From Thermoleophilaceae bacterium (GTDB lineage Bacteria; Actinomycetota; Thermoleophilia; Solirubrobacterales; Thermoleophilaceae): a stretch of DNA of 56,148 nt. Positions 1-56,148 of this stretch are shown one piece after another. The stretch is from contig JAXDJC010000219.1 of NCBI GenBank assembly GCA_034663685.1, forward strand, positions 1-56,148, written 5' to 3'. Below the pieces are notes generated by a model, which had not been told where the DNA came from, made no database searches, and saw only the letters and a program-made list of their open reading frames with translations. How positions within the stretch are numbered: position 1 is the first letter of the stretch; each line of letters starts with the position of its first letter. Position numbers and translations under genes: made by a program.

Positions 1-2
1 TC

Positions 3-1307
3 AGCAGCAAGGGCTACCTCCCGGGCAACGCCGGAACCACGCTCGAATTCGGCGTGGCGGACTTCGCGCTCGCCGTCATGGCGGATGGGCTCGGGCGCAA
101 GGCCGACGCCGCCGGGGTCGTGGCCGACTCGCTCCGCTACCGCAACCTGCTCGACCCGGAGACCCGCTGGATCCGCCCGCGCGACGCCGGCGGGGCGTGG
201 CGCACGCCGTTCTCACCGACCGACGAGGAGGGCTTCCAGGAGGGCAACTCCTGGCAGTACTCGTGGCTCGCGCCGCACGACGCGCGCGGGCTCTATGACC
301 GGATGGGCGGCGACGCGGCGGTGATCTCGCGGCTCGACCAGTTCTTCGCCGCGCCGCCCGAGGCCCAGAACCAGGCGACCGGGTTCGGCACCGTCTACCG
401 GCTTCCCCAGCACGCGCCCGGCAACGAGCACGATCTCCAGGTCCCGTGGATGTACCCGTTCGCGGGCCAGCCGTGGAAGACGATGTCCGAGCAGCGCGAC
501 ATCCAGCGGCTCTTCCGCCCGGAGCCGAACGGCATGCCGGGCAACGACGACCTCGGCGGCCTCAGCGGCTGGCTCGCGTGGTCGATGCTCGGGCTCGGCC
601 CGGTCACGCCGGGTGCGCCGTTCCTCGTGCTGGGCAGCCCGGTCTTCGAGAAGGCCGAGATCCGGCCGGACGGCGGCACGCCGTTCACCATCGAAGCGCC
701 GGGCACCTCGCCCGCGCAGCCGTACGTGACGGCCGCGTCGCTCGGCGGGCGCAAGCTCGGCGGCACATGGCTCTACGACGCGTCGCTGCGGCGCGGGGAG
801 ACGCTCAGGCTCACGATGGCCGCGCAGCCCGACACGAGCTTCGGCGCCGCGCCGGCGGTGCGGCCGCCGTCGGTCAGCGACTCCGGGCTCGAGCGGTTCG
901 GGTGCCTTCCGGTCACGGCGGCCTCAGTGGGCACCGGCACGGGCAGCGCCAGCGGCGGAGGGGGAGCCAACTCCCCGGATGTCCCTGTCGAGCCGGGCCC
1001 CGCGGGACGCGATGGCAAGGCGTCGCCGGCACTGGTACCGCTCCGGCTTCGCGTGTCACCGCGCCTCTCGCGCGCCGGGGTGCGAACCACCTACCGGCTG
1101 ACCGTTCACGCGAAGCGGGACGGCCGCTGGGTGCCGGTGCGCGGGGCGCGGGTGCGGCTCGCCGGGATCAGGGCGGTGACCGCGGCGAACGGCGTGGCCA
1201 CGATCCGCGCCCGCATCCGCCGCGCGGGCCCGCTGCGGGCCAACGCCACCGCTGCCGCCGCGAGGCCGGCACTCAGCACGGTCCGCGTGATGGCCGCGCG
1301 CCGCTAG
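3..1307 (+). CDS. Glycoside hydrolase family 92 (alpha-mannosidase-like), C-terminal part; 5' end lies outside the window
   Basis: The frame is open to the window start. Motifs GNEHDLQVPWMYPF and PGNDDLGGLSGWLAW are typical of GH92. A Gly/Ser linker and a beta-sandwich-like tail follow. TAG stop at 1305-1307. Confidence 0.8.
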   Translation, partial: SSKGYLPGNAGTTLEFGVADFALAVMADGLGRKADAAGVVADSLRYRNLLDPETRWIRPRDAGGAWRTPFSPTDEEGFQEGNSWQYSWLAPHDARGLYDRMGGDAAVISRLDQFFAAPPEAQNQATGFGTVYRLPQHAPGNEHDLQVPWMYPFAGQPWKTMSEQRDIQRLFRPEPNGMPGNDDLGGLSGWLAWSMLGLGPVTPGAPFLVLGSPVFEKAEIRPDGGTPFTIEAPGTSPAQPYVTAASLGGRKLGGTWLYDASLRRGETLRLTMAAQPDTSFGAAPAVRPPSVSDSGLERFGCLPVTAASVGTGTGSASGGGGANSPDVPVEPGPAGRDGKASPALVPLRLRVSPRLSRAGVRTTYRLTVHAKRDGRWVPVRGARVRLAGIRAVTAANGVATIRARIRRAGPLRANATAAAARPALSTVRVMAARR

Positions 1308-1316
1308 GGCCGCTTC

Positions 1317-1931
1317 CTAACTGCTGCCTTTGGCGCCCTTCCTGCGTGCCGCCCGGCGGGCGCCGCGGCCCACGGCGGAGGTGTCGACCCACTCGCCGAC
1401 CGTCCCGATCGCGTAGGCCAGCCCGTGCGCGGCGCGTCCCGCGGGCGAGTCGATCAGCGGCTCCACCGCCGCCTCGGGGTCCCGCCCCGCCGCCACCGCC
1501 ATCTCCTTGGCCTGCTTCTCCACCACGGCCAGCCGCCGCTTCCAGCCGCCGTACCAGCGCGCCAGCCGCTCGTCGCCGCGCCCGCGGGCCAGCTCGGCGA
1601 GGTAGGGCAGCAGCGTGCCCAGGTGCTGCACGTCGAGCACCGCGAGGCGCAGGGCCTGGTTGCGCTCGAGCGCGGCGTCGGCGAGCCGGTTGCGCAGCGA
1701 GGAGAGCGATCCTCCGGCGCTCTGCGCGGCGGGGAAGCCGGCGAGGTCGTGCTCGGCCATTCGCACCGCCAGCTCCTCGAGGAGCCGTTCCGCCCGCGCC
1801 GCACCCTCGTGCAGCGTGGCGCCCTGCTTGCCCCCGAGGCGCTCGGCCAGCACATCCCAGTGGCCGGCCAGTTGGCGCGTGGACGCATACAGCTCGCGCA
1901 GCCCGCGGTGCTCGGCGGAGGTGAGGCTCAT
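1317..1931 (-). CDS. Hypothetical protein (helical, no recognised domain)
   Basis: 204-aa ORF with normal amino-acid composition. The overlapping plus-strand ORFs are Arg/Pro-rich shadow frames. Confidence 0.5.
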   Translation of the reverse strand: MSLTSAEHRGLRELYASTRQLAGHWDVLAERLGGKQGATLHEGAARAERLLEELAVRMAEHDLAGFPAAQSAGGSLSSLRNRLADAALERNQALRLAVLDVQHLGTLLPYLAELARGRGDERLARWYGGWKRRLAVVEKQAKEMAVAAGRDPEAAVEPLIDSPAGRAAHGLAYAIGTVGEWVDTSAVGRGARRAARRKGAKGSS

Positions 1932-1979
1932 CGCGGGGAACGCTATACCGGCGCGCCCATTCGATAGCTTCCCGCCCCC

Positions 1980-2639
1980 ATGGAGCCTGCGCCGAGCGCC
2001 CTCGACGAGCTGACCGCGGACGCGTCCTCACGCAAGCGCTTCCTGCGCATGGCGGGGGGCGGGGCGGTGGCCGCCGGGCTGGCGGCGGCGGTGGCCGCCT
2101 GCGGCACTCAGAAGAAGACCGGCAACCAGTTCGGCGGCGCCGGGGTGGGCACCCAGCAGTACGGCCAGGGCGACGCCGGGATCGTGGGCTACGCCCTGTT
2201 CCTCGAGCGGCTCGAGGTGGCCTTCTACGAGCGCGCCGCCGCGAGCGGCAAGCTCACCGGCCGCCCGCTCGAGCTGGCCAAGCGCTTCGCCTCCGACGAG
2301 AACGCCCACGCCACCACGCTCGCCGGGGCCCTCAAGAGCCTGGGCGGCAGGGAGGCCCCGGTGCCGCCCTTCCAGTTCGTGCTCGAGAACCAGGCCGACA
2401 TCCTCGTGACCGCCGCGCAGGTGGAGGCCGTGGGCGCCGGTGCCTACCTCGGCCAGGTCCGCCGCATCCAGAGCAAGCAGATCCTCGCGGCGGCGCTGTC
2501 GATCCACACGGTCGAGGCTCGCCACGCGGCCTCGCTCGCCCAGCTCCTCGGCCGGCCGATCGCCCCCGACGGCGCGTTCGCCAACCCGTCTCCCAGCTCC
2601 GACGTCCTGCGCCAGATCCAACCCTTCCTCAGCGGATGA
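1980..2639 (+). CDS. Ferritin-like domain protein with Tat-like signal and lipobox
   Basis: SRKRFLRMAGGG...AAAVAACG looks like a Tat-type signal plus lipobox Cys. Four-helix-bundle-like repeats carry E..FY and EARHA motifs. Confidence 0.75.
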   Translation: MEPAPSALDELTADASSRKRFLRMAGGGAVAAGLAAAVAACGTQKKTGNQFGGAGVGTQQYGQGDAGIVGYALFLERLEVAFYERAAASGKLTGRPLELAKRFASDENAHATTLAGALKSLGGREAPVPPFQFVLENQADILVTAAQVEAVGAGAYLGQVRRIQSKQILAAALSIHTVEARHAASLAQLLGRPIAPDGAFANPSPSSDVLRQIQPFLSG

Positions 2640-3268
2640 CCAACCCGGCGAGCATCGGCCACATCGAGGTGGGCGGCATCACCCGCGGCGCCTTCCTCGT
2701 GCGCACGGCGCTCACCGCCGGCGCGCTGTACGGCGCCGGGGCGGCAGGGCCGGCGCTCACCCGCGCGCTCGGGCACGGCGCGAACGGCGCCTTCAGCGGC
2801 GGCGACGTGGGGATCGTCAACTTCGCGCTGACCCTCGAGAAGATCGAGGCGGACTTCTACAAGCGCGCGCTGGCGGTCAAGGGCCTGAAGCCGGGGCTGA
2901 CCAAGCTGCTCCAGTCGATCGCCCTGAACGAGACCGAGCACGTGAACGCGCTCACCCAGTCGCTTCAGCTGCTCGGCGCCAAGCCGGGCCCGCCGCCCAA
3001 GACCAAGCTCCCGGCGCTGAAGACCCAGGCAGACGTGCTGCGCGTGGCCATCCAGCTCGAGGACACGGGCGTGAGCGCCTACAACGGGGCGGCCACGCAG
3101 ATCCAGTCGGCGGACCTGCTCCAGGTGGCGGCGTCGATCGCCCAGGTCGAGGGCCGCCACGCGGGCGCGCTGCGCGAGTTCGCGGGCCAGTTCCCCAGCG
3201 CGGGCCCGTTCGACAAGGTGCTGAGCGGCGCGCAGGCCGACGCGGCCGCGCACCGCCTCGGGGCCTGA
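2636..3268 (+). CDS. Ferritin-like domain protein (paralog of the upstream gene)
   Basis: ATGA-type 4-nt overlap with the upstream gene. Same LTLEKIEADFYKRA and VEGRHAG motif pattern. Confidence 0.75.
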   Translation: MTNPASIGHIEVGGITRGAFLVRTALTAGALYGAGAAGPALTRALGHGANGAFSGGDVGIVNFALTLEKIEADFYKRALAVKGLKPGLTKLLQSIALNETEHVNALTQSLQLLGAKPGPPPKTKLPALKTQADVLRVAIQLEDTGVSAYNGAATQIQSADLLQVAASIAQVEGRHAGALREFAGQFPSAGPFDKVLSGAQADAAAHRLGA

Positions 3269-3702
3269 TGGACACGAGCAAGGTCGGCAAGGAGTACCCG
3301 GCGTTCGAGTACGAGGTGGGCCGGGAGAAGATCCGCGAATACGCGAACGCGGTGGGCGAGTCGAGCCCGGTGCACCAGGACCGCGACGCCGCGAAGGCCG
3401 CCGGCTTCCGCGACGTGGTGGCTCCGCCGATGTTCGTGGTCGTCTACTCCGCCGGCGCGATGGGGCCCGCGATCCTCGACCCGGAGCTGGGCATCAACCT
3501 GATGCTGATGGTCCACGGAGGCCAGGAGTTCGTGTGGGGCGAGCCGGTCTGCGCCGGCGACACCGTCACCACGAAGGCGACCCTCGAGGACATGTACGAG
3601 AAGGACGGCCGGAAGTTCTACGTGTTCGGGTCGGTCTCCACGAACCAGGACGGCCAGGAGACCGCGCGGGCCACGTGGACCAACATCGTGCGAGGAGGCT
3701 GA
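3268..3702 (+). CDS. MaoC-like (R)-specific hydratase/dehydratase subunit, HadA-like, non-catalytic half
   Basis: Its ATG overlaps the upstream TGA (ATGA). N-terminal hot-dog fold pattern YPAFEYEVGREKIREYANAVGE, without the hydratase motif. Confidence 0.8.
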   Translation: MDTSKVGKEYPAFEYEVGREKIREYANAVGESSPVHQDRDAAKAAGFRDVVAPPMFVVVYSAGAMGPAILDPELGINLMLMVHGGQEFVWGEPVCAGDTVTTKATLEDMYEKDGRKFYVFGSVSTNQDGQETARATWTNIVRGG

Positions 3703-3704
3703 GG

Positions 3705-4094
3705 GTGAACGAGGGCGACGCGATTCCGGAGCTGCGAGTCACGCCGGACAGGTACCTGCCGCACCGCTACGCGGGCGCGTCGGGCGACTTCAACCCGATC
3801 CACATCGACCCGGAGTTCGCCAAGAACGTGGGGCTGCCGGGGTCGATCCTGCACGGGCTCTACTCGATGGCCCAGGTCGCGCGGGCGCAGACCGAGGCCG
3901 CCGGCGGGGACCCCGGCGCCCTCCGGCGCCTGTCGGTCCAGTTCCGTGGGATGGGCTTCCCGGAGCAGGAGATCGTGGTGACCGGCACGGTCCGGGAGGT
4001 CCGGGACGGGGTCGCGGTCGTGGAGACCGAGGCCGCCCAGGGTGAGAACCGGATCATCCGCAATGCCGAGGCTGAGATTAAGCTCGGCGGGTGA
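3705..4094 (+). CDS. MaoC-like dehydratase subunit, HadB-like, catalytic half
   Basis: GTG start 3 nt after the upstream stop, preceded by GAGGAGG. Hydratase-2 motif SGDFNPIHID. Confidence 0.85.
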   Translation: MNEGDAIPELRVTPDRYLPHRYAGASGDFNPIHIDPEFAKNVGLPGSILHGLYSMAQVARAQTEAAGGDPGALRRLSVQFRGMGFPEQEIVVTGTVREVRDGVAVVETEAAQGENRIIRNAEAEIKLGG

Positions 4095-5125
4095 AGCTGG
4101 AGCTGAGTGCCCGACAATCCGTAGTCCTTCGCGCCCTCGTGGACGCGCACGTGGCGCTGGGACAGCCGGTGGGGTCGAAGTGGCTCACCGAGAACTACGA
4201 GATGCCCTGGCGGCCCTCCACCGTCCGCGCCGAGCTGGCGCGGCTCGAGGAGCTGGGCCTGCTCCAGCATCCGCACACCTCGGCCGGCCGCGTGCCCACC
4301 GACGTGGGCTACCGGCTCTACGTGGACGCGCTGCTCGAGGAGGGCGGCGGCGAGGAGCTGGAGAAGCCGGTCGTGCAGCTGCCCCAGGTGCGGGCCGAGT
4401 TGGACGAGGCCATGCGCGCCACCACCGAGCAGCTCTCCCAGGTGACGAACCTGCTGGCGATCGTCTCGGCCCCGCCGCTCGGCACCACCACGATCAAGCA
4501 CGTGGAGGTGCTGCTGCTCCAGCCGCAGGTCGCGATGGTGCTCGTGATCACCTCCACCGGAGGCGTGACCAAGCGCGTGATCAGCTACAAGCAGCCGGTC
4601 GACCCCGGCCTCGTGAGCTGGGCCCACAGCTACCTGAACGAGGTGCTCGGCGGGATGGCGGTGGGCGCGCGGATGCTGCACTCCAAGCTGCGGGCGCCGG
4701 AGCTGGCCCCCGCCGAACGCGAGTTCCTCGTCACGCTCGAGCCGGGCTTCGTGGATCTCGACGAGACCGCCGAGGACAACCTCTACGTGGGCGGCGCCGC
4801 CCGGCTGATGTCCGAGGACCGGCTCCAGGAGCTCTCCCAGATCAACGACCTGATGAAGGTGCTCGAGCGCCGCGTGGTGCTGCTCTCGATGCTGCGCGGC
4901 GCGCTCGAGGAGCCGCGGGTGTACCTGCGGATCGGCACCGAGAACGAGGCGCCCGAGCTGCGCTCGTGGAGCGTGGTGGCGGCCAACTACGGGATCGCGC
5001 GGCGCAACCTCGGAACCGTCAGCGTGGTGGGCCCCACCCGGATGGACTACCCCACGGCCATCGCCTCGGTGCGCCAGGCGGCGGCTGAGCTGTCGCGCTT
5101 CGTCGGCGACGTGTACGACGAATGA
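4091..5125 (+). CDS. hrcA: Heat-inducible transcription repressor HrcA
   Basis: PVGSKWL...STVRAELARLEELGLLQHPHTSAGRVPTDVGYRLYVD signature. GTGA overlap with the upstream gene. Confidence 0.95.
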   Translation: MKLELSARQSVVLRALVDAHVALGQPVGSKWLTENYEMPWRPSTVRAELARLEELGLLQHPHTSAGRVPTDVGYRLYVDALLEEGGGEELEKPVVQLPQVRAELDEAMRATTEQLSQVTNLLAIVSAPPLGTTTIKHVEVLLLQPQVAMVLVITSTGGVTKRVISYKQPVDPGLVSWAHSYLNEVLGGMAVGARMLHSKLRAPELAPAEREFLVTLEPGFVDLDETAEDNLYVGGAARLMSEDRLQELSQINDLMKVLERRVVLLSMLRGALEEPRVYLRIGTENEAPELRSWSVVAANYGIARRNLGTVSVVGPTRMDYPTAIASVRQAAAELSRFVGDVYDE

Positions 5126-6246
5126 AGCGCGACTACTACGACGTGCTCGGCGTGCCGCGCGGCGCCGACGAGCGGGACATCAAGAAGTCCTTCCGCCGGC
5201 TCGCGCGCGAGCTGCACCCCGACGTGAACCAGCACGACCCCGAGGCCGAGGAGAAGTTCAAGGAGGCGGCCGAGGCCTACGAGGTGCTCACCGACTCCGA
5301 GCGGCGCTCGGTCTACGACCGCTACGGGCACGACGGGCTCCAGTCCAGCGGCTACTCGTCGAGCTTCTCCGGGTTCGGCTCGTTCGGAGACATCTTCGAC
5401 GCGTTCTTCGGCGGCGACTCGCCGTTCGGGGGCGGCATGCGCAGCTCGGCCGCCCAGGGCGGGGACGTGGCGGTGGCGATCGAGATCTCGCTGGAGGATG
5501 CCGCGCGCGGCCCGAGCGTGGACGTGGACTACGACGCGGTGGAGGTGTGCGAGCACTGCCGCGGCAACGGCGCCGAGCCCGGCACGCCGATCGAGACCTG
5601 CACCCGCTGCGAGGGGGCGGGCCAGCTGCGGGCGGTGCAGCGCACGGCGTTCGGCCAGCTCGTGCGGCAGGTGGTGTGCGACACGTGCGGCGGCGACGGC
5701 AAGATTCCCAAGCAGCCGTGCGCCGAGTGCCGCGGGCGCGGGCGCAGGGCGGCGCGCCGCAAGCTGAGCGTGGACGTGCCCGCGGGGATCGCCGACGAGC
5801 AGCGGATCCGGTTGACCGGCCGTGGCCACGCGGGCGAGCGCGGCGGCCCGGCCGGCGACCTGTACGTGCTCGTGCGCGTGGGCGAGGACGAGCGCTTCAT
5901 GCGCGACGGCAACGACCTGGTGAGCGTGGTGGACGTGCCCGCGCCGGCGGCGGCGCTCGGCACCCGCGTGACGGTGCCCACGCTCGACGGCGAGGAGGAG
6001 ATCGAGATCGAGCCGGGCACGCAGCCGGCCACGATCGTGACGTTGCGCGGGAAGGGGATGCCGTCGCTGCGGCGCGGCTCGCGCGGCGACCAGAAGGTGA
6101 TGGTGAACGTGGTGATCCCGCGCAACCTCTCGCGCGAGCAGCGCGACATGCTCGAGCGCTTCCAGGGGACCCTGTCGCCCGAGAACCTGCGCGACCCGGC
6201 CGAGGACGGGTCGATCTTCGCGCGCATGCGCCGCGCGTTCCGCTAG
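5122..6246 (+). CDS. dnaJ: Molecular chaperone DnaJ
   Basis: J domain (DYYDVLGV, HPD), G/F region, four CxxCxGxG zinc-finger repeats and the C-terminal domains. Confidence 0.97.
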   Translation: MKRDYYDVLGVPRGADERDIKKSFRRLARELHPDVNQHDPEAEEKFKEAAEAYEVLTDSERRSVYDRYGHDGLQSSGYSSSFSGFGSFGDIFDAFFGGDSPFGGGMRSSAAQGGDVAVAIEISLEDAARGPSVDVDYDAVEVCEHCRGNGAEPGTPIETCTRCEGAGQLRAVQRTAFGQLVRQVVCDTCGGDGKIPKQPCAECRGRGRRAARRKLSVDVPAGIADEQRIRLTGRGHAGERGGPAGDLYVLVRVGEDERFMRDGNDLVSVVDVPAPAAALGTRVTVPTLDGEEEIEIEPGTQPATIVTLRGKGMPSLRRGSRGDQKVMVNVVIPRNLSREQRDMLERFQGTLSPENLRDPAEDGSIFARMRRAFR

Positions 6247-6252
6247 GCCGCC

Positions 6253-7056
6253 TTGATCCGGCTCTCGATCCGCTCGCCCGCCGAGGCGGCCGAGCAGGTG
6301 CTCGCGGCGGTGATCGAACTGGCTCCCAGCGGGGTCGAGCAGGTCGACGGCGACGGCTGGGTCGAGTTCGCGCTCTACGGCGCGCCGGGCGAGCTGCCGT
6401 CGCTGCCGGAGGGCGAGGCCGACGTGGGCGGCGTGCGCGTGCTGGTGCGCGGCGAGCCGGTGCCCGACGACTGGGCCGAGCGCTGGAAGCGCTTCCACGT
6501 GCCGGTGCTGATCGGCGGGCGGCTGTGGGTGCGGCCGCCGTGGGAGCAGGAGGCGATGCGGCCGGGCGTGCACGAGATCGTGATCGACCCGGGGCAGGCG
6601 TTCGGCACCGGCACGCACCCGACCACGCGCCTCTGCCTGGAGCTGATGCTGGAGCTCGAGCCCTCGGGCTCGCTCGCGGACCTCGGCTGCGGGTCGGGGG
6701 TGCTGGCGATCGCGGCGGCCAAGCTCGGCTTTGCGCCGGTGCGGGCCTACGACAGCGACCGCGCCGCGGTGGCGGCCACGCTCGCCAACGCGCGCGACAA
6801 CGGGGTGGTGCTCGACGGCGTCGATCGCTTCGATCTGCGGCGCGGCGAGCCACCTCTGGCGGAGACCTTGTTGGCCAACCTCATGCGTCCCCTACTGCTC
6901 GCCTTGACGGCGGCAACGAGGGAGAGGCCCAAGGTGGCGATTCTCTCCGGGCTCCTGGAGCACGAGGCGGACGAGGTGGCCGCGGCGTTCGCCCCGATGC
7001 GCGAGGCACGCCGGCTGACCGACCGCGGCTGGAGCGCCCTTCTTCTGCGAGCCTGA
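6253..7056 (+). CDS. prmA: Ribosomal protein L11 methyltransferase
   Basis: IDPGQAFGTGTHPTTRLCLE and DLGCGSGVLAIAAAKLG motifs. TTG start. Standard position after dnaJ. Confidence 0.9.
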   Translation: MIRLSIRSPAEAAEQVLAAVIELAPSGVEQVDGDGWVEFALYGAPGELPSLPEGEADVGGVRVLVRGEPVPDDWAERWKRFHVPVLIGGRLWVRPPWEQEAMRPGVHEIVIDPGQAFGTGTHPTTRLCLELMLELEPSGSLADLGCGSGVLAIAAAKLGFAPVRAYDSDRAAVAATLANARDNGVVLDGVDRFDLRRGEPPLAETLLANLMRPLLLALTAATRERPKVAILSGLLEHEADEVAAAFAPMREARRLTDRGWSALLLRA

Positions 7057-7062
7057 TCCGTT
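7055..7062. repeat. Left copy of the 8-bp target-site duplication GATCCGTT
   Basis: An identical octamer occurs at 9844-9851. Each copy lies immediately outside a terminal inverted repeat. Confidence 0.85.
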
Positions 7063-7088
7063 GGTGATGTTGCCGCTGACAAACCCAC
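7063..7088. repeat. Left terminal inverted repeat GGTGATGTTGCCGCTGACAAACCCAC
   Basis: The reverse complement of 9818-9843 is GGTGATGTTGGACTTGACAAACCCAC. The four mismatches are all at positions 11-14. Confidence 0.85.
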
Positions 7089-7096
7089 GAGGGCGG

Positions 7097-7291
7097 TCAG
7101 AACAGACCGATGACTACCAGCACGGCGATTGCGAGCGGCGGCCCGCAGACCCACGCGGCCACCAGCCAGATGAACGGGGCGCGATCTCCTACCGGCCGGT
7201 CCTGCGGCTTCGAGGCGATGTAGGCCAGCGCCACTGTCCCGGCGATCCAGCCGACCAGCGCCAGCGGCCCGGTGGTGCCGTAGTCCGACAC
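7097..7291 (-). CDS. Small two-TM membrane protein (IS cargo)
   Basis: 64 aa with two hydrophobic helices (PLALVGWIAGTVALAYI and PPLAIAVLVVIGLF). It lies 4 nt downstream of the preceding minus-strand ORF. Confidence 0.45.
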   Translation of the reverse strand: MSDYGTTGPLALVGWIAGTVALAYIASKPQDRPVGDRAPFIWLVAAWVCGPPLAIAVLVVIGLF

Positions 7292-7295
7292 CGCC

Positions 7296-7514
7296 TCAGG
7301 ATTTCGCGGGCTTCCTCTTCCGCGCCTTCGCCTTCGTGCCGTTCGGCTTGCCGTTGACCTCGGCGGGGTCCACGGCCATGAGCGCCTTCAGCGCGGTCTT
7401 GGGGTCCAGCGGGATCGACACGCGCTCGTCCATTTTCCCGTTGCCCTCGGTGGGGCCTGGGTCGGCGTCAGCCATGCGATCAAGCGTAGCGCGGATTTGG
7501 GCAGAAACCGCCAA
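7296..7514 (-). CDS. Small protein with a Lys/Arg-rich C-terminal tail (IS cargo); the start may be the ATG at 7475
   Basis: 72-aa ORF ending KAKARKRKPAKS. The overlapping plus-strand ORFs look non-coding. Confidence 0.4.
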   Translation of the reverse strand: MAVSAQIRATLDRMADADPGPTEGNGKMDERVSIPLDPKTALKALMAVDPAEVNGKPNGTKAKARKRKPAKS

Positions 7515-7564
7515 ACTGTCTGGCGCATAGGAAACGGTCGGACCGTGCCGAAACGCCGCCCAAC

Positions 7565-8059
7565 GTGGACCTCAGCCAAGCGGAAGTCGATGAGTTCATC
7601 GCGGCCGAGAAGGTCGTTCCAGGCGGCGAGGGCGGGCCCGGGCCTCGCCGCATCGTGTGGGCCGAGATGAGCCCTAAGCGAATGCTCTGGCAGGCCCCCG
7701 TGTTCGTAGCTGGTGCGCGAGTCGCCACGCTCTACCTGATCGTCAATCCCAGGCACGCACGAGCCTGGGTCTGCAAGTTGTATTTCCGGAAGGCGGATGT
7801 CTTCGAATGGAACATCAAGCCGAAAGCGACGAAGCACCGGAATATGGGGTGCCCAGCCGATCGCGGCTTTGCTCCCAGCATCAAATGCGCCGAGCACGAG
7901 CACGTTTGGATCGAAGGTCATGGCCGCGACTGCGCCAAGGCGCTTGACGGGCTGGACGAAGCCAATCACCGTGACGTGTTCGAGCGGTTCTGTGAGGCCG
8001 CTCGAATCGACTTCCATCCGGACTACGAATCCCCGATGCCCCAGCTAGAGATCCAATGA
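7565..8059 (+). CDS. Hypothetical 164-aa protein (IS cargo), first gene of a coupled pair
   Basis: GTG start. ATGA overlap with the downstream gene. Cys/His-containing segment GCPADRG...KCAEHEHVWIEGHGRDC. No domain recognised. Confidence 0.6.
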   Translation: MDLSQAEVDEFIAAEKVVPGGEGGPGPRRIVWAEMSPKRMLWQAPVFVAGARVATLYLIVNPRHARAWVCKLYFRKADVFEWNIKPKATKHRNMGCPADRGFAPSIKCAEHEHVWIEGHGRDCAKALDGLDEANHRDVFERFCEAARIDFHPDYESPMPQLEIQ

Positions 8060-8835
8060 ACGCTGAAGCCGTTCGCAATCTGATCCAAGAGCGACTGCTT
8101 GATGACCTCGATTGCGAGGTTGTCGAGGGCGACGCGTTCCGCTTCGGCTGCCAGACCCCCCTCGAATATCCTCGTGGCGATTCGATCGTTGTTTGGGTAG
8201 AGCCGCGTGGCGATCAGTTCGAGGTCTCGGATCTTGGCGAAGCGTACGTCGATGTAGTCCTGCATCCGCCGAAAGACCGGGGGGCTTTCGAAGACCTATT
8301 TGCCCAGATCGCTCGTGGGTTTGCTTTGAACGACGACGACGGGAACCTCAGCGGCGTGGGGCCGGCCGAACAGATCGGTGACCTCGTTTGGCGGGTCGCG
8401 TCCGCATCGGCGCAGGTCGCCCAAGCCGCCACGCTCGTCCCCCGTAAGGCGGACCATAAGGACCACGCGTTCGAACGTGAGGTAGCTGAGGCCCTGCGCG
8501 AGCGTGAAGTCCCTGTCGAGCACCGACGGCGCAAGCTCGTTGGCCAGTCAGAGCGCGTACACAAGGTGACGTTCTACGTGCCTGAGCGCAACGCAGTCCT
8601 AGAACCGGTGACCGCGCATTGGAACTCAGCCTCCAACGTGTATACCCGCCTGGGCGACTTGGGCCGCGCTCAGGCAAACGGCAACGGCGGCTACGGCCTG
8701 TTCTCCATCGTTGACGACAAACGCGCGGCTGACGCCGAGAAGATCGAGCAGCTTCTCGCTCAGGTCAGCAATGTCGTGCCCTGGACCCAGCACGAAGAAT
8801 GGCTCGCGGGGCTTACGTCGTCTCGCGGTACCTGA
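8056..8835 (+). CDS. DUF1828/DUF1829-like protein (IS cargo)
   Basis: The N-terminal pattern CQTPLEYPRGDSIVVWVEPRGDQFEVSDLGEA resembles DUF1828. The C-terminal GQSERVHKVTFYVP...LEPV resembles the DUF1829 core. This is recognition from memory only. Confidence 0.65.
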   Translation: MNAEAVRNLIQERLLDDLDCEVVEGDAFRFGCQTPLEYPRGDSIVVWVEPRGDQFEVSDLGEAYVDVVLHPPKDRGAFEDLFAQIARGFALNDDDGNLSGVGPAEQIGDLVWRVASASAQVAQAATLVPRKADHKDHAFEREVAEALREREVPVEHRRRKLVGQSERVHKVTFYVPERNAVLEPVTAHWNSASNVYTRLGDLGRAQANGNGGYGLFSIVDDKRAADAEKIEQLLAQVSNVVPWTQHEEWLAGLTSSRGT

Positions 8836-9787
8836 GCCGCCGCCCGCCAACCTGACCGGCAAGCCGCTTCATGCGCTCGGTATCGCTGATCTTGCGAGTT
8901 GAGAATCGGAAGTCGAACTCCGTCAGGTAGCGGTCTAGGTGCGCCCGGCTGACGTGATGGTGCGTCCCGTCCAGCGACCGCTTCAGCTGTGAGAAGTACG
9001 ACTCGGCCTGGTTGGTCGAGACATCGCCGCGCACGTACTCGGCCGCGTGGTGGTTCACGGTCGAGTGGTCGGCCAGCATCGGCGCGATCTGGTGACGGTA
9101 GGGGGGCCACTCGTCGGTATGAAGATGGGTGCGGGCAGGGTCGGTCTCCTCGCGGATCACGGCGGAGAGCGAGTCGCCCGTGACGTTCGGGACCGACCGG
9201 GACCGAACCTCACCGGTCTCACGCGAGACCAGCGCGACGATGGGCGTCTTGTCGGTCGCGCCCTGCTTGCCAACCCGTCGCGGATCGCCCTTGCGTCGGT
9301 TCTCAGGCTTGCCGCCATACCAAGTCTCGTCAGCGACGACACGACCGGAGAGAAGACCCGCGACGGGATCGCGCTTCATGGCCTCGCGGATGCGGTGGGT
9401 CATGTACCACGCGCTCTTAGGCGTCAGGGCGTACTTGCGCTCGATCTCGCGGGCGCTGACGCCGTTCTTCGAGGCGCACATTTCGAAGACCACGAACAGC
9501 CAAGTGCGAACGGGGATCTTGCTCCCGTGGAAGATCGTGTTGGTCAGGACCGAGAACTGCTTGCGGCACTCGGCGCACTTCCATACGCGCCGCTCGGACT
9601 GCTTGCCGGTGCGGGTCGTGCGAGAGGTCCCGTTCTTCGGGGTCAGGAAGTAGGGCGGCTTGGCCGACGCGCAATGCGGGCAGACCGGCTCACCGTTCCA
9701 ACGCAGGTCCTCAAGGAACCGGTAGGCGTCGGCCTCGGTGCTGATCTTCGCCGCGAGCTTGGGGATGCTGAGTTCCGAGTTCTTCAT
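8813..9787 (-). CDS. IS1595-family (ISXO2-like) DDE transposase; an alternative GTG start is at 9799
   Basis: N-terminal zinc ribbon (CPHC...CAEC), then VVADETWYGG, HLHTDEWPPY and TNQAESYFSQLKR DDE-type motifs. Confidence 0.9.
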   Translation of the reverse strand: MKNSELSIPKLAAKISTEADAYRFLEDLRWNGEPVCPHCASAKPPYFLTPKNGTSRTTRTGKQSERRVWKCAECRKQFSVLTNTIFHGSKIPVRTWLFVVFEMCASKNGVSAREIERKYALTPKSAWYMTHRIREAMKRDPVAGLLSGRVVADETWYGGKPENRRKGDPRRVGKQGATDKTPIVALVSRETGEVRSRSVPNVTGDSLSAVIREETDPARTHLHTDEWPPYRHQIAPMLADHSTVNHHAAEYVRGDVSTNQAESYFSQLKRSLDGTHHHVSRAHLDRYLTEFDFRFSTRKISDTERMKRLAGQVGGRRLRYRETT

Positions 9788-9817
9788 GACTTGACACACC
9801 CATCGTCTCAGACCTGC

Positions 9818-9843
9818 GTGGGTTTGTCAAGTCCAACATCACC
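9818..9843. repeat. Right terminal inverted repeat
   Basis: GTGGGTTTGTCAAGTCCAACATCACC is the inverted partner of 7063-7088. Confidence 0.85.
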
Positions 9844-9851
9844 GATCCGTT
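9844..9851. repeat. Right copy of the 8-bp target-site duplication GATCCGTT
   Basis: Identical to 7055-7062. Confidence 0.85.
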
Positions 9852-9877
9852 TTACCCGCCATGGGGGGTAAAAGGGA
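9846..9877. terminator. Stem-loop between the convergent prmA and antiporter genes (candidate bidirectional terminator)
   Basis: TCCGTTTTACCC (9846-9857) pairs with GGGTAAAAGGGA (9866-9877) with one G-G mismatch. The loop is 8 nt. A/T tracts lie inside the arms. Confidence 0.45.
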
Positions 9878-9888
9878 TCAGGCTCGGC

Positions 9889-11682
9889 CTACTCCGGCAC
9901 CTCGGTGGCCAGGGCGCCGATCACGGTCTGCAGCCAGGCGCGTTCGTCCTGGCTTACGCGGCCCATCCGGCGGCGGGCCCAGGCGGACATCTGCGCTCGG
10001 CCACCCACGGCCAGGACCGGGCCGGCCAGGGCGTAGCGGCCGTCGTCGAGCACGAACAGGCCGCCCGGGCAGTCGCGCCTCACGCGCAGCTGCTCGATCA
10101 CGCGGCGGTCGGCGATCGTGCCCGGGTAGGTGGGGTCGCCGTCCACCTCGTCGCGCCACGGGCGCGCGGTCATGATCGGCTCACGGCCCTCGGCCTTGCG
10201 CGGCGGCCGCGGGCGCGGGCCGATCGGGCCCTCGCGCCAGAGCGTCATCAGCGCCGGAACGCGCTTGGCCGCCTCGCGGCGCATCAGCACGTGCACGCGG
10301 TCGCCGGCCCGCAGGCGTGTGGCGCCGCGCGGCGGGATCGCCTCGTCGCCGCGCACGATCACGTTGACCACCGCCTCGCGCGGGAGCCCGAGGTCGCGCA
10401 CCCGCGCGCCCACGATCGCGTCCTCGGGGCCGATCGGGTACTCGAGCACCTCGGCGCCCAGCCGGCGGATCGTGCCGGCCTCGGCCAGCGGGCTCGGCAG
10501 CGCCGGCTGGCTCGTGGTCAGGCCCAGGCGCTTGGCAAGCGGCTCGAACGTGGCGCCCTGGAGCAGGGTGGAGATCACCACCGCGAAGAACACGATGTTG
10601 AAGAACTTGAGGCTGTCGGGCACGTGGGCGATCACCGGGAACGTGGCCAGCACCACCGGGACGGCGCCGCGCAGCCCGGCCCAGCCGAGCAGCAGCCGCT
10701 CCTGCGTGCTGAAGCGGTCGAACGCCGTGGAGACGAACACCGCCACCGGCCTCGCCACGAACACGAGGATCAGCGTGAGCACGATCGCCTCGACCAGCAC
10801 GTCGCCGAGCTGGGATGGGAACACGAGCAGCCCGAGCGCCAGGAACAGCGCGATCTGGGCGACCCACGCGAGCCCCTGGTGGAAGGTGACGATCGTGCGC
10901 TTGGCGGGGATCGTGGCGGTGCCCACGATCAGCCCGGTCAGGTAGACGGAGAGGAACCCGGACCCGCCGAGCGAGTCCGCGGCCCCGAACGAGAGGCCGG
11001 CCGTGGCGAGCGACGCGACCGGGTAGAGGCCCGCCGTGTCGAGCTGCGCGCGCTTGAACGCGTAGACCGCGCCGGCACCCACGAGGGCGCCGATAGCCAC
11101 CCCGATCCCGAGCTGCTCGGCGAACAGCGCGATCATGTCCGGCACGCCGTAGTGCGGCTGCTTGATCCACTCGATGAAGCCGAGCACGAGGAGGACGGCG
11201 ACCGGGTCGTTGAAGCCGGACTCGCCCTCCAGCACCCGCGCGAGGCGCCGCTCGAGGGTGGAGTGGCGCAGCAGCGCGAAGATCGCCGCGCCGTCCGTGG
11301 CGGACACGACCGCGCCGAGCAGCATGCCCTCCACGATCGTGATGTCGAAGAGCCAGGAGGCGGCGAGCCCCACGATCACCGCGGTGGCGAGCGTGCCGAG
11401 GAGCGCCAGCCCGACCGCCGGGCGCAGGACCGGCCTGATCTCCCGAAAGCCGGTGGCCAGGCCGCCCTCGAACAGGATCAGGGCGAGCGCGATCACCCCG
11501 ACGGTCCTCGCCAGGTTGTAGTCGTCGAAGTGGATCCAGCCGGTTCCCTCCGAGCCGACGGCCATCCCGAGCCCCAGGAACAGGAGCAGGCTCGGCAGTC
11601 GCAGCCGCCGCGCCATCAGCGATGCGCCGAGTCCGCCGGCGAGCATCGCCGCCGCGATCAGGATGAGCTCCCCCACGTGCAC
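9889..11682 (-). CDS. K+/H+ (monovalent cation/proton) antiporter, CPA1 family, with a C-terminal TrkA-C domain
   Basis: About 12 TM helices, the ESGFNDPVAV motif, and a C-terminal regulatory domain (GARVRDLGLPREAVVNVIVRG). Confidence 0.9.
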   Translation of the reverse strand: MHVGELILIAAAMLAGGLGASLMARRLRLPSLLLFLGLGMAVGSEGTGWIHFDDYNLARTVGVIALALILFEGGLATGFREIRPVLRPAVGLALLGTLATAVIVGLAASWLFDITIVEGMLLGAVVSATDGAAIFALLRHSTLERRLARVLEGESGFNDPVAVLLVLGFIEWIKQPHYGVPDMIALFAEQLGIGVAIGALVGAGAVYAFKRAQLDTAGLYPVASLATAGLSFGAADSLGGSGFLSVYLTGLIVGTATIPAKRTIVTFHQGLAWVAQIALFLALGLLVFPSQLGDVLVEAIVLTLILVFVARPVAVFVSTAFDRFSTQERLLLGWAGLRGAVPVVLATFPVIAHVPDSLKFFNIVFFAVVISTLLQGATFEPLAKRLGLTTSQPALPSPLAEAGTIRRLGAEVLEYPIGPEDAIVGARVRDLGLPREAVVNVIVRGDEAIPPRGATRLRAGDRVHVLMRREAAKRVPALMTLWREGPIGPRPRPPRKAEGREPIMTARPWRDEVDGDPTYPGTIADRRVIEQLRVRRDCPGGLFVLDDGRYALAGPVLAVGGRAQMSAWARRRMGRVSQDERAWLQTVIGALATEVPE

Positions 11683-11723
11683 GCGGCAAGCTTGTCAGGC
11701 GCCGGGCGGAGCGCCCAGCTAGG

Positions 11724-12764
11724 GTGCGCCGGGTCGCCGTGCCCTCACTGATCCGAGCAAAGGCGCCGCTTCGCATCAGCTTCGCCGGAGGCGGCACAGA
11801 CGTCCCACCGTTCCCCGAGCGCGAGGGCGGCCTCGTGCTGAACGCCACCATCAATCGCTTCGCCTACGGGACGCTGCGCCCGCGGGCGGACGAGCAGATC
11901 CAGATCGAGTCGGTGGATTTCGGCCAGACCGCGACCTACGGGGTGGACGACCGCCTGGTCTTCGACGGCAAGCTCGACCTGGCCAAGGCCGCGATCCGGG
12001 AGATCGTGGGCCGGGCCGGTTCCGGCTTCGAGCTGCTCCTCCACTCGAACGCGCCGCCCGGCTCGGGGCTCGGGTCGTCCTCCACGATGATGGTCGCGCT
12101 GGTGGGCCTGCTGAAGGAGTTCCGCAGCCTGCCGCTGACCGACTACGAGGTGGCCGAGCTGGCGTACCGGATCGAGCGCGAGGAGCTGGGCATCAAGGGT
12201 GGGCTCCAGGACCAGTACTCCGCCACGTTCGGCGGCTTCAACTTCATCGAGATGGGTGCCGACCGCGTGGTGGTCAACCCGCTGCGCGTGAGCCCCGACA
12301 CGGTGCACGAGCTCGAGCACAACATGCTGCTCTGCTACACGGGCCGCACGCGGGAGTCGAGCCGGATCATCGACGACCAGACCAGCCGCTTCGAGGGGGG
12401 CGAGGAGGAGACCCTTGCCGGCCTGCGCCTCCAGAAGGAGCTGGCGGTGGACATGAAGGACGCGCTGCTGCGCGGGAGGCTGTCCGAGTTCGGCGCGCTG
12501 CTCGACCGCGCCTGGCAGGCGAAGAAGCGGATGTCGCCGCGCATCACCACCGACGCGATCGACGCGATGTACGCGACCGCTCGCGAGACCGGCGCGCTCG
12601 GCGGGAAGGTGACGGGCGCGGGTGGCGGCGGCTACATCCTGTTCTACTGCGACTACCGCCACAAGCACCGCGTGGCCGAGGCGATGAGGGAGCTGGGCGG
12701 AGTGGTGGAGGAGTTCGCGTTCGTGCAGGAGGGGATGCGCACGTGGAGGGCACCGCTTGACTGA
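11724..12764 (+). CDS. hddA: GHMP-family sugar kinase, D-glycero-D-manno-heptose 7-phosphate kinase-like; the start may be the GTG at 11739
   Basis: APLRISFAGGGTD N-terminus and the GHMP motif PPGSGLGSSSTMMVAL. Followed directly by gmhA and gmhB. Confidence 0.75.
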   Translation: MRRVAVPSLIRAKAPLRISFAGGGTDVPPFPEREGGLVLNATINRFAYGTLRPRADEQIQIESVDFGQTATYGVDDRLVFDGKLDLAKAAIREIVGRAGSGFELLLHSNAPPGSGLGSSSTMMVALVGLLKEFRSLPLTDYEVAELAYRIEREELGIKGGLQDQYSATFGGFNFIEMGADRVVVNPLRVSPDTVHELEHNMLLCYTGRTRESSRIIDDQTSRFEGGEEETLAGLRLQKELAVDMKDALLRGRLSEFGALLDRAWQAKKRMSPRITTDAIDAMYATARETGALGGKVTGAGGGGYILFYCDYRHKHRVAEAMRELGGVVEEFAFVQEGMRTWRAPLD

Positions 12765-13344
12765 CGACGTGGCGGAGGCACTGGTCCGCGAGCGGCTGCG
12801 CGAGAGCGGCGCGGTGATCGCGGCGCTGCTCGAGAGCGACGCGCCCGCTCGCGTGGCCGAGGCCGCTGCGGTCGTGGCGGAGGCGATCGCCGCCGGCGGC
12901 AAGCTGCTCACGTTCGGCAACGGCGGCAGCGCCGCGGACGCGCAGCACATCGCGGCGGAGCTGGTGGGCCGCTACGTGCTCGACCGGGCCGCGCTGCCCG
13001 CGGTGGCGCTGGCCGAGAACTCCTCGACCGTGACCGCGGTGGCCAACGACTACTCCTACGAGGAGGTATTCAAGCGCCACGTGGAGGGCCTCGGCCGGCC
13101 CGGCGACGTGGCGCTCGGGATCTCCACGAGCGGCGGGTCGGAGAACGTGGTGCGCGGGCTGGCCGCCGCGCGCGAGCGCGGGCTGCGAACGATTGCGTTC
13201 ACCGGCGCGAGCGGCGGGCGCCTGGCCGCGGCCGCGGATATCTGCGTGCGTGTGCCGTCGGATGACACGCCCCACGTCCAGGAGGGGCACACCGTGCTGG
13301 CGCACGCGCTGTGTGAGCTCGTGGAGCGCGCCTGTGCCGGCTGA
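12757..13344 (+). CDS. gmhA: D-sedoheptulose 7-phosphate isomerase (SIS domain)
   Basis: GNGGSAADAQHIAAELVGRY and ISTSGGSENV motifs. 8-nt overlap with hddA. Confidence 0.85.
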   Translation: MTDDVAEALVRERLRESGAVIAALLESDAPARVAEAAAVVAEAIAAGGKLLTFGNGGSAADAQHIAAELVGRYVLDRAALPAVALAENSSTVTAVANDYSYEEVFKRHVEGLGRPGDVALGISTSGGSENVVRGLAAARERGLRTIAFTGASGGRLAAAADICVRVPSDDTPHVQEGHTVLAHALCELVERACAG

Positions 13345-13837
13345 GGCCGGCCCGGTTGCCTTCCTCGACCGCGACGGCACGATCAACCACCCGGCCGCGC
13401 CCGGCGAGTACATCGAGAGCTGGGACCAGTTCCGCTTCCTGCCGCGCGCGCCGGAGGCCATCGCCCTGCTGCGCGGCGCCGGCTTCAGGATCGTGGTGGT
13501 GACCAATCAGCGCGGCATCGCGCTCGGGCGGATGAGCGAGGCGGACCTGGAGGACATTCACCGGCGCATGCTCGCCGAGCTCGAGGGGGCGCATGCGTTC
13601 GTGGACGCCGTCTATCACTGCCCCCACGGCCACGGAGAGTGCGACTGCCGCAAGCCCCAGCCGGGGATGCTGCTGCGGGCGAGCCGCGAGCTGCCCGGGG
13701 TGGACCTCGAGCGCTCCGTGATGATCGGCGACTCCGAGAGCGACATGGAGGCGGGTAGGCGGGCCGGATGCCGCTGCGTGCGCATCGGCCCCGACCGCTC
13801 GCTCTACGACGCGGCCGTCGGGCTAACCGGCACCTGA
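13334..13837 (+). CDS. gmhB: D,D-heptose 1,7-bisphosphate phosphatase (HAD-IIIA)
   Basis: The GTG start overlaps the gmhA end. FLDRDGTIN, VVVTNQ, CxHxxxxxCxCRKP zinc motif and GDSESDMEAG. Confidence 0.8.
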   Translation: MPAEAGPVAFLDRDGTINHPAAPGEYIESWDQFRFLPRAPEAIALLRGAGFRIVVVTNQRGIALGRMSEADLEDIHRRMLAELEGAHAFVDAVYHCPHGHGECDCRKPQPGMLLRASRELPGVDLERSVMIGDSESDMEAGRRAGCRCVRIGPDRSLYDAAVGLTGT

Positions 13838-14506
13838 CTCGGCCAGCTCCGCAAGCCCCCAGAGGTCGCGCCACTCGTGGTCGAACGAAGCGTCCCCCGG
13901 CGGCGGCTCCTGATGGCGGTTGACCCATGCCGTCTGCATCCCCGCGCGGGCGGCCGGGCCGATGTCGTACTTGAACCCGAACGCCACGTGCAGCACGTTC
14001 TCCGGCGGCTCGCCGATCCGCTCGAGCGCGCGGGCGAAGACCTCGTCGGCCGGCTTGTAGGCGCGCACGTCCTCGGCCACCTGCACGATGTCGAACGGCA
14101 CCTCGAGGTTGCGCAGGCTGTGGGCCATGATGTCGCGGTCGGTGTTCGAGACGATCATCAGCCGCAGCCCGGCCTCGCGCGTCCGCGTGAGCGCGGGCCG
14201 GGTGTCCGGGAACGGCTGCCAGCTGCGCATGGCGCGCACGAGCGCCACGCCGTCGCCGTCCTCGTGGGGCCAGCCGCGTTCGTCGCAGAAGCGCACGAGC
14301 GTCTCGGCGAGGACCTCCCTGTAGGGCCGGTACTCGCCCTGGATCAGCTCGAACTGGATCGCCTCGAAGCGCTCGCGCAGCTCGCGGCCGGGGGCCGGCC
14401 GCTCCTCGCCGAGGCGCAGCGCCTTGGCATAGAGGAACGATCCGAATCCGCCCTCCCAGTCGATCAGCGTGCCGTAGCAGTCGAAGGTGGCGATCGTGGG
14501 GCGCAC
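13823..14506 (-). CDS. Haloacid dehalogenase type II / HAD-family hydrolase
   Basis: FDCYGTLIDWE (DxYGT) motif, SNTD and AFGFKYD motifs. Confidence 0.8.
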   Translation of the reverse strand: MRPTIATFDCYGTLIDWEGGFGSFLYAKALRLGEERPAPGRELRERFEAIQFELIQGEYRPYREVLAETLVRFCDERGWPHEDGDGVALVRAMRSWQPFPDTRPALTRTREAGLRLMIVSNTDRDIMAHSLRNLEVPFDIVQVAEDVRAYKPADEVFARALERIGEPPENVLHVAFGFKYDIGPAARAGMQTAWVNRHQEPPPGDASFDHEWRDLWGLAELAESGAG

Positions 14507-14531
14507 TTCCCTGCAGCCTAAACTGGACTCG

Positions 14532-14972
14532 ATGTCACTGCTCGCACGGGTTCAGGCCGACACCACCGCCGCGCTGAAGGCGGGCGAGCGCGAGCGCGTG
14601 ACCGCGCTGCGGATGATCGTGTCCGAGCTCCAGCGCGCGCACAAGGAGGCCGCCGGCACAGAGGCGGACGAGGTGGCGGTGCTCCAGCGCGAGCGCAAGC
14701 GCCGGCTCGAGTCCGCCGGCGCGTACCGCGAGGCCGGTCGCCAGGACCTGGTGGCTGCGGAGGAGCGCGAGGCTGAGCTGATCGGCGAGTACCTGCCCGA
14801 GCAGATGTCGGATGACGAGCTGGCGGCCATCGTGGGCGACGTGGTGGCCGAGACCGGCGCCACCTCGCCGAAGGAGATGGGCCGCGTGATGTCGATGGTC
14901 ATGCCGCGCGTGCAGGGGCGCGCCGACGGCAAGCGCGTGAGCGCGCTCGTCAAGGAGCGCCTGACGGCATAG
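14532..14972 (+). CDS. yqeY: GatB/YqeY domain protein
   Basis: The [21 protein letters not shown] pattern is typical of YqeY. ATG at 14532. Confidence 0.85.
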
Positions 14973-15913
14973 TGCGTACGCAGGTCGAGCTGACGAACGA
15001 CGTGGCCACGGAGCTGGCCGGCCCGGGCGACGCGATCATGAAGACGCTCGAGGGGCACCTCGGGGCCGAGATCTTCCTGCGCGGGAACATCCTCACGCTC
15101 GAGGGCGACGAGGGCGAGGTGGCCACGGCCGAGACGGTGGTGCGCGAGGTCACGGACCTGGTCCGCCAAGGCCACGAGATCGCGCCCGGCACGATCGCGG
15201 CGATCACCAACGCGCTCGACCAGCACGAGAGCCCCAGCGCGATCCTCGAGGACGTGGTCTGGCGCCACCGCGGGCTGAAGGTGGCGCCCAAGACGGTGAA
15301 CCAGAAGCACTACGTGGACGCGATCCGCAACGAGACGATCACGGTGGGCATCGGCCCCGCGGGCACCGGCAAGTCGTTCCTGGCCGTGGCGATGGCGGTG
15401 GCGGCCCTCTCGCGGCGCGAGGTCAACCGCATCGTGCTCACTCGCCCGGCGGTGGAGGCCGGCGAGCGGCTCGGCTTCCTGCCGGGCGACCTGATGGCCA
15501 AGGTCGACCCCTACCTGCGCCCGCTGTTCGACGCGCTCTACAGCATGATGGAGCCCGAGCGCGTGAACCAGTACCTCGACCGCGGAACGATCGAGGTGGC
15601 GCCGCTGGCGTTCATGCGGGGCCGGACCCTGAACGACTCGTTCATCATCCTCGACGAGGCTCAGAACACGAGCCCGGAGCAGATGAAGATGTTCCTCACC
15701 CGGCTCGGCTTCAACTCGAAGATGGTCGTGACCGGCGACATCACGCAGACAGACCTCCAGGGCGACCAGCGCTCCGGCCTCGTCACGATCGCCGACATCC
15801 TCGGCGACGTGGAGGGCATCGAGTTCGTGCGCTTCGGCGGCGAGGACGTGGTGCGCCACAAGCTGGTGCAGCGGATCGTCGCGGCGTACGACCGGCACTC
15901 GCAGAGCCGCTGA
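14972..15913 (+). CDS. phoH: PhoH-family ATPase
   Basis: Walker [14 protein letters not shown], then FIILDEAQN and [11 protein letters not shown] motifs. GTG start. Confidence 0.95.
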
Positions 15914-16284
15914 CGCTCGAGATAGAGATCCACGGGACCGAGGACGCGCGCCTGCGTCCGGCGGTGGAGGCAGCGCTGGCCGCAGCGGGCGTGGGGGAGG
16001 GGCACGTGGCGGTGGCGCTCGTGGGCGAGGACGAGATCCGGCGGCTCAACCGCGAGCACCGCGGGCGCGACGCGCCCACCGACGTGCTCTCGTTCCCGGT
16101 CGACGAGGCCGGGCCGGCGGCCGGGCCGCGCGAGCTGGGCGACGTGGTGATCTGCCCGGAGCACGCGGAGGACCCGGTCGAGGCGGCGGTGCACGGCGTG
16201 CTGCACCTCTGCGGCCACGACCACGAGACCGACGGCGGCGAGATGCTTGCGCTCCAGGACCGCGTGATGGCCGGGCTCGCCTGA
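15910..16284 (+). CDS. ybeY: rRNA maturation endoribonuclease YbeY (start uncertain)
   Basis: [11 protein letters not shown] zinc motif. YbeY-like sequence [13 protein letters not shown] continues upstream of the first canonical start (GTG 15964), back to the phoH stop. Confidence 0.8.
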
Positions 16285-17165
16285 TGCCGCGCAGCGGGTT
16301 CGTGGCGCTGGCGGGGCGGCCGAACGTGGGCAAGTCCACGCTGCTGAACGCGTTCGTGGGGGAGAAGATCGCGATCGTCTCCAACCGCCCGCAGACCACG
16401 CGGCGGGCGATCCGCGGCATCGCCACCACCGGCGACTGGCAGCTCGTGCTGGTGGACCTGCCGGGCGTGCAGCGCCCGCGCGACCCTCTCACCGAGCGGA
16501 TGCAGCGCCGCATGGAGCAGGAGCTGCGCGACTCGGACGCGGCGCTGATGGTGCTGAACGGCCAGCAGGGCGTGGGCCCCGGAGACCGCTTCATCGCGCG
16601 GGCGATCGCTGCCGCGGGCGTGCCGCACGTGATCGCGGTCAACAAGGTGGACGTGCTCGACCGCCGCCAGGTGCTGGACGCGCTGGAGCAGGCGGCCACG
16701 CTGGAGCTCGACGGCGAGGTGTTCCCCGTGAGCGCCCTGCGCGGCGCGGGCGTGCCCGAGCTGGTGGAGGCGCTCGTGGCGCTGATGCCCGATGGCGAGT
16801 TCATGTACCCGGCGGACGAGCACACCGACCTGCCCGAGCGCGTGCGGCTGGCCGAGCTGATCCGCGAGCAGGTGCTGGCCCGCACGCGCGAGGAGCTGCC
16901 GCACGCGGTGGAGGTGGAGGTGGACGAGCCCGAGGAACGCGAGGACGGCCTGCTGGTGGTCACCGCCCGCGCCTGGGCCGAGACCGAGTCGCAGAAGGGG
17001 ATCCTGATCGGCGCCGGCGGCAAGATGGTGCGCGCGATCGGGAGCGCCTCACGGAAGGAGATGGAGGCGCTGCTGGGCCGCAAGGTGCACCTGGATCTGT
17101 CGGTGCGCGTGCGCAAGGGCTGGCGGCGCGACGACGCGCTGCTCGACAGACTGGGCATCGACTGA
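16284..17165 (+). CDS. era: GTPase Era
   Basis: GRPNVGKST, DLPG and NKVD G-motifs plus a C-terminal KH domain. ATGA overlap with ybeY. Confidence 0.95.
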   Translation: MPRSGFVALAGRPNVGKSTLLNAFVGEKIAIVSNRPQTTRRAIRGIATTGDWQLVLVDLPGVQRPRDPLTERMQRRMEQELRDSDAALMVLNGQQGVGPGDRFIARAIAAAGVPHVIAVNKVDVLDRRQVLDALEQAATLELDGEVFPVSALRGAGVPELVEALVALMPDGEFMYPADEHTDLPERVRLAELIREQVLARTREELPHAVEVEVDEPEEREDGLLVVTARAWAETESQKGILIGAGGKMVRAIGSASRKEMEALLGRKVHLDLSVRVRKGWRRDDALLDRLGID

Positions 17166-17182
17166 GCGAGCGGAGGAGCCCC

Positions 17183-18076
17183 ATGGACTACGAGACGCTG
17201 CTGTACGACGCCGACGGCGCGGTGGCCACGATCACGCTGAACCGGCCGGACACCCTCAACACGATCGTGCCGCCAATGCCGGAGGAGCTCGAGGCCGCCA
17301 TCAACGCCGCCTCGCGCGACGAGGCCGTGAAGGTGATCGTGCTGCGCGGCGCCGGGCGCTCGTTCTGCGCCGGGTTCGACTTCGCCGGCGGCTTCCATCA
17401 CTGGGACGCGAGCATGACCACCGACGGCGAGTGGGACCCGGGCAAGGACTTCATGTGGGGGAACGCCGCGGCCACCGGGCCGGTGCCCAAGTTCATGTCG
17501 ATCTGGCGCTCGCCCAAGCCCGTGATCGCGCAGGTGCATGGCTGGTGCGTGGGCGGCGGCAGCGACATGGCCCTCTGCGCCGACCTGATCGTGGCCTCCG
17601 ACGACGCCCGGATCGGCACGCCCTACTCGCGCATGTGGGGCTGCTACCTGACGGGGATGTGGATTCAGCGGCTGGGGCTGGCGCGCGTCAAGTGGCACGC
17701 GCTCACCGGCGCGCCGCTCTCGGGCGCCGAGGCGGCGGAGGTCGGGCTGATCAACATGTCCGTGCCGTTCGAGCGGCTCGAGGACGAGGTGACGGCGCTG
17801 GCCGGCCGGCTCGCTTCCGTGCCGCTCTCACAGCTCGCCGCCATGAAGCTCGTGGTCAACCAGGCCTACGAGAACCCGGGCATCGCCTCCACGCAGGTGC
17901 TTGGGACCACCCTCGACGGCCTGATGCGCAACACGCCCGACGCCAGGCGCTGGATCGAGCTGGTGGAGTCCGAGGGCGTGCGCGCCGCAATCGAGCAGCG
18001 CGACGGCCCGTTCGGCGACTACAGCCAGGCGCCGGCGGAGGGCAAGCCGGATCCGAGCCATGTGATCGAGCCGTAG
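17183..18076 (+). CDS. Enoyl-CoA hydratase/isomerase (crotonase) family protein
   Basis: ITLNRPDTLNT, GAGRSFCAGFD and VHGWCVGGGSDMAL motifs. Confidence 0.85.
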   Translation: MDYETLLYDADGAVATITLNRPDTLNTIVPPMPEELEAAINAASRDEAVKVIVLRGAGRSFCAGFDFAGGFHHWDASMTTDGEWDPGKDFMWGNAAATGPVPKFMSIWRSPKPVIAQVHGWCVGGGSDMALCADLIVASDDARIGTPYSRMWGCYLTGMWIQRLGLARVKWHALTGAPLSGAEAAEVGLINMSVPFERLEDEVTALAGRLASVPLSQLAAMKLVVNQAYENPGIASTQVLGTTLDGLMRNTPDARRWIELVESEGVRAAIEQRDGPFGDYSQAPAEGKPDPSHVIEP

Positions 18077-18088
18077 AGTGCGCGCCCG

Positions 18089-19060
18089 ATGAGGTTCCTG
18101 ATCACCGGTGGCGCCGGTTTCGTGGGCTCGCACCTCAGCGACGAGCTGCTCTCGCGCGGGCATCGCGTGCACGTGCTCGACGACCTCTCGACGGGCGGCA
18201 TCGACAACATCAGGCACCTCAAGGAGCGCGACGGGTTCGGGTACACGATCGAGTCCGCTTCGAACGCGCCGGTGGTGGCGGAGCTCGTGGACTCGGCGGA
18301 CGCGGTGTACCACCTGGCGGCCGCCGTGGGCGTGGAGCTGATCGTGGAGAGCCCCGTGCGCACCATCGAGACCAACGTTCACTGCACCGAGGTGGTGCTC
18401 GGCCAGGCGGCGAAGAAGAGGCGGCCCGTGTTCGTGGCGTCCACGAGCGAGGTCTACGGCAAGAGCACCGCGCTGCCCTACCGCGAGGACGGCGACCTGC
18501 TGCTCGGGCCGACGGTCAAGGGCCGCTGGTCGTACGCCTGCTCCAAGGCGATCGACGAGTTCCTCGCGCTGGCGTACTGGAAGGAGCGCAAGCTGCCAAC
18601 GGTGATCGGGCGCCTGTTCAACACCGTCGGCCCCCGGCAGACCGGCCGCTACGGGATGGTCATCCCCAACTTCGTGCGCCAGGCACTGGCGGCAAAGCCG
18701 CTCACGGTCCACGGCGACGGGACGCAGACGCGCTGCTTCTGCCACGTGCAGGACGTGGTGCGCGCGCTCGCAGACCTGATGGAGCGCGACGACGTGTACG
18801 GCGAGGTCTTCAACATCGGGGCCGAGGAGGAGATCTCGATCCAGGCGCTGGCCGAGCGGACGCGGCGGCTGGCCGGCTCCGAGGCCGAGATCGTGCACGT
18901 GCCCTACGACAAGGCCTACGAGGCCGGGTTCGAGGACATGCAGAGGCGCGTGCCCGACATCTCGAAGATCCGCGACCGGCTCGGCTGGGCGCCGGAGCGC
19001 ACTCTCGACGAGATCCTGGCCGACGTGCTCGAGTACCAGCGCGCTACGGGCGCGACCTAG
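18089..19060 (+). CDS. NAD-dependent nucleotide-sugar epimerase/dehydratase (extended SDR)
   Basis: TGGAGFVGSHL Rossmann motif, YACSK (YxxxK) catalytic motif and STSEVYG. Confidence 0.9.
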   Translation: MRFLITGGAGFVGSHLSDELLSRGHRVHVLDDLSTGGIDNIRHLKERDGFGYTIESASNAPVVAELVDSADAVYHLAAAVGVELIVESPVRTIETNVHCTEVVLGQAAKKRRPVFVASTSEVYGKSTALPYREDGDLLLGPTVKGRWSYACSKAIDEFLALAYWKERKLPTVIGRLFNTVGPRQTGRYGMVIPNFVRQALAAKPLTVHGDGTQTRCFCHVQDVVRALADLMERDDVYGEVFNIGAEEEISIQALAERTRRLAGSEAEIVHVPYDKAYEAGFEDMQRRVPDISKIRDRLGWAPERTLDEILADVLEYQRATGAT

Positions 19061-19400
19061 CTCGAGCGAGCGGCCGGCGCCGGAGCGCGGCGCGCAGCGC
19101 GGCTCCGAACATCACGAACGAGGAGCCGATGCCCGCGGCGACCAGTGCCGCGAAGCCGGTGAACGGCAGCTTGCTACCACCGCCGGGCACACCTCCGCCG
19201 CCTCCGAGGCCCCCTCCGCCGAGGCCTCCCGAATCCGACAGGCCTCCCGTGGAGACCTGGCCGGCGACCCCGTGGCCCAGCGGAGTGCTGAGCGCGGCGA
19301 CCACCAGGTTGGAGACCATCCCCGTGAAGTGGACGTGGACGTCGGCCGTCAACTGCAGCAGGGAGCCGTAGTCCTTTACGTGCGGCTTTGTGTACGTCAT
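19044..19400 (-). CDS. 118-aa LPXTG-type sorting-signal protein with a lasso-leader-like N-terminus
   Basis: These are the last 118 codons of the 871-aa track ORF, starting at ATG 19400 after GGTGA. C-terminus is LPFTG + hydrophobic helix + RRRPLARARSRP. A Gly-rich stalk precedes it. N-terminus is YTKPHVKDYGSLLQLTA. Confidence 0.65.
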   Translation of the reverse strand: MTYTKPHVKDYGSLLQLTADVHVHFTGMVSNLVVAALSTPLGHGVAGQVSTGGLSDSGGLGGGGLGGGGGVPGGGSKLPFTGFAALVAAGIGSSFVMFGAALRAALRRRPLARARSRP

Positions 19401-19450
19401 TGCTGTCACCGGCCTCACCCCAGGGGCCTCGTGCCCCTGCCCCTTCGAGG

Positions 19451-20374
19451 TCAAGATACATCCATGCGCCTGGATATGTGCTGATCGCCACGTCTCCAAA
19501 CGCGCAGTGCGTGCCAGGCCAGGTAGGCCCAGCGCCAGGCGTAGGCCGCGATCAGCCCGCGGCGCGACCTGCGCGCGAGCGGCGACCACCAGCGCATGAA
19601 CTCCGGCGACGGCAGTAGCTCGCCACGAAGAAGCGTGGCCTTCGGTCCCAGCCCCGGGGTCGTGCGCAGCCGCGCGAGGCCGGCCTCGACGGGCACGTCG
19701 GCAGGCCCTGCTGCCTCCGCGGACGGATCGACCCCGAGCCGAGCGAGCAGGCGCCGCCCGTCGGGGAGCAGGCCGAGGCCGGCCGCGAAGCAGGCCGTCG
19801 CTTCCATCCTCTCGGCCACCTCCAGCGCGCTGCGCCAGGAATCCTGGCCGGCGACGGCGAGCGCGCGGCGCAGATCCTCCAGCGGCTGGCCGGCGAGCGG
19901 GCCGTGGTGCCCGGCGTGCAGCGCCACGTGCGCGAGGCGGGCGGGCTCGCCGAGCACGCGCACGGTGCGGCGGCCGACCGACTGCTCCGTGGCGCCGGAG
20001 CGGAGGACCCGCCACGCGGCGCGCGGGTCGGCGGCCACGCCGGGCAGGGTCTCGTGCAGGTCCACCGCGAAGCCCTCCCGGTGCCAGGGCTGTGAGGGCG
20101 GCGACTCCATCCCAGGATGCGGCAGCGGGCCGAACTCGGGACGGAAGCCGAGCTCGGTGAGCGTCGCGCGCGCGGCCGCGATCCGGTCCGGGTCCACGAG
20201 CAGGTCGGAGTCTGCGTACCCCCGCAGCGCAGGGTCCTCGTACAGCCAGGTCGCGATCGACGGCCCCTTGAGGAGCACGGCGGCGACGTCCGCGGCCTCG
20301 AAGGCGGTCACCACCTCGGCCGTGACGGCGTCGACGGCCAGGGTCCACATCTCTCTGGCGGGCCGACCGTCCAC
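19451..20374 (-). CDS. Uncharacterised nucleotidyltransferase family protein (PF14907-like)
   Basis: VLLKGPSIATWLYEDPALRGYADSDLLVDPDRIAAARATLTELGF matches the remembered LKG...R...D-x-D-LLV...LG core pattern of NTP_transf_5. Confidence 0.7.
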   Translation of the reverse strand: MDGRPAREMWTLAVDAVTAEVVTAFEAADVAAVLLKGPSIATWLYEDPALRGYADSDLLVDPDRIAAARATLTELGFRPEFGPLPHPGMESPPSQPWHREGFAVDLHETLPGVAADPRAAWRVLRSGATEQSVGRRTVRVLGEPARLAHVALHAGHHGPLAGQPLEDLRRALAVAGQDSWRSALEVAERMEATACFAAGLGLLPDGRRLLARLGVDPSAEAAGPADVPVEAGLARLRTTPGLGPKATLLRGELLPSPEFMRWWSPLARRSRRGLIAAYAWRWAYLAWHALRVWRRGDQHISRRMDVS

Positions 20375-20386
20375 GGTCGCTCGGGC

Positions 20387-21622
20387 CTAGCGCGCCCTCC
20401 CGAGAAGGCGGTCGACCAGGCCGCCCCGGCGGATGAGCGGCTGGCGCGGGGGCAGGGCGGGCGGCGGCGCGGTGACCGCGGCCGGCGCCTCGGTGCGCTC
20501 GCCCGGCGACGGCCGCTGGGCGGCCACCGAGTCCACCGCGTCGCGGGTGTGCGTGAGCAGCTGCGCCGGGAGCACCTGGGTGTCCCCGCCCTCCTCCACC
20601 GCGGGCGTGTCCCCGGCGTGCCTGAGCGCGTTCGCCCCCGCCTCGCGGCCCACGATCTCCGCCAAGCCGGCGATCACCGCGGCCATGCCCATTCGGTTGA
20701 GGGCGTCGGACGCCGCGTCCCGGACGGGCTGTTCGTCGTCCTGGGTGGCGGTCAGGAGCGCGGGGACCGCGCGAGTGTGGTTGAGCGCGCCGGCCGCGCC
20801 GGCCGCCGAGCGGCGCATCTCGGGATCGTCGCTGCCGAGCTCGGCGATCACGGGCTCCACGATGCGCGCGTCGCCGAGGAAGCCCGCGGCGCGCACGAGC
20901 CCGGGGGACACGGCACCGTCGGTGAGCGGTCCGAGCACGCGGTCGGCCACGGCCGGGCCGAGCCGGCCCAGGATCGCCTCGGCGGTGCCTGCGGCGGTCG
21001 GTCCCGGAGGGTTGCGAAGCGCGGACACGGCGCGGTCGGCGATGGCGTCGCGCGCGCCCGGCCCGCGCGGGTCGGCCTGGAGGAGGCGGTCCAGCGTCTG
21101 GTGGTGCGATTCGTCGAGCGGCGGGGCGTCGGGGGCAAGCAGGCGCGCGACGAGCACCTCGGGCGCACCCTCGGCGCGCCAGTCCGTGAGCAGCTCCAGC
21201 GCCAGGGCCGCCGGCTCCTCGTGGCGGTCGGGGATGCCGATCGCGCAGTCGACCAGCGGCTCGATCACGGCGGGGCTGCCGAGCCCGCGCAGCGAGCCGA
21301 TGGCCGCGACCCGGACGGCCGGCTCGGGGTCCTTCAGCGCCCCGGCCAGGTCCGCCGTCACGTCGTCGGCGGGAAAGGCCGACAGCGCCTCGGCCGCCTG
21401 CACGCGCACGACCACGCCCACGTCCCACGCCACGCCGTCGTCGTCGGTCGCGAGCTCGCGGTAGCGCAGCGCGTCGCGCAAGCCGTCGAGCCGGCGCTTG
21501 CGCAGCAGCCGCGCGACGTTCGGTTTCCGGGAACCACCAAGACGCACCCGAGGAGAATAGTCCCGCTCGTGGCGCCGCGCGACCGCTGCAAGTGCTATCC
21601 CCAAGAGCTTGGCGGAAGGCAT
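20387..21622 (-). CDS. HEAT-repeat protein
   Basis: Repeated D-P-x-x-x-V-R-x-x-A-x-x-x-L units (DPEPAVRVAAIGSLRGLG, DDPEMRRSAAGAAGAL, DDEQPVRDAASDALNRMG). The chosen start is ATG 21622; the upstream part of the track ORF is Ala/Ser/Arg junk. Confidence 0.7.
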   Translation of the reverse strand: MPSAKLLGIALAAVARRHERDYSPRVRLGGSRKPNVARLLRKRRLDGLRDALRYRELATDDDGVAWDVGVVVRVQAAEALSAFPADDVTADLAGALKDPEPAVRVAAIGSLRGLGSPAVIEPLVDCAIGIPDRHEEPAALALELLTDWRAEGAPEVLVARLLAPDAPPLDESHHQTLDRLLQADPRGPGARDAIADRAVSALRNPPGPTAAGTAEAILGRLGPAVADRVLGPLTDGAVSPGLVRAAGFLGDARIVEPVIAELGSDDPEMRRSAAGAAGALNHTRAVPALLTATQDDEQPVRDAASDALNRMGMAAVIAGLAEIVGREAGANALRHAGDTPAVEEGGDTQVLPAQLLTHTRDAVDSVAAQRPSPGERTEAPAAVTAPPPALPPRQPLIRRGGLVDRLLGRAR

Positions 21623-22169
21623 TGGCACCGCAGCGGGACCGGAGTGGATCCTGTTCCATGACCGCTCGCTCGAGCCGCGCCTGGGCGCGACCGAGGCGCT
21701 CGCGGCGGCGCTCGAACGCGTGGCCGGGCTGCCGGAGCCGGCGCTGCTCGCGGGCGTGGTGGTGGACGGCGGCGGCCTGGTGGACCGGAGCCGGGCCGCC
21801 TGGTACCGCCGCGCGCCCACGGAGCTGGCGATGGCGGCCGCGGAGGTCCGGCTGCTGCCGATCCGCGCCACGGCGGGCCCCGCGCTCGTCCGCCGCTCGC
21901 TGGCGGAAGCGGATCCGCCGCCCGGCGGCGCGCGGGCGGAGCCGGGCGCCATGCTCGAGTGGACCGCGCGGCTGCTGCGCGACCGTGCCGGCTACCTGGT
22001 GCCCGAGGCCGAGTTCGTGGCTCCGGCCCCCCTGCGCGACCCGGCGCTCGACCCCCGCACGGCGGCGCGGCTCGTGACCGGCGGCGCGTTCACGGGCACG
22101 GATCGGATCAGGGTGGGGGCGGAGCTGATCGAGCGAGCCCGGCGGCGAGCGCGCGGCCCAGCGTCCTGA
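21609..22169 (+). pseudogene. N-terminally truncated GT2 paralog lacking the DxD motif (remnant or non-catalytic)
   Basis: Collinear with residues from about 85 onward of the convergent GT2 at 22108-22986. EWILFHDRSLEP aligns with DWIWLLDDDTVARP, LLPIRATAG with LLPLRATTF, and LEWTARLLRDRAGYLVPEA with IEYTARILRGATGYFVPAS. The nucleotide-binding half is missing. Confidence 0.45.
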
Positions 22170-22986
22170 CGCTGCCGGGGCTGGCGCGGTTGGCGCCCAG
22201 GTACTCGACGGCCGAGCGCAGGAGCGACCACGCCAGGGCCGGCTTCTCCTCCGGCGCCCAGGCCGAGCCGCGCAGCATGTAGACCGTGTTGCGGGCGTGG
22301 TGGAAGAAGCGGCGGTCGTCGCCCACGGCCGTGTGCTTCGACGGCGTACGGTGCTCCACCACGCTCGCCGGCACGAAGTAGCCGGTCGCCCCGCGGAGGA
22401 TGCGCGCCGTGTACTCGATGTCGTCGGCCTGGAAGAAGAAGTGGCGCAGCGGCAGGCCGGCGGCGTCCACCGCGGCGCGCGAGAGCAGCAGCGACACGAA
22501 GGTGGTGGCCCGCAGCGGCAGCAGCCCGCTCCGGACAGCGTCGACCAGTGCCTGTGGGTCGCGCCGCCTGATCGTGGGGCGGTTCATCGGGTGGGGCTCG
22601 CCGTCACGCCATTCGACTCGGCTCGCGAGCAGCGCGGGCGCTGCGGCTCCGTTCAGCGTCGACAGGGCGGCGAGCAGCTGCGCCAGCGCGTCGGGCCGCG
22701 CCACCGTGTCGTCGTCGAGCAGCCAGATCCAGTCGGCGCCGCCGGCGTGCGCCGCGCGGACCGCCTCGTGGTAGCCGCCGGCGCCGCCCACGTTCTCGGG
22801 CAGCTCGATCACCTCCACGCCGGGGAACTCCTGCGCCAGCATGGCGGCGGTGCCGTCGCTGCTTGCGTTGTCGACCACCAGCACGCCATCGGGCGGCCGG
22901 TCCTGGGCGAGCACCGCCGCGAGCGTCTGGCGAAGCACATCGCGGCGGTTGTGTGTGACGAGGGCCGCGACGACCCTCGCGCTCAT
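22108..22986 (-). CDS. Glycosyltransferase family 2
   Basis: VVAALVTHNRRD, VVDNASSDGT and LLDDDT (DxD) motifs. ATG at 22986, ATGA-coupled to the upstream wzz-like gene. Confidence 0.85.
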   Translation of the reverse strand: MSARVVAALVTHNRRDVLRQTLAAVLAQDRPPDGVLVVDNASSDGTAAMLAQEFPGVEVIELPENVGGAGGYHEAVRAAHAGGADWIWLLDDDTVARPDALAQLLAALSTLNGAAAPALLASRVEWRDGEPHPMNRPTIRRRDPQALVDAVRSGLLPLRATTFVSLLLSRAAVDAAGLPLRHFFFQADDIEYTARILRGATGYFVPASVVEHRTPSKHTAVGDDRRFFHHARNTVYMLRGSAWAPEEKPALAWSLLRSAVEYLGANRASPGSVRTLGRALAAGLARSAPPPP

Positions 22987-23759
22987 GGCGGCGGCGGTCC
23001 GTGCGACGCGGGGCGAGCGGACATCTGGCGCGCGGCGTCCACGTCGGAGCGGTTGCGCCCGCCGGAGCGCAGCGCCACGAGGCCGGCGCCGACGGCGAGG
23101 CCGAAGAGGGCTCCGAACACGGCGCTCTGTGTGGGCTTGGGGCTCACCGGGATGGTCGACGGGCGCGGCTCCTCGATCAGCTGCGGCCCGGCCGTCCCGA
23201 CACGGGCGAGCGTGTCGAGCTGGGCAATCTGGTCCTGTATCGCCTGTCCGCGCGGCCCGGCTTGGTCGACGCTGGAGAGCGACCCGTAGCGGCTCTGGAG
23301 TACCCGCTTGACCCCCAGCGCGCGTGCGGTGTCGCGCTCGCGCTTGACCTTGTAGTAGGTGGTGACGTAGTCCTTCGCGAGGACGGCTGCCACGAATCCG
23401 TTCGAGGTGGTCGCGACGACCTCCACGATCAGGGTGTCGCGGACCGGGCGCGCTTCGACATCGGCTGCGACCTCGCCGGGCGTCATCTTCAGGATGGGGT
23501 AGTCCTTCGCGGTCCGGATAGCCACGTCGAGCGAGTTCATGTCGAAGGCGGCGGTGGCCAGCTTGATCTCCTCCTTCACGTCGGGTTCGCCGAACTGCGG
23601 CCCGAGGACCTGGAGCGCCGGCGGCGCTCCCTTCGCGAAGTACAGCCGCGCGATGGACTCGTAGTGGTCCGGTTGGCGCGAGGACAGGACGTAGGCGACG
23701 CCGCCGACGAGAACCGCGATTCCGAGGACGAGGAGCACGTTGACCGACCTGCGGCTCAT
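22983..23759 (-). CDS. Polysaccharide chain-length determinant (Wzz/PCP-like) protein
   Basis: N-terminal and C-terminal TM helices flank a soluble coiled region. Lies between the Wzy-like gene and a GT2. Confidence 0.7.
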   Translation of the reverse strand: MSRRSVNVLLVLGIAVLVGGVAYVLSSRQPDHYESIARLYFAKGAPPALQVLGPQFGEPDVKEEIKLATAAFDMNSLDVAIRTAKDYPILKMTPGEVAADVEARPVRDTLIVEVVATTSNGFVAAVLAKDYVTTYYKVKRERDTARALGVKRVLQSRYGSLSSVDQAGPRGQAIQDQIAQLDTLARVGTAGPQLIEEPRPSTIPVSPKPTQSAVFGALFGLAVGAGLVALRSGGRNRSDVDAARQMSARPASHGPPPP

Positions 23760-25171
23760 GCAGGCACCTCCGCAAGTTCATAGCGCCGGACCGCGATCCC
23801 GGCGAAGTACCAGAAGATCATTCCGCCGAACCCGTAGAACGCGTCGCCCGAGAGCAGGGTGATCACGAAGAAGGTCATTACCGCGAAAACTAGGAGATCC
23901 AGCCCGGCTGGGCGCCGGCGGGCGTTGCGCCACGCATTTCGGTAGGTGCTCACGAGGGCGATCATGACGAGTAGGAATCCGAACGGGCCGACCTGGAGCA
24001 GCGTGCTCAGGTAGCCGTTGTCGGTCACGCGGATGCCACCGCCTCCGAGGCGGGTCGCCTCGCCCGCCTGACCGATCCCCACTCCGCCTGGTCGCGAAAG
24101 TCCGAACGGGACCAGGGCAAGCGACGCGCCGGTCCGGTCGCCGGCAGACTGATCCTGGCCCACGCTACCGAAGGTGCCGACGCGGCCCCCGATAGCCTGC
24201 CCGGTCGATCCTCCGAACACGACCGGCCCGAGTACCACGAGCAGGAGCAGAAGCGGGACGACCCGCTTGAGGGCGGCCCCGCGCGAGACCAGGACGATTG
24301 CTATCAAAGCGATCACGAGACCCACCCATGCGCTCCGGACGTACGTGAGTGCGAGGGCGCCGAGGACCGTGAGCAGCCCCACGAACGCCCACGGCGTAAG
24401 GCGCCGCATGGTCAGGTAGCAAATCGTCGTGAACGCCATCACGAGCGCGAACGTGCCCGGCGAGTTGAGTGTTCCCCACACCCGGATGCGCCCCGCCTCG
24501 GGCGATCCCCCGGTCTCGAACTGCGCTGCCTTCTGCCACACGGAGTCCCATTCGGGGAGCGGCACGACGTAGTACTGGCGGAACGCGTACAGGGCCAGGA
24601 ACGGGCCGATCGCGATCATCAGTCGAGACAGCACCGGCCGCGCCTCCTTGGCCTCGCGGTAGCCGATCACGAAGCAGCCGGCGGCCGTGATGTACGCGAA
24701 GAACGCGAAGACCGCCGCCGGAGGGGCGATCACGAAGCCCATCGGCATCCCCACCGCGTACCCGCCGGCGACGCAAAGGATCATGCGTCGCGCGCGCTTG
24801 CTCAAAGTGACCTGCTGAATCTCAAGGCCCACGATCACGGCGGTCACGAGGAACGGGGCGAGCGCCAGCGGCTCGGTGCCGGTGAGTGGCTCGCTCAGCA
24901 GGAAGATCCTGCGGATGAACGGGGCGAGCAGCCAGGTGAGCCACACCGCCACCAGGCCGGCCGTGCGGTCCCGTGCGTAGAGCCCCACGGTCACCACGAC
25001 CAGCGCGACTGTGCAGCCGGCCTGAATCGAGATCAGCGACACCTTCGCTGTGAGGAGCGCGACGAAAATGGCGAGCACCCACCAGGCGGGCCCGCTCGTG
25101 GGGAGGCCTAGGGTGCTGGGCGGCGGGCGCGGGGCGGGCGGGCCGGCCGGCACCGGTTCAGTCCCGCGCAA
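23756..25171 (-). CDS. O-antigen polymerase/ligase family (Wzy-like) membrane protein
   Basis: 471 aa with about 10-12 TM helices and a large loop containing RSAWVGLVIALIAIVL. 4-nt overlap with the wzz-like gene. Confidence 0.75.
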   Translation of the reverse strand: MRGTEPVPAGPPAPRPPPSTLGLPTSGPAWWVLAIFVALLTAKVSLISIQAGCTVALVVVTVGLYARDRTAGLVAVWLTWLLAPFIRRIFLLSEPLTGTEPLALAPFLVTAVIVGLEIQQVTLSKRARRMILCVAGGYAVGMPMGFVIAPPAAVFAFFAYITAAGCFVIGYREAKEARPVLSRLMIAIGPFLALYAFRQYYVVPLPEWDSVWQKAAQFETGGSPEAGRIRVWGTLNSPGTFALVMAFTTICYLTMRRLTPWAFVGLLTVLGALALTYVRSAWVGLVIALIAIVLVSRGAALKRVVPLLLLLVVLGPVVFGGSTGQAIGGRVGTFGSVGQDQSAGDRTGASLALVPFGLSRPGGVGIGQAGEATRLGGGGIRVTDNGYLSTLLQVGPFGFLLVMIALVSTYRNAWRNARRRPAGLDLLVFAVMTFFVITLLSGDAFYGFGGMIFWYFAGIAVRRYELAEVPA

Positions 25172-26147
25172 CGACGCCCCTCATGGTCTCGAGCGAGCCG
25201 AGCGCCCGGGCGGCCTGCACCTCGAGGCCGAGGTGCCGCAGGAGCACTCCGGCGTGGAACAGGCCGGACAGCGCGCCGGTGGCGAGCGTGAACAGCGGCT
25301 CGCGCGCGAGCAGCGGCCAGACGCGGCGGAGCGGTCGCGGCAGGCCCATCCCGACAGCATCTGCCACGTGGCCCGCGGCCGGCTCCGCCGTCAGCCCATC
25401 CCCGACGAGGTCGGAGTGCGCCTCGTGCAGCAGCACGCGCGAGCGCCCCTGGAGCCGGCAGTCGCGCCGGAACTGGGGCAGGGTCCGCTCGTAGAGGTGC
25501 TCGGCCGCCAGGCTCGGGTCGAAGACCGGGCGAATACCCGCCTTGGCGCAGCGCAGCCCGAACTCACGGTCGTCCTGCCCGCGCTCCACCGCCAGGCCCA
25601 CCACGCCCACCCGCAGGAAGTCGGAGCGCGGCATCGAGAGGTTGCCGCCGTATAGCCCGTGGAGCACGAACGCCGGATCGGCCTCCCAGCCGGCGCGGTG
25701 CATCTCGTACCCGCGCCGGTAGATGCACGCGATGCCGCGGCGGCCGGGCGGCAGGCGGCGCCAGTCGTTGGGCATGTAGCCGAGCACGAGCTTGGGCTCG
25801 AGCGCACGGTGGTGGCGCGCGTGGCCGGCCACGAGGCCGGGAGCCGCGATCACGTCGTCGTCGAGCAGCACGATCACCTCGCCGGTGGCCGCCTCCACGC
25901 CCGCCTGTCGCGTGGGGCCCGCTCCGCGGTTGGGCAGGTCGAGCACCACGAGGCGCTCGTCGGTCTGGCGGCGCTCCCGCAACCACTCCACGGACCCGTC
26001 GTCGGAGCCGTCCACCGCCATCACCAGCTCGTGGAGGTCCGGGTCGCGCAGCAGCGGCTCCACGAATCCGGGCAGGCCGTCGCGGCGCTTGTAGGTGGGG
26101 GCAACGACCGACACGCGCGGGGGATTATGGTCTTTGGGAGCTGTCAT
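25158..26147 (-). CDS. Glycosyltransferase family 2 (an alternative GTG start is at 26156)
   Basis: VSVVAPTYKRRD, AVDGSDDGS and LLDDDV motifs. Confidence 0.85.
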   Translation of the reverse strand: MTAPKDHNPPRVSVVAPTYKRRDGLPGFVEPLLRDPDLHELVMAVDGSDDGSVEWLRERRQTDERLVVLDLPNRGAGPTRQAGVEAATGEVIVLLDDDVIAAPGLVAGHARHHRALEPKLVLGYMPNDWRRLPPGRRGIACIYRRGYEMHRAGWEADPAFVLHGLYGGNLSMPRSDFLRVGVVGLAVERGQDDREFGLRCAKAGIRPVFDPSLAAEHLYERTLPQFRRDCRLQGRSRVLLHEAHSDLVGDGLTAEPAAGHVADAVGMGLPRPLRRVWPLLAREPLFTLATGALSGLFHAGVLLRHLGLEVQAARALGSLETMRGVVARD

Positions 26148-27219
26148 GGACGCCACTCGCGTTTCACTGCTGCTGCCGAATTACAACAACGAGCGCGTCC
26201 TCGGGACCGTCCTCGACCGGTTGGCGGCCCACACGACGCACCCCGACACCGAGCTGGTGATCGTCGACGACGGCTCCACCGACGGCAGCCGCCACATCCT
26301 CGCGCAGTGGCGCGACTCGGGCGCGTTCGGCGGCGAGGTGGTGCTGATCGAGCAGGAGAACGCCGGGGCGATCGTGGCGCTCAACACCGCGCTGGAGGCG
26401 GCGACGGGCGCGATCTGCGTGCAGATCGACTCGGACGCCTCGGTCGAGACGCCCGGCTGGATCGAGCGGATGCTCGAGCTGATGCTGCTCGACGAGCGGG
26501 TGGGCGTGGTGACCGCCAAGGTGGTGATGGACTCGGGCTCGCTGCACACCTGCGGGGTGGACGTGGTGGGCCCCGAGGGCGTTCACGACCGGCCCTCGCG
26601 GGTGCTAGAGCCGGTGGGCCGGCGGCGCTGGCACCACCGCGTGGAGCGCCCGCGCGAGGGCACCGCCGGCGATGCCGAGGAGCTGACCGCCGAGGTCGAC
26701 GCGGCCTGCGGCTGCTGCATGATGTACCGGCGCGAGGACGCGCTGGCGGTGGGCGGCTACGACACCGGCTATGCCCCGGTCTGGTTCGACGACGTGGACC
26801 TGTCGCTCTCGATCCGCCGGCTCGGCCGCAAGAACTTCTACCTCCCGGACGTGCGCGTGGTGCACTACCTGGAGAGCCGGCCCGCGCCCGTGGCGGGCCG
26901 TGACCGCCAGCGCGGCCAGGCCGCCGGCGAACTGGCGCGGCGGGCGGCGCGGCGGCTCCCGGCGCGTGTGCGCGACCGGGTCGAGGCAGGGCTCGGCGTG
27001 GACCTCGGCGGGCACATGACCCGGCCGCAGCTCGCCCGGCTGCGCCACCACTATCGCTACTGGCGGGAGAAGTGGGGCTTCGACCTGCGCAACCCCGACA
27101 TGGCCGAGGTCGAGCGCCGCTACGGCGGCACCGAGATCTGCTGGGCCACCGACCCGGAGCGCCGGGCTGCCGGCGAGGAGATCGTGCGCAACCTCGAGCA
27201 AGCGCGCGCATCGACCTGA
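26146..27219 (+). CDS. Glycosyltransferase family 2
   Basis: VSLLLPNYNNE, IVDDGSTDGS and QIDSDA motifs. The ATG at 26146 gives a typical GT2 N-terminus. Confidence 0.85.
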   Translation: MDATRVSLLLPNYNNERVLGTVLDRLAAHTTHPDTELVIVDDGSTDGSRHILAQWRDSGAFGGEVVLIEQENAGAIVALNTALEAATGAICVQIDSDASVETPGWIERMLELMLLDERVGVVTAKVVMDSGSLHTCGVDVVGPEGVHDRPSRVLEPVGRRRWHHRVERPREGTAGDAEELTAEVDAACGCCMMYRREDALAVGGYDTGYAPVWFDDVDLSLSIRRLGRKNFYLPDVRVVHYLESRPAPVAGRDRQRGQAAGELARRAARRLPARVRDRVEAGLGVDLGGHMTRPQLARLRHHYRYWREKWGFDLRNPDMAEVERRYGGTEICWATDPERRAAGEEIVRNLEQARAST

Positions 27220-27226
27220 GGCGCCG

Positions 27227-29278
27227 GTGGCCCGCGCCCACTCCTTCGACGTCTTCGACACGCTGCTGGTCCGCACCCGTGCGCGGCCGGTCGACGTGCT
27301 GCGCGCGGCAGCCGAGCTGGCCGTGCCAGGGCCGCCGGACCGGGCCGGCCGCGCCGAGCTGGTGGCCGAGCTGAGCCGCCGCCGGGGCGAAGCGGAGGAG
27401 CGCGCGCTGGAGCGGGCCGGCACCGACGCGGTCGGGCTCGACGCGATCTACGCCGAGCTCGACGGGCTCCGCGCGCTCGGGGTGGACCCCGACGATCTGC
27501 GCCGGGCCGAGCTGGAGGTGGAGGAGACCGAGGCGCGCCCGGTGCGCGCCGGGGCCGAGCGCGTGCGGGCGGCTCGGGCCGCCGGGGAGCGCGTGCTCTT
27601 CGTCTCCGACATGTACCTACCGGCCGACCGGATCCGCGCGGCGCTCGAGCGCTTCGGCATCGCGGCGCCGGACGACCCGCTGTATGTCTCCGGCGAGCTG
27701 GGGGTGGACAAGCGCCGCGGCGGGCTCTTCGACCACGTGCTGCGCGCCGAGGGGCTGGCGCCGGGCGAGCTGGTCCACACCGGCGACGACCCCGTGACCG
27801 ACATCGCCACGCCCAGGGCGCGCGGCATCGCGGTGGAGCCGCTCACGATCGGCAGGCTCGACCGCTTCGAGCACGAGCTGGTGGCCAACCTGGGCGCGCC
27901 GCGGGTCGTGGCGGCGCGGCTGGCCGGAGCCACCCGGGCGGCGCGGGTGGCGCACGCCGCCGAGGGTGGGGCCGCTGGGGAGGCTGAGGCGGCCGCCGAT
28001 GGCGAGGCCGGCGCCGGCGCCGAGGCCGCGTCGGTGGCGGCCAACGTGGCGGGGCCGCTGTTCGCGGGCTTCGTGGCGTGGGTCCTGCGGCGCGCGCGTG
28101 AGGAGGGAATCGAGCGGCTGTACTTCGTGTCGCGCGACGCGCAGGTGATGCTGCGCGTGGCGCGCGCCCTTCACCGCGAGGGCGACCCGGAGCTGTGCTA
28201 CCTGTACGGCTCGCGGCAGGCGTGGCTGCTGCCCGGCGTCGAGCGCGTGGACCGGGAGTCGCTGCGCTGGCTTCTCGAGCCGGAGCCCGCGCCGCCGCGC
28301 GCGCTGCTGGCCAAGCTCGAGATCGACGCCGGCGAGGTGGCGGACGAGCTGCGCGCGCACGGGCTGGAGCCGGACCAGCGCCTCGGCGGCGAGTCGCTCG
28401 AGCGCCTCTGGTCGCTCCTCTCGGCCATCGAGCCGCTGATCCTGGAGCGGGCTGCGCGAGCCAGGGCGCTCGCGGCGGACTACCTCGACCAGGAGGGCCT
28501 GCGCGCCCCCGGGCGCTGGGCGCTCGTGGACGTGGGCTGGCGCCTGACCGCGCAGGCGGCGCTGCGGCGGATCCTCGCGGGCGACGGATCGGATCCTGCG
28601 CCGCTCGGCTTCTACCTCGGAGTGAGCCGCGGGCGCCTGCCGATCGCGGAGGCGGGCGATTACCGGGCGTTCCTGGTCGAGGACGACGAGGCGAACGCCG
28701 GCCACCTGAGCGACGGCTGGCTGTGGCGAAGCACCTCGCTGGTGGAGCAGGTGCTGGCGATTGCGGACCACGGCTCGTGCGCCGGCTACCGGCGCGATGG
28801 CGACCGGATCGTGCCGGTGCTGCGCGAGCTCCCGGCCGACCCGCGGCGGGCCGCGCTGTGCGAGTGCATCCAGGCAACGGTTGTGACCTGCGCCGAGGAG
28901 CTTGAGCGAAGCGGCCTGCTGGACGAGCAGGTGGAGCACGTGCGCGCGGCGGGCGTGCTCGCCGGCCACCTGCTGGTGAACCACCCGACGCGCGCGGAGG
29001 CCGCCGCGCTCGGCTGGATCCCCGTGACCGACGACCAGAACGAGACGCGCACCCGTGAGCTGGCCCCGCCGCTCGCGCTCGCCGATGTGCTGATGCGCAG
29101 CCGCGAGAAGCTCGGGCGGCCGGTGGAGCGCGACTTCGACACCGTGAGCCGCTGGCGCGAGGCCTCGTTCGAGCTGGGGCCGCCGGCGGCGCGGGCGGCC
29201 TTCCGCGCGCTGCGGGCCGCGAGCCGCGGCCTGCGGCGCCTGCGCGGCGGCCGCGGTAGCGGCCGCGGCGGATCGTGA
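27227..29278 (+). CDS. HAD-superfamily hydrolase domain fused to a large uncharacterised C-terminal domain
   Basis: SFDVFDTLL (DxDT) motif I, VSDMY and GDDPVTD motifs in the first ~200 aa. An Ala/Glu/Gly linker follows, then about 400 aa of unknown domain. Confidence 0.7.
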   Translation: MARAHSFDVFDTLLVRTRARPVDVLRAAAELAVPGPPDRAGRAELVAELSRRRGEAEERALERAGTDAVGLDAIYAELDGLRALGVDPDDLRRAELEVEETEARPVRAGAERVRAARAAGERVLFVSDMYLPADRIRAALERFGIAAPDDPLYVSGELGVDKRRGGLFDHVLRAEGLAPGELVHTGDDPVTDIATPRARGIAVEPLTIGRLDRFEHELVANLGAPRVVAARLAGATRAARVAHAAEGGAAGEAEAAADGEAGAGAEAASVAANVAGPLFAGFVAWVLRRAREEGIERLYFVSRDAQVMLRVARALHREGDPELCYLYGSRQAWLLPGVERVDRESLRWLLEPEPAPPRALLAKLEIDAGEVADELRAHGLEPDQRLGGESLERLWSLLSAIEPLILERAARARALAADYLDQEGLRAPGRWALVDVGWRLTAQAALRRILAGDGSDPAPLGFYLGVSRGRLPIAEAGDYRAFLVEDDEANAGHLSDGWLWRSTSLVEQVLAIADHGSCAGYRRDGDRIVPVLRELPADPRRAALCECIQATVVTCAEELERSGLLDEQVEHVRAAGVLAGHLLVNHPTRAEAAALGWIPVTDDQNETRTRELAPPLALADVLMRSREKLGRPVERDFDTVSRWREASFELGPPAARAAFRALRAASRGLRRLRGGRGSGRGGS

Positions 29279-30741
29279 GCGCGATGCACGTCCTGCACGT
29301 AGGCCACGGCTACACCCCGTTCCACCACGGCGGGCTTCTGGCGTACGCGGAGGACCTGATGGTTGCGCAGGTGGCCGCCGGCCTCGAGGTCTCGTACTTC
29401 TGCGCCGGGCGCAACTACCCGCTGATTCGCCCCAGCGTGCGGCGCCGGCGCCGCGACGGCGTGAGCGTGTACGAGCTGCTCAACTCGCCGGTTCAGATCG
29501 GCCCGCTCGAGCGCGGCACGCGCCACCCGCGCCGCGATCTCGAGGAGCCGAGCGTGGGGCGGCTCTTCCGCGAGGTGCTGGCGGAGGCGCGGCCCGACCT
29601 GGTTCATGTGCAGGAGCTCGGCCGGCTGCCGTCGAGCCTGCTGGAGACGGCGCGCGACGCGGGCGTGCCGGTGGTGATGACGTTGCACGACTACTTCCCG
29701 CTCTGCCCCACGCTGAAGCTGTTCGACGCCGGCGGCAACATCTGTATGCGCCGCGATCCCGCCCCCGAGTGCGTGCGCTGCTGCCGCGACGCGCCGGGGC
29801 CGCTCGACCCGGTCATCGGGACGGTCGGCTTTCACCGGCGCGGACTGGAGCAGCGTTTCCCCGCCGTGGAGCGGCTGCCCAAGCCGCGGGACATCCTGCG
29901 CCGCCGCCGAGCCGAGGATGGGCCGCCCGCGCCGGGCGCCGTGCCGAGCGCGCAGGAGATCGGCGGCGACATCGAGGGCTTCCGCCTGCGCCGCCAAGTG
30001 AACGTGGCGCGCCTCGGCGCAGTCGACCGGCTGCTCGCGGTGTCGCCGCGCGTGGCCGAGATCTACACCGAGCTGGGCGTGGACGCCGCCCACCTCAGCA
30101 CGATCGGGCTCACGCTCACGCGGCTCGAGTCGATTCGCCCGCGCCGGATCGAGGAGGTCGCCGGGCCGGTGCGGTTCGTCACGCTCGCGGGCTGCTCCAC
30201 GATCGCCAAGGGCGCCGAGGTGGTGGCGGGCGCGCTCGACCGGCTCGCTGCGACGGGACTCACGGACAAGGACCTGACGCTGACGGTCGCCGGCCAGGTG
30301 GACCCGGCCGTGGCCGACCGGATCGCGGCCTCGCCGTTCGCCCGGACGATCGGCGCCTACTCCACCGCGCAGCTCGACGCCCTGCTCGACGGGTTCCACG
30401 TGGGCATCGTCCCGTCGGTGTGGGAGGAGACCCACGGCTTCACCGGGGTCGAGCTGCTGGCCAAGGGGATCCCGGTGATCGGCAACGCCGTCGGCGGCAT
30501 CGTGGAGTACACCCGCGACGGCGAGACGGGCTGGCTCAACCGCGACCGCAGCGCCGAGGGGGTGGCCGCGATCATGGCCGCGATTGCGCGCGATCCGGGC
30601 CAGGTGGCGGGCCTAAGCAAGCGGATCGTGGAGCGACGACACGAGCTGGTGCCGCCGATGGCGGCGCACGTGGCCGAGCTGCTCGAGGTCTACCGCGAGC
30701 TGCTGGCTCAGACCTCGAGCACGTCTGCGCCCGCCGGGTAG
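29275..30741 (+). CDS. Glycosyltransferase family 4 (GT-B); the start may be the ATG at 29284
   Basis: MHVLHVGHGY N-terminus and the C-terminal EETHGFTGVELLAKGIPVIGNAVGGIVEY (E-x7-E region). Confidence 0.85.
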   Translation: MSAMHVLHVGHGYTPFHHGGLLAYAEDLMVAQVAAGLEVSYFCAGRNYPLIRPSVRRRRRDGVSVYELLNSPVQIGPLERGTRHPRRDLEEPSVGRLFREVLAEARPDLVHVQELGRLPSSLLETARDAGVPVVMTLHDYFPLCPTLKLFDAGGNICMRRDPAPECVRCCRDAPGPLDPVIGTVGFHRRGLEQRFPAVERLPKPRDILRRRRAEDGPPAPGAVPSAQEIGGDIEGFRLRRQVNVARLGAVDRLLAVSPRVAEIYTELGVDAAHLSTIGLTLTRLESIRPRRIEEVAGPVRFVTLAGCSTIAKGAEVVAGALDRLAATGLTDKDLTLTVAGQVDPAVADRIAASPFARTIGAYSTAQLDALLDGFHVGIVPSVWEETHGFTGVELLAKGIPVIGNAVGGIVEYTRDGETGWLNRDRSAEGVAAIMAAIARDPGQVAGLSKRIVERRHELVPPMAAHVAELLEVYRELLAQTSSTSAPAG

Positions 30742-31745
30742 TAGCGGGCGAGGCGCTCGAGCCGCTGCGCCCGGCGCTCGTCGCGCGCGCGCTGGGCGCC
30801 GTCCGGGTCGCCGCGGTGGCGCAGCCGCTGCACCGGCGTGCGCATCACCGCGAACGGGCTGGAGAAGTCGGCGCAGACGGTCCGGTACAGCGTGGAGACC
30901 GCCGGGCGCAGCGGCCGTCGCGCGCGCAGCCCGCGCACGAAGCCGGCCACGATCTGCGGCAGCACCGCCACCAGCCGGCGGTCCTTGCTGCGCGCGTCGA
31001 TCGCGGTGCGCAGCAGCAGCCGCCCGAGCACCACCACCGCGTCCGCCGGCTGCATGAGCTTGCCCGCCGAATACGCCCAGTGGCGCTGGTTGGTGGAGTT
31101 GAACACGAGCGGGAACTCGTCGTCGTCGGGGATCGCCTTCTGATGCACGGCGACCACCTCGGGCAGGTACAGGTGCCGGAACCCGCGGTCGAGCAGGCGC
31201 ATGGTCAGCTCGACCTCGTTGCCCCAGATGAAGAGGTTGGGGTCGTAGAACGGCTCTGTCTCGATCGCCCGCCGGCTGAAGAGCGCGGCGCAGCCCACGA
31301 ACCCGAGCAGCCCGGGGTTGAAGTTGCCGGTGTTGAAGTAGCCCGGCCCCTCGGAGGAGCCGATCAGGAACGAGACGAGGTCGGCGCGGTGCTCCTCGGC
31401 GCGGCGCACGGCCACCTTCAGCGCCTCGCCGCTGAGGTAGCAGTCGTCGTCGAGGATCAGCCGCCAGTCGCCCCGCGCCGCGGTCATCCCGGCGTTCCAC
31501 GCGCTCGCGCCCACGTTCTCGGGGTTCACGATCAGCTGGACCTGAGGGAAGCGCTCGCGGACCATCTCAGCCGTCCCGTCCTCCGACGCGTTGTCCACCA
31601 CGATCACCTCGAGGCGGTCGGCGGGATAGTCGAGCCGGTCGAGCACGTGCTCGAGCGAGATCCCGAGCTTGTCGCGGCGGTTGTAGGCGACGAAGACGAT
31701 CGAGACCTGCGGCCAGGCGGCGTCCACGGGCGGGAATGCAAGCAC
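30708..31745 (-). CDS. Glycosyltransferase family 2
   Basis: VSIVFVAYNRRD, VVDNASEDGT and ILDDDC motifs. Confidence 0.85.
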   Translation of the reverse strand: MLAFPPVDAAWPQVSIVFVAYNRRDKLGISLEHVLDRLDYPADRLEVIVVDNASEDGTAEMVRERFPQVQLIVNPENVGASAWNAGMTAARGDWRLILDDDCYLSGEALKVAVRRAEEHRADLVSFLIGSSEGPGYFNTGNFNPGLLGFVGCAALFSRRAIETEPFYDPNLFIWGNEVELTMRLLDRGFRHLYLPEVVAVHQKAIPDDDEFPLVFNSTNQRHWAYSAGKLMQPADAVVVLGRLLLRTAIDARSKDRRLVAVLPQIVAGFVRGLRARRPLRPAVSTLYRTVCADFSSPFAVMRTPVQRLRHRGDPDGAQRARDERRAQRLERLARYYPAGADVLEV

Positions 31746-31765
31746 AGCCCATAGGATCGGGCCGC

Positions 31766-33238
31766 ATGCGCGTGCTGCACGTTGGGTGGGGGTTCTCGCC
31801 GTGGCGACCGGGTGGTTTGATCTTCTACGCCGAGGACCTGATGGCGGCCCAGGTCGCGCGCGGCCACGAGGTGGCCTACCTCTTCGCCGGCCGCCACTAC
31901 CCGCGGATCTCCGGGCCGCGCCTCAAGCGCTGGCGCCGCGACGGCGTGGCGATGTACGAGCTGGTCAACGCGCCGCTGGTGCCCGGCGAGGGGGAGGGCA
32001 CGCGGGACCCTGACCGCGAGCTGAACGAGGGCCGGATGGAGGCCGCGTTCGAGCGCGCGCTGGACGAGCTGCTTCCCGACGTCGTGCACTTCCAGGAGCT
32101 GCACGGGCTGCCGTCGTCGTACATCGACGTGGCCGCGGCGGCGGGCGTGCCCACGCTCATGACGCTCCAGGACTACTTCCCGCTCTGCTCGACCGTGCGG
32201 CTTGTGGACGCCGGCGGGGGGCTGTGCACGCGGCTCGATGTCGGCGCCGACTGTGCCGCCCGCAACGCCGGCGCGCCGGAGGGGCCGGAGCGGCTGATCG
32301 CCCGGACGTTCGACTACGAGAAGGCGGCGCTGCGCCGCCGGCTGCGGGTGCCCCAGGGGGCGAGCTTCAGGGCGCTGAACCCGCTGGTGGGGGCGCTCTA
32401 CCGGCGCGCGGCGCCGGCCGCCGACGCCGAGCCGGCTGCCGGCGGCCAGCCGGCCGCGGATGCCGCTGCGCCCGCCGCCGCACCCGCGAACGGCGCGCTG
32501 GCTGCCGCCTTCCAGCGCCGCCGCGACGTGAACGTGGAGCGCCTCGGCCGGGTCGGCCGGCTCGTGGCCCAGTCCCCGCGCGTGGCCGAGATCTACCGCG
32601 AGCGCGGCGTGAGCGGCGATCGGATCAGGACGCTGCGCTTCACCCTCGCCCACATCGAGCGGCTGCGCCCGCGCGCGCTCACGCGGCCGCCCGCGCCGGT
32701 CACATTCGCCACGCTCAACGGCTGCGTGGATCGGACCAAGGGCGCCGACGTGGTGGCCGGCGCGCTGCGCGCGCTGGGCGAGCGCGGCCTCGACGGCGCC
32801 TTCCGGCTGCTGGTCTACGGACGCGTGAGCGGCCACGTGCTCCCGGAGCTCGAGCGCAACCCCGCGGTGGAGCTGCGCGGGGCATACGAGCGCGAGCAGG
32901 TCGGCGAGCTGCTCGACGAGGTGGACGTGGGGATCATGCCGTCGGTCTGGGAGGAGGCGTTCGGCTACGCCGGGGTGGAGATGCTCGCGAAGGGCCTCCC
33001 GCTTATCGCCAACCCGCTTGGCGGCATCGTGGAGTACGCCCGCGAGGGTCAGACCGCGTGGTTGAACGACTCGTGCTCGGCCGAGGGCCTGGCCGAGCTG
33101 ATGGCGAGCCTGATCGCCGAGCCGGAGCGCGTGCTCGAGATGCACCGCCGCGTGGTTGCCAGGCGGGACGACATCGTCCTCCCCATGGAGCGCCACGTGG
33201 ACGCGATCCACGCGCTGTATCGAGAGCTCGCCCCGTGA
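31766..33238 (+). CDS. Glycosyltransferase family 4 (paralog of 29275-30741)
   Basis: MRVLHVGWGF N-terminus and EEAFGYAGVEMLAKGLPLIANPLGGIVEY. Collinear with the other GT4 along its whole length. Confidence 0.85.
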   Translation: MRVLHVGWGFSPWRPGGLIFYAEDLMAAQVARGHEVAYLFAGRHYPRISGPRLKRWRRDGVAMYELVNAPLVPGEGEGTRDPDRELNEGRMEAAFERALDELLPDVVHFQELHGLPSSYIDVAAAAGVPTLMTLQDYFPLCSTVRLVDAGGGLCTRLDVGADCAARNAGAPEGPERLIARTFDYEKAALRRRLRVPQGASFRALNPLVGALYRRAAPAADAEPAAGGQPAADAAAPAAAPANGALAAAFQRRRDVNVERLGRVGRLVAQSPRVAEIYRERGVSGDRIRTLRFTLAHIERLRPRALTRPPAPVTFATLNGCVDRTKGADVVAGALRALGERGLDGAFRLLVYGRVSGHVLPELERNPAVELRGAYEREQVGELLDEVDVGIMPSVWEEAFGYAGVEMLAKGLPLIANPLGGIVEYAREGQTAWLNDSCSAEGLAELMASLIAEPERVLEMHRRVVARRDDIVLPMERHVDAIHALYRELAP

Positions 33239-34059
33239 GCGACGGGCTCCGGCCGCGGGCGCTCACCGTGCTCGACTACGCCCGCCTCGTCCGTGAGCCA
33301 CTGCGTTTCGCCTGGCGCGAGCTCTCCGGCAGCCGCGCGCCTGGCCTCTACCGGCCGCGCGGCACCGACGTCCGCGTCCACGTCCGCCACAACTACCGCG
33401 ATGACGAGTGGCACGACATGTTCCCGCTGCTCGAGATCTTCCGTGAGCGCTGCTACGAGCCGCCCGGTCAGGTCGCGAACGCGCACGGGCGGCCGCGGTA
33501 CGTGATCGACCTCGGTGGACATCTCGGCTACTTCGGCGCGTTCGCGCTGACCCGATTCCCGGGCTGCCACGTGGTGAGCTTCGAGCCTGAGCCGGAGCAG
33601 GCGGCGCTGATCCGGCGCACGATCGACGTGAACGGATTGGCCGGGCGCTGGGAGCTGGTCGAGGCGGCCGCGCAGCCGCGGGACGGGACGGTCGCGCTCG
33701 TGGCGGGCCGCTCGATCGGCAGCCACATCGCCGCGCTTGGCGGGGGCGGGGGCACGGCCACTATCGAGGTGGCCGCCCGCGACCCGTTCCCCTTCCTCGG
33801 GGGCGCCGACCTCGCGAAGATCGACATCGAGGGGGCGGAGTGGGCACTGCTGGACGACGACCGCTTCGCCGGCGCGCGGCCGCGCGCGGTCGTCCTGGAG
33901 TATCACTCGGCCGGCTGCCCGGCGGGCAACGCCAAGCGCCATGCCTCCGATCGTCTCCGGGCGATGGGCTACGAGGTGTTGGCGGCGCCGGGCGACACGA
34001 ACCCCGACAAGGGTGACTTCTGGGGGCAGGGGCTGCTATGGGCCTGGCTCGCGCCCTGA
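33235..34059 (+). CDS. FkbM-family methyltransferase
   Basis: GTGA overlap with the upstream gene. IDLGGHLGYFG, SFEPEPEQ and KIDIEGAEWALL motifs. Confidence 0.8.
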   Translation: MSDGLRPRALTVLDYARLVREPLRFAWRELSGSRAPGLYRPRGTDVRVHVRHNYRDDEWHDMFPLLEIFRERCYEPPGQVANAHGRPRYVIDLGGHLGYFGAFALTRFPGCHVVSFEPEPEQAALIRRTIDVNGLAGRWELVEAAAQPRDGTVALVAGRSIGSHIAALGGGGGTATIEVAARDPFPFLGGADLAKIDIEGAEWALLDDDRFAGARPRAVVLEYHSAGCPAGNAKRHASDRLRAMGYEVLAAPGDTNPDKGDFWGQGLLWAWLAP

Positions 34060-34072
34060 TTCACTTCCGGCG

Positions 34073-35845
34073 ATGCTCTCGCGCCTGAAGGGCCGGAACG
34101 AGCTCTGGCTGAGGGGCGTGGCAATTCTCCTCCCGGCGCTCGCGCTCGCGGTCGTGGCCTGGTCTCACCGTTGGATGTCCGACGACGGGTTCATCAATCT
34201 GCGCGTCACGCAGAATCTGCTCGACGGCCACGGTCCGGTATTCAACGTCGGCGAGCGCGTCGAGGCCTATACGAGCCCCCTGTGGATCGCACTGCTGACG
34301 GTCGGGCAGAAGCTCACGTTCGGGCTCCCTCTCGAGTGGGTCGCCGTGCTGCTCGGGATGGGTTTTGCGAGCGTCGGGCTGGCGGCGGCGTCACTGGGCA
34401 GCGCCCGCCTGTGGGACGCCCCGGCGGATGCAGGCGGGCGGGCGCGAGTTCCCGTGGGGGCGCTCGTCGTGCTCGCTCTTCCTCCGTTTTGGGACTTCGC
34501 CTCTTCAGGTCTCGAGACCGGGCTCTCCTTCGCCTGGCTCGGGTTGACCTTCCTCGGACTCGTGGAGTGCATCGCGTTCGGATCCGAAGCTGTCACGCGG
34601 CGACGACTCGGACGTGCGCTCCGGCAACCTGCCCCAATAGCCGTCCTGGTCGGACTCGGCCCGCTGGTGCGGCCGGACTTTGCGATCTTCTCGGTCGCCC
34701 TCCTGGCCGCGCTCGTGTATGCCCGCTGGCCCGCGCGCCGGTGGCGCGCGTTGACAGCCCTGGTCTGGGCCGTGGCCCTCCCGGCCGCGTACGAAGTTTT
34801 CCGCGCGGGCTACTTCGCGGCCCTCGTTCCGACCACGGCGCTGGCGAAGAGCGCGGGTGAATCGCGCTGGCACAGGGGGTGGACGTACCTGCTGAACCTG
34901 GTCGAGCCGTACTGGCTCTGGGTACCCGCGGCGGCGCTGTGCGTCCTGGTGCTCGCACTGCTGCGCTCCGCAAGCGGCCGGGACCGGGGCGCTGTCGCCG
35001 TCCTCGCCGCCTGCGTCGGGTCGGGGCTGATTCATGTCGTCTACGTCACCCGAGTGGGCGGGGATTTCATGCACGCGCGCCTGCTTCTCCCCAGTGTCTT
35101 CGCGCTGATGCTCCCGGCAATGCTGGTACCGATCCCGCGACGACTCGTGGAGCGGGCCGCGATTGCGGTGGTCGCCGTCTGGGCTCTCGTCGCGGGGGCG
35201 ACCCTGCGCTATCCCCAAGCCGAGGCGCGCCCCGAGATAGACAACCTGCGCGAGGCCTATGTGCAGGGCACCGGAGATCCGCACCCGGTTCGCCTCGGTG
35301 CTTTTCGCGCGCTTTCCTACATGTGGGAGGTCGATGGGGAGTACGACCGAGAGCTGGCGCAGCGCATGCCTGCGATCGTCGCCTTTCGCACCGCACCCGG
35401 TCCGAAGCGAATCGAGGGCCGTCCGGCGACGTCGCTCCGCGCATCGGTGGTGGACAGCTACGAGGCGATCGGCCTCGCCGGATACGCGGCCGGGCCGAAC
35501 GTGTACATCGTCGACCTGCACGGACTCGCGGAGCCGATCGCGGCGCGCACCGAGGCGGCGTCGACCTGGAGAGCTGGGCACGAGAAGATGCTGCCCAACG
35601 CGTGGACGCTTGCGCGCTTTGCCGATCCGGCCAGCCTGCACCTGACTGCTGCGTCGGCGCGCGCGGTGGAGGCGGCGCGCCGCGCGATCGGGTGCGGCGA
35701 GCTGCACGATCTGCTCAGGGCGATCGAGGAGCCGCTCGACGCCGGGCGCTTCGTGGACAACCTCGGCGCGGCCGTGAGGCTGCGCTCGCTGCGGGTACCG
35801 CGCGATCCCGAGCAGGCCGCGCGCGCTCTCTGCGGCGCCGGGTGA
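34073..35845 (+). CDS. Polytopic membrane glycosyltransferase, GT-C fold (arabinofuranosyl- or mannosyltransferase-like)
   Basis: 590 aa with more than 10 TM helices and a first-loop acidic motif WMSDDGFINLRV. C-terminal soluble domain. Confidence 0.65.
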   Translation: MLSRLKGRNELWLRGVAILLPALALAVVAWSHRWMSDDGFINLRVTQNLLDGHGPVFNVGERVEAYTSPLWIALLTVGQKLTFGLPLEWVAVLLGMGFASVGLAAASLGSARLWDAPADAGGRARVPVGALVVLALPPFWDFASSGLETGLSFAWLGLTFLGLVECIAFGSEAVTRRRLGRALRQPAPIAVLVGLGPLVRPDFAIFSVALLAALVYARWPARRWRALTALVWAVALPAAYEVFRAGYFAALVPTTALAKSAGESRWHRGWTYLLNLVEPYWLWVPAAALCVLVLALLRSASGRDRGAVAVLAACVGSGLIHVVYVTRVGGDFMHARLLLPSVFALMLPAMLVPIPRRLVERAAIAVVAVWALVAGATLRYPQAEARPEIDNLREAYVQGTGDPHPVRLGAFRALSYMWEVDGEYDRELAQRMPAIVAFRTAPGPKRIEGRPATSLRASVVDSYEAIGLAGYAAGPNVYIVDLHGLAEPIAARTEAASTWRAGHEKMLPNAWTLARFADPASLHLTAASARAVEAARRAIGCGELHDLLRAIEEPLDAGRFVDNLGAAVRLRSLRVPRDPEQAARALCGAG

Positions 35846-35864
35846 GCTACCCGGCCGCGCGGGC

Positions 35865-36842
35865 CTAGAGGAGCACGGTGCGGTAGCGAACGCTGCCGCG
35901 CACGAACACGCCGATCTCGGCGATCTCCACAGCCCAGAGCTGGGGGAGACGCCGGACAGCGCGCAGCCGCTCGCGCGGGGCACCGCCGAAGTGGGTCGAC
36001 TCGTGCAGGTAATACGGGAGGACGGCGAGCGCCGCGGGGCGCCAGCGGGTCGAGCCCGCCAGTCCGGCGAGCGCCAGCGCGGCGAGCGCGTGCTCCTCGG
36101 TCCAGAACACCCGCAGCGTGCAGCGCGCGCGCAGCCGCGGGTGCTTCTTTACGACGTAGGCCAGGTGCTGCCACTTGTCGTTCGCACGCAGCTTCTCCGC
36201 GAAGGTGACCGCCTCAGCGGCGTGGTAGACGAGCGCGTCCGCCGCGCCGACAAGCCGTGCACCCGCCTCCTGCGCCCGCAGCGCGAGGTCCATGTCCTCG
36301 CCGGTGATCGCGCGTTCGTCGAACCCGCCCACGCGGTCGAGCAGGGCGCGCTCGTAGAGGATGTTGCACGTCTGCGTGAACTCGCCGGGCGGGTCGGGCG
36401 CCCAGACGGTGCGCAGGTAGAGCGGTGAGCCGATCCGCTCCAGGTCGAGCGGATCGGGCCGTGTCGCGCCCTGCACGATCGCCCCCGGCTCGGCGCGCGC
36501 CCGCACGAGCAGCCGCTCGAGCCAGTCCGCCACCGGCCGGCAGTCGTCGTCGGTGAAGGCGACGATCGGCGCCCGTGCCTCCTCGAGGCCGGCGTTCCGC
36601 TGCACCGAGGGCCGCGCCGCGGCGGGATCGACCTGAACCTGCCGGAGCACGCCGGCGCCCGCCAGCTCGTGCGACCCGAGCACCCGCTCGGCCACGTCTG
36701 CCGCGTATGTGTGCGCGACGACGAGCTCCCACCGCTCGCGCGGCAGTGTCTGGACGGCCAGTGCGTCGAGCAGGATCGCCAAGCGGTCCTCGCGGTCATG
36801 TGACGCGACGACCACGCTGACTTCCGGGAGCGGCGGCGCCAC
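35865..36842 (-). CDS. Glycosyltransferase family 2
   Basis: VSVVVASHDRED and FTDDDC motifs. Confidence 0.85.
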   Translation of the reverse strand: MAPPLPEVSVVVASHDREDRLAILLDALAVQTLPRERWELVVAHTYAADVAERVLGSHELAGAGVLRQVQVDPAAARPSVQRNAGLEEARAPIVAFTDDDCRPVADWLERLLVRARAEPGAIVQGATRPDPLDLERIGSPLYLRTVWAPDPPGEFTQTCNILYERALLDRVGGFDERAITGEDMDLALRAQEAGARLVGAADALVYHAAEAVTFAEKLRANDKWQHLAYVVKKHPRLRARCTLRVFWTEEHALAALALAGLAGSTRWRPAALAVLPYYLHESTHFGGAPRERLRAVRRLPQLWAVEIAEIGVFVRGSVRYRTVLL

Positions 36843-36865
36843 GGCCGGGAGTCTATGTTCCGGCG

Positions 36866-38050
36866 GTGCGGATTCTGGCGGTCGGCAACATGTACCCGCC
36901 GCACCACTTCGGCGGCTACGAGCTGGTGTGGCGGGCGGCGATGCGGCACCTCGAGAGCCACGGCCACGACGTGCGGATCCTCACGACTGACCTCGACACC
37001 GGCGCCGCCGGGCCGAACGACCCCGAGGTCCACCGAGAGCTGCGCTGGTACTGGCGCGACCATGCGTTCCCGCGGCTGCCGTTGCACGAGCGGCTGCGAC
37101 TCGAGCGCCACAACGCGCGCGTTCTGAGATGCCACCTGGACGCGCACCGGCCGGACGTGGTCACGTGGTGGTCGATGGGCGGCATGTCGCTGTCGATGCT
37201 CGAAGCGGTACGCCGGCGGGGGCTCCCCGCGGTGGCTTTCGTGCACGACGACTGGCTCGACTACGGCCGGACCGCCGACGGATGGACCGGGCTGTTCGCC
37301 GCGCGAATGAGCAGGCTTGCACCGCTGGCCGAGCGCGTGACCGGGGCCCCCACGCGGGTCGACCTCGAGCACGCCGCCCGCTACGTCTTCGTGAGCGACA
37401 CCACCCGGCGTCGCGCGCTCGAGGCGGGAGTGCGTATGGCCAGCACAGGGATCGCCCACTCGGGCATCGATCCGGGGTTCGTGGACCCGGCCCCACCGCG
37501 CGGTTGGGACTGGTCGCTCCTCTACGTCGGGCGGCTCGACGAGCGCAAGGGCGTGCACACCGCCGTCGAGGCCCTCGCCCACCTGCCCGCCGCCGCCACG
37601 TTGGCGATCGCCGGCGGCTGGGACGAGGACGAGGAGGCGCGGCTGGTCGGGCTGGCGGAGCGCCTCGGGGTAGCGGGCCGGGTGCGCTTCCTCGGTCAGC
37701 GGACGCGGGCGGAGGTGCGGGCGGACTACGCCGACACCGACGCCGTCGTGTTCCCGGTCATCTGGGAGGAGCCATGGGGACTCGTCCCGCTCGAGGCGAT
37801 GGCGCGCGGGCGGCCGGTCGTGGCGACGGGGCGCGGCGGCTCCGGCGAGTACCTGCGCGACGGCGAGAACGCGCTGCTGTTCGAGGCGGGTGACCCGGCC
37901 GCCCTCGCCGGCGCGGTCACGCGTCTCGCGGAGGATCCGGAGCTGCGCGCGCGGCTCTGCGAGGGCGGTTCCCGGACCGCACCGCACCACACGGAGGACG
38001 CGCTGAACGCGGCGGTGCTGCGCGAGCTGACCGCCGCCTGCGGGCGCTAG
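36866..38050 (+). CDS. Glycosyltransferase family 4
   Basis: MRILAVGNMYPPHHFGGYE N-terminus and EEPWGLVPLEAMARGRPVVATGRGGSGEY. Confidence 0.9.
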   Translation: MRILAVGNMYPPHHFGGYELVWRAAMRHLESHGHDVRILTTDLDTGAAGPNDPEVHRELRWYWRDHAFPRLPLHERLRLERHNARVLRCHLDAHRPDVVTWWSMGGMSLSMLEAVRRRGLPAVAFVHDDWLDYGRTADGWTGLFAARMSRLAPLAERVTGAPTRVDLEHAARYVFVSDTTRRRALEAGVRMASTGIAHSGIDPGFVDPAPPRGWDWSLLYVGRLDERKGVHTAVEALAHLPAAATLAIAGGWDEDEEARLVGLAERLGVAGRVRFLGQRTRAEVRADYADTDAVVFPVIWEEPWGLVPLEAMARGRPVVATGRGGSGEYLRDGENALLFEAGDPAALAGAVTRLAEDPELRARLCEGGSRTAPHHTEDALNAAVLRELTAACGR

Positions 38051-38094
38051 CAGAGTGCCTCGGGGCCGAGGGCGCACCAGTACCATCGCGCGCC

Positions 38095-39438
38095 ATGGTG
38101 CATGCCGTCGAGGTGAGCGGGATCACCGCCGCGCGGCCGGCGGCGCGGACGCACGGTTCGCTTTCGCGCGCGCGTGCGCTGGTGGCCCGTCCGGGCCGCG
38201 TGGCCTGGACGATCCTCCTCGTGGCTCTGGCAGCTCGGGTGGCGGATGTCCTCCTGACCGACTTCGTCCCGATCTTCGACCCCGGCGACTACGCGCGCCA
38301 TGCCCGGTCGCTCTCTGAGGGCCACGGGTACCCGGGCTCTCTCATATCCGGCGTCGACGACCCCACCGCCCTCAGGATGCCGCTGTACCCGCTCTTCCTG
38401 GCCGCGATCGATCCTCTGACCGGCGACCGCTGGGAGCTGGCCCGGCTCGCTCAGGCACTGCTGGGCACGGTCACGGTAGGCCTGATCGGGCTGATCGGCA
38501 CGCGGCTCTTCAGCCGGCGCGTCGGGCTCGTGGCAATGGCCCTAGCGGCGGTGTTCCCGCCGTTCATCGTGCTCACCGGCACGCTCATGAGCGAGAACCT
38601 GCTTCTCCCGCTCGAGCTCGGAGCGCTCCTCGCCCTGCTGGAGCACCTGCGGTCTGACCATCGCTATCGCTGGGCCGCCGTGGCCGGGGTCCTGTCCGGG
38701 CTCGCGATGCTCACGCGGCCCAACGCCGCCGTGCTGCTACTGGCCCTGGTCCTCGGCATTCTGAGCACACGGCCACGGCACTGGCGCGGCGTCGCCGTGC
38801 TCGTGGTCGCGGCGGCGATCGTCTACGCGCCGTGGCCGATCCGGAACGCCGTGACGCTGAAGGAGTTCGTGCCGGTCTCCACCGAGTTCGGCCTGGTCGC
38901 CGAGAGCACGTACAACGACTACTCGGCCCACCTCGGGAAGAAGCCGGGCGTGTGGGTGGCGCCGTGGCAGCAACCCCCCGGGGCGGCCCAGGCCATCCTG
39001 GCCGACAAGTCGCTGAGCGAGCCGGAGATGGACCGCAGGCTCACGGCCGAGGCGCGGCACTTCGTCCGCCACCATCCGACCTACCCCGCCGAGGTCGGCT
39101 TCTGGAACTCCATGCGGCTGCTGCACATCACCCAGCCCAACCAGTGGTGGTACTGGCAGAACCTCGGCCTCTCAAGGAACAACGGCGCGTTCACGCAGTG
39201 GGGCTTCTATCCGGTGCTGCTGCTCGCGCTCGTGGGCATCTTCCTTCCCGGCGTCACGCGCGCCCCGCGCTGGATCTGGCTCACGCCGATCCTCATGTGG
39301 GTCAGCCTGGTCTTCGTCAACAATGAGCCGCGCGCGCGGGCTCCGATCGACCCGTACTTCCTGCTGCTCGCCGCGCTGGGGGCCGTGGCCCTCTGGGATC
39401 GACTGCGGCGGCGAGAACCGGCGGCGGCACCGGCTTGA
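38095..39438 (+). CDS. ArnT/PMT-like GT-C glycosyltransferase (GT39/GT83-like)
   Basis: DPGDYARHARSLSEGHGY...RMPLYPLFLAAI first-loop pattern and about 11 TM helices. Confidence 0.8.
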   Translation: MVHAVEVSGITAARPAARTHGSLSRARALVARPGRVAWTILLVALAARVADVLLTDFVPIFDPGDYARHARSLSEGHGYPGSLISGVDDPTALRMPLYPLFLAAIDPLTGDRWELARLAQALLGTVTVGLIGLIGTRLFSRRVGLVAMALAAVFPPFIVLTGTLMSENLLLPLELGALLALLEHLRSDHRYRWAAVAGVLSGLAMLTRPNAAVLLLALVLGILSTRPRHWRGVAVLVVAAAIVYAPWPIRNAVTLKEFVPVSTEFGLVAESTYNDYSAHLGKKPGVWVAPWQQPPGAAQAILADKSLSEPEMDRRLTAEARHFVRHHPTYPAEVGFWNSMRLLHITQPNQWWYWQNLGLSRNNGAFTQWGFYPVLLLALVGIFLPGVTRAPRWIWLTPILMWVSLVFVNNEPRARAPIDPYFLLLAALGAVALWDRLRRREPAAAPA

Positions 39439-42224
39439 CCACTCGCAGACGGCTGGCGGCGCTGATCGCAGCCGGCACCGTCGTGCGCCTGATCCTGGCC
39501 GTGACGACGAAGGGCCAGGGGTATGACATGCACTCACTGGAGGTCGTGCGCCGCACCCTCGCGGACTACGGGCTGCACGTCTACGGCCACGTGAACGAGG
39601 GCGGCCTCCACTGGCCCTACGGCTCCGGGTTCTTCCCCTTCGTCGCGCTCGCCGGTGAGCTGGCGGGCGGCAGCAGCACGGCGTTCCACGCCCTGGTCCG
39701 GGTGCCCTCGATCGCGGCGGACGCCGCCCTGGCGTGGCTTGTCCAGGACTACCTGCGCGGCCGGGGCGCCCACGACAACGCCCGGCTCGGCGCCGCCGCG
39801 GTGGTCGCGCTGGGCCCCGTCTTCGTCGCGATCTCGGGCTTCCACGGCCAGATCGACTCGCTCGCCATCCTCCCGGCGGCGGCGGCGCTGGTCGTGTGGG
39901 AGCGAATGGACGGCGAGCGTCGTGCGCTGTTCGCCGGCGCGCTGATCGGCGTCGGCGGAGCGATCAAGACGGTTCCGCTATTGATGGTGCTTGCCCTCGC
40001 TCCGACCTCGCGTTCTTGGCGCGAGCTCGCCGGTCTCGCCGTCTCGGCGGTCGCCGTGCCGCTCATCGTCGTCGCGCCGTTCCTGGCCACCACTCCGCAC
40101 GACGTCTTGCGCGTGCTGCGCGGCTACCACGGCTACCCGGGCCAGGGCGGCCTGAGCCTGGCGGTCCAGCCCAAGCTGGCACTGCCGTGGCTGAAGGGCC
40201 TGCACGCCGCGCCCGTGCACTACTCGCAGCTCACCCAGCACATCTTCTTCCACGCGGGCCTGGTGATCGACGCGGTGGTGGTCGCGGTGGCCGCCTTCCT
40301 CGTTCGCTACCGGCCGCCGCCCGCCCTCGCTGCCACGGTTCTGTGGCTCGCCGTCCTCGCGCTCGCGCCCGGGTTCTTCTTTCAGTACCTGATCTGGGGC
40401 CTGCCGTTCTTCGTGATGGCGGGCTACACGCGGTCCGCCGGGCTGCTCCAGCTCGCGTCGCTTCCACCGATGCTCATGTACTACCTCGCGCCCTGGGGCT
40501 CGAACGGGCCTGCGTACGTGTTCATCGCGATTCAACTGGCCACATGGATCTGCATGCTGCTTGCGCTGGTGCATGTGGGCCGCGGCATCGTCGCGGGCGG
40601 GCAGGGGCCCGCTCGACTCCTGCCCCAGATCCTGCCGGCCGCGCTCGGCCGGACGGCCCTGCGCAGGCTCGAGCTGTCCATGTTCGGGGCAGTCGCGGTG
40701 TTCTCGGTCGTCCCGCTCGCCGTGCTCGTCCGCCACGCGGGCGCACACGATCTCGTGTTCTCCGGCGTGGACGGGCCGTTCCCCGCAGACCAGTTCCAGT
40801 ACCTGTCCTGGGTCAGGCAGTTCGGCGACCACCTGCTGGTGGCGAACCAGTTCGACATCGCGGCGAGCAGCCGGGTGTTCCTCCACCCGATGTTCCTGGT
40901 GAGCGGCCTGCTCTCCAGCTTGGGCGTGAGCACGTCCCTGGCGTACCTGTTGTGGAAGCCGGTTGCCGTGGTTCTCCTCTGCCTCGGCTTCCGCGCGTAC
41001 GTGACGCGCTTCCTGACCGCCGGCTGGGAGCGGGCCTGCGCCCTTTTGATCGCTCTATTTTGCGCTGTGCCGGTCGCTGCGCTGATGGACTGGGGGTCGA
41101 TCGACTCGAGCCCGGACTTCTTCTCCGGCGTGGCCCGGGTCACGGCGGAGCTGTTCCCCGCCGAACTGACCTGGGGCTATCTGCCGACGGTGATCGCGGT
41201 CGGGCTGATGCCGCTGTTCCTGCTCGGCGCCGAGCGACTCGTCCGGCCCTTCTCCGAGAAGGCCGACCCGCACAGGCGACGCAACACGCTCCTCCTCGCC
41301 GCGTGCGGGGCGACCGTCTCGTGGCTGCATCCCTGGCAGGGGGAGATCGTGCTGGTCACCGTTCTCGGGGCAATCGCGGTCGCCGGCTTCGGGCGCCGGT
41401 ACCTGGCCCTGGCGGCCCCCGTGGTGGCCGTCGCGGCCCCACTCGCCTACTACGCGGTTCTGTCGCGTGCCGACTCCGCGTGGAAGCTCGCCCAGCACGC
41501 GAACGCAGTGAGCGGACAGGCCGGAGGCCATATCCCAGCCGGGGCCACCCTGCTGGCCCTCGCCCCGATCGCCATTCCCGCGCTGTGGGGGATCCGCGGC
41601 AGGCCGGCCGACTTCGGTGAGCGAATGCTCCTGCTCTGGCCGGTGGGCACCGCCCTCGTCTTCATGCTCTTGTCCCCGTCCTTTCCCCAGCACGCGTTCG
41701 AGGGGCTCAGCCTTCCGCTGGCGATTCTCGCCGTCCGTGGCCTTGCCCGGATCGAGCGCCCGGTCGCGTGGACGCTGGCGTTTGCGCTGGCGCTGACCAT
41801 CCCGGGGACCGCGTGGGCGCTGGACACCATGCGCAAGAACATGAACTCGGGCCAGCAGCCCTTCTATCTGACGCGGGACGAGCAGAGTGCGTTCGACTAC
41901 CTGCGCATGTCGCGCGAGCCGGGGGGCGTTCTGCCGACCGCCTACCTCGGCCCGCTCGTGCCCGACCGAACCGGCCGGCGGACATGGGTGGGCCACGTGT
42001 CGTGGACGCCCGATTTCGAGGGCAGGCTGCGCGAGACCGAAGCGCTCTTCTACGGAAAGCTGCCGTCTGACCGCGCCGTGGCCCTGGTCCGGTCATCCGG
42101 CGCCTCGTTCGTGCTCAGCGACTGCAAGCATCGCGCCGATCTGCTCCCGGCCCTGGATCCGATCGTGGTGGGTGTCCGGCGGTTCGGATGCGCCACCGTG
42201 TACCGGGTGCGCGGGCGCCAGTAG
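39435..42224 (+). CDS. 929-aa fusion membrane protein: N-terminal GT87/DUF2029-like module plus a C-terminal module paralogous to 48042-49598
   Basis: The TTG start overlaps the upstream TGA. The N-terminal about 400 aa form a polytopic domain with HWPYGSGFFPF. The C-terminal about 500 aa align with the 518-aa protein (DGPFPADQFQYLSWVRQFG with DGPFAGDQLQYLSWIREAG; VRRFGCATVYRVRG with VRHFGCATIYELRR). Confidence 0.75.
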   Translation: MTTRRRLAALIAAGTVVRLILAVTTKGQGYDMHSLEVVRRTLADYGLHVYGHVNEGGLHWPYGSGFFPFVALAGELAGGSSTAFHALVRVPSIAADAALAWLVQDYLRGRGAHDNARLGAAAVVALGPVFVAISGFHGQIDSLAILPAAAALVVWERMDGERRALFAGALIGVGGAIKTVPLLMVLALAPTSRSWRELAGLAVSAVAVPLIVVAPFLATTPHDVLRVLRGYHGYPGQGGLSLAVQPKLALPWLKGLHAAPVHYSQLTQHIFFHAGLVIDAVVVAVAAFLVRYRPPPALAATVLWLAVLALAPGFFFQYLIWGLPFFVMAGYTRSAGLLQLASLPPMLMYYLAPWGSNGPAYVFIAIQLATWICMLLALVHVGRGIVAGGQGPARLLPQILPAALGRTALRRLELSMFGAVAVFSVVPLAVLVRHAGAHDLVFSGVDGPFPADQFQYLSWVRQFGDHLLVANQFDIAASSRVFLHPMFLVSGLLSSLGVSTSLAYLLWKPVAVVLLCLGFRAYVTRFLTAGWERACALLIALFCAVPVAALMDWGSIDSSPDFFSGVARVTAELFPAELTWGYLPTVIAVGLMPLFLLGAERLVRPFSEKADPHRRRNTLLLAACGATVSWLHPWQGEIVLVTVLGAIAVAGFGRRYLALAAPVVAVAAPLAYYAVLSRADSAWKLAQHANAVSGQAGGHIPAGATLLALAPIAIPALWGIRGRPADFGERMLLLWPVGTALVFMLLSPSFPQHAFEGLSLPLAILAVRGLARIERPVAWTLAFALALTIPGTAWALDTMRKNMNSGQQPFYLTRDEQSAFDYLRMSREPGGVLPTAYLGPLVPDRTGRRTWVGHVSWTPDFEGRLRETEALFYGKLPSDRAVALVRSSGASFVLSDCKHRADLLPALDPIVVGVRRFGCATVYRVRGRQ

Positions 42225-42430
42225 CCGCCTATCATGCGTCGGCTCTTGGGGGGGTTAGGCCGTAAAACCTGGCTTACCGGCCTCGCCGGCCTGGGTTCGC
42301 TCGCCGTAGCCGCCCGCCTCGCCCGGCGACGTGACGAGATGGCGCGGGAGCGGGAGCAGCCGGCGGCGGAGGGCAACTGGTCCCCCGTGCGCCGGGACGA
42401 GCCGAGCCTCGGCGACGCGAGGAGCATGCT

Positions 42431-44182
42431 TTGAGCGTGGTGCTCGGCGTGTCGTGCCACTACCACGACTCTGCCGCCGCGTTGCTCCACGACGGCGCGC
42501 TCGTGGCCGGGGCGCAGGAGGAACGGTTCTCGCGCCGCAAGGGGGACGCCCGGCTGCCGGTGCACGCCATGCGCTTCTGCGTCGACTCCGCTGGCCTCGA
42601 CGCCGGGGATGTCGACTACGTGGCCTTCTACGAGAAGCCGCTGCTCAAGTTGGAGCGCACGCTGGCGTCGATGCGCCGGGCATGGCCCGCGTCCGCCTCG
42701 GTGGCCCGGGCGAGCATGAGCAACTGGATGCGGTCGCGCCTGTGGATCCGCGACTCGCTGAGCCGGGCGGCCGGGGTCCCGCCGGACCGCGTGCTGTTCG
42801 TGCGACACCACGAATCCCACGCCGCCAGCGCGGCCCTCTGCGCGCCGTTCGACGAGTCCGCGGTCCTCACGATCGACGGAGTGGGGGAGTGGGCGACCGC
42901 GGCCATCGGCCGCGCAACCACGCCGCGGACCGGTGGCGGCGCATCGTCGATCGACCTGGATCTCGAGCTGCGCTTCCCGCACTCGATCGGACTCTTCTAC
43001 TCGGCGCTCACGCAGTTCCTCGGCTTCGAGGTCAACGAGGGCGAGTACAAGGTGATGGGGTTGGCCGCCTATGGGGAGCCGCGGTTCCGGTCGGCCTTCG
43101 ACCGCGTGGTGCGCCTGCACGCCGACGGGAGCGTCGAGCTGGCGCTCGAGTACTTCGGCTTCCTCACGTCGCTCGAGCGCATGTTCAGCCCGAGGCTCGC
43201 CGACCTCCTCGGCGTGCAGCCGCGCGAGCCGAGCGCGCCCTTCGACGTGGACAACCCGGCCGGCACCGACGCCGTCTACGCGGACATCGCGGCGAGCGTG
43301 CAGGAGCTGACCGAGGACGTGGTCGTGGCCATGGCGCGGCAGGCGAACCGGCGGGCGGGGTCGAGGAACCTCACGATGGCCGGCGGAGTCGCGTTGAACG
43401 GAATCGCGAACCGCCGCGTGCTCGACGAGGCGGGCTTCGACAACCTCTTCATCCAGCCCGCCGCCGGCGACGGAGGGGGCTCCCTCGGAGCCGCGCTCTT
43501 CGTGGAGCACGTCGTGCTCGGGCGCCCGCGGGCATTTGTGATGGAGGATGCCTACTGGGGCGCCGAGTACGGCGACGACGAGATTGAGGCCGCGCTCCGC
43601 CGCGAGGGTGTCGACGCGGAGCGCCTGGACGACGACGAGCGCCTGGCCGAGCTCGTGGCGAGCGAGCTCGTCGAGGGCAGGATCGTGGGCTGGTTCCAGG
43701 GTCGCTTCGAATGGGGCCCGCGCGCGCTCGGCAACCGCAGCATCCTCGCCGACCCGCGCGACCCGGCGATGAAGGCCACGGTCAACGCCCGCATCAAGTA
43801 CCGCGAGCCGTTTCGCCCGTTCGCCCCCTCGATGCTTCGGGAGCACGCCGGCGAGTTCGTGGACGAGCGCTACCTCGGCCAGCAGCCGTCGAAGTTCATG
43901 CTGATGGTGCTGCCCGCGCTCGGCGAGGCGGGCGAGCGAATCGCCGCGGCGGTCCACGGAGGGACGCTCAGGATCCAGGCGGTCGACTCGGAGGTGAACC
44001 CCGCCTACGCCCGGGTGCTGGGGGCCTTCTGCGAGCGGACCGGGGTCCCGGGGGTGCTCAACACGTCGTTCAACCTCAAGGGCGAGCCGATCGTCGCGTC
44101 GCCGGCGGACGCGCTGAGCACGTTCGCCCGCAGCGGCATCGACACGTTGGTAATGGGGAGCCATGTCGTCTCGAAGCACTGA
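42431..44182 (+). CDS. Carbamoyltransferase (NodU/CmcH family)
   Basis: LGVSCHYHDSAAALLHDG, QEERFSRRK and the C-terminal LNTSFNLKGEPIV motifs. Confidence 0.92.
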   Translation: MSVVLGVSCHYHDSAAALLHDGALVAGAQEERFSRRKGDARLPVHAMRFCVDSAGLDAGDVDYVAFYEKPLLKLERTLASMRRAWPASASVARASMSNWMRSRLWIRDSLSRAAGVPPDRVLFVRHHESHAASAALCAPFDESAVLTIDGVGEWATAAIGRATTPRTGGGASSIDLDLELRFPHSIGLFYSALTQFLGFEVNEGEYKVMGLAAYGEPRFRSAFDRVVRLHADGSVELALEYFGFLTSLERMFSPRLADLLGVQPREPSAPFDVDNPAGTDAVYADIAASVQELTEDVVVAMARQANRRAGSRNLTMAGGVALNGIANRRVLDEAGFDNLFIQPAAGDGGGSLGAALFVEHVVLGRPRAFVMEDAYWGAEYGDDEIEAALRREGVDAERLDDDERLAELVASELVEGRIVGWFQGRFEWGPRALGNRSILADPRDPAMKATVNARIKYREPFRPFAPSMLREHAGEFVDERYLGQQPSKFMLMVLPALGEAGERIAAAVHGGTLRIQAVDSEVNPAYARVLGAFCERTGVPGVLNTSFNLKGEPIVASPADALSTFARSGIDTLVMGSHVVSKH

Positions 44183-45200
44183 CCTGCCGTCGGGCGGGCT
44201 CCACGAGCGCGCGCCGCAGATGCGCGACTACGACGCACTCGACCCTGTCTTCCATCCCTACCTCGGCTTCAGCTCGCCGCACAACTTCCGCTCGCCCTCG
44301 GTCTGCACCGACTCGCTGGGCTTCCGCCAGTCGGAATTCGAGTCGAAGGTGGTCAGCACCGAGAGCCACGGGGCCGGCGACGGGTTCGGAGTGGCCCTCG
44401 GCGGCTCGTTCGCGTTCGGTGTCGGGGCCACTCACGACCGGCATTCGTTCGCCTCGCGGCTCGGCGCCGAGTCGGGCCGCCCGTACCTGAACCGCGCGGT
44501 GCGGGCCGGGAACTCGATGCAGGAGCTGCTAGCCGCGCTCCCGGTGCTCGATCGCGCGGACGAGGTGGTTATCTGCACCGGCGTGAACAACCTCGCGCTG
44601 ACGCTGTGGAGCTCGCGCACCTACGACGGTCTGGGCCCGCTCTTCTACGACGAGCCGATCGCGGCGCTTGCCGGCCGCAGGCTCGACGAGCTGGCCGGGG
44701 CGCTCGGAGGGAGCGCCGGGCTCCGGAGCACCTTCAGGGGCGGCCTGGCGGCGGCGCGCGGCCGCGACCGGCCGTCGGGGCCCCCGCGCCCGCGCCTCGA
44801 CCCCGAGGCGATCGTGTCCGCGGCCGCCGGCCGGCACCTCCGCGACGTGGCCCTCGTCGCCGCGGCCGCTCGGGTGGCGACCCGCGTGATCTTCGTGGTG
44901 CAGTCCTTCGGCGATCCGAGGATCCGAGAGCTGCACCACGACGAGCGCGCGCTGATCCAGCCGCTCGACGGCAGCTCGGGCGACTGGTGGACCTCGACGC
45001 TCGAGTTCGTGGGCGAGCACTGGGCCGCGTACACGGAGACACTTCGCTCGGGCTGCGACGAGATCGATGTGCGGTTCGGCGCGCTCGACGCGACCGAGTT
45101 CGAGGGCTGGGCGTACGTGGACCGGGTCCACATGACCGACCACGGCCAGCAGCAGGCAGCCCGGAGAATTGTGGAGATGATGAGCAATGGCGCTGCTTGA
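44163..45200 (+). CDS. SGNH/GDSL-like hydrolase or acyltransferase with a variant block I
   Basis: GGSFAFGVGA (block I, Asp replaced by Gly), TGVNN (block III) and DRVHMTDHG (block V D-x-x-H). 20-nt overlap with the carbamoyltransferase. Confidence 0.55.
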   Translation: MSSRSTDLPSGGLHERAPQMRDYDALDPVFHPYLGFSSPHNFRSPSVCTDSLGFRQSEFESKVVSTESHGAGDGFGVALGGSFAFGVGATHDRHSFASRLGAESGRPYLNRAVRAGNSMQELLAALPVLDRADEVVICTGVNNLALTLWSSRTYDGLGPLFYDEPIAALAGRRLDELAGALGGSAGLRSTFRGGLAAARGRDRPSGPPRPRLDPEAIVSAAAGRHLRDVALVAAAARVATRVIFVVQSFGDPRIRELHHDERALIQPLDGSSGDWWTSTLEFVGEHWAAYTETLRSGCDEIDVRFGALDATEFEGWAYVDRVHMTDHGQQQAARRIVEMMSNGAA

Positions 45201-45323
45201 CCTGCTGCTGCGGAGCGTGTCCCGCATCCGCCACCGGTTCGGCGGGCGCCCGTCGGAGAAGCCGATCGAGAGCGGGCCCGGCTACCCGGTGTGGTGAGGC
45301 GGCCCGCGTCCCCGCCCGCCCGC

Positions 45324-46268
45324 CTAGCCGAACTGCTTGATCGTCGCGCGCCCGCTCAGGGCCTCCACGTGCACCCTGGCCCATTCGAGTAGTCCGCGTG
45401 CGCGCTCCCGGTCGCCGCGGGCGGCGGCCAGCGCGGCGCGCGCGAGGGTGCCGGCCACGTTCAGTACCGCCACGGCGTACGCGTGCGCCAGCCCGCGCCG
45501 GCGGGCGATGCACCCGTACGTCGCGCGCTGCCAGTGCGGCATCAGGTTCTCCGACCCGTAGAGCTTCGACGTGGCCGCCGATCCCTCGTGGTCGACTGCG
45601 GCGCGCGGCTCAAAGCGCGTGACCCAGCCGCTCTCGCGCAGCCGCCAGCCGATGTCGAGGTCCTCGGCGGACATCCACTGGCGCTCGTCGAAGCCGCCCA
45701 CCTCGTCCCAGGCGCTGCGGCGGAACATCAGGAACGCGGCGATGGCCCACGGCACGCGCCGTGCGCGCTCCTTGTCCCAGAAGGCGGGGATCGCGTAGCG
45801 GTCGCCCACGGCCGGGACCAGCCGGTAGACGGCCGTGTTGATCATGAGGGTGTACGGGATCGTGGGGAAGGCGAAGACCGAGTGCTGGGTGCTCCCGTCC
45901 GGAAGTACGAGCCGCGGAGCGATCGCCCCCGCACGTGGGTCGCGCCCACCGGCGTCGAGCATGGCGTCGAGCGCGCCGGGCCGCAGCGCGATGTCCTCGT
46001 TCGACGAGACGATCCATTCGCTCGAGGTGTGTTCGGCAACGAGGTTGACGGCTCGCCCGAACCCCAGGTTCTCCTTGGACGTGACCAGGTTCACCCAGCT
46101 GAACTCGTCGCGCACCATCTCCGGCGAGCCGTCCTCCGAGGCGTTGTCGACCACCCACACCTCGGCTGCGCCGCGCTCGACCTCCGGCTCGAGCGAACGC
46201 AGGCAGCGGGCCAGCAGATCGCGCGTGTTCCACGACACCACGGCGATCGCGACGGGCGCGGGGCTCAC
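45324..46268 (-). CDS. Glycosyltransferase family 2
   Basis: IAVVSWNTRD, VVDNASEDGS and SSNEDI motifs. Confidence 0.88.
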   Translation of the reverse strand: MSPAPVAIAVVSWNTRDLLARCLRSLEPEVERGAAEVWVVDNASEDGSPEMVRDEFSWVNLVTSKENLGFGRAVNLVAEHTSSEWIVSSNEDIALRPGALDAMLDAGGRDPRAGAIAPRLVLPDGSTQHSVFAFPTIPYTLMINTAVYRLVPAVGDRYAIPAFWDKERARRVPWAIAAFLMFRRSAWDEVGGFDERQWMSAEDLDIGWRLRESGWVTRFEPRAAVDHEGSAATSKLYGSENLMPHWQRATYGCIARRRGLAHAYAVAVLNVAGTLARAALAAARGDRERARGLLEWARVHVEALSGRATIKQFG

Positions 46269-46292
46269 GGCCGGCGACTCTATAGCCGGCCC

Positions 46293-47153
46293 TCAGCGGG
46301 CGCGGCGGATCGCGGACCAGACGGACCCCGCGAGTCGCGCGGCGTACGCCACCCGGGCGAGCCTGCGCATGCTGCGCCACTCGGCCGGATCGAGTGCGCC
46401 GGGTCCGAGCCCTATCCATGCCATCGCCTCGTCGCCGCGCACGGCCGCGCGCGGGCGCCGCCACGCGTGCTCGCCGGTTCCGAGCCGGCGCACCACCTGG
46501 CTGCCGCTGTAGCCGTGGAAGAACGCGCGGCGGATCAACGGGGGGAGGCTGTCCTCGGCGGGATGGGTCACGCACGCGCCGGGGCAGTAGGCGAGGCCGA
46601 ATCCCGCGCGGCCCGCGCGCAGGCAGAAGTCCACGTCCTCGCCGATGTGGTGGTAGCCGGTGTCAAGTCCGCCGACCGCCTCGAACGCCTCGCGCTCAAC
46701 GAGCAGGTTGGCCGTGGCGGCCCAGCCCTGTCCGACCCACGCCTCCTGGGAGAAGCGCCAGAGCGCCTCGAAGCGCTCCACTGCGTTCGGCGGATCGCCG
46801 GTCGTGATCCGCACGGGCCCCGCCACGAGGGGCGCCCTGCCCGCGCAGCCCAGCATCGCCGCGAGCCAGCCCGGCTCAGCCACGCAGTCCACGTCGATGA
46901 AGGCAATCAGGTCGCTGCGTGCCTCCGTCACCCCGCGGTTGCGCGCACGCGAGCGGTTCGGGACCGGCTCGTGCACCAGGGTCGCGCCACCCGTCCGGGC
47001 CACCTCCGCGGTGGCGTCGGTCGATGCGTTGTCCACCACGACGACCTCGAAGCGGTCCCGCCGGAGTGTCTGCGCGTCCAGGCTCGCCAGCAGTCCCGGC
47101 AGCTCGGCGGCGCCGTCGCGGACCGGGACGACGACGCTGATCTCCGGGTCCAT
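46293..47153 (-). CDS. Glycosyltransferase family 2
   Basis: ISVVVPVRDG, VVDNASTDAT and FIDVDC motifs. ATG at 47153; the upstream part of the track ORF is a shadow frame. Confidence 0.85.
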   Translation of the reverse strand: MDPEISVVVPVRDGAAELPGLLASLDAQTLRRDRFEVVVVDNASTDATAEVARTGGATLVHEPVPNRSRARNRGVTEARSDLIAFIDVDCVAEPGWLAAMLGCAGRAPLVAGPVRITTGDPPNAVERFEALWRFSQEAWVGQGWAATANLLVEREAFEAVGGLDTGYHHIGEDVDFCLRAGRAGFGLAYCPGACVTHPAEDSLPPLIRRAFFHGYSGSQVVRRLGTGEHAWRRPRAAVRGDEAMAWIGLGPGALDPAEWRSMRRLARVAYAARLAGSVWSAIRRAR

Positions 47154-47216
47154 GCGGCGGGAGCGTATCCACGCCCCTGGGGCCGGCGCGCGGGGGCGCT
47201 GGTACGGTGCGCGCCG

Positions 47217-48038
47217 ATGAGCGCGGCACCCTCCGCAGCCACGGACCTCGGACGGCGCGTGGCCGGGGTCGAGGAGTGGTACCACACGATGGAGCTCGCG
47301 CCCGGCGTGGTCACGCCCGGGTTCTTCGACCACCGCCCGATCCTCGCGACCGTGGGGCTGCCCGCGTCGCTCGCGGGCAAGCGCTGCCTCGACGTGGGCA
47401 CGTTCAACGGCTTCTGGGCCTTCGAGATGGAGCGGCGTGGAGCTGCCGAGGTGGTGGCGATGGACGTGCCCGACCCGCACGACTGGGACTGGCCCGCGCA
47501 CAGCACGGAGGAGACGCTCCAGGCGTTCGACCGGCGCAAGGCCGGCGACACCGGGTTCGAGATCGCCCACGCGGCACTCGGCTCGTCGGTCAGGTGGCTT
47601 CCTCTGAGTGTGTACGACCTCGACCGGGAGACCCACGGCCGCTTCGACTTCGTATACCTCGGCAGCCTGCTCATGCATCTGCGCGACCCGGTCGGCGCGC
47701 TGATGCGCGTGCGCGCCGTGTGCGCGGACGCGCTGCTGGTGGTCGACAACGTTGACCTGCCGCTCACGCTCGCGTTCGGCAACCGCGCCGCGGCGTCGCT
47801 CGACGGGGTGGGCCGGCCGTGGTGGTGGAAGCCGACGGTCGCGGGCCTCGCGCGCATGATCGAGGCGGCCGGGTTTCACGTGACCGGGCCGCCGCGACGC
47901 TTTCGCATGCCGCCCGGCCCCGGCACCGAGCGCCTGCCGCTGTCCCCCACGCTCCTGCGCTCGCGGATCGGGCGCGACGACTTCGTGCGCACCCGCTTCG
48001 GCGACCCGCACGCAGCCGTGCACGCGCGGGTGGGGTAG
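47217..48038 (+). CDS. Class I SAM-dependent methyltransferase (CmoB/DUF1698-like)
   Basis: WYHTMELAPGVVTPG N-terminal pattern, CLDVGTFNGFWAFEM SAM motif and FDFVYLGSLLMHLRDP. Confidence 0.8.
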   Translation: MSAAPSAATDLGRRVAGVEEWYHTMELAPGVVTPGFFDHRPILATVGLPASLAGKRCLDVGTFNGFWAFEMERRGAAEVVAMDVPDPHDWDWPAHSTEETLQAFDRRKAGDTGFEIAHAALGSSVRWLPLSVYDLDRETHGRFDFVYLGSLLMHLRDPVGALMRVRAVCADALLVVDNVDLPLTLAFGNRAAASLDGVGRPWWWKPTVAGLARMIEAAGFHVTGPPRRFRMPPGPGTERLPLSPTLLRSRIGRDDFVRTRFGDPHAAVHARVG

Positions 48039-48041
48039 CGC

Positions 48042-49598
48042 TCACCCCGGCTGGCGCCGGAGCTCGTAGATCGTGGCGCAGCCGAAGTGCCGCACGCTCG
48101 CGACGACAGAAGGCGCCGTCACGCCGAGGTCCACCCGCGAGCGGCAGGCGGACAGCGCGAAGCGCGCCCCCGAGCGGCGGGCGAGGTCGGCGGCGGCCGC
48201 CCCCCTGAGCCCTCCGGTGAACAGCGAGTTCAGGAGACGCATCCGGTGGGGGAAGTCGCGAGTCCAGGACGGGTGCCCCGCCCAGACCGGGCGGCCGCTG
48301 TGCACCGGCACGGCCACGGCGATGGCCGGGTCCGCCAGCACGCCTCCCGGCCGCGGATCGCGGTGCAGCGCGTCCATCGCGCGCATCTCGTCGGGCCGCA
48401 GGTAGTGCGCCTGCATCCCCGTCCTCACCTGGTTGCGCATGTCGTCGGCCGCGAAGAAGGCGCCGGGGACCACGAGAAGGGCGGCCGCAAGGGCTCCGAG
48501 CGCGGCCGGCAGCCGGACAGCCTGCCAGCCGCGCACGGACAGCACGGCGAGCGGCAGGCTGATTCCCTCGAGCGCGTGACCTGGAACCTGACGGAGCCCC
48601 GCGTAAACGGCCAGCATCGCCAGGGGCCACAGGATCAACGCGCGGTCCACGAAGTCCCGCGGCGGGCGCTTGAATGCGCCGAAGATCGCCATTGCGAGCA
48701 GCGGCCCGAGCCCGGCTGCGACGACCCACACGGCGAGGTGGGGCTCGACGTTCTGCCGCCGGGCGACCCCCCAGGCCGCATCGAGCTCGGAGAGCCCGAG
48801 GTAATAGGTGAGGGGAAGCAGCGTGGCGGCCACCGGCACGAGGAGCACCCGGGCCGGCGGCCGGAAGCGCTCCCAGGCGATCAGCCCGATCGTGACCAGG
48901 ATGAGCACCTCCCCCTGCCACGGGTGGAGCCAGGCAGCGGCCAGCCCGGCGAGCGCGGCCCCGGCGACCGCGCGCGTGCGGGAGCGCCCCTCTGCGGTCA
49001 GCGCGCGCTCGGCCGCCAGCAGGTAGGCCGGCATCGCCCCGACGGCGATGGCGGTCGGCAGATAGCCCCACAGCGACCCCGAGATGAACACCTCGCCGAC
49101 CACCTCGGCGAGCTTCGGCGGCAGCGTGGAGCTGCCGCTGCCGGTCCGGCCGATCAGCTCTCCGAAGGGCGGGAAGTAGAACAGCGCGAGGACCAGCGCC
49201 GCGGTTCGGGCACCCGCTCCCTCGACCGTGCGGCGCACGAACAGCGCGAAGCCCGCGAACAGCACGAGGACGGCGACGGGCTTCCAGATCAAGTAGGCGG
49301 CCTGAATTCCCAGCCCCAGCGCCCACAGAGCGCCGCTCACCACGTGCATCGGGTGCAGGAAGACGGCGTCGCTCGGCGGCAGGTCGAACTCGTTCCCGGC
49401 GAGCACCTCGCTGCCGGCTTCCCGGATCCACGAGAGGTACTGGAGCTGGTCGCCCGCGAACGGGCCGTCGGAGCCGGCGAAGGTGTCCCCGGTGACCGCG
49501 GCATGGCGGAGCATCCACGCCAGCGGGGCCAGGCTCCAGAGGCTCAGAAGCACCAGGGTCGCGGCTTCGCCGGCCGAGAGGCTGCGCAGCCGGGCCAT
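48042..49598 (-). CDS. Polytopic membrane protein, stand-alone paralog of the C-terminal module of 39435-42224 (putative GT-C-like)
   Basis: ATG at 49598. About 12 TM helices. Conserved DGPFAGDQLQYLSW loop and a C-terminal soluble domain. Confidence 0.75.
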   Translation of the reverse strand: MARLRSLSAGEAATLVLLSLWSLAPLAWMLRHAAVTGDTFAGSDGPFAGDQLQYLSWIREAGSEVLAGNEFDLPPSDAVFLHPMHVVSGALWALGLGIQAAYLIWKPVAVLVLFAGFALFVRRTVEGAGARTAALVLALFYFPPFGELIGRTGSGSSTLPPKLAEVVGEVFISGSLWGYLPTAIAVGAMPAYLLAAERALTAEGRSRTRAVAGAALAGLAAAWLHPWQGEVLILVTIGLIAWERFRPPARVLLVPVAATLLPLTYYLGLSELDAAWGVARRQNVEPHLAVWVVAAGLGPLLAMAIFGAFKRPPRDFVDRALILWPLAMLAVYAGLRQVPGHALEGISLPLAVLSVRGWQAVRLPAALGALAAALLVVPGAFFAADDMRNQVRTGMQAHYLRPDEMRAMDALHRDPRPGGVLADPAIAVAVPVHSGRPVWAGHPSWTRDFPHRMRLLNSLFTGGLRGAAAADLARRSGARFALSACRSRVDLGVTAPSVVASVRHFGCATIYELRRQPG

Positions 49599-49647
49599 CG
49601 GCCGCACCCTACATCCTGGTCTTCGCTCACGTGTACAGTGCCCGCCG

Positions 49648-50433
49648 ATGCGCCTACCGGGGGGTCGCCAGCGTGCTTCGAAGCCATTCGCGACCGAGCT
49701 CCCGGAGTGGCTGCCGCCGCTCACCACGCAGGGCCTTAGAGCGCGCCTTCAGGAGCAGGTCTTCGGTAGGCGCGGATGGGGCTTCCACGACGTCCTCACG
49801 CACGAGGTCTCCGAGGTCCGGATCGCACGCGTCGTGCAGTGGGTGCGCGACTTCGCAGGTGACCCGGCTCACCTGCGGATCATCGACCTCGGTGCCTACG
49901 AGGGCGCCCATTCGCTGGCCCTGGCGCGCGCGGGCGCTGAGGTCGTGTCCATAGAGGGCCGTGAGGACAACGCGCGCCACATCCTCGCGGCCAAGGAGGC
50001 GGAGGGCCTTGACAACCTGAGCGTGGTGGTCGGCGATGCTCGGCACGAGATCGCCCAGCACGGGATCTTCGACGTGGTGGTCTGCCTCGGGCTCCTCTAC
50101 CACTTCACCGCCGCCGAGCTCGGGCCGTTCCTTGACGCGGTGGTGGCCACGAACTGCGAGCTGGCGATCGTGGAGACGCAGATCGGCCTTTCATCGCCTA
50201 AGGGGTTTGCGTATCGCGGGCACACCTACCGCGGTATCGAGTCGCCCGAGGTGGTGGAGCGACCCGCGGCGTCGCTCAACAATCCGGTGAGCTTCTGGCC
50301 GACCAAGCCGTCCCTCCTCAACCTCCTGTCGCGGGCCGGATTCACGTCGATCGCGGAGGCGCGGGTGCCGAGCATCGCTGTGCTCGCCGCGTTCCAGGAT
50401 CACGTCGCGCTGATCGCCAAGCGCTCGCGGTAG
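49648..50433 (+). CDS. Class I SAM-dependent methyltransferase
   Basis: IIDLGAYEGAHSLALA motif I and FDVVVCLGLLYHF. ATG at 49648. Confidence 0.75.
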   Translation: MRLPGGRQRASKPFATELPEWLPPLTTQGLRARLQEQVFGRRGWGFHDVLTHEVSEVRIARVVQWVRDFAGDPAHLRIIDLGAYEGAHSLALARAGAEVVSIEGREDNARHILAAKEAEGLDNLSVVVGDARHEIAQHGIFDVVVCLGLLYHFTAAELGPFLDAVVATNCELAIVETQIGLSSPKGFAYRGHTYRGIESPEVVERPAASLNNPVSFWPTKPSLLNLLSRAGFTSIAEARVPSIAVLAAFQDHVALIAKRSR

Positions 50434-50463
50434 GGCGCTCGCCGTTGGTACGGTCCCGCGCCG

Positions 50464-51144
50464 ATGCACGTCCCGAGCCGCAGGATCGCCAACCGCCGCG
50501 TGCGTGCCGTGCTCCAGGGCGTCTTCCATCGCATCGACAGGCTGCGTGAGGACACGCTCGCGATCGAGGCCGGCGACCCGCTCGCGGGGCGCTTCGCCGA
50601 GTTCGGCGAGGGGTCGCGGATCGCCACTCCGCGCGTGGCGCTCATCAACCCCGAGCTCGTGGCGCTCGGGCGCGATGTGGAGATCCGCTCCGGCGTCTGC
50701 ATCGAGGCGTACGCCCCCGCCGGCACGGTGGCGCTGCGCTTCGGCGACCGGGTGGTGGTGGGCCACAACGTGCGCTTCGTGGCGGTGAACGGCATCGAGA
50801 TCGGCGAGGACGCCGGCATCGGCCACGGCAGCACCGTGGCCGACACGATCCACGACTGGACGGAGGTGCTCGACGGCGTGCCGGCCAGCACCTCGTCGTT
50901 CGTCGACGGCCCGCCCCTGCGCATCGAGCGCGGCGCGTGGATCGGCAACAACTGCCAGCTCTACCGGGGGATCACGATCGGCGAGCGCGCGATCGTCGCC
51001 CCGGGCAGCGTGGTGACCCGCGACGTGCCGGCCGAGACGATGGTCTCCGGCAACCCGGGCCGGCGCGTGCCCTACCCGAAGGTGCTGAGCGGCAGCGGCG
51101 AGCCCGCCGACGGGGCGGCCGAGCCTACGGACGCCGAGCGGTGA
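50464..51144 (+). CDS. Left-handed beta-helix (hexapeptide-repeat) acyl/acetyltransferase
   Basis: Hexapeptide repeats (IGEDAGIGHGSTV, IERGAWIGNNCQL, ITIGERAIVAPGSVV) ending VSGNPGRRV. Confidence 0.8.
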   Translation: MHVPSRRIANRRVRAVLQGVFHRIDRLREDTLAIEAGDPLAGRFAEFGEGSRIATPRVALINPELVALGRDVEIRSGVCIEAYAPAGTVALRFGDRVVVGHNVRFVAVNGIEIGEDAGIGHGSTVADTIHDWTEVLDGVPASTSSFVDGPPLRIERGAWIGNNCQLYRGITIGERAIVAPGSVVTRDVPAETMVSGNPGRRVPYPKVLSGSGEPADGAAEPTDAER

Positions 51145-52141
51145 CGAACGAGCCGGCGTTGAACGGCGACATCCGGTGGTGCTCGGGGCCCTCGAAGCCG
51201 GCCTCCTCGAGCATGCGGAAGGTCTGCTCGACGGAGTAGGCGCGCCCGCCGCGGTAGACGAGCAGCATCAGGAGGTTGTGCAGCGCGGGCCATACCGGGC
51301 CGTCGCCCTGCTCGTTGAGGAACATCGCGTGCACCACGCCGAGCCCGCCGGGCTCGACCGCGGCGTGCGCCTTGCGCAGGATCGAAACGCACGTGTCCCA
51401 GTCCTCCTGGTGGAGGGTGTTCGAGACGAGCGCGGCGTCGAAGCCGGTCGGGAAGTCGTCCTCGTGGTAGGAGCCGGCGACCGTCGTGACGCGCTCCGCG
51501 AGGCCGTGGTCGGCGATCACCTCGTCCGCGATCGCCACCACCTCCGGCAGGTCGAACACCACGCATTCGAGCTCCGGGTTGGCCTCGGCCAGCAGGATCG
51601 AGTAGGTGCCGGGGCCGCCGCCCGGGTCGATCAGCCGCCTGCGCCCGCCCAGGTCGAGGTGCCGGGCCAGCTCCTTGCCGGGGCCGATCGCGTAGTCGTG
51701 CATCCCGATGATGAAGCGGCGCGTGTACTCCTCGGACTGGCCGAGCTTCTCCTCCGGCACCTCGGCGGGCTCGCCGGTGCGCACGGAGTCGGCGAGCTTG
51801 CCGAAGGTCTGGTTCCAGCCGCCCAGCAGCGACACCCAGGTGTGGAGCGACTCGGGGCGACCGGACACGAGGAACTCCTCGGCCGCCAGGCCGTTGGCGT
51901 ACTTCTCGCCATCGTGCTCGAGCAGGTCGATCGCCACGAGCGCGCCCAGGAGGCGGGCGGTCGAGTCCTCGTCCGTCCCCAGCTCCGCCGCCACCTCGGC
52001 CGCGCTCAGCGAGCGACCGGAGGCGAGCAGGTCGAACACGCCCAGCTCGTTGGCGGCGAACAGAGACTGCGCCGACCAGCCGCCTATGGCGAGGCGGTTG
52101 AGCTTTACGCGGGCCTGGATCCGCCGGCGGTCAAGCGCCAT
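51125..52141 (-). CDS. SAM-dependent O-methyltransferase (Methyltransf_2 type with an N-terminal dimerisation/winged-helix domain)
   Basis: LGVFDLLASGRSLSAAEVAAELG N-domain and LIDPGGGPGTYSILLAE SAM motif. 11-nt overlap with the carrier-protein gene. Confidence 0.85.
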   Translation of the reverse strand: MALDRRRIQARVKLNRLAIGGWSAQSLFAANELGVFDLLASGRSLSAAEVAAELGTDEDSTARLLGALVAIDLLEHDGEKYANGLAAEEFLVSGRPESLHTWVSLLGGWNQTFGKLADSVRTGEPAEVPEEKLGQSEEYTRRFIIGMHDYAIGPGKELARHLDLGGRRRLIDPGGGPGTYSILLAEANPELECVVFDLPEVVAIADEVIADHGLAERVTTVAGSYHEDDFPTGFDAALVSNTLHQEDWDTCVSILRKAHAAVEPGGLGVVHAMFLNEQGDGPVWPALHNLLMLLVYRGGRAYSVEQTFRMLEEAGFEGPEHHRMSPFNAGSFVTARRP

Positions 52142-52376
52142 CGCGGCTGCGATCCACGAGCGACGCGATGGCGGTCAGCGACTTGAAATTGTCCGCGAGC
52201 AGGTCGTCCTCGCCGATGCCGACCCCGAACTTCTCCTCGACGAAGTCCACGACCTCCATCACCCCGAGCGAGTCGATCACGTCCGGGAACAGCGGATCGT
52301 CGTCGCCCAGCTCGGCGCTTTCGTCGAAGAGAAACTGCCTGCGGATGAAGTCGCGGAGGACATCGGTGTCGGCCAT
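52131..52376 (-). CDS. Acyl/peptidyl carrier protein
   Basis: 81 aa and acidic, with an IDSLGVMEV phosphopantetheine-attachment serine motif. Confidence 0.85.
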   Translation of the reverse strand: MADTDVLRDFIRRQFLFDESAELGDDDPLFPDVIDSLGVMEVVDFVEEKFGVGIGEDDLLADNFKSLTAIASLVDRSRDGA

Positions 52377-52402
52377 GGCGCGCGCGTAGGATAATCGCGC
52401 CG
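52377..52402. promoter_or_regulatory. 26-bp divergent control region with back-to-back -10-like hexamers
   Basis: GGCGCGCGCGTAGGATAATCGCGCCG. Plus strand: TAGGAT/GATAAT, ending 7-10 nt before GTG 52403. Minus strand: TATCCT, 11 nt before ATG 52376. This is the only AT-rich patch locally. Confidence 0.35.
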
Positions 52403-53491
52403 GTGCACTCGCCGCTCCTGGCCGAAGACCGGCATGGCTTCGTCGACGAGGTGCGGCGATTCGCCTGCCACGAGCTGGTTGACCCCGCGCTGGTCGAGCG
52501 CGACGCCGCGGGCGAGTTCTGGGCCGAGGGCTGGCGGCGCTGTGGCGCGATGGGCCTGTGCGGCCTTCCCGTGCCGGAGGAGCTGGGCGGGGTGGGCGCC
52601 GACCGGGTGACCACGGCCGCCGCGCTCGAGGCGCTCGGCTACGGCTGCACCGATGCCGGTCTGGTCTTCTCCCTGAACGCGCACCTCTGGAGCGCGGTGG
52701 TGCCGATCTGGCGCTACGGGAGCGGCGAGCAGCGCGAGCGTTACCTGCGCAGGCTCTGCTCCGGCGAGTGGGTGGGCCTCCACGCGATGACCGAGCCGGA
52801 CTCCGGCAGCGACGCGTTCGCCCTGTCCACCGTCGCCGAGCGCGACGGCGACGGGTTCGTGCTGCGCGGGCGCAAGACGTTGATCACCAACACGCCGCTG
52901 GCGAAGCTCTACATCGTGTTCGCCCGCGCGCCCGGCACCGAGGGCGCGCTCGGGGTGAGCGGCTATCTCGTGGAGGCCGGCGCGGAGGGCGCGAGCGTGG
53001 AGCGGCCGGCGGAGAAGATGGGCCTGCGCACCTCGCCGATGGCCGACCTCGTACTCGACGACGTGCGGGTGGGGCCCGATGCGCTGCTCGGCAAGGCCGG
53101 CCGCGGCGCCTCGATCTTCGCCTCGTCGATGGAGTGGGAGCGGCTGCTGATCATGGCCGCGCAGCTCGGCGCGCTGGAGCACTCGCTCGAGGATGCCGCC
53201 GCGGCCGCGCGCAGCGGCGCGGAGGAGCCGCACCCGGACACGCTGGCGAACACGGGGGTGGCGCTGGCCGCGGCGCGAGCGCTGCTCTACGAGACGGCCG
53301 CCGCCTACGACGCGGGCGAGACGCGGCCCGGTCCCGCCGCCGCGGTCAAGCTGCTCGCCTCGGAGACGGTGCTGCGCGCCGCGATCGACCTCTCCGACGA
53401 CCGCCGCCTGCGCGACGCCGTCGGCGGCCGCCTCTACTCCGGTACCTCGCAGCTCATGCGCAGGCTGGTGGCGCGGGACATGGGGCTGTGA
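52403..53491 (+). CDS. Acyl-CoA dehydrogenase-family flavoprotein (predicted to act on a carrier-protein thioester)
   Basis: AMTEPDSGSD and LITNTPLA motifs. Glu in MEWERL at the isovaleryl-CoA-dehydrogenase-type base position. C-terminal YSGTS replaces YEGT. Confidence 0.9.
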   Translation: MHSPLLAEDRHGFVDEVRRFACHELVDPALVERDAAGEFWAEGWRRCGAMGLCGLPVPEELGGVGADRVTTAAALEALGYGCTDAGLVFSLNAHLWSAVVPIWRYGSGEQRERYLRRLCSGEWVGLHAMTEPDSGSDAFALSTVAERDGDGFVLRGRKTLITNTPLAKLYIVFARAPGTEGALGVSGYLVEAGAEGASVERPAEKMGLRTSPMADLVLDDVRVGPDALLGKAGRGASIFASSMEWERLLIMAAQLGALEHSLEDAAAAARSGAEEPHPDTLANTGVALAAARALLYETAAAYDAGETRPGPAAAVKLLASETVLRAAIDLSDDRRLRDAVGGRLYSGTSQLMRRLVARDMGL

Positions 53492-54987
53492 GCGCCGCCG
53501 CGTTCACGCTCGACGGGCTGCTCGCGCGCTCGGCCGAGCGGCTGGGCGACCGGCGCGCGCTGGTGGACCCGGACGGCTCGCTCACATACGCGGAGCTGGA
53601 GCTCGACGTGGCCCGCCGCGCCGCGGCACTGCGCGAGATCGGGGTGGAGCCGGGCGACCGCGTGGCGGTCTGGGCGCCCAAGTCGGCCCGCACGGTGGCC
53701 ACCGTCTACGCCGTGATGCGCACCGGCGCGGCGTACGTGCCGGTGGACCCGCTCTCGCCGGCGATGCGTGCGGAGGGGATCGTGCGCGACGCCGGCTGCC
53801 GCGTGCTGTGCGCGGACGCCAAGCGGCTCGACTCCGTGGAGGCCCCGGCGCGGCTCGACGTGGCGGCCGACGTGACCGCGCTCGATCCCCTGCACGCGCC
53901 GGTCGCCTGCGAGTCCGACCTCGCCTACATCCTCTACACGTCGGGCTCGACCGGCCGGCCCAAGGGCGTGATGCTGACCCACCGCAACGCGCTGGCCTTC
54001 GTGGAGTGGACCGTCGGGCGTTTCGGCGTCGGCGAGGAGGACCGGCTCTCGAGCCACGCGCCGTTCCACTTCGATCTGTCGATCTTCGACCTCTACGGCG
54101 CCTCCATGGCCGGCGCGTCGCTGCACCTGATGGCGCCCGGCGAGGAGGGGCTCGGCGCGAGCATGGCGGCCGGGATCGAGCGCGAGGGCATCAGCGTCTG
54201 GTACTCGGTGCCCTCGGCGCTCACGCTGCTGGCGGGCGCCGCAGACCCGGCGCAGCTCGAGAGCCTGCGCGTGGTGCTGTTCGCCGGCGAGGTCTTCCCG
54301 ATGAAGCACCTGCGGCGGCTCCGCGAGCTGGTGCCGGGCGCCACGCTGGCCAATCTCTACGGGCCGACCGAGACCAACGTCTGCACCTACCACGTGGCTG
54401 ACGAGCTGCCTGACGGCGACGAGCCGCTCCCGATCGGGCGGCCGTGCGAGAACCAGGAGGCGTTCGCGCTCGACGACGCGCTGCGGCCGGTTGCCGAGGG
54501 CGAGGTGGGCGAGCTGTGGGTGCGCGGGCCGACGGTAATGAAGGGCTACTGGGGCGACGCCGAGCTGACCGCCGAGCGGCTGCGCCAGAACCCGCTGGAC
54601 GACCGCTTCCCCGACCCGGCGTACCGCACGGGCGACGTCGTCCGGGTGCTGCCCGGCGGCGGCTTCGCATTCGTGGGGCGCCGCGACCACCAGGTCAAGA
54701 GCCGCGGCTACAGGATCGAGCTGGGCGAGATCGAGTCGGTGCTGCTCGCCCACCCGGGCGTGAGCGAGGCTGCCGTGGTGGCGGTGCCGGACGAGCGGAT
54801 CGGCAACCGGTTGATCGCGTTCGTGGCCGTCGGCGACGGGGTGGGGGAGACCGACCTACGCCGGCACTGCGCCGCCGCGTTGCCGCGCTACATGGTGCCC
54901 GCCTCGGTGGGGGTGGGCGGCGAGCTGCCCCATACCTCGACCGGCAAGATCGACCGGCAGGCGCTGGAGGAGCGCGCCGGCGGCTGA
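53488..54987 (+). CDS. Stand-alone NRPS-type adenylation enzyme (amino acid-AMP ligase)
   Basis: GTGA overlap with the upstream gene. Core motifs: LAYILYTSGSTGRPKGV, FHFDLSIFDLYG, NLYGPTETNV, GELWVRGPTVMKGYWG, YRTGD, GRRDHQVKSRGYRIELGEIE, STGKIDRQAL. Confidence 0.9.
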   Translation: MSAAAFTLDGLLARSAERLGDRRALVDPDGSLTYAELELDVARRAAALREIGVEPGDRVAVWAPKSARTVATVYAVMRTGAAYVPVDPLSPAMRAEGIVRDAGCRVLCADAKRLDSVEAPARLDVAADVTALDPLHAPVACESDLAYILYTSGSTGRPKGVMLTHRNALAFVEWTVGRFGVGEEDRLSSHAPFHFDLSIFDLYGASMAGASLHLMAPGEEGLGASMAAGIEREGISVWYSVPSALTLLAGAADPAQLESLRVVLFAGEVFPMKHLRRLRELVPGATLANLYGPTETNVCTYHVADELPDGDEPLPIGRPCENQEAFALDDALRPVAEGEVGELWVRGPTVMKGYWGDAELTAERLRQNPLDDRFPDPAYRTGDVVRVLPGGGFAFVGRRDHQVKSRGYRIELGEIESVLLAHPGVSEAAVVAVPDERIGNRLIAFVAVGDGVGETDLRRHCAAALPRYMVPASVGVGGELPHTSTGKIDRQALEERAGG

Positions 54988-55002
54988 CCCCGCCGCCCCG
55001 GC

Positions 55003-56148
55003 TCAGGCCGCCGGAGCGGGCGCCCGGCGCAGGTAGCCGACGGCCTCGCGCAGCAGCTCGCGCTCGGCCACCAGCGTGCCGGCCACGACCACCGCGGAGT
55101 AGGCGGCGGCCTCGGCGATCGCGCGTCCCGGCCCGCGGTGGCCGCCGGCGAGCGCCCGCTCCGCCAGGATCATCAGCGCGGCCGGCACCGTGGGCACGAT
55201 CGCGCGGGTCACGTGGCTGAGGATCTTCAGCCCGGGGAACAGGCGCAGCAGGTACGTGAGCCGCACCACCATCAGCGCCCCCGTGCCGGCGGCCAGCGCG
55301 ATCGCGTAGCCCACGAGGCCCCTGTCCAGCACGAGCGGGACGCCCGCCGCCACGAGCACCACCGCACCCACCACGGCTGCCACCGCGAGCGGCCGCGTCT
55401 CGCCCCGCGCGCGGGCGAAAGCCGTCCAGTTGAACCCGATCTGGTCGACGGCGGCGGTCACGCCGAGCACCTGAAGCAGCGGGATCGCGATCACCCAGGT
55501 GCTCCCGAACACGTGGCGGAGGATGTCCGAGGCGAACAGCGCGAGCCCGATGCCCGCGGGGAAGCCCCAGAGCAGGGCGAGCCGGTTGGACTTGGAGAAC
55601 GACTCGAAGAGCAGGTCGGTCCGATCCTTGACCGCACAGATCGCCGGGTAGAGGGTCTGCGTGACGATGTCGTCCACGCGCCGGGAGTAGTTCGAGATCG
55701 TCGTCGACAGCGAGATGGCGCCCACGGCGGCGGTGCCGATCGCGCGGGCCGCGGTGGTGATCAGCACCTGGCCGGTGAGCAGGCCGCTCACCGATCCGAC
55801 CCACAGCGGCCAGGAGAAGCTCGAGTACTCGGCCAGCGCGCCGCGCTCCCAGCGAAAGCGCAGCTTGTAGGGCGAGTTCCGCACCGTCACGGTCGCGCCG
55901 GTCACGCTCCCGGCCACGCCGCCGATCACGAGTGCCCAGACCCCGGCGCCGGCGGCGGCGAGCCCGACGGTCACCACGAACGAGACGATCAGCTCCCACG
56001 CCTGCAGCGCGCGCTGCTTGAGGAAGTCCATCCGCCTGTAGAAGACCCAGATCGGCGTGTGCAGCGCCAGCAGCGGGAAGGTGAGGCTGAGCACGATGCC
56101 CGGCACGAGGATCCGGGGCTCGTCGTAGAGCATCGCGAACAGCGGGAT
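55003..56148 (-). CDS. Oligosaccharide/polysaccharide flippase (Wzx, MOP superfamily); the N-terminus lies beyond the window end
   Basis: The frame is open to the window edge. Multi-TM with a Wzx-like C-terminal half. Confidence 0.8.
   Translation of the reverse strand: MPLFAMLYDEPRILVPGIVLSLTFPLLALHTPIWVFYRRMDFLKQRALQAWELIVSFVVTVGLAAAGAGVWALVIGGVAGSVTGATVTVRNSPYKLRFRWERGALAEYSSFSWPLWVGSVSGLLTGQVLITTAARAIGTAAVGAISLSTTISNYSRRVDDIVTQTLYPAICAVKDRTDLLFESFSKSNRLALLWGFPAGIGLALFASDILRHVFGSTWVIAIPLLQVLGVTAAVDQIGFNWTAFARARGETRPLAVAAVVGAVVLVAAGVPLVLDRGLVGYAIALAAGTGALMVVRLTYLLRLFPGLKILSHVTRAIVPTVPAALMILAERALAGGHRGPGRAIAEAAAYSAVVVAGTLVAERELLREAVGYLRRAPAPAA

Follow-up and report, generated by a model that had tools for sequence, protein, structure and literature searches.

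A protein family of Thermoleophilia and unclassified Actinomycetota that combines a predicted lasso-type leader with a sortase-type sorting signal

The analyzed stretch of DNA (56,148 nt; referred to as the window) encodes a mini-protein that belongs to a family, undescribed until now, in which a RiPP leader is joined to a sortase signal. Leaders of RiPPs are viewed as handles on small peptides destined for secretion, and substrates of sortases as proteins exported via Sec. The conserved family described here combines both elements and is accompanied by a kinase clade of its own, a nucleotidyltransferase, and a HEAT-repeat partner; in one locus, a family protein is encoded together with a cyclase-less B1/B2 operon. 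These features suggest that a surface protein is being made with machinery adopted from peptide-antibiotic biosynthesis. We consider it probable that the mini-protein derives from a lasso precursor that turned into a surface protein, is tailored through its leader, and is displayed on the wall. The preliminary description of this DNA had proposed a hybrid consisting of a RiPP-style leader on an anchored Gly-rich stalk protein within a glycan locus, and each of these elements survived testing.

The open reading frame (ORF) at positions 19044 to 19400 of the reverse strand (stop codon, 19044-19046) translates into the 118-aa protein MTYTKPHVKDYGSLLQLTADVHVHFTGMVSNLVVAALSTPLGHGVAGQVSTGGLSDSGGLGGGGLGGGGGVPGGGSKLPFTGFAALVAAGIGSSFVMFGAALRAALRRRPLARARSRP. 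High-GC genomes contain many long spurious ORFs, and the reading frame remains open for another 871 codons upstream of the gene, which would favor a chance ORF rather than a real gene. However, the codon statistics speak for coding (GC3 of 0.86 overall; GC3 of 0.93 and GC2 of 0.33 in codons 1 to 27), synteny is conserved, and 58 homologs with identities of at most 56% share conserved ends and a variable spacer. A chance ORF therefore appears to be effectively refuted by the family evidence already, and we regard its probability as negligible. The gene is also present in public gene calls on 7 contigs, and an SD-like GGTGA is located 5 nt 5′ of the ATG. Comparison with an 87%-identical relative revealed one synonymous change in codons 1 to 27 and 100% identity over the 60 nt upstream. 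An upstream hairpin (CAGGGGC-ACGAG-GCCCCTG) was rejected, since it was no more stable than shuffled sequences (z = -0.98) and was not found in locus L142. A scan around the gene revealed no promoter-like site and no terminator-like site beside it; the single terminator match (21498-21516, forward strand) was within chance expectation. The features of the gene and its neighbors are summarized in Table 1.

Table 1. Positions of the mini-protein gene, its segments, and neighboring genes in the window
Feature	Coordinates	Strand	Basis or remark
Lasso-leader/LPFTG mini-protein gene	19044..19400	-	ORF, coding statistics, gene calls, family
Putative leader, aa 1-19	19344..19400	-	Y3(-17), P6(-14), V8(-12), D10, G12, L14, T18(-2)
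Degenerate core-like segment, aa 20-40 (DVHVHFTGMVSNLVVAALSTP)	19281..19343	-	No Asp/Glu at 7-9; ends in family-conserved S-x-P (S38)
Gly-rich, K/R-poor flexible spacer, aa 41-77	19170..19280	-	Composition; AF2 pLDDT <50 at 39-52, 60-66
LPFTG pentapeptide, aa 78-82	19155..19169	-	Sequence; L78, G82 invariant, P79/F80/T81 ≥90%
Hydrophobic membrane-spanning segment, aa 83-102	19095..19154	-	Hydropathy; AF2 helix 81-107, pLDDT about 80-93
Arg-rich tail, aa 103-118 (RAALRRRPLARARSRP)	19047..19094	-	Sequence, family alignment
PF14907 (NTP_transf_5) nucleotidyltransferase	19451..20374	-	Pfam E 2e-24; 50 nt upstream of the mini-protein gene
HEAT_2-repeat protein, start uncertain	20387..21622	-	Recurrent partner of the family
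GT2	22108-23010	-	Upstream block 22108..25171
Wzz-like two-TM protein	22983-23759	-	Upstream block 22108..25171
Wzy_C-domain protein	23756-25171	-	Upstream block 22108..25171

Word-index homolog searches returned only 2 proteins from the single sequence and 12 from the family alignment; an exhaustive phmmer search was needed because the Gly-rich spacer swamped the word index. Run against 1.84e9 representatives, this search recovered 58 relatives (clusters at 50% identity) of 108 to 198 aa at E ≤ 1e-3, distributed so far over Thermoleophilia, a class of soil bacteria that is poorly represented in culture, and unclassified Actinomycetota. The mean column identity of the family alignment was 24%, with P6, G12, L78, G82, and G92 being invariant and Y3, D10, L14, T18, P79, F80, T81, and R103 being conserved at ≥90%. 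The preliminary description had raised the question of whether the leader motif and the LPXTG signal co-vary among homologs. Both were kept: the leader pattern was present in 54 of 60 retrieved sequences and LPxTG in 58 of 60, so the homologs do not lack the N-terminal motif. The combination of leader and LPFTG described beforehand is confirmed and lies far beyond chance, with the family supplying the decisive evidence.

The N-terminus had been described as matching the lasso leader pattern with exact spacing and Val in place of Leu, and Y3/P6/V8/G12/T18 were indeed found in the translation and conserved in the family. The register of lasso leaders comprises a YxxPxL motif at -17 to -12 and a Thr at -2 (PMC10368454). 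Y3, P6, V8, and T18 of the mini-protein conform to it and place the predicted B2 cleavage site at A19|D20; the family thus shares YxxPx[L/V/I] at -17 to -12 and Thr at -2 with lasso clusters of the paeninodin/pseudomycoidin/Bsf type (A, B1/PqqD, B2, C, D, K, N). When the window was translated in all six frames, the pattern Y..P.[LVIM]...G.....T was matched twice, compared with 0.04 matches predicted by shuffling; one hit, the second (56080-56127), falls within a flippase gene and was regarded as fortuitous. Searching the leader as a DNA pattern identified at least 119 loci, nearly all of them from Thermoleophilia, with about 3 chance matches expected. Short precursors were present in 117 of these loci, and 120 of the 122 matching ORFs encoded proteins of 34 to 106 aa (nearly all <80 aa) without the LPFTG signal. 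A cyclase homolog was found in 104 to 105 of the 117 short-precursor loci, B2 in 68, and PqqD in 63; one locus (L015) comprised HprK, Asn_synthase, and Transglut_core3 by Pfam. Judged by these surroundings, the motif serves as the genuine leader of more than 100 lasso clusters in this class. The analysis also brings to light a sizeable collection of Thermoleophilia lasso precursors that has so far gone untapped.

An HMM built from the clade leaders matched the mini-protein at aa 3 to 19/22 (E of 1.6e-4 to 1.6e-5), a test that is partly circular because the short-precursor set was retrieved by a pattern derived from the anchored family. Lasso-leader HMMs, which the preliminary description had named as a check, gave a divided answer. 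The independent NCBI model NF033521 (lasso_leader_L3) matched 29 of 57 family members, all of them below the threshold (best E, 1.2e-4), and NF033528 matched 7 of 57, likewise below the threshold; the window protein itself was not matched by any NCBIfam lasso-leader model at E ≤ 1. By sequence comparison, residues 1 to 19 have the attributes of a genuine leader of the lasso type, match exactly the register read by RRE/B1 proteins and B2 proteases, and are homologous to the leaders of Thermoleophilia lasso clusters.

The segment following the leader differs from the cores of those precursors. An Asp or Glu at core positions 7 to 9, as required for the ring, was found in 3 of 62 anchored members versus 102 of 103 short precursors, and position +1 was Asp in 33 of 62 anchored members versus Ala or Gly in 90 of 103 short precursors. 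The window core (DVHVHFTGM) has neither a small +1 residue nor an Asp/Glu at position 7, 8, or 9. Thus, neither a macrolactam nor a lasso fold is possible, in agreement with the preliminary description, which had ruled out a canonical macrolactam. Alignments of anchored members with short precursors span both leader and core, indicating whole-precursor homology, and members of subfamily 2 keep the motif DL[ST]FSSP, comparable to the C-terminal core motif DLTFS-x-P of the local short precursors, which end in DLTFSTP. On this comparison, the approximately 21 residues after the leader were shown to represent a degenerate core that lost the ring-forming Asp/Glu. In contrast to K/N lasso precursors, where it is C-terminal, the candidate Ser occupies an internal position, and the chain runs 60 to 150 residues further into a spacer and the sortase-type signal. 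The Gly-rich spacer proposed as a stalk is almost uncharged (K+R, 2.6%; D+E, 9.1%). A low-confidence AF2 model (pLDDT, 66.8; pTM, 0.31) displayed a disordered spacer followed by a C-terminal helix.

The C-terminus carries the tripartite signal claimed beforehand, and the family shares its LPFTG motif, about 20 hydrophobic residues, and Arg-rich tail with LPXTG sortase substrates of Gram-positive bacteria. Unlike those substrates, it has a cytoplasmic-type RiPP leader in place of a Sec/Tat signal, as judged by hydropathy. No cationic n-region followed by an h-region was detected by this measure in the mini-protein. The claim that an N-terminal Sec/Tat signal is absent required a correction, as the window protein shows moderate hydrophobicity over residues 25 to 40 (Kyte-Doolittle 11-residue peak, 1.9). 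These residues were rejected as a Sec signal or first transmembrane segment: a 19-residue Kyte-Doolittle window of ≥1.6 occurred in the N-domain of 7 of 62 members versus the C-terminal anchor of 39 of 62. Since the family as a whole does not share this stretch, the claim itself holds by hydropathy, and classical sortase sorting cannot proceed as known in the absence of an N-terminal signal peptide. Curated anchor HMMs failed to score the family. Neither PF00746 nor TIGR01167 matched the window protein at E ≤ 1; among 57 family members, PF00746 matched 2 (E of 0.04) and TIGR01167, the model proposed earlier as a check, matched none, with models of such short motifs being insensitive. Pfam scans of the 56-kb window and of the 10-kb flanks of the family loci revealed no sortase domain.

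Directly upstream of the mini-protein gene lies the PF14907 nucleotidyltransferase gene (NT5), whose product is of the type of the lasso "N" tailoring enzymes. Its catalytic G37...D55xD57 motif is intact, with conserved residues, and a 45%-identical homolog adjoins a canonical lasso biosynthetic gene cluster (BGC). The AF2 model (pLDDT, 90.7) was matched by Foldseek to LnuA, MenT1, ANT(2'') (4xje/5cfs), and FKRP; the enzyme is thus predicted to fold like the ANT(2'') structures, which were reported as the closest models for PsmN (PMC6993621). A phmmer search of PDB sequences with the enzyme returned only spurious matches to TALE repeats, and an RRE-like winged helix was sought in it and dismissed, as AF2 models the C-terminal half of the enzyme entirely as helices. 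The preliminary description had also directed attention to PqqD-like/RRE genes. In the 56-kb window, no PqqD/RRE, B2, HprK, or cyclase was detected, either with unfiltered clade HMMs (E ≤ 10) or by Pfam on all sizeable ORFs. The window differs from K/N lasso clusters in having an adjacent PF14907-type "N" without an adjacent HprK-like "K," and the nucleotidyltransferase and the HEAT protein are the only lasso- or tailoring-type companions of the gene. Here, recognition of the leader must consequently occur in trans or through these two proteins. The window further holds a MOP flippase, many glycosyltransferases (GTs), and GT-C enzymes, and the GT2/Wzz-like/Wzy_C block is syntenic in L142 and the P0078 contig.

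Candidate recognition partners for the leader were found near relatives of the mini-protein. In four loci (L009, L119, L138, and L141), a PqqD-type RRE and B2 were located 1.5 to 4.1 kb from the family gene, with B2 scoring above the NF033537 cutoff (71 and 77 bits versus 33). L009 comprises the order ABC-ABC2-PqqD-HprK-B2-NT5, lacks a cyclase, and contains the family gene as its only ORF with the leader, and L138 and L141 contain a full lasso BGC with its own short precursor sharing the leader, in addition to the family gene. The family loci thus share the PF14907-type nucleotidyltransferase, HprK-like kinase, PqqD, B2 passing NF033537, and ABC transporters with K/N lasso clusters, and in two loci the family gene sits inside such a cluster; a cyclase near the family gene was found only in L138 and L141 and is absent from most family loci, the window included. 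The linkage is tight: distances from the family gene were 54 bp (NT5) and 990 bp (HEAT) in the window; 54 bp (NT5), 0 bp (HprK), and 1,753 bp (HEAT) in L142; 46 bp (NT5) and 1 bp (HprK) in L139; and 2 bp (NT5), 0 bp (HEAT), 3,702 bp (B2), and 4,144 bp (PqqD) in L119. Compared with short-precursor loci, and with locus sizes differing between the groups, NT5 was enriched (7 of 9 family loci versus 14 of 117; Fisher p = 4e-5), as was HEAT (5 of 9 versus 2 of 117; p = 1e-5). HprK-like kinases directly adjoin the family gene in L142, L139, and L138; with 47 to 57% identity among themselves and 28 to 37% to the operon kinases, they form a dedicated clade. Three family contexts (L140, L058, and the P0021 contig) contained none of the lasso-type genes. 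Polysaccharide genes were present in 9 of 11 family contexts, in line with the glycan-locus setting first noted for the window. These data show that the family gene travels with lasso-type tailoring genes, usually in a polysaccharide locus.

For a lasso-precursor derivative displayed on the wall, the following route is proposed. In the cytoplasm, the leader would dock the precursor on an RRE or directly on the tailoring enzymes. The kinase and/or the PsmN-like nucleotidyltransferase could then modify a Ser, for which the conserved S-x-P (S38 here) is our best guess; as in pseudomycoidin, the expected modification would be a phosphate plus a sugar. K/N chemistry on a leader-bearing linear precursor has precedents (PMC9266682, PMC10368454). 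Where B1/B2 exist, the leader would be cut at TA|D. The K/R-poor N-terminal part might cross the membrane by way of the ABC exporter of the cluster or, with the C-terminal anchor as the driving element, by N-tail translocation, after which a sortase encoded elsewhere would cleave LPFT|G and join the stalk to peptidoglycan, leaving the conserved 20-residue head at the stalk tip. In a more elaborate version, which is possible but rather doubtful, the RiPP machinery (leader, RRE/B2, HprK-like kinase, and PsmN-like nucleotidyltransferase) was co-opted to produce a leader-processed, phospho-glycosylated, Sec-independent, and sortase-fixed stalk, on which the wall polysaccharide of the locus would be covalently primed or anchored. 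If the pathway outlined first is real, leader-guided posttranslational chemistry extends to cell-envelope proteins, and the family represents a natural case of a sortase substrate delivered Sec independently. A testable function would then also be available for the widespread, uncharacterized PF14907 "N" enzymes, as well as for the repeated association of lasso-type genes with polysaccharide loci.

The polysaccharide setting also allows for a different account, in which a Wzx/Wzy polysaccharide would be ligated outside the membrane to the conserved Ser (AA[LVI]S-x-P) by the Wzy_C protein acting as a PglL/WaaL-type O-oligosaccharyltransferase (O-OTase). Attachment of the resulting glycoconjugate to peptidoglycan would fall to the sortase, with the leader and nucleotidyltransferase confined to priming or quality control. 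The window, L142, the P0078 contig, and L009 each carry a Wzy_C gene within the same strand block, and the flippase, GTs, and GT-C enzymes of the window, as well as the prevalence of polysaccharide genes among family contexts, fit this account. The motifs AALS38TP and AAVSAP, with Ser-x-Pro in an Ala-rich stretch, resemble the PglL/PilO sequon WPAAASAP (PMC4850263), a likeness seen by eye only, and O-OTase genes are described as often adjoining target genes (PMC3643930). However, Wzy_C domains also occur in ordinary O-antigen polymerases, no NCBIfam model named the Wzy_C protein of the window (which may be an OTase or a polymerase alike), and the flanks of L138, L139, L140, and L141 lack Wzy_C. 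As this account leaves the conserved cytoplasmic-type lasso leader, the kinase, and the nucleotidyltransferase unexplained, we regard it as unlikely.

The leader might instead be vestigial. The product would then be a common small LPXTG protein of the surface or membrane that arose from a lasso precursor, and its N-terminus would now function only as an atypical export or insertion signal to which RiPP enzymes no longer respond. The window lacks RRE, B2, and kinase, three contexts lack lasso-type genes altogether, and residues 25 to 40 of the window protein could be cited in favor of this; yet the latter stretch is not shared by the family, and the positions contacting RRE/B2 (Y-17, P-14, [VI]-12, T-2) as well as D10, G12, and L14 are invariant or conserved at ≥90% in spite of the low mean column identity. 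The enriched linkage to NT5, HprK, and HEAT, the B1/B2 genes in four loci, and the retention of B1/B2/K/N in L009, where the family member is the sole leader-bearing ORF, make a vestigial leader quite improbable. In L138 and L141, the gene adjoins a complete lasso BGC whose short precursor shares the leader, as would be expected if the tethered leader were a regulatory decoy or immunity factor that titrates either the B1/B2 proteins of a co-resident lasso pathway or its ABC exporter and is not itself a product. Most contexts (the window, L142, L139, and L009) have neither a short precursor nor a cyclase nearby, though, and the conserved sorting signal and long spacer would be needless for a decoy. 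The dedicated kinase clade and the nucleotidyltransferase next door point to a role as a substrate, and we consider a decoy very improbable.

Two known systems resemble the family in part. PEP-CTERM/exosortase substrates are small proteins of low complexity that end in a sorting signal, are encoded inside exopolysaccharide loci, and carry Sec signals. The family is likewise small and of low complexity, with a sorting signal and polysaccharide loci, but it differs in motif and phylum and has no Sec signal. Haft's HPr-rel-A system (TIGR04352/TIGR04353) associates PqqD-like with HprK-like genes, as do the family loci; the L009 kinase scored 24.8 bits against TIGR04352 (cutoff, 200), and the L119 PqqD scored 22 bits against TIGR04353 (cutoff, 35). 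A DNA-pattern scan of metagenome contigs for the C-terminal signal produced 8 matches, none of which was a family member and two of which were ordinary LPFTG proteins with a Sec signal. On similar high-GC metagenome contigs, the same LPFTGF motif is used by ordinary Sec-signal proteins (L130 and L136).

The translation of the 118-aa ORF agreed with the preliminary description: a leader-like N-terminus (MTYTKPHVKDYGSLLQLTA) is followed by the segment DVHVHFTGMVSNLVVAALSTP, a spacer rich in Gly, KLPFTG, a hydrophobic stretch of 20 residues and the C-terminal end RAALRRRPLARARSRP. The ORF looks coding, with a GC3 of 0.86 overall (codons 1 to 27: GC3 0.93, GC2 0.33) and an SD-like GGTGA 5 nt 5′ of the ATG, and public pipelines also called the gene on seven contigs. 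An AF2 model of low confidence (pLDDT 66.8) fits a C-terminal TM helix preceded by a disordered spacer. The 60 nt 5′ of the gene were 100% identical to those of the relative L001; the coding sequences differ. A hairpin in this stretch (CAGGGGC-ACGAG-GCCCCTG) was no more stable than shuffled sequences (z = -0.98) and was absent from L142, a related locus.

A word-indexed search retrieved a single relative (87% identical), and exhaustive phmmer over 1.84 billion representatives gave 58 proteins of 108 to 198 aa at E ≤ 1e-3. This anchored family lies outside every Pfam and NCBIfam family. The 57-sequence alignment has a mean column identity of 24%, with P6, G12, L78, G82 and G92 invariant and Y3, D10, L14, T18, P79, F80, T81, A89, G99 and R103 at least 90% conserved. 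The combination of leader motif and LPXTG that had been noticed in the mini-protein recurs across the family: Y..P.[LVIM]...G.....T is present in 54/60 sequences and LPxTG in 58/60. Four parts can be distinguished, namely, the leader, a conserved segment of about 20 residues with S-x-P at its end in most cases, a spacer whose length varies (G 31%, K+R 2.6%, D+E 9.1%) and the sorting signal, the C-terminus reading [K/R/E]LPFTG[Y/F/L], TM and LRRR.

The N-terminus of the mini-protein is a genuine lasso leader of its bacterial class. A generic lasso-leader regex matched the six-frame translation of the window twice (0.04 expected); with the second match falling within a flippase gene, we take the regex by itself as suggestive, not decisive. 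That match (YDEPRILVPGIVLSLT) has no D-[YH]-G signature and was dismissed as chance. The family motif, written as a degenerate DNA pattern, was then compared with 596 Gb of GTDB genomes (about 3 chance matches expected) and matched at least 119 stretches, nearly all from Solirubrobacterales, Thermoleophilaceae or Gaiellales MAGs. Among the 122 matching ORFs listed, 120 are 34 to 106 aa long, nearly all below 80 aa, and lack LPFTG. Clade HMMs seeded from Pfam-verified genes were run on an 8-kb block at each of the 117 listed short-precursor loci and detected a lasso cyclase homolog in 104 to 105, an HprK-like kinase (K) in 76 to 77, the leader protease B2 in 68 and PqqD (B1) in 63. An HMM of the short-precursor leaders matched the window once, at aa 3 to 19/22 of the mini-protein (E 1.6e-4 to 1.6e-5, 888 segments), a test that is partly circular because its training set was retrieved with the anchored family's own pattern. 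As an independent check, the NCBI lasso-leader model NF033521 matched 29/57 anchored members, all below threshold (best E, 1.2e-4), and did not match the mini-protein at E ≤ 1. Cleavage after A19 places mini-protein residues at Y-17, P-14, V-12 and T-2, the same register as that reported for leaders recognized by B1/B2 (PMC10368454). The short lasso-type precursors, at least 117 in Thermoleophilia MAGs (GTDB genome blocks L011 to L129), have the common leader YExPx[IV]xD[HY]GDLxELTA and include two large core classes, 'GQ..G..TD..FP..TPK.DLTFSTP' and the two-Cys 'ACLGG.GGDA...SNPAAGCKSNP'; in our literature search, no study of lasso peptides from Thermoleophilia came up.

The anchored-family protein is no lasso peptide. 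Canonical cores are present in the 103 unique short precursors from cyclase-positive loci, with Ala or Gly at +1 in 90 and an [S/T]-x-P C-terminal end in 70. Asp or Glu occupies core position 7 to 9 in 102/103 of them versus 3/62 anchored members, 33 of which (of 62) carry Asp at +1. The window core, DVHVHFTGM, has neither residue at 7 to 9, which upholds the earlier view that no canonical macrolactam can form. One anchored subfamily retains 'DL[S/T]FSSP', matching short-precursor C-termini 'DLTFSTP' or 'ELTFSG', a match that includes the short precursor of the subfamily's own locus (L141). Pairwise alignments between the two groups cover leader and core; judged from sequence, homology of the whole precursor remains visible. 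The most fitting description of the family is that of a lasso precursor in which the ring was lost and a spacer and a sorting signal were acquired.

The mini-gene is the last gene of a same-strand block (GT2, Wzy_C protein, Wzz-like protein, GT2, HEAT-repeat protein, PF14907 nucleotidyltransferase [NT5, N], mini-gene), the nucleotidyltransferase ending 50 nt upstream. The proposed glycan setting was borne out: the block sits within a large Wzx/Wzy-type locus rich in GTs and GT-C enzymes. This synteny is kept in relatives whose nucleotidyltransferase is 55 to 62% identical, and in L142, an HprK-like kinase comes after the anchored gene.

Distance (bp) from the anchored-family gene to the nearest homolog in the window and in related loci
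Locus	NT5	HEAT	HprK	PqqD	B2	Cyclase
Window	54	990	none	none	none	none
L142	54	1753	0	none	none	none
L139	46	none	1	none	none	none
L119	2	0	4521	4144	3702	none
L138	3773	2652	1	2466	2015	3147
L141	5307	2877	1847	1525	1876	2484
L009	3383	none	1941	1646	1967	none
L140	none	none	none	none	none	none
L058	none	none	none	none	none	none

About eleven anchored-family contexts were found in all, three of them without lasso-type neighbors. NT5 (7/9 versus 14/117 short-precursor loci, p = 4e-5) and HEAT (5/9 versus 2/117, p = 1e-5) were enriched beside the anchored gene, the two groups differing in locus size. In L138 and L141, the anchored gene adjoins a full lasso cluster that has a 50-aa precursor of its own. 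L009 reads ABC-ABC2-PqqD-HprK-B2-NT5 without a cyclase, and the anchored protein is its sole leader-bearing ORF and thus the only plausible substrate of its B1/B2/K/N. The B2 proteins scored above the NCBI curated lasso-B2 cutoff. Kinases directly adjoining the anchored gene make up a separate clade (47 to 57% mutual identity versus 28 to 37% to lasso-operon kinases, a range that includes a paralog in the same locus); the window has no member of this clade. In Thermoleophilia, Bac_transf priming sugar transferases recur beside short and anchored precursors, which suggests a general tie between lasso-type genes and polysaccharide synthesis.

In the 56-kb window, unfiltered clade HMMs found no PqqD, B2, HprK or cyclase, and no sortase domain was found. 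The window nucleotidyltransferase retains all invariant family residues (K36, G37, D55, D57, H107, H153, D167), and a homolog with 45% identity is found next to a canonical lasso cluster (L143). Its model (mb230620c8b73, pLDDT 90.7) contains no RRE-like domain and resembles LnuA, MenT1, ANT(2'')-Ia (4xje, 5cfs) and FKRP in Foldseek. It thereby shares 4xje and 5cfs with PsmN, for which they were reported as nearest models (PMC6993621); PsmN is the lasso N enzyme, which adds hexoses to a Ser phosphorylated by the kinase PsmK (PMC6993621, PMC9266682). FKRP is a ribitol-phosphate transferase of the same fold, a likeness hinting that the group transferred by PF14907 enzymes might be a phospho-sugar or an alditol, not a nucleotide.

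These comparisons demonstrate leader homology, lasso-core loss, sorting-signal anatomy and conserved linkage to N, K, HEAT, B1 and B2, and we rate the mini-protein as a sortase-signal protein repurposed from a lasso-type RiPP precursor; beyond sequence and synteny, we infer its route. B1 binds leader Y-17, P-14 and L-12, and B2 requires B1 and Thr-2 (PMC10368454). K enzymes work on leader-bearing linear precursors and can be stimulated by B1 (PMC9266682, PMC10368454), and N attaches sugar to the phosphate (PMC6993621, PMC9266682). The leader would direct the tailoring of a Ser by K/N, with the conserved S-x-P (S38 in the mini-protein) as candidate, and would be cut off where B1/B2 are present. 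The K/R-poor N-terminal part may pass the membrane via the cluster ABC exporter or by N-tail translocation, and a sortase would join Thr81 to the wall, so that a flexible stalk would carry the conserved head of 20 residues. In a variant of this route, the Wzy_C protein might ligate the locus glycan onto the AALS-T-P serine, which resembles the PglL sequon WPAAASAP (PMC4850263). The repurposed precursor may also stand for a new way of using RiPP machinery to assemble the cell envelope, which we consider possible but less likely than not. In full-text searches, no paper made a biological link between lasso peptides and LPXTG, between RRE and sortase or between lasso peptides and Solirubrobacter; co-mentions were incidental.

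Elsewhere in the window, a 186-aa ORF (GC3 0.92) on the opposite strand between GT2 and HEAT genes had no Pfam or NCBIfam match; the gene calls on contigs L002 and L003 include it too. The glycan locus includes mycobacterial-style GT-C enzymes (PMT_2, GT87 and an AftB-like arabinofuranosyltransferase, NF041481 E 9e-83, below cutoff) and a carbamoyltransferase. A grouped GHMP kinase, SIS-domain protein and two HAD phosphatases could belong to a heptose-nucleotide pathway feeding this locus. An IS1595-type transposase separates the housekeeping genes from the sugar genes.

Coordinates of features in the window and in related loci
Feature	Location	Positions	Strand
Mini-protein gene	Window	19044-19400	-
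Upstream 60 nt with hairpin	Window	19401-19460	
PF14907 nucleotidyltransferase	Window	19451-20374	-
186-aa ORF	Window	21609-22169	+
IS1595-type transposase (Zn_ribbon_IS1595 + DDE_Tnp_IS1595, annotation of matching contig L002)	Window	8813-9799	-
GHMP kinase, SIS, HAD set	Window	11724-14506	
GT-C/carbamoyltransferase genes	Window	33737-35845, 38095-39438, 39435-42224, 42431-44182	
MOP/Wzx-type flippase gene	Window	55003-56133	
Second regex match	Window	56080-56127	-
Clade kinase immediately downstream of anchored gene	L138	7593-8537	
Clade kinase immediately downstream of anchored gene	L139	10550-11509	
Clade kinase immediately downstream of anchored gene	L142	11430-12347	
Bac_transf	L012	355-517, 2112-3761	
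Bac_transf	L058	6375-7844	
Bac_transf	L138	8620-10149

Follow-up and report, generated by a model that had tools for sequence, protein, structure and literature searches.

A predicted proline-oxidation cassette with a coupled methyltransferase in an actinobacterial Wzx/Wzy-type glycan locus

In the genome of an uncultured, high-GC actinobacterium, genes resembling those that convert proline into a carrier-bound pyrrole lie inside a polysaccharide cluster, and the question is what such a gene set could do there. The window, i.e., the whole stretch of DNA analyzed (56,148 nucleotides), contains the cassette close to its right end (Table 1). A first-pass annotation had described an adenylase, an acyl-CoA dehydrogenase (ACAD)-family flavoprotein and a carrier protein as a trio whose oxidized aminoacyl group might be transferred onto a cell-surface glycan.

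Layout of the cassette and its surroundings

Table 1. Features of the cassette and of the neighboring glycan locus, in window coordinates
Feature	Position	Strand	Description
Remaining Wzx/Wzy-type surface-glycan locus	18089-50433		Pfam scans
LbH (hexapeptide-repeat) acyltransferase	50464-51144	+	226 aa; Hexapep; WcaF/maltose O-acetyltransferase type
Family-2 (PF00891) SAM methyltransferase	51125-52141	-	338 aa; Pfam Dimerisation and Methyltransf_2
Carrier protein, type II	52131-52376	-	81 aa; Ser36 in VIDSLG; PF00550 (PP-binding)
Divergent spacer	52377-52402		26 bp; between carrier gene and ACAD gene
ACAD-family flavoprotein	52403-53491	+	362 aa; all three ACAD domains; predicted prolyl-S-carrier-protein dehydrogenase, short form
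Stand-alone adenylation enzyme	53488-54987	+	499 aa; TIGR01733; predicted L-proline--[carrier protein] ligase
Wzx-type MOP flippase	55003-56148	-	PF13440 and NF007773 model; N-terminus beyond window end

The stop codon of the ACAD gene and the start codon of the adenylase gene share the sequence GTGA (53488-53491), and the methyltransferase and carrier genes overlap by 11 nt. On re-checking the sequence, the coordinates, sizes and strands of the trio, both overlaps and the divergent spacer were all as first annotated. Pfam scans likewise recovered the flanking LbH acyltransferase, the Wzx flippase and many glycosyltransferases, and, in agreement with the earlier description, neither the window nor the close loci contained a PKS or NRPS condensation gene. 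The glycan locus encodes an NDP-sugar epimerase/dehydratase, seven GT2 and three GT4 glycosyltransferases, Wzy_C, GT87 and PMT_2 proteins, a carbamoyltransferase and several methyltransferases, together with a weak GDSL-like match under the Pfam cut-off. The GC3 of the cassette ORFs (0.94-0.97) is that of the coding sequence of the host genome.

The spacer between the two divergent gene pairs reads GGCGCGCG-TAGGATAAT-CGCGCCG and includes a -10-like element 7 nt upstream of the ACAD GTG start. The motif CGCGTAGGATAATC is kept at an equal distance from the ACAD start in three loci (L001, L007 and L008); a sigma-70 consensus scan gave no hit.

Predicted activation and oxidation of proline

The adenylase scored 399 bits against the amino-acid adenylation model TIGR01733 (cut-off, 317). 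Among solved structures, its top single-domain match was PltF (6o6e; 335 bits), and the next entry with a single adenylation domain scored 274 bits. Alignment to PltF, the proline ligase 7thn and DltA, in which nine of the ten code positions were alignable, gave the specificity code DLFYLALVCK (D196, L197, F200, Y239, L264, A266, L290, V298, C299 and K487). PltF (DLLYLALVC) is identical at eight of these nine positions, and the ninth, F200, agrees with the 7thn enzyme (DLFYIAWVC). The code read by eye in the first-pass annotation, DLFVLALVCK, was right at nine positions and wrong at the fourth, where the correction of V to Y brings the enzyme closer to the proline enzymes; the likeness to stand-alone proline ligases suggested there was borne out, and the code is not of a non-proline type. 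Across 15 family members the pattern is DL[FLH]Y[LVN]A[LW]VCK; at all nine alignable positions, three members are identical to PltF. The exosortase-A-associated acyl-CoA ligase model (TIGR03098) was rejected as an assignment, since the adenylase scored 306 bits against a cut-off of 592, with the best stretch covering residues 133-495 only. From homology and the code, it is well supported that the adenylase would activate L-proline and load it onto Ser36 of the carrier protein. The IDSLG motif noted earlier in the latter is present, with Ser36 as the phosphopantetheine attachment site, and its best solved-structure matches are stand-alone (type II) peptidyl carrier proteins, PigG and PltL among them.

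The best NCBIfam models for the ACAD were RedW (NF045652; 287 bits) and PigA (NF053553; 274 bits), both below their equivalog cut-offs (650 and 500, respectively), and the best non-proline model scored 172 bits. Its top matches among solved structures were AnaB (4irn; 236 bits), PigA and the FAD-dependent dehydrogenase of 6cxt. The overall fold was predicted to be intact (pTM 0.86) and was nearest to that of AnaB (TM 0.91), as well as to that of PigA. With the RedW and PigA models leading by more than 100 bits and AnaB as the nearest structure, the flavoprotein does not, on these scores, side with ordinary acyl-CoA dehydrogenases. Thus, PltF, RedW/PigA/AnaB and type II carriers that include PigG and PltL are the nearest characterized relatives of the three proteins, which upholds the earlier reading of the trio as a thiotemplated proline-oxidation cassette. 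Both motifs attributed to the flavoprotein, YSGTS and MEWERL, were found, and Glu246 was invariant across 22 aligned sequences, including AnaB and PigA, aligning with the residue mutated to Ala in the PigA entry 6af6. In AnaB, PigA and Bmp3, the role of the catalytic Glu has been described (PMC10849742).

Two deletions in the C-terminal domain leave the ACAD about 24 residues short, a shortening that the first-pass annotation overlooked. The 22-sequence alignment showed that the segments RxxFGxxIxxFQ and HGGxGY are deleted in the clade of the window ACAD, and two intermediate homologues (P0016 and P0018) carry degenerate forms of them. In the MCAD structure these segments contact the FAD of the adjacent subunit, and with both of them missing the activity could be altered or lost. 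The TEPxxGSD loop is retained in the window ACAD, and throughout the short clade this loop, Glu246 and the C-terminal YSGTS helix show little or no variation, as would be expected if catalysis were still under selection. The ACAD is predicted to oxidize the prolyl thioester, and the product is most likely pyrrolyl-2-carboxyl-S-carrier protein, a four-electron outcome that is not separable by sequence from the two-electron dehydroproline.

Conservation of the module and its neighbors

The conserved unit is larger than the trio and comprises four or five genes. Relatives of the cassette, all from metagenomes or metagenome-assembled genomes (MAGs), showed the order methyltransferase-carrier, divergent from ACAD-adenylase, in seven distinct loci; with the LbH gene placed beside the methyltransferase, the five-gene module of the window lies inside a Wzx/Wzy-type glycan locus. 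The methyltransferase was present in all seven close loci (66-85% identity among them), and its residues S240, H244, Q245 and E246 are invariant. In locus L004 the methyltransferase orthologue is 75% identical, whereas the ACAD is just 60% identical. The overlap of the O-methyltransferase gene with the carrier gene stood as first annotated, but its status as a mere flanking gene did not, since it belongs to the core of the cassette. More distant methyltransferase homologues (46-48% identity) adjoin an adenylase, an ACAD, a carrier protein, an LpxL-type acyltransferase and flavin halogenases bearing the WxWxIP motif; such enzymes typically mark pathways in which a pyrrole is modified while bound to a carrier. 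In two variant cassettes (L024 and L025), a PF03279 enzyme adjoins the carrier gene.

An LbH orthologue (51-79% identity) adjoins the cassette in six of the seven distinct loci at varying positions, and in L011 and L012 its gene shares 4 nt with the adenylase gene. Two LbH homologues (55% and 47% identity) were also found without any cassette, so the enzyme may simply O-acetylate the glycan in the ordinary way; we regard it as a candidate acyltransferase that would take the acyl group off the carrier protein and place it on a sugar. The enzyme adjoining cassette relatives varies and can be an LbH protein, a GNAT, a PF03279 enzyme or a member of DUF2334 that faintly matches polysaccharide deacetylases.

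Cassette relatives adjoin glycan genes in MAGs of Actinomycetota, Frankiales, Chloroflexota and Eisenbacteria, and a Wzx orthologue is next to the cassette in L002 and L007. The close loci have homologous glycan genes in common, so part of the co-location among them has been inherited and did not arise independently. Moreover, L004 carries the four core genes and, translationally coupled to them, a gene for a GDSL/SGNH protein, but glycan genes are missing within 10 kb of the cassette, and L006 has the trio alone. Both the co-occurrence of the trio with glycan loci and its proposed link to a surface glycan are backed by gene context only, in several phyla but not at L004.

Proposed role in glycan acylation

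A proline-to-pyrrole enzyme set inside a polysaccharide cluster suggests decoration of a sugar polymer, and no description of a pyrrole-type acyl decoration of such a polymer was found in the literature library searched. We propose, with roughly even confidence for and against, that proline is oxidized and methylated on the carrier and then passed to a lipid-linked sugar before flipping by Wzx; the transfer, the product and the site of methylation are all inferred. By homology and its code, the adenylase would transfer activated L-proline to Ser36 of the 81-aa carrier protein, and the ACAD, by homology, would take the C2 proton via Glu246 and oxidize the prolyl thioester. The conserved translational coupling suggests that the family-2 methyltransferase would then methylate the tethered heterocycle at N, C or O. 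Gene context points to a cytoplasmic acyltransferase, most likely the LbH enzyme, which could acylate a hydroxyl on one of the sugars of the lipid-linked repeat unit, after which the acylated unit might be flipped by Wzx and polymerized by Wzy. Pfam scans found no DegT-type aminotransferase in the glycan locus, which favors an ester over an amide linkage.

The cassette resembles the pyrrole cassettes PltF/PltE/PltL, PigI/PigA/PigG, RedM/RedW/RedO, Bmp4/Bmp3/Bmp1 and CloN4/CloN3/CloN5 in gene sizes, translational coupling, a near-identical proline code, a type II carrier of about 80 aa and the position of the ACAD Glu. Unlike them, it lacks a PKS, an NRPS and a halogenase to partner with in the window, is paired with a family-2 methyltransferase within a Wzx/Wzy locus, and has the shorter ACAD that falls under the RedW/PigA equivalog cut-offs. 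The system with the nearest solved ACAD structure, AnaC/AnaB/AnaD, makes the anatoxin-a starter unit; the product of AnaB is a two-electron pyrroline that feeds a PKS, which the window lacks. To our knowledge, the sole established transfer of a carrier-bound pyrrole-2-carboxyl group to a sugar ester is that to the noviose of clorobiocin and coumermycin (CloN1, CloN2 and CloN7). There, the acceptor is a small-molecule glycoside, and the transfer uses an additional carrier protein together with acyltransferases of the alpha/beta-hydrolase type. No such proteins were seen next to the cassette among the Pfam-scanned window genes and the annotated close loci, and the window candidate is instead an LbH enzyme that would acylate the repeat unit of a polymer. 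Carrier-protein thioesters do donate acyl groups to glycans or glycolipids in the case of LpxA and LpxD (both LbH), LpxL (PF03279) and RfbK/L/M/N of the Vibrio cholerae O1 O-antigen, but what they donate is a fatty acyl or a tetronate group. In addition, unlike LpxA and LpxD, the window LbH protein resembles the WcaF/maltose O-acetyltransferase group, the known members of which use acetyl-CoA.

The cassette might instead make a small molecule or building block, such as a methylated pyrrole-2-carboxylic acid freed by hydrolysis, its position among glycan genes being inherited linkage. The arrangements at L004 and L006 and the glycan genes common to the close loci would fit this, and ChmF provides a precedent, in which a carrier-bound pyrrole acid is released by hydrolysis (PMC10849742). 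We nevertheless consider it unlikely, given that the window and close loci lack other downstream natural-product genes as well as PKS and NRPS condensation genes, that cassettes adjoin differing kinds of glycan genes in several phyla, and that an acyltransferase adjoins the cassette in most loci. It is about equally improbable that the delivered group is not a pyrrole but a two-electron dehydroprolyl group of the AnaB type or, if the short flavoprotein is inactive, a plain or N-methylated prolyl ester resembling D-alanylation. AnaB, the nearest solved structure in both sequence and fold, is reportedly a two-electron oxidase, the two C-terminal segments are missing or degenerate, and, by our own reasoning, a prolyl thioester would readily accept a methyl group at its secondary amine. 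On the other hand, the catalytic elements are kept in the short clade, and the models of RedW and PigA, which are four-electron enzymes, score as high as AnaB. Distant relatives are also paired with flavin halogenases, the known carrier-bound substrates of which are pyrroles. A Dlt-like D-alanylation system, or activation of another amino acid or of a fatty acid, is very improbable: although DltA models gave 260-271 bits on the adenylase and the exosortase-A ligase model the 306 bits given above, all lie under their cut-offs (476, 560 and 592), five of the nine alignable code positions hold another residue in DltA, an ACAD plays no part in Dlt, and neither a DltB-type MBOAT nor DltD was matched among the 52 window proteins scanned with Pfam.

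Returning to glycan acylation, we tentatively extend the proposal, at rather less than even confidence, to the relatives: uncultured Actinomycetota and members of other phyla may decorate Wzx/Wzy polysaccharides with methylated pyrrole-2-carboxyl esters, some of them halogenated, using a dedicated carrier and LbH, LpxL-type or GNAT enzymes for delivery. If true, a type II NRPS module would serve in these bacteria as a glycan-tailoring device.

Gene layout and genomic surroundings

The trio of adenylation enzyme, acyl-CoA-dehydrogenase-family (ACAD) flavoprotein and carrier protein was located by ORF listing and GC3 frame analysis exactly where the first-pass annotation had placed it. The 26-bp divergent spacer, the GTGA stop/start overlap and the 11-nt overlap between the methyltransferase and carrier genes described there were all seen in the sequence. 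Housekeeping genes (hrcA, dnaJ, phoH, ybeY and era) lie at 1–17 kb of the window, and Pfam scans revealed a dense surface-glycan locus spanning approximately 18 kb to the window end. This locus encodes an NDP-sugar epimerase/dehydratase, seven GT2, three GT4, a GT87 and a PMT_2 protein, a Wzy_C polymerase-like protein and a Wzx flippase, together with tailoring functions: a carbamoyltransferase, several methyltransferases, a weak GDSL-like match and an LbH acyltransferase. With a carbamoyltransferase and at least four methyltransferases in the locus, extensive tailoring of the polymer is probable. The earlier statement that PKS and NRPS condensation genes are absent nearby was borne out, as Pfam scans detected no PKS, NRPS condensation domain or DegT-type aminotransferase among the window genes. 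The C-terminal ~510 aa of the GT87-containing protein shared 41% identity with a 561-aa membrane protein, so that the locus encodes two large polytopic paralogues. A row of kinase, isomerase and phosphatase genes upstream of the glycan locus corresponds to the gene set of a heptose-nucleotide pathway.

Coordinates of features in the window and in loci carrying relatives of the cassette or LbH homologues
Feature	Position	Strand	Description
Carrier protein	52131-52376	-	81 aa; PP-binding (Pfam/NCBIfam)
ACAD-family protein	52403-53491	+	362 aa; all three ACAD domains (Pfam/NCBIfam)
Adenylation enzyme	53488-54987	+	499 aa; AMP-binding; TIGR01733, 399 bits (cut-off 317)
Methyltransferase	51125-52141		PF00891, family 2
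Divergent spacer	52377-52402		GGCGCGCG-TAGGATAAT-CGCGCCG
IS1595-family transposase	8813-9799		low-GC patch (0.64 vs ~0.72) between housekeeping genes and glycan region
GHMP kinase, SIS isomerase, HAD phosphatase	11724-13837		in a row
GT87-containing protein	39435-42224		929 aa
Carbamoyltransferase	42431-44182		NodU/CmcH-type; inside glycan locus with at least four methyltransferases
GDSL-like protein	44163-45200		
Membrane protein	48042-49727		561 aa; no Pfam match
GDSL/SGNH protein	L004:12691-13494		overlaps end of adenylase gene by 4 nt
Halogenase-bearing cassettes	L024:5061-10265; L025:2067-8145		adenylase (proline-type), ACAD, carrier, methyltransferase homologue, 1-2 flavin halogenases (WIWFIP or WLWHIP), PF03279 acyltransferase
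Intein-interrupted SufB gene	L026:1857-4406		intein with LAGLIDADG endonuclease; beside a small methyltransferase-GT2-LbH insertion in suf operon

Within the spacer, an AT-rich CGCGTAGGATAATC element lies 7 nt before the GTG start codon of the window ACAD, flanked by GC-rich inverted arms, and is kept at that distance (7–8 nt overall) in three of the related loci (L001, L007 and L008). A promoter and terminator consensus scan of 50.3–56.1 kb detected nothing. The spacer pattern may fit a leaderless ACAD–adenylase transcript, with CGCGTAGGATAATC as its putative -10 box; the element may otherwise be an operator.

Proline-type adenylase and shortened flavoprotein

Among solved structures, the best single-domain match of the adenylase was PltF (335 bits), the L-proline--[L-prolyl-carrier-protein] ligase of pyoluteorin, and the next single-adenylation-domain entry scored 274 bits; linear gramicidin synthase entries outscored PltF as whole sequences because their two domains add up. 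The specificity code was read from HMMER alignments of the specificity-conferring segment to the sequences of PltF, DltA and 7thn, a second L-proline ligase, co-crystallised with PigG. The ten Stachelhaus positions were placed provisionally, by the GrsA sequence and numbering. The window adenylase gave DLFYLALVCK, compared with DLLYLALVC for PltF, DLFYIAWVC for the 7thn ligase and DLMTMCTVA for DltA. Nine positions of the code proposed by eye in the first-pass annotation stood, but the Val at position 4 should be Tyr (Tyr239) according to these alignments. All 15 family members from other loci conformed to DL[FLH]Y[LVN]A[LW]VCK, and three were identical to PltF at all nine positions that could be aligned. 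A full-text literature search with the code strings returned no match. It is very probable that the adenylase loads proline. The top solved-structure matches of the carrier protein were stand-alone peptidyl carrier proteins, including PigG, PltL and the carrier chain of 6cxt, which is probably the Bmp3–Bmp1 complex.

The two highest-scoring NCBIfam models on the ACAD protein were the RedW L-prolyl-PCP dehydrogenase (287 bits) and PigA (274 bits), both below their equivalog cut-offs; the best non-proline model was acryloyl-CoA reductase (172 bits). Against solved structures, AnaB scored 236 bits, PigA 186 bits and the 6cxt FAD-dependent dehydrogenase 178 bits, a score also reached by isovaleryl-CoA dehydrogenase. 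The structure predicted from 18 homologues (pLDDT 84, pTM 0.86) was closest to AnaB (TM 0.91), followed by PigA. The Glu noted earlier in MEWERL is present as Glu246 (in SMEWER); it is invariant among the aligned ACAD sequences and aligns with the Glu-to-Ala site of PigA entry 6af6. Close relatives (75–86% identity, 355–368 aa) share the short form of the window protein. This clade (approximately 76% protein identity, with saturated and GC3-biased synonymous sites) has kept the catalytic Glu, the TEPxxGSD loop and, at the C-terminus, the YSGTS helix; it has lost both the RxxFGxxIxxFQ segment and the HGGxGY loop. Both segments are present in longer homologues of 385–387 aa. They are intact in P0014, P0020 and P0024 and degenerate in the intermediate homologues P0016 and P0018, a graded loss along the lineage (P0001–P0018). 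In the MCAD structure, these segments presumably reach the FAD bound by the adjacent subunit, and cofactor binding may therefore be altered in the short form. Oxidation of some kind by the flavoprotein is likely.

A larger conserved unit and its acyltransferase partners

The conserved unit is larger than the trio. The divergent arrangement of methyltransferase–carrier and ACAD–adenylase genes was found in seven distinct metagenomic or MAG loci (L001, L002, L004, L007, L008, L011 and L012), across which methyltransferase identity was 66–85%; in L004, the methyltransferase was 75% identical and the ACAD only 60%. The methyltransferase carries an invariant S-x-x-L-H-Q-E motif, at what we assume to be the catalytic His site of family-2 O-methyltransferases. 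In view of the methyltransferase, a route through an N-hydroxypyrrole (ChmG/ChmH) followed by O-methylation was considered but found no support, as a second ACAD-like oxygenase was lacking and the window ACAD has Glu where ChmG has Met (PMC10849742).

In six of the seven close loci, an orthologue of the LbH acyltransferase (51–79% identity) adjoins the cassette. Its position varies: it lies beside the methyltransferase in some loci, and in L011 and L012 its gene shares 4 nt with the 3' end of the adenylase gene. LbH is a tentative candidate for the transferase of the acyl group. The subfamily is small (about 110 proteins at ≥42% identity) but not exclusive to the cassette, since members in L026 and L027 (55% and 47% identity) have no cassette nearby, and the window LbH could thus be an ordinary O-acetyltransferase. 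Among the close loci, L004 is the only one free of glycan genes; its coupled GDSL/SGNH protein may serve as a thioesterase, or may be another acyltransferase in place of LbH. GDSL proteins as a shared partner were ruled out, because the window and L004 proteins were not detectably related (E = 0.14).

The glycan genes of the close loci are partly homologous to those of the window, and more distant cassette relatives (39–49% identity) also lie among glycan-type genes: a GT4, a UDP-glucose dehydrogenase and a DUF2334 protein that faintly matches polysaccharide deacetylases in L005; an NDP-sugar dehydratase and a GT2 in L014 (Chloroflexota); a GNAT and a GT4 in L019 (Frankiales); another LbH directly downstream in L020 (Eisenbacteria); and two GT2 genes in L024. 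Against a glycan link, L004 has its four core genes and the GDSL gene with no glycan gene within 10 kb, and L006 has the trio alone. On balance, we favour a glycan as the destination.

Methyltransferase homologues at 46–48% identity occur in cassettes with added WxWxIP flavin halogenases, in which a PF03279 (LpxL-type) acyltransferase adjoins the carrier gene. The L024 and L025 cassettes suggest that a glycolipid or glycan receives halogenated pyrrole acyl groups. In characterised pathways, halogenases of this type have carrier-bound pyrroles as substrates, and their presence favours pyrrole as the product across the wider family; for the window, we lean slightly towards pyrrole over pyrroline.

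Proposed pathway and implications

Most likely, proline would be loaded on the carrier protein and oxidised to pyrrolyl-2-carboxyl-S-carrier protein, methylation would follow oxidation, LbH would esterify a lipid-linked sugar with the acyl group, and Wzx/Wzy would export the product. Since the carrier-bound donor is cytoplasmic, transfer would have to precede Wzx flipping.

Pyrrole cassettes built on carrier proteins have not, to our knowledge, been described outside the pathways of small-molecule antibiotics, pigments and toxins. In the literature searched, no report of pyrrole-acylated polysaccharides, O-antigens or exopolysaccharides, or of this module, was found. The enzymology itself is familiar. 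The novelty lies in the glycan-locus setting, in the obligatory methyltransferase and the partner acyltransferases, and in the shortening of the flavoprotein. Every relative found came from metagenomes or MAGs (16 of 16 MAGs for the genome-collection loci), and tests will thus need gene synthesis.

If the module tailors an envelope polysaccharide, the repertoire of acyl substituents known from bacterial glycans would gain an aromatic heterocyclic ester, which in relatives may be halogenated, and surface hydrophobicity, phage and antibody recognition and UV absorbance would probably be altered. Type II NRPS parts would then have been recruited into glycan tailoring, in loci that mining tools now would label "NRPS-like". 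For study, the module also provides a family of methyltransferases associated with carrier-bound pyrroles, as well as a natural short-form ACAD.
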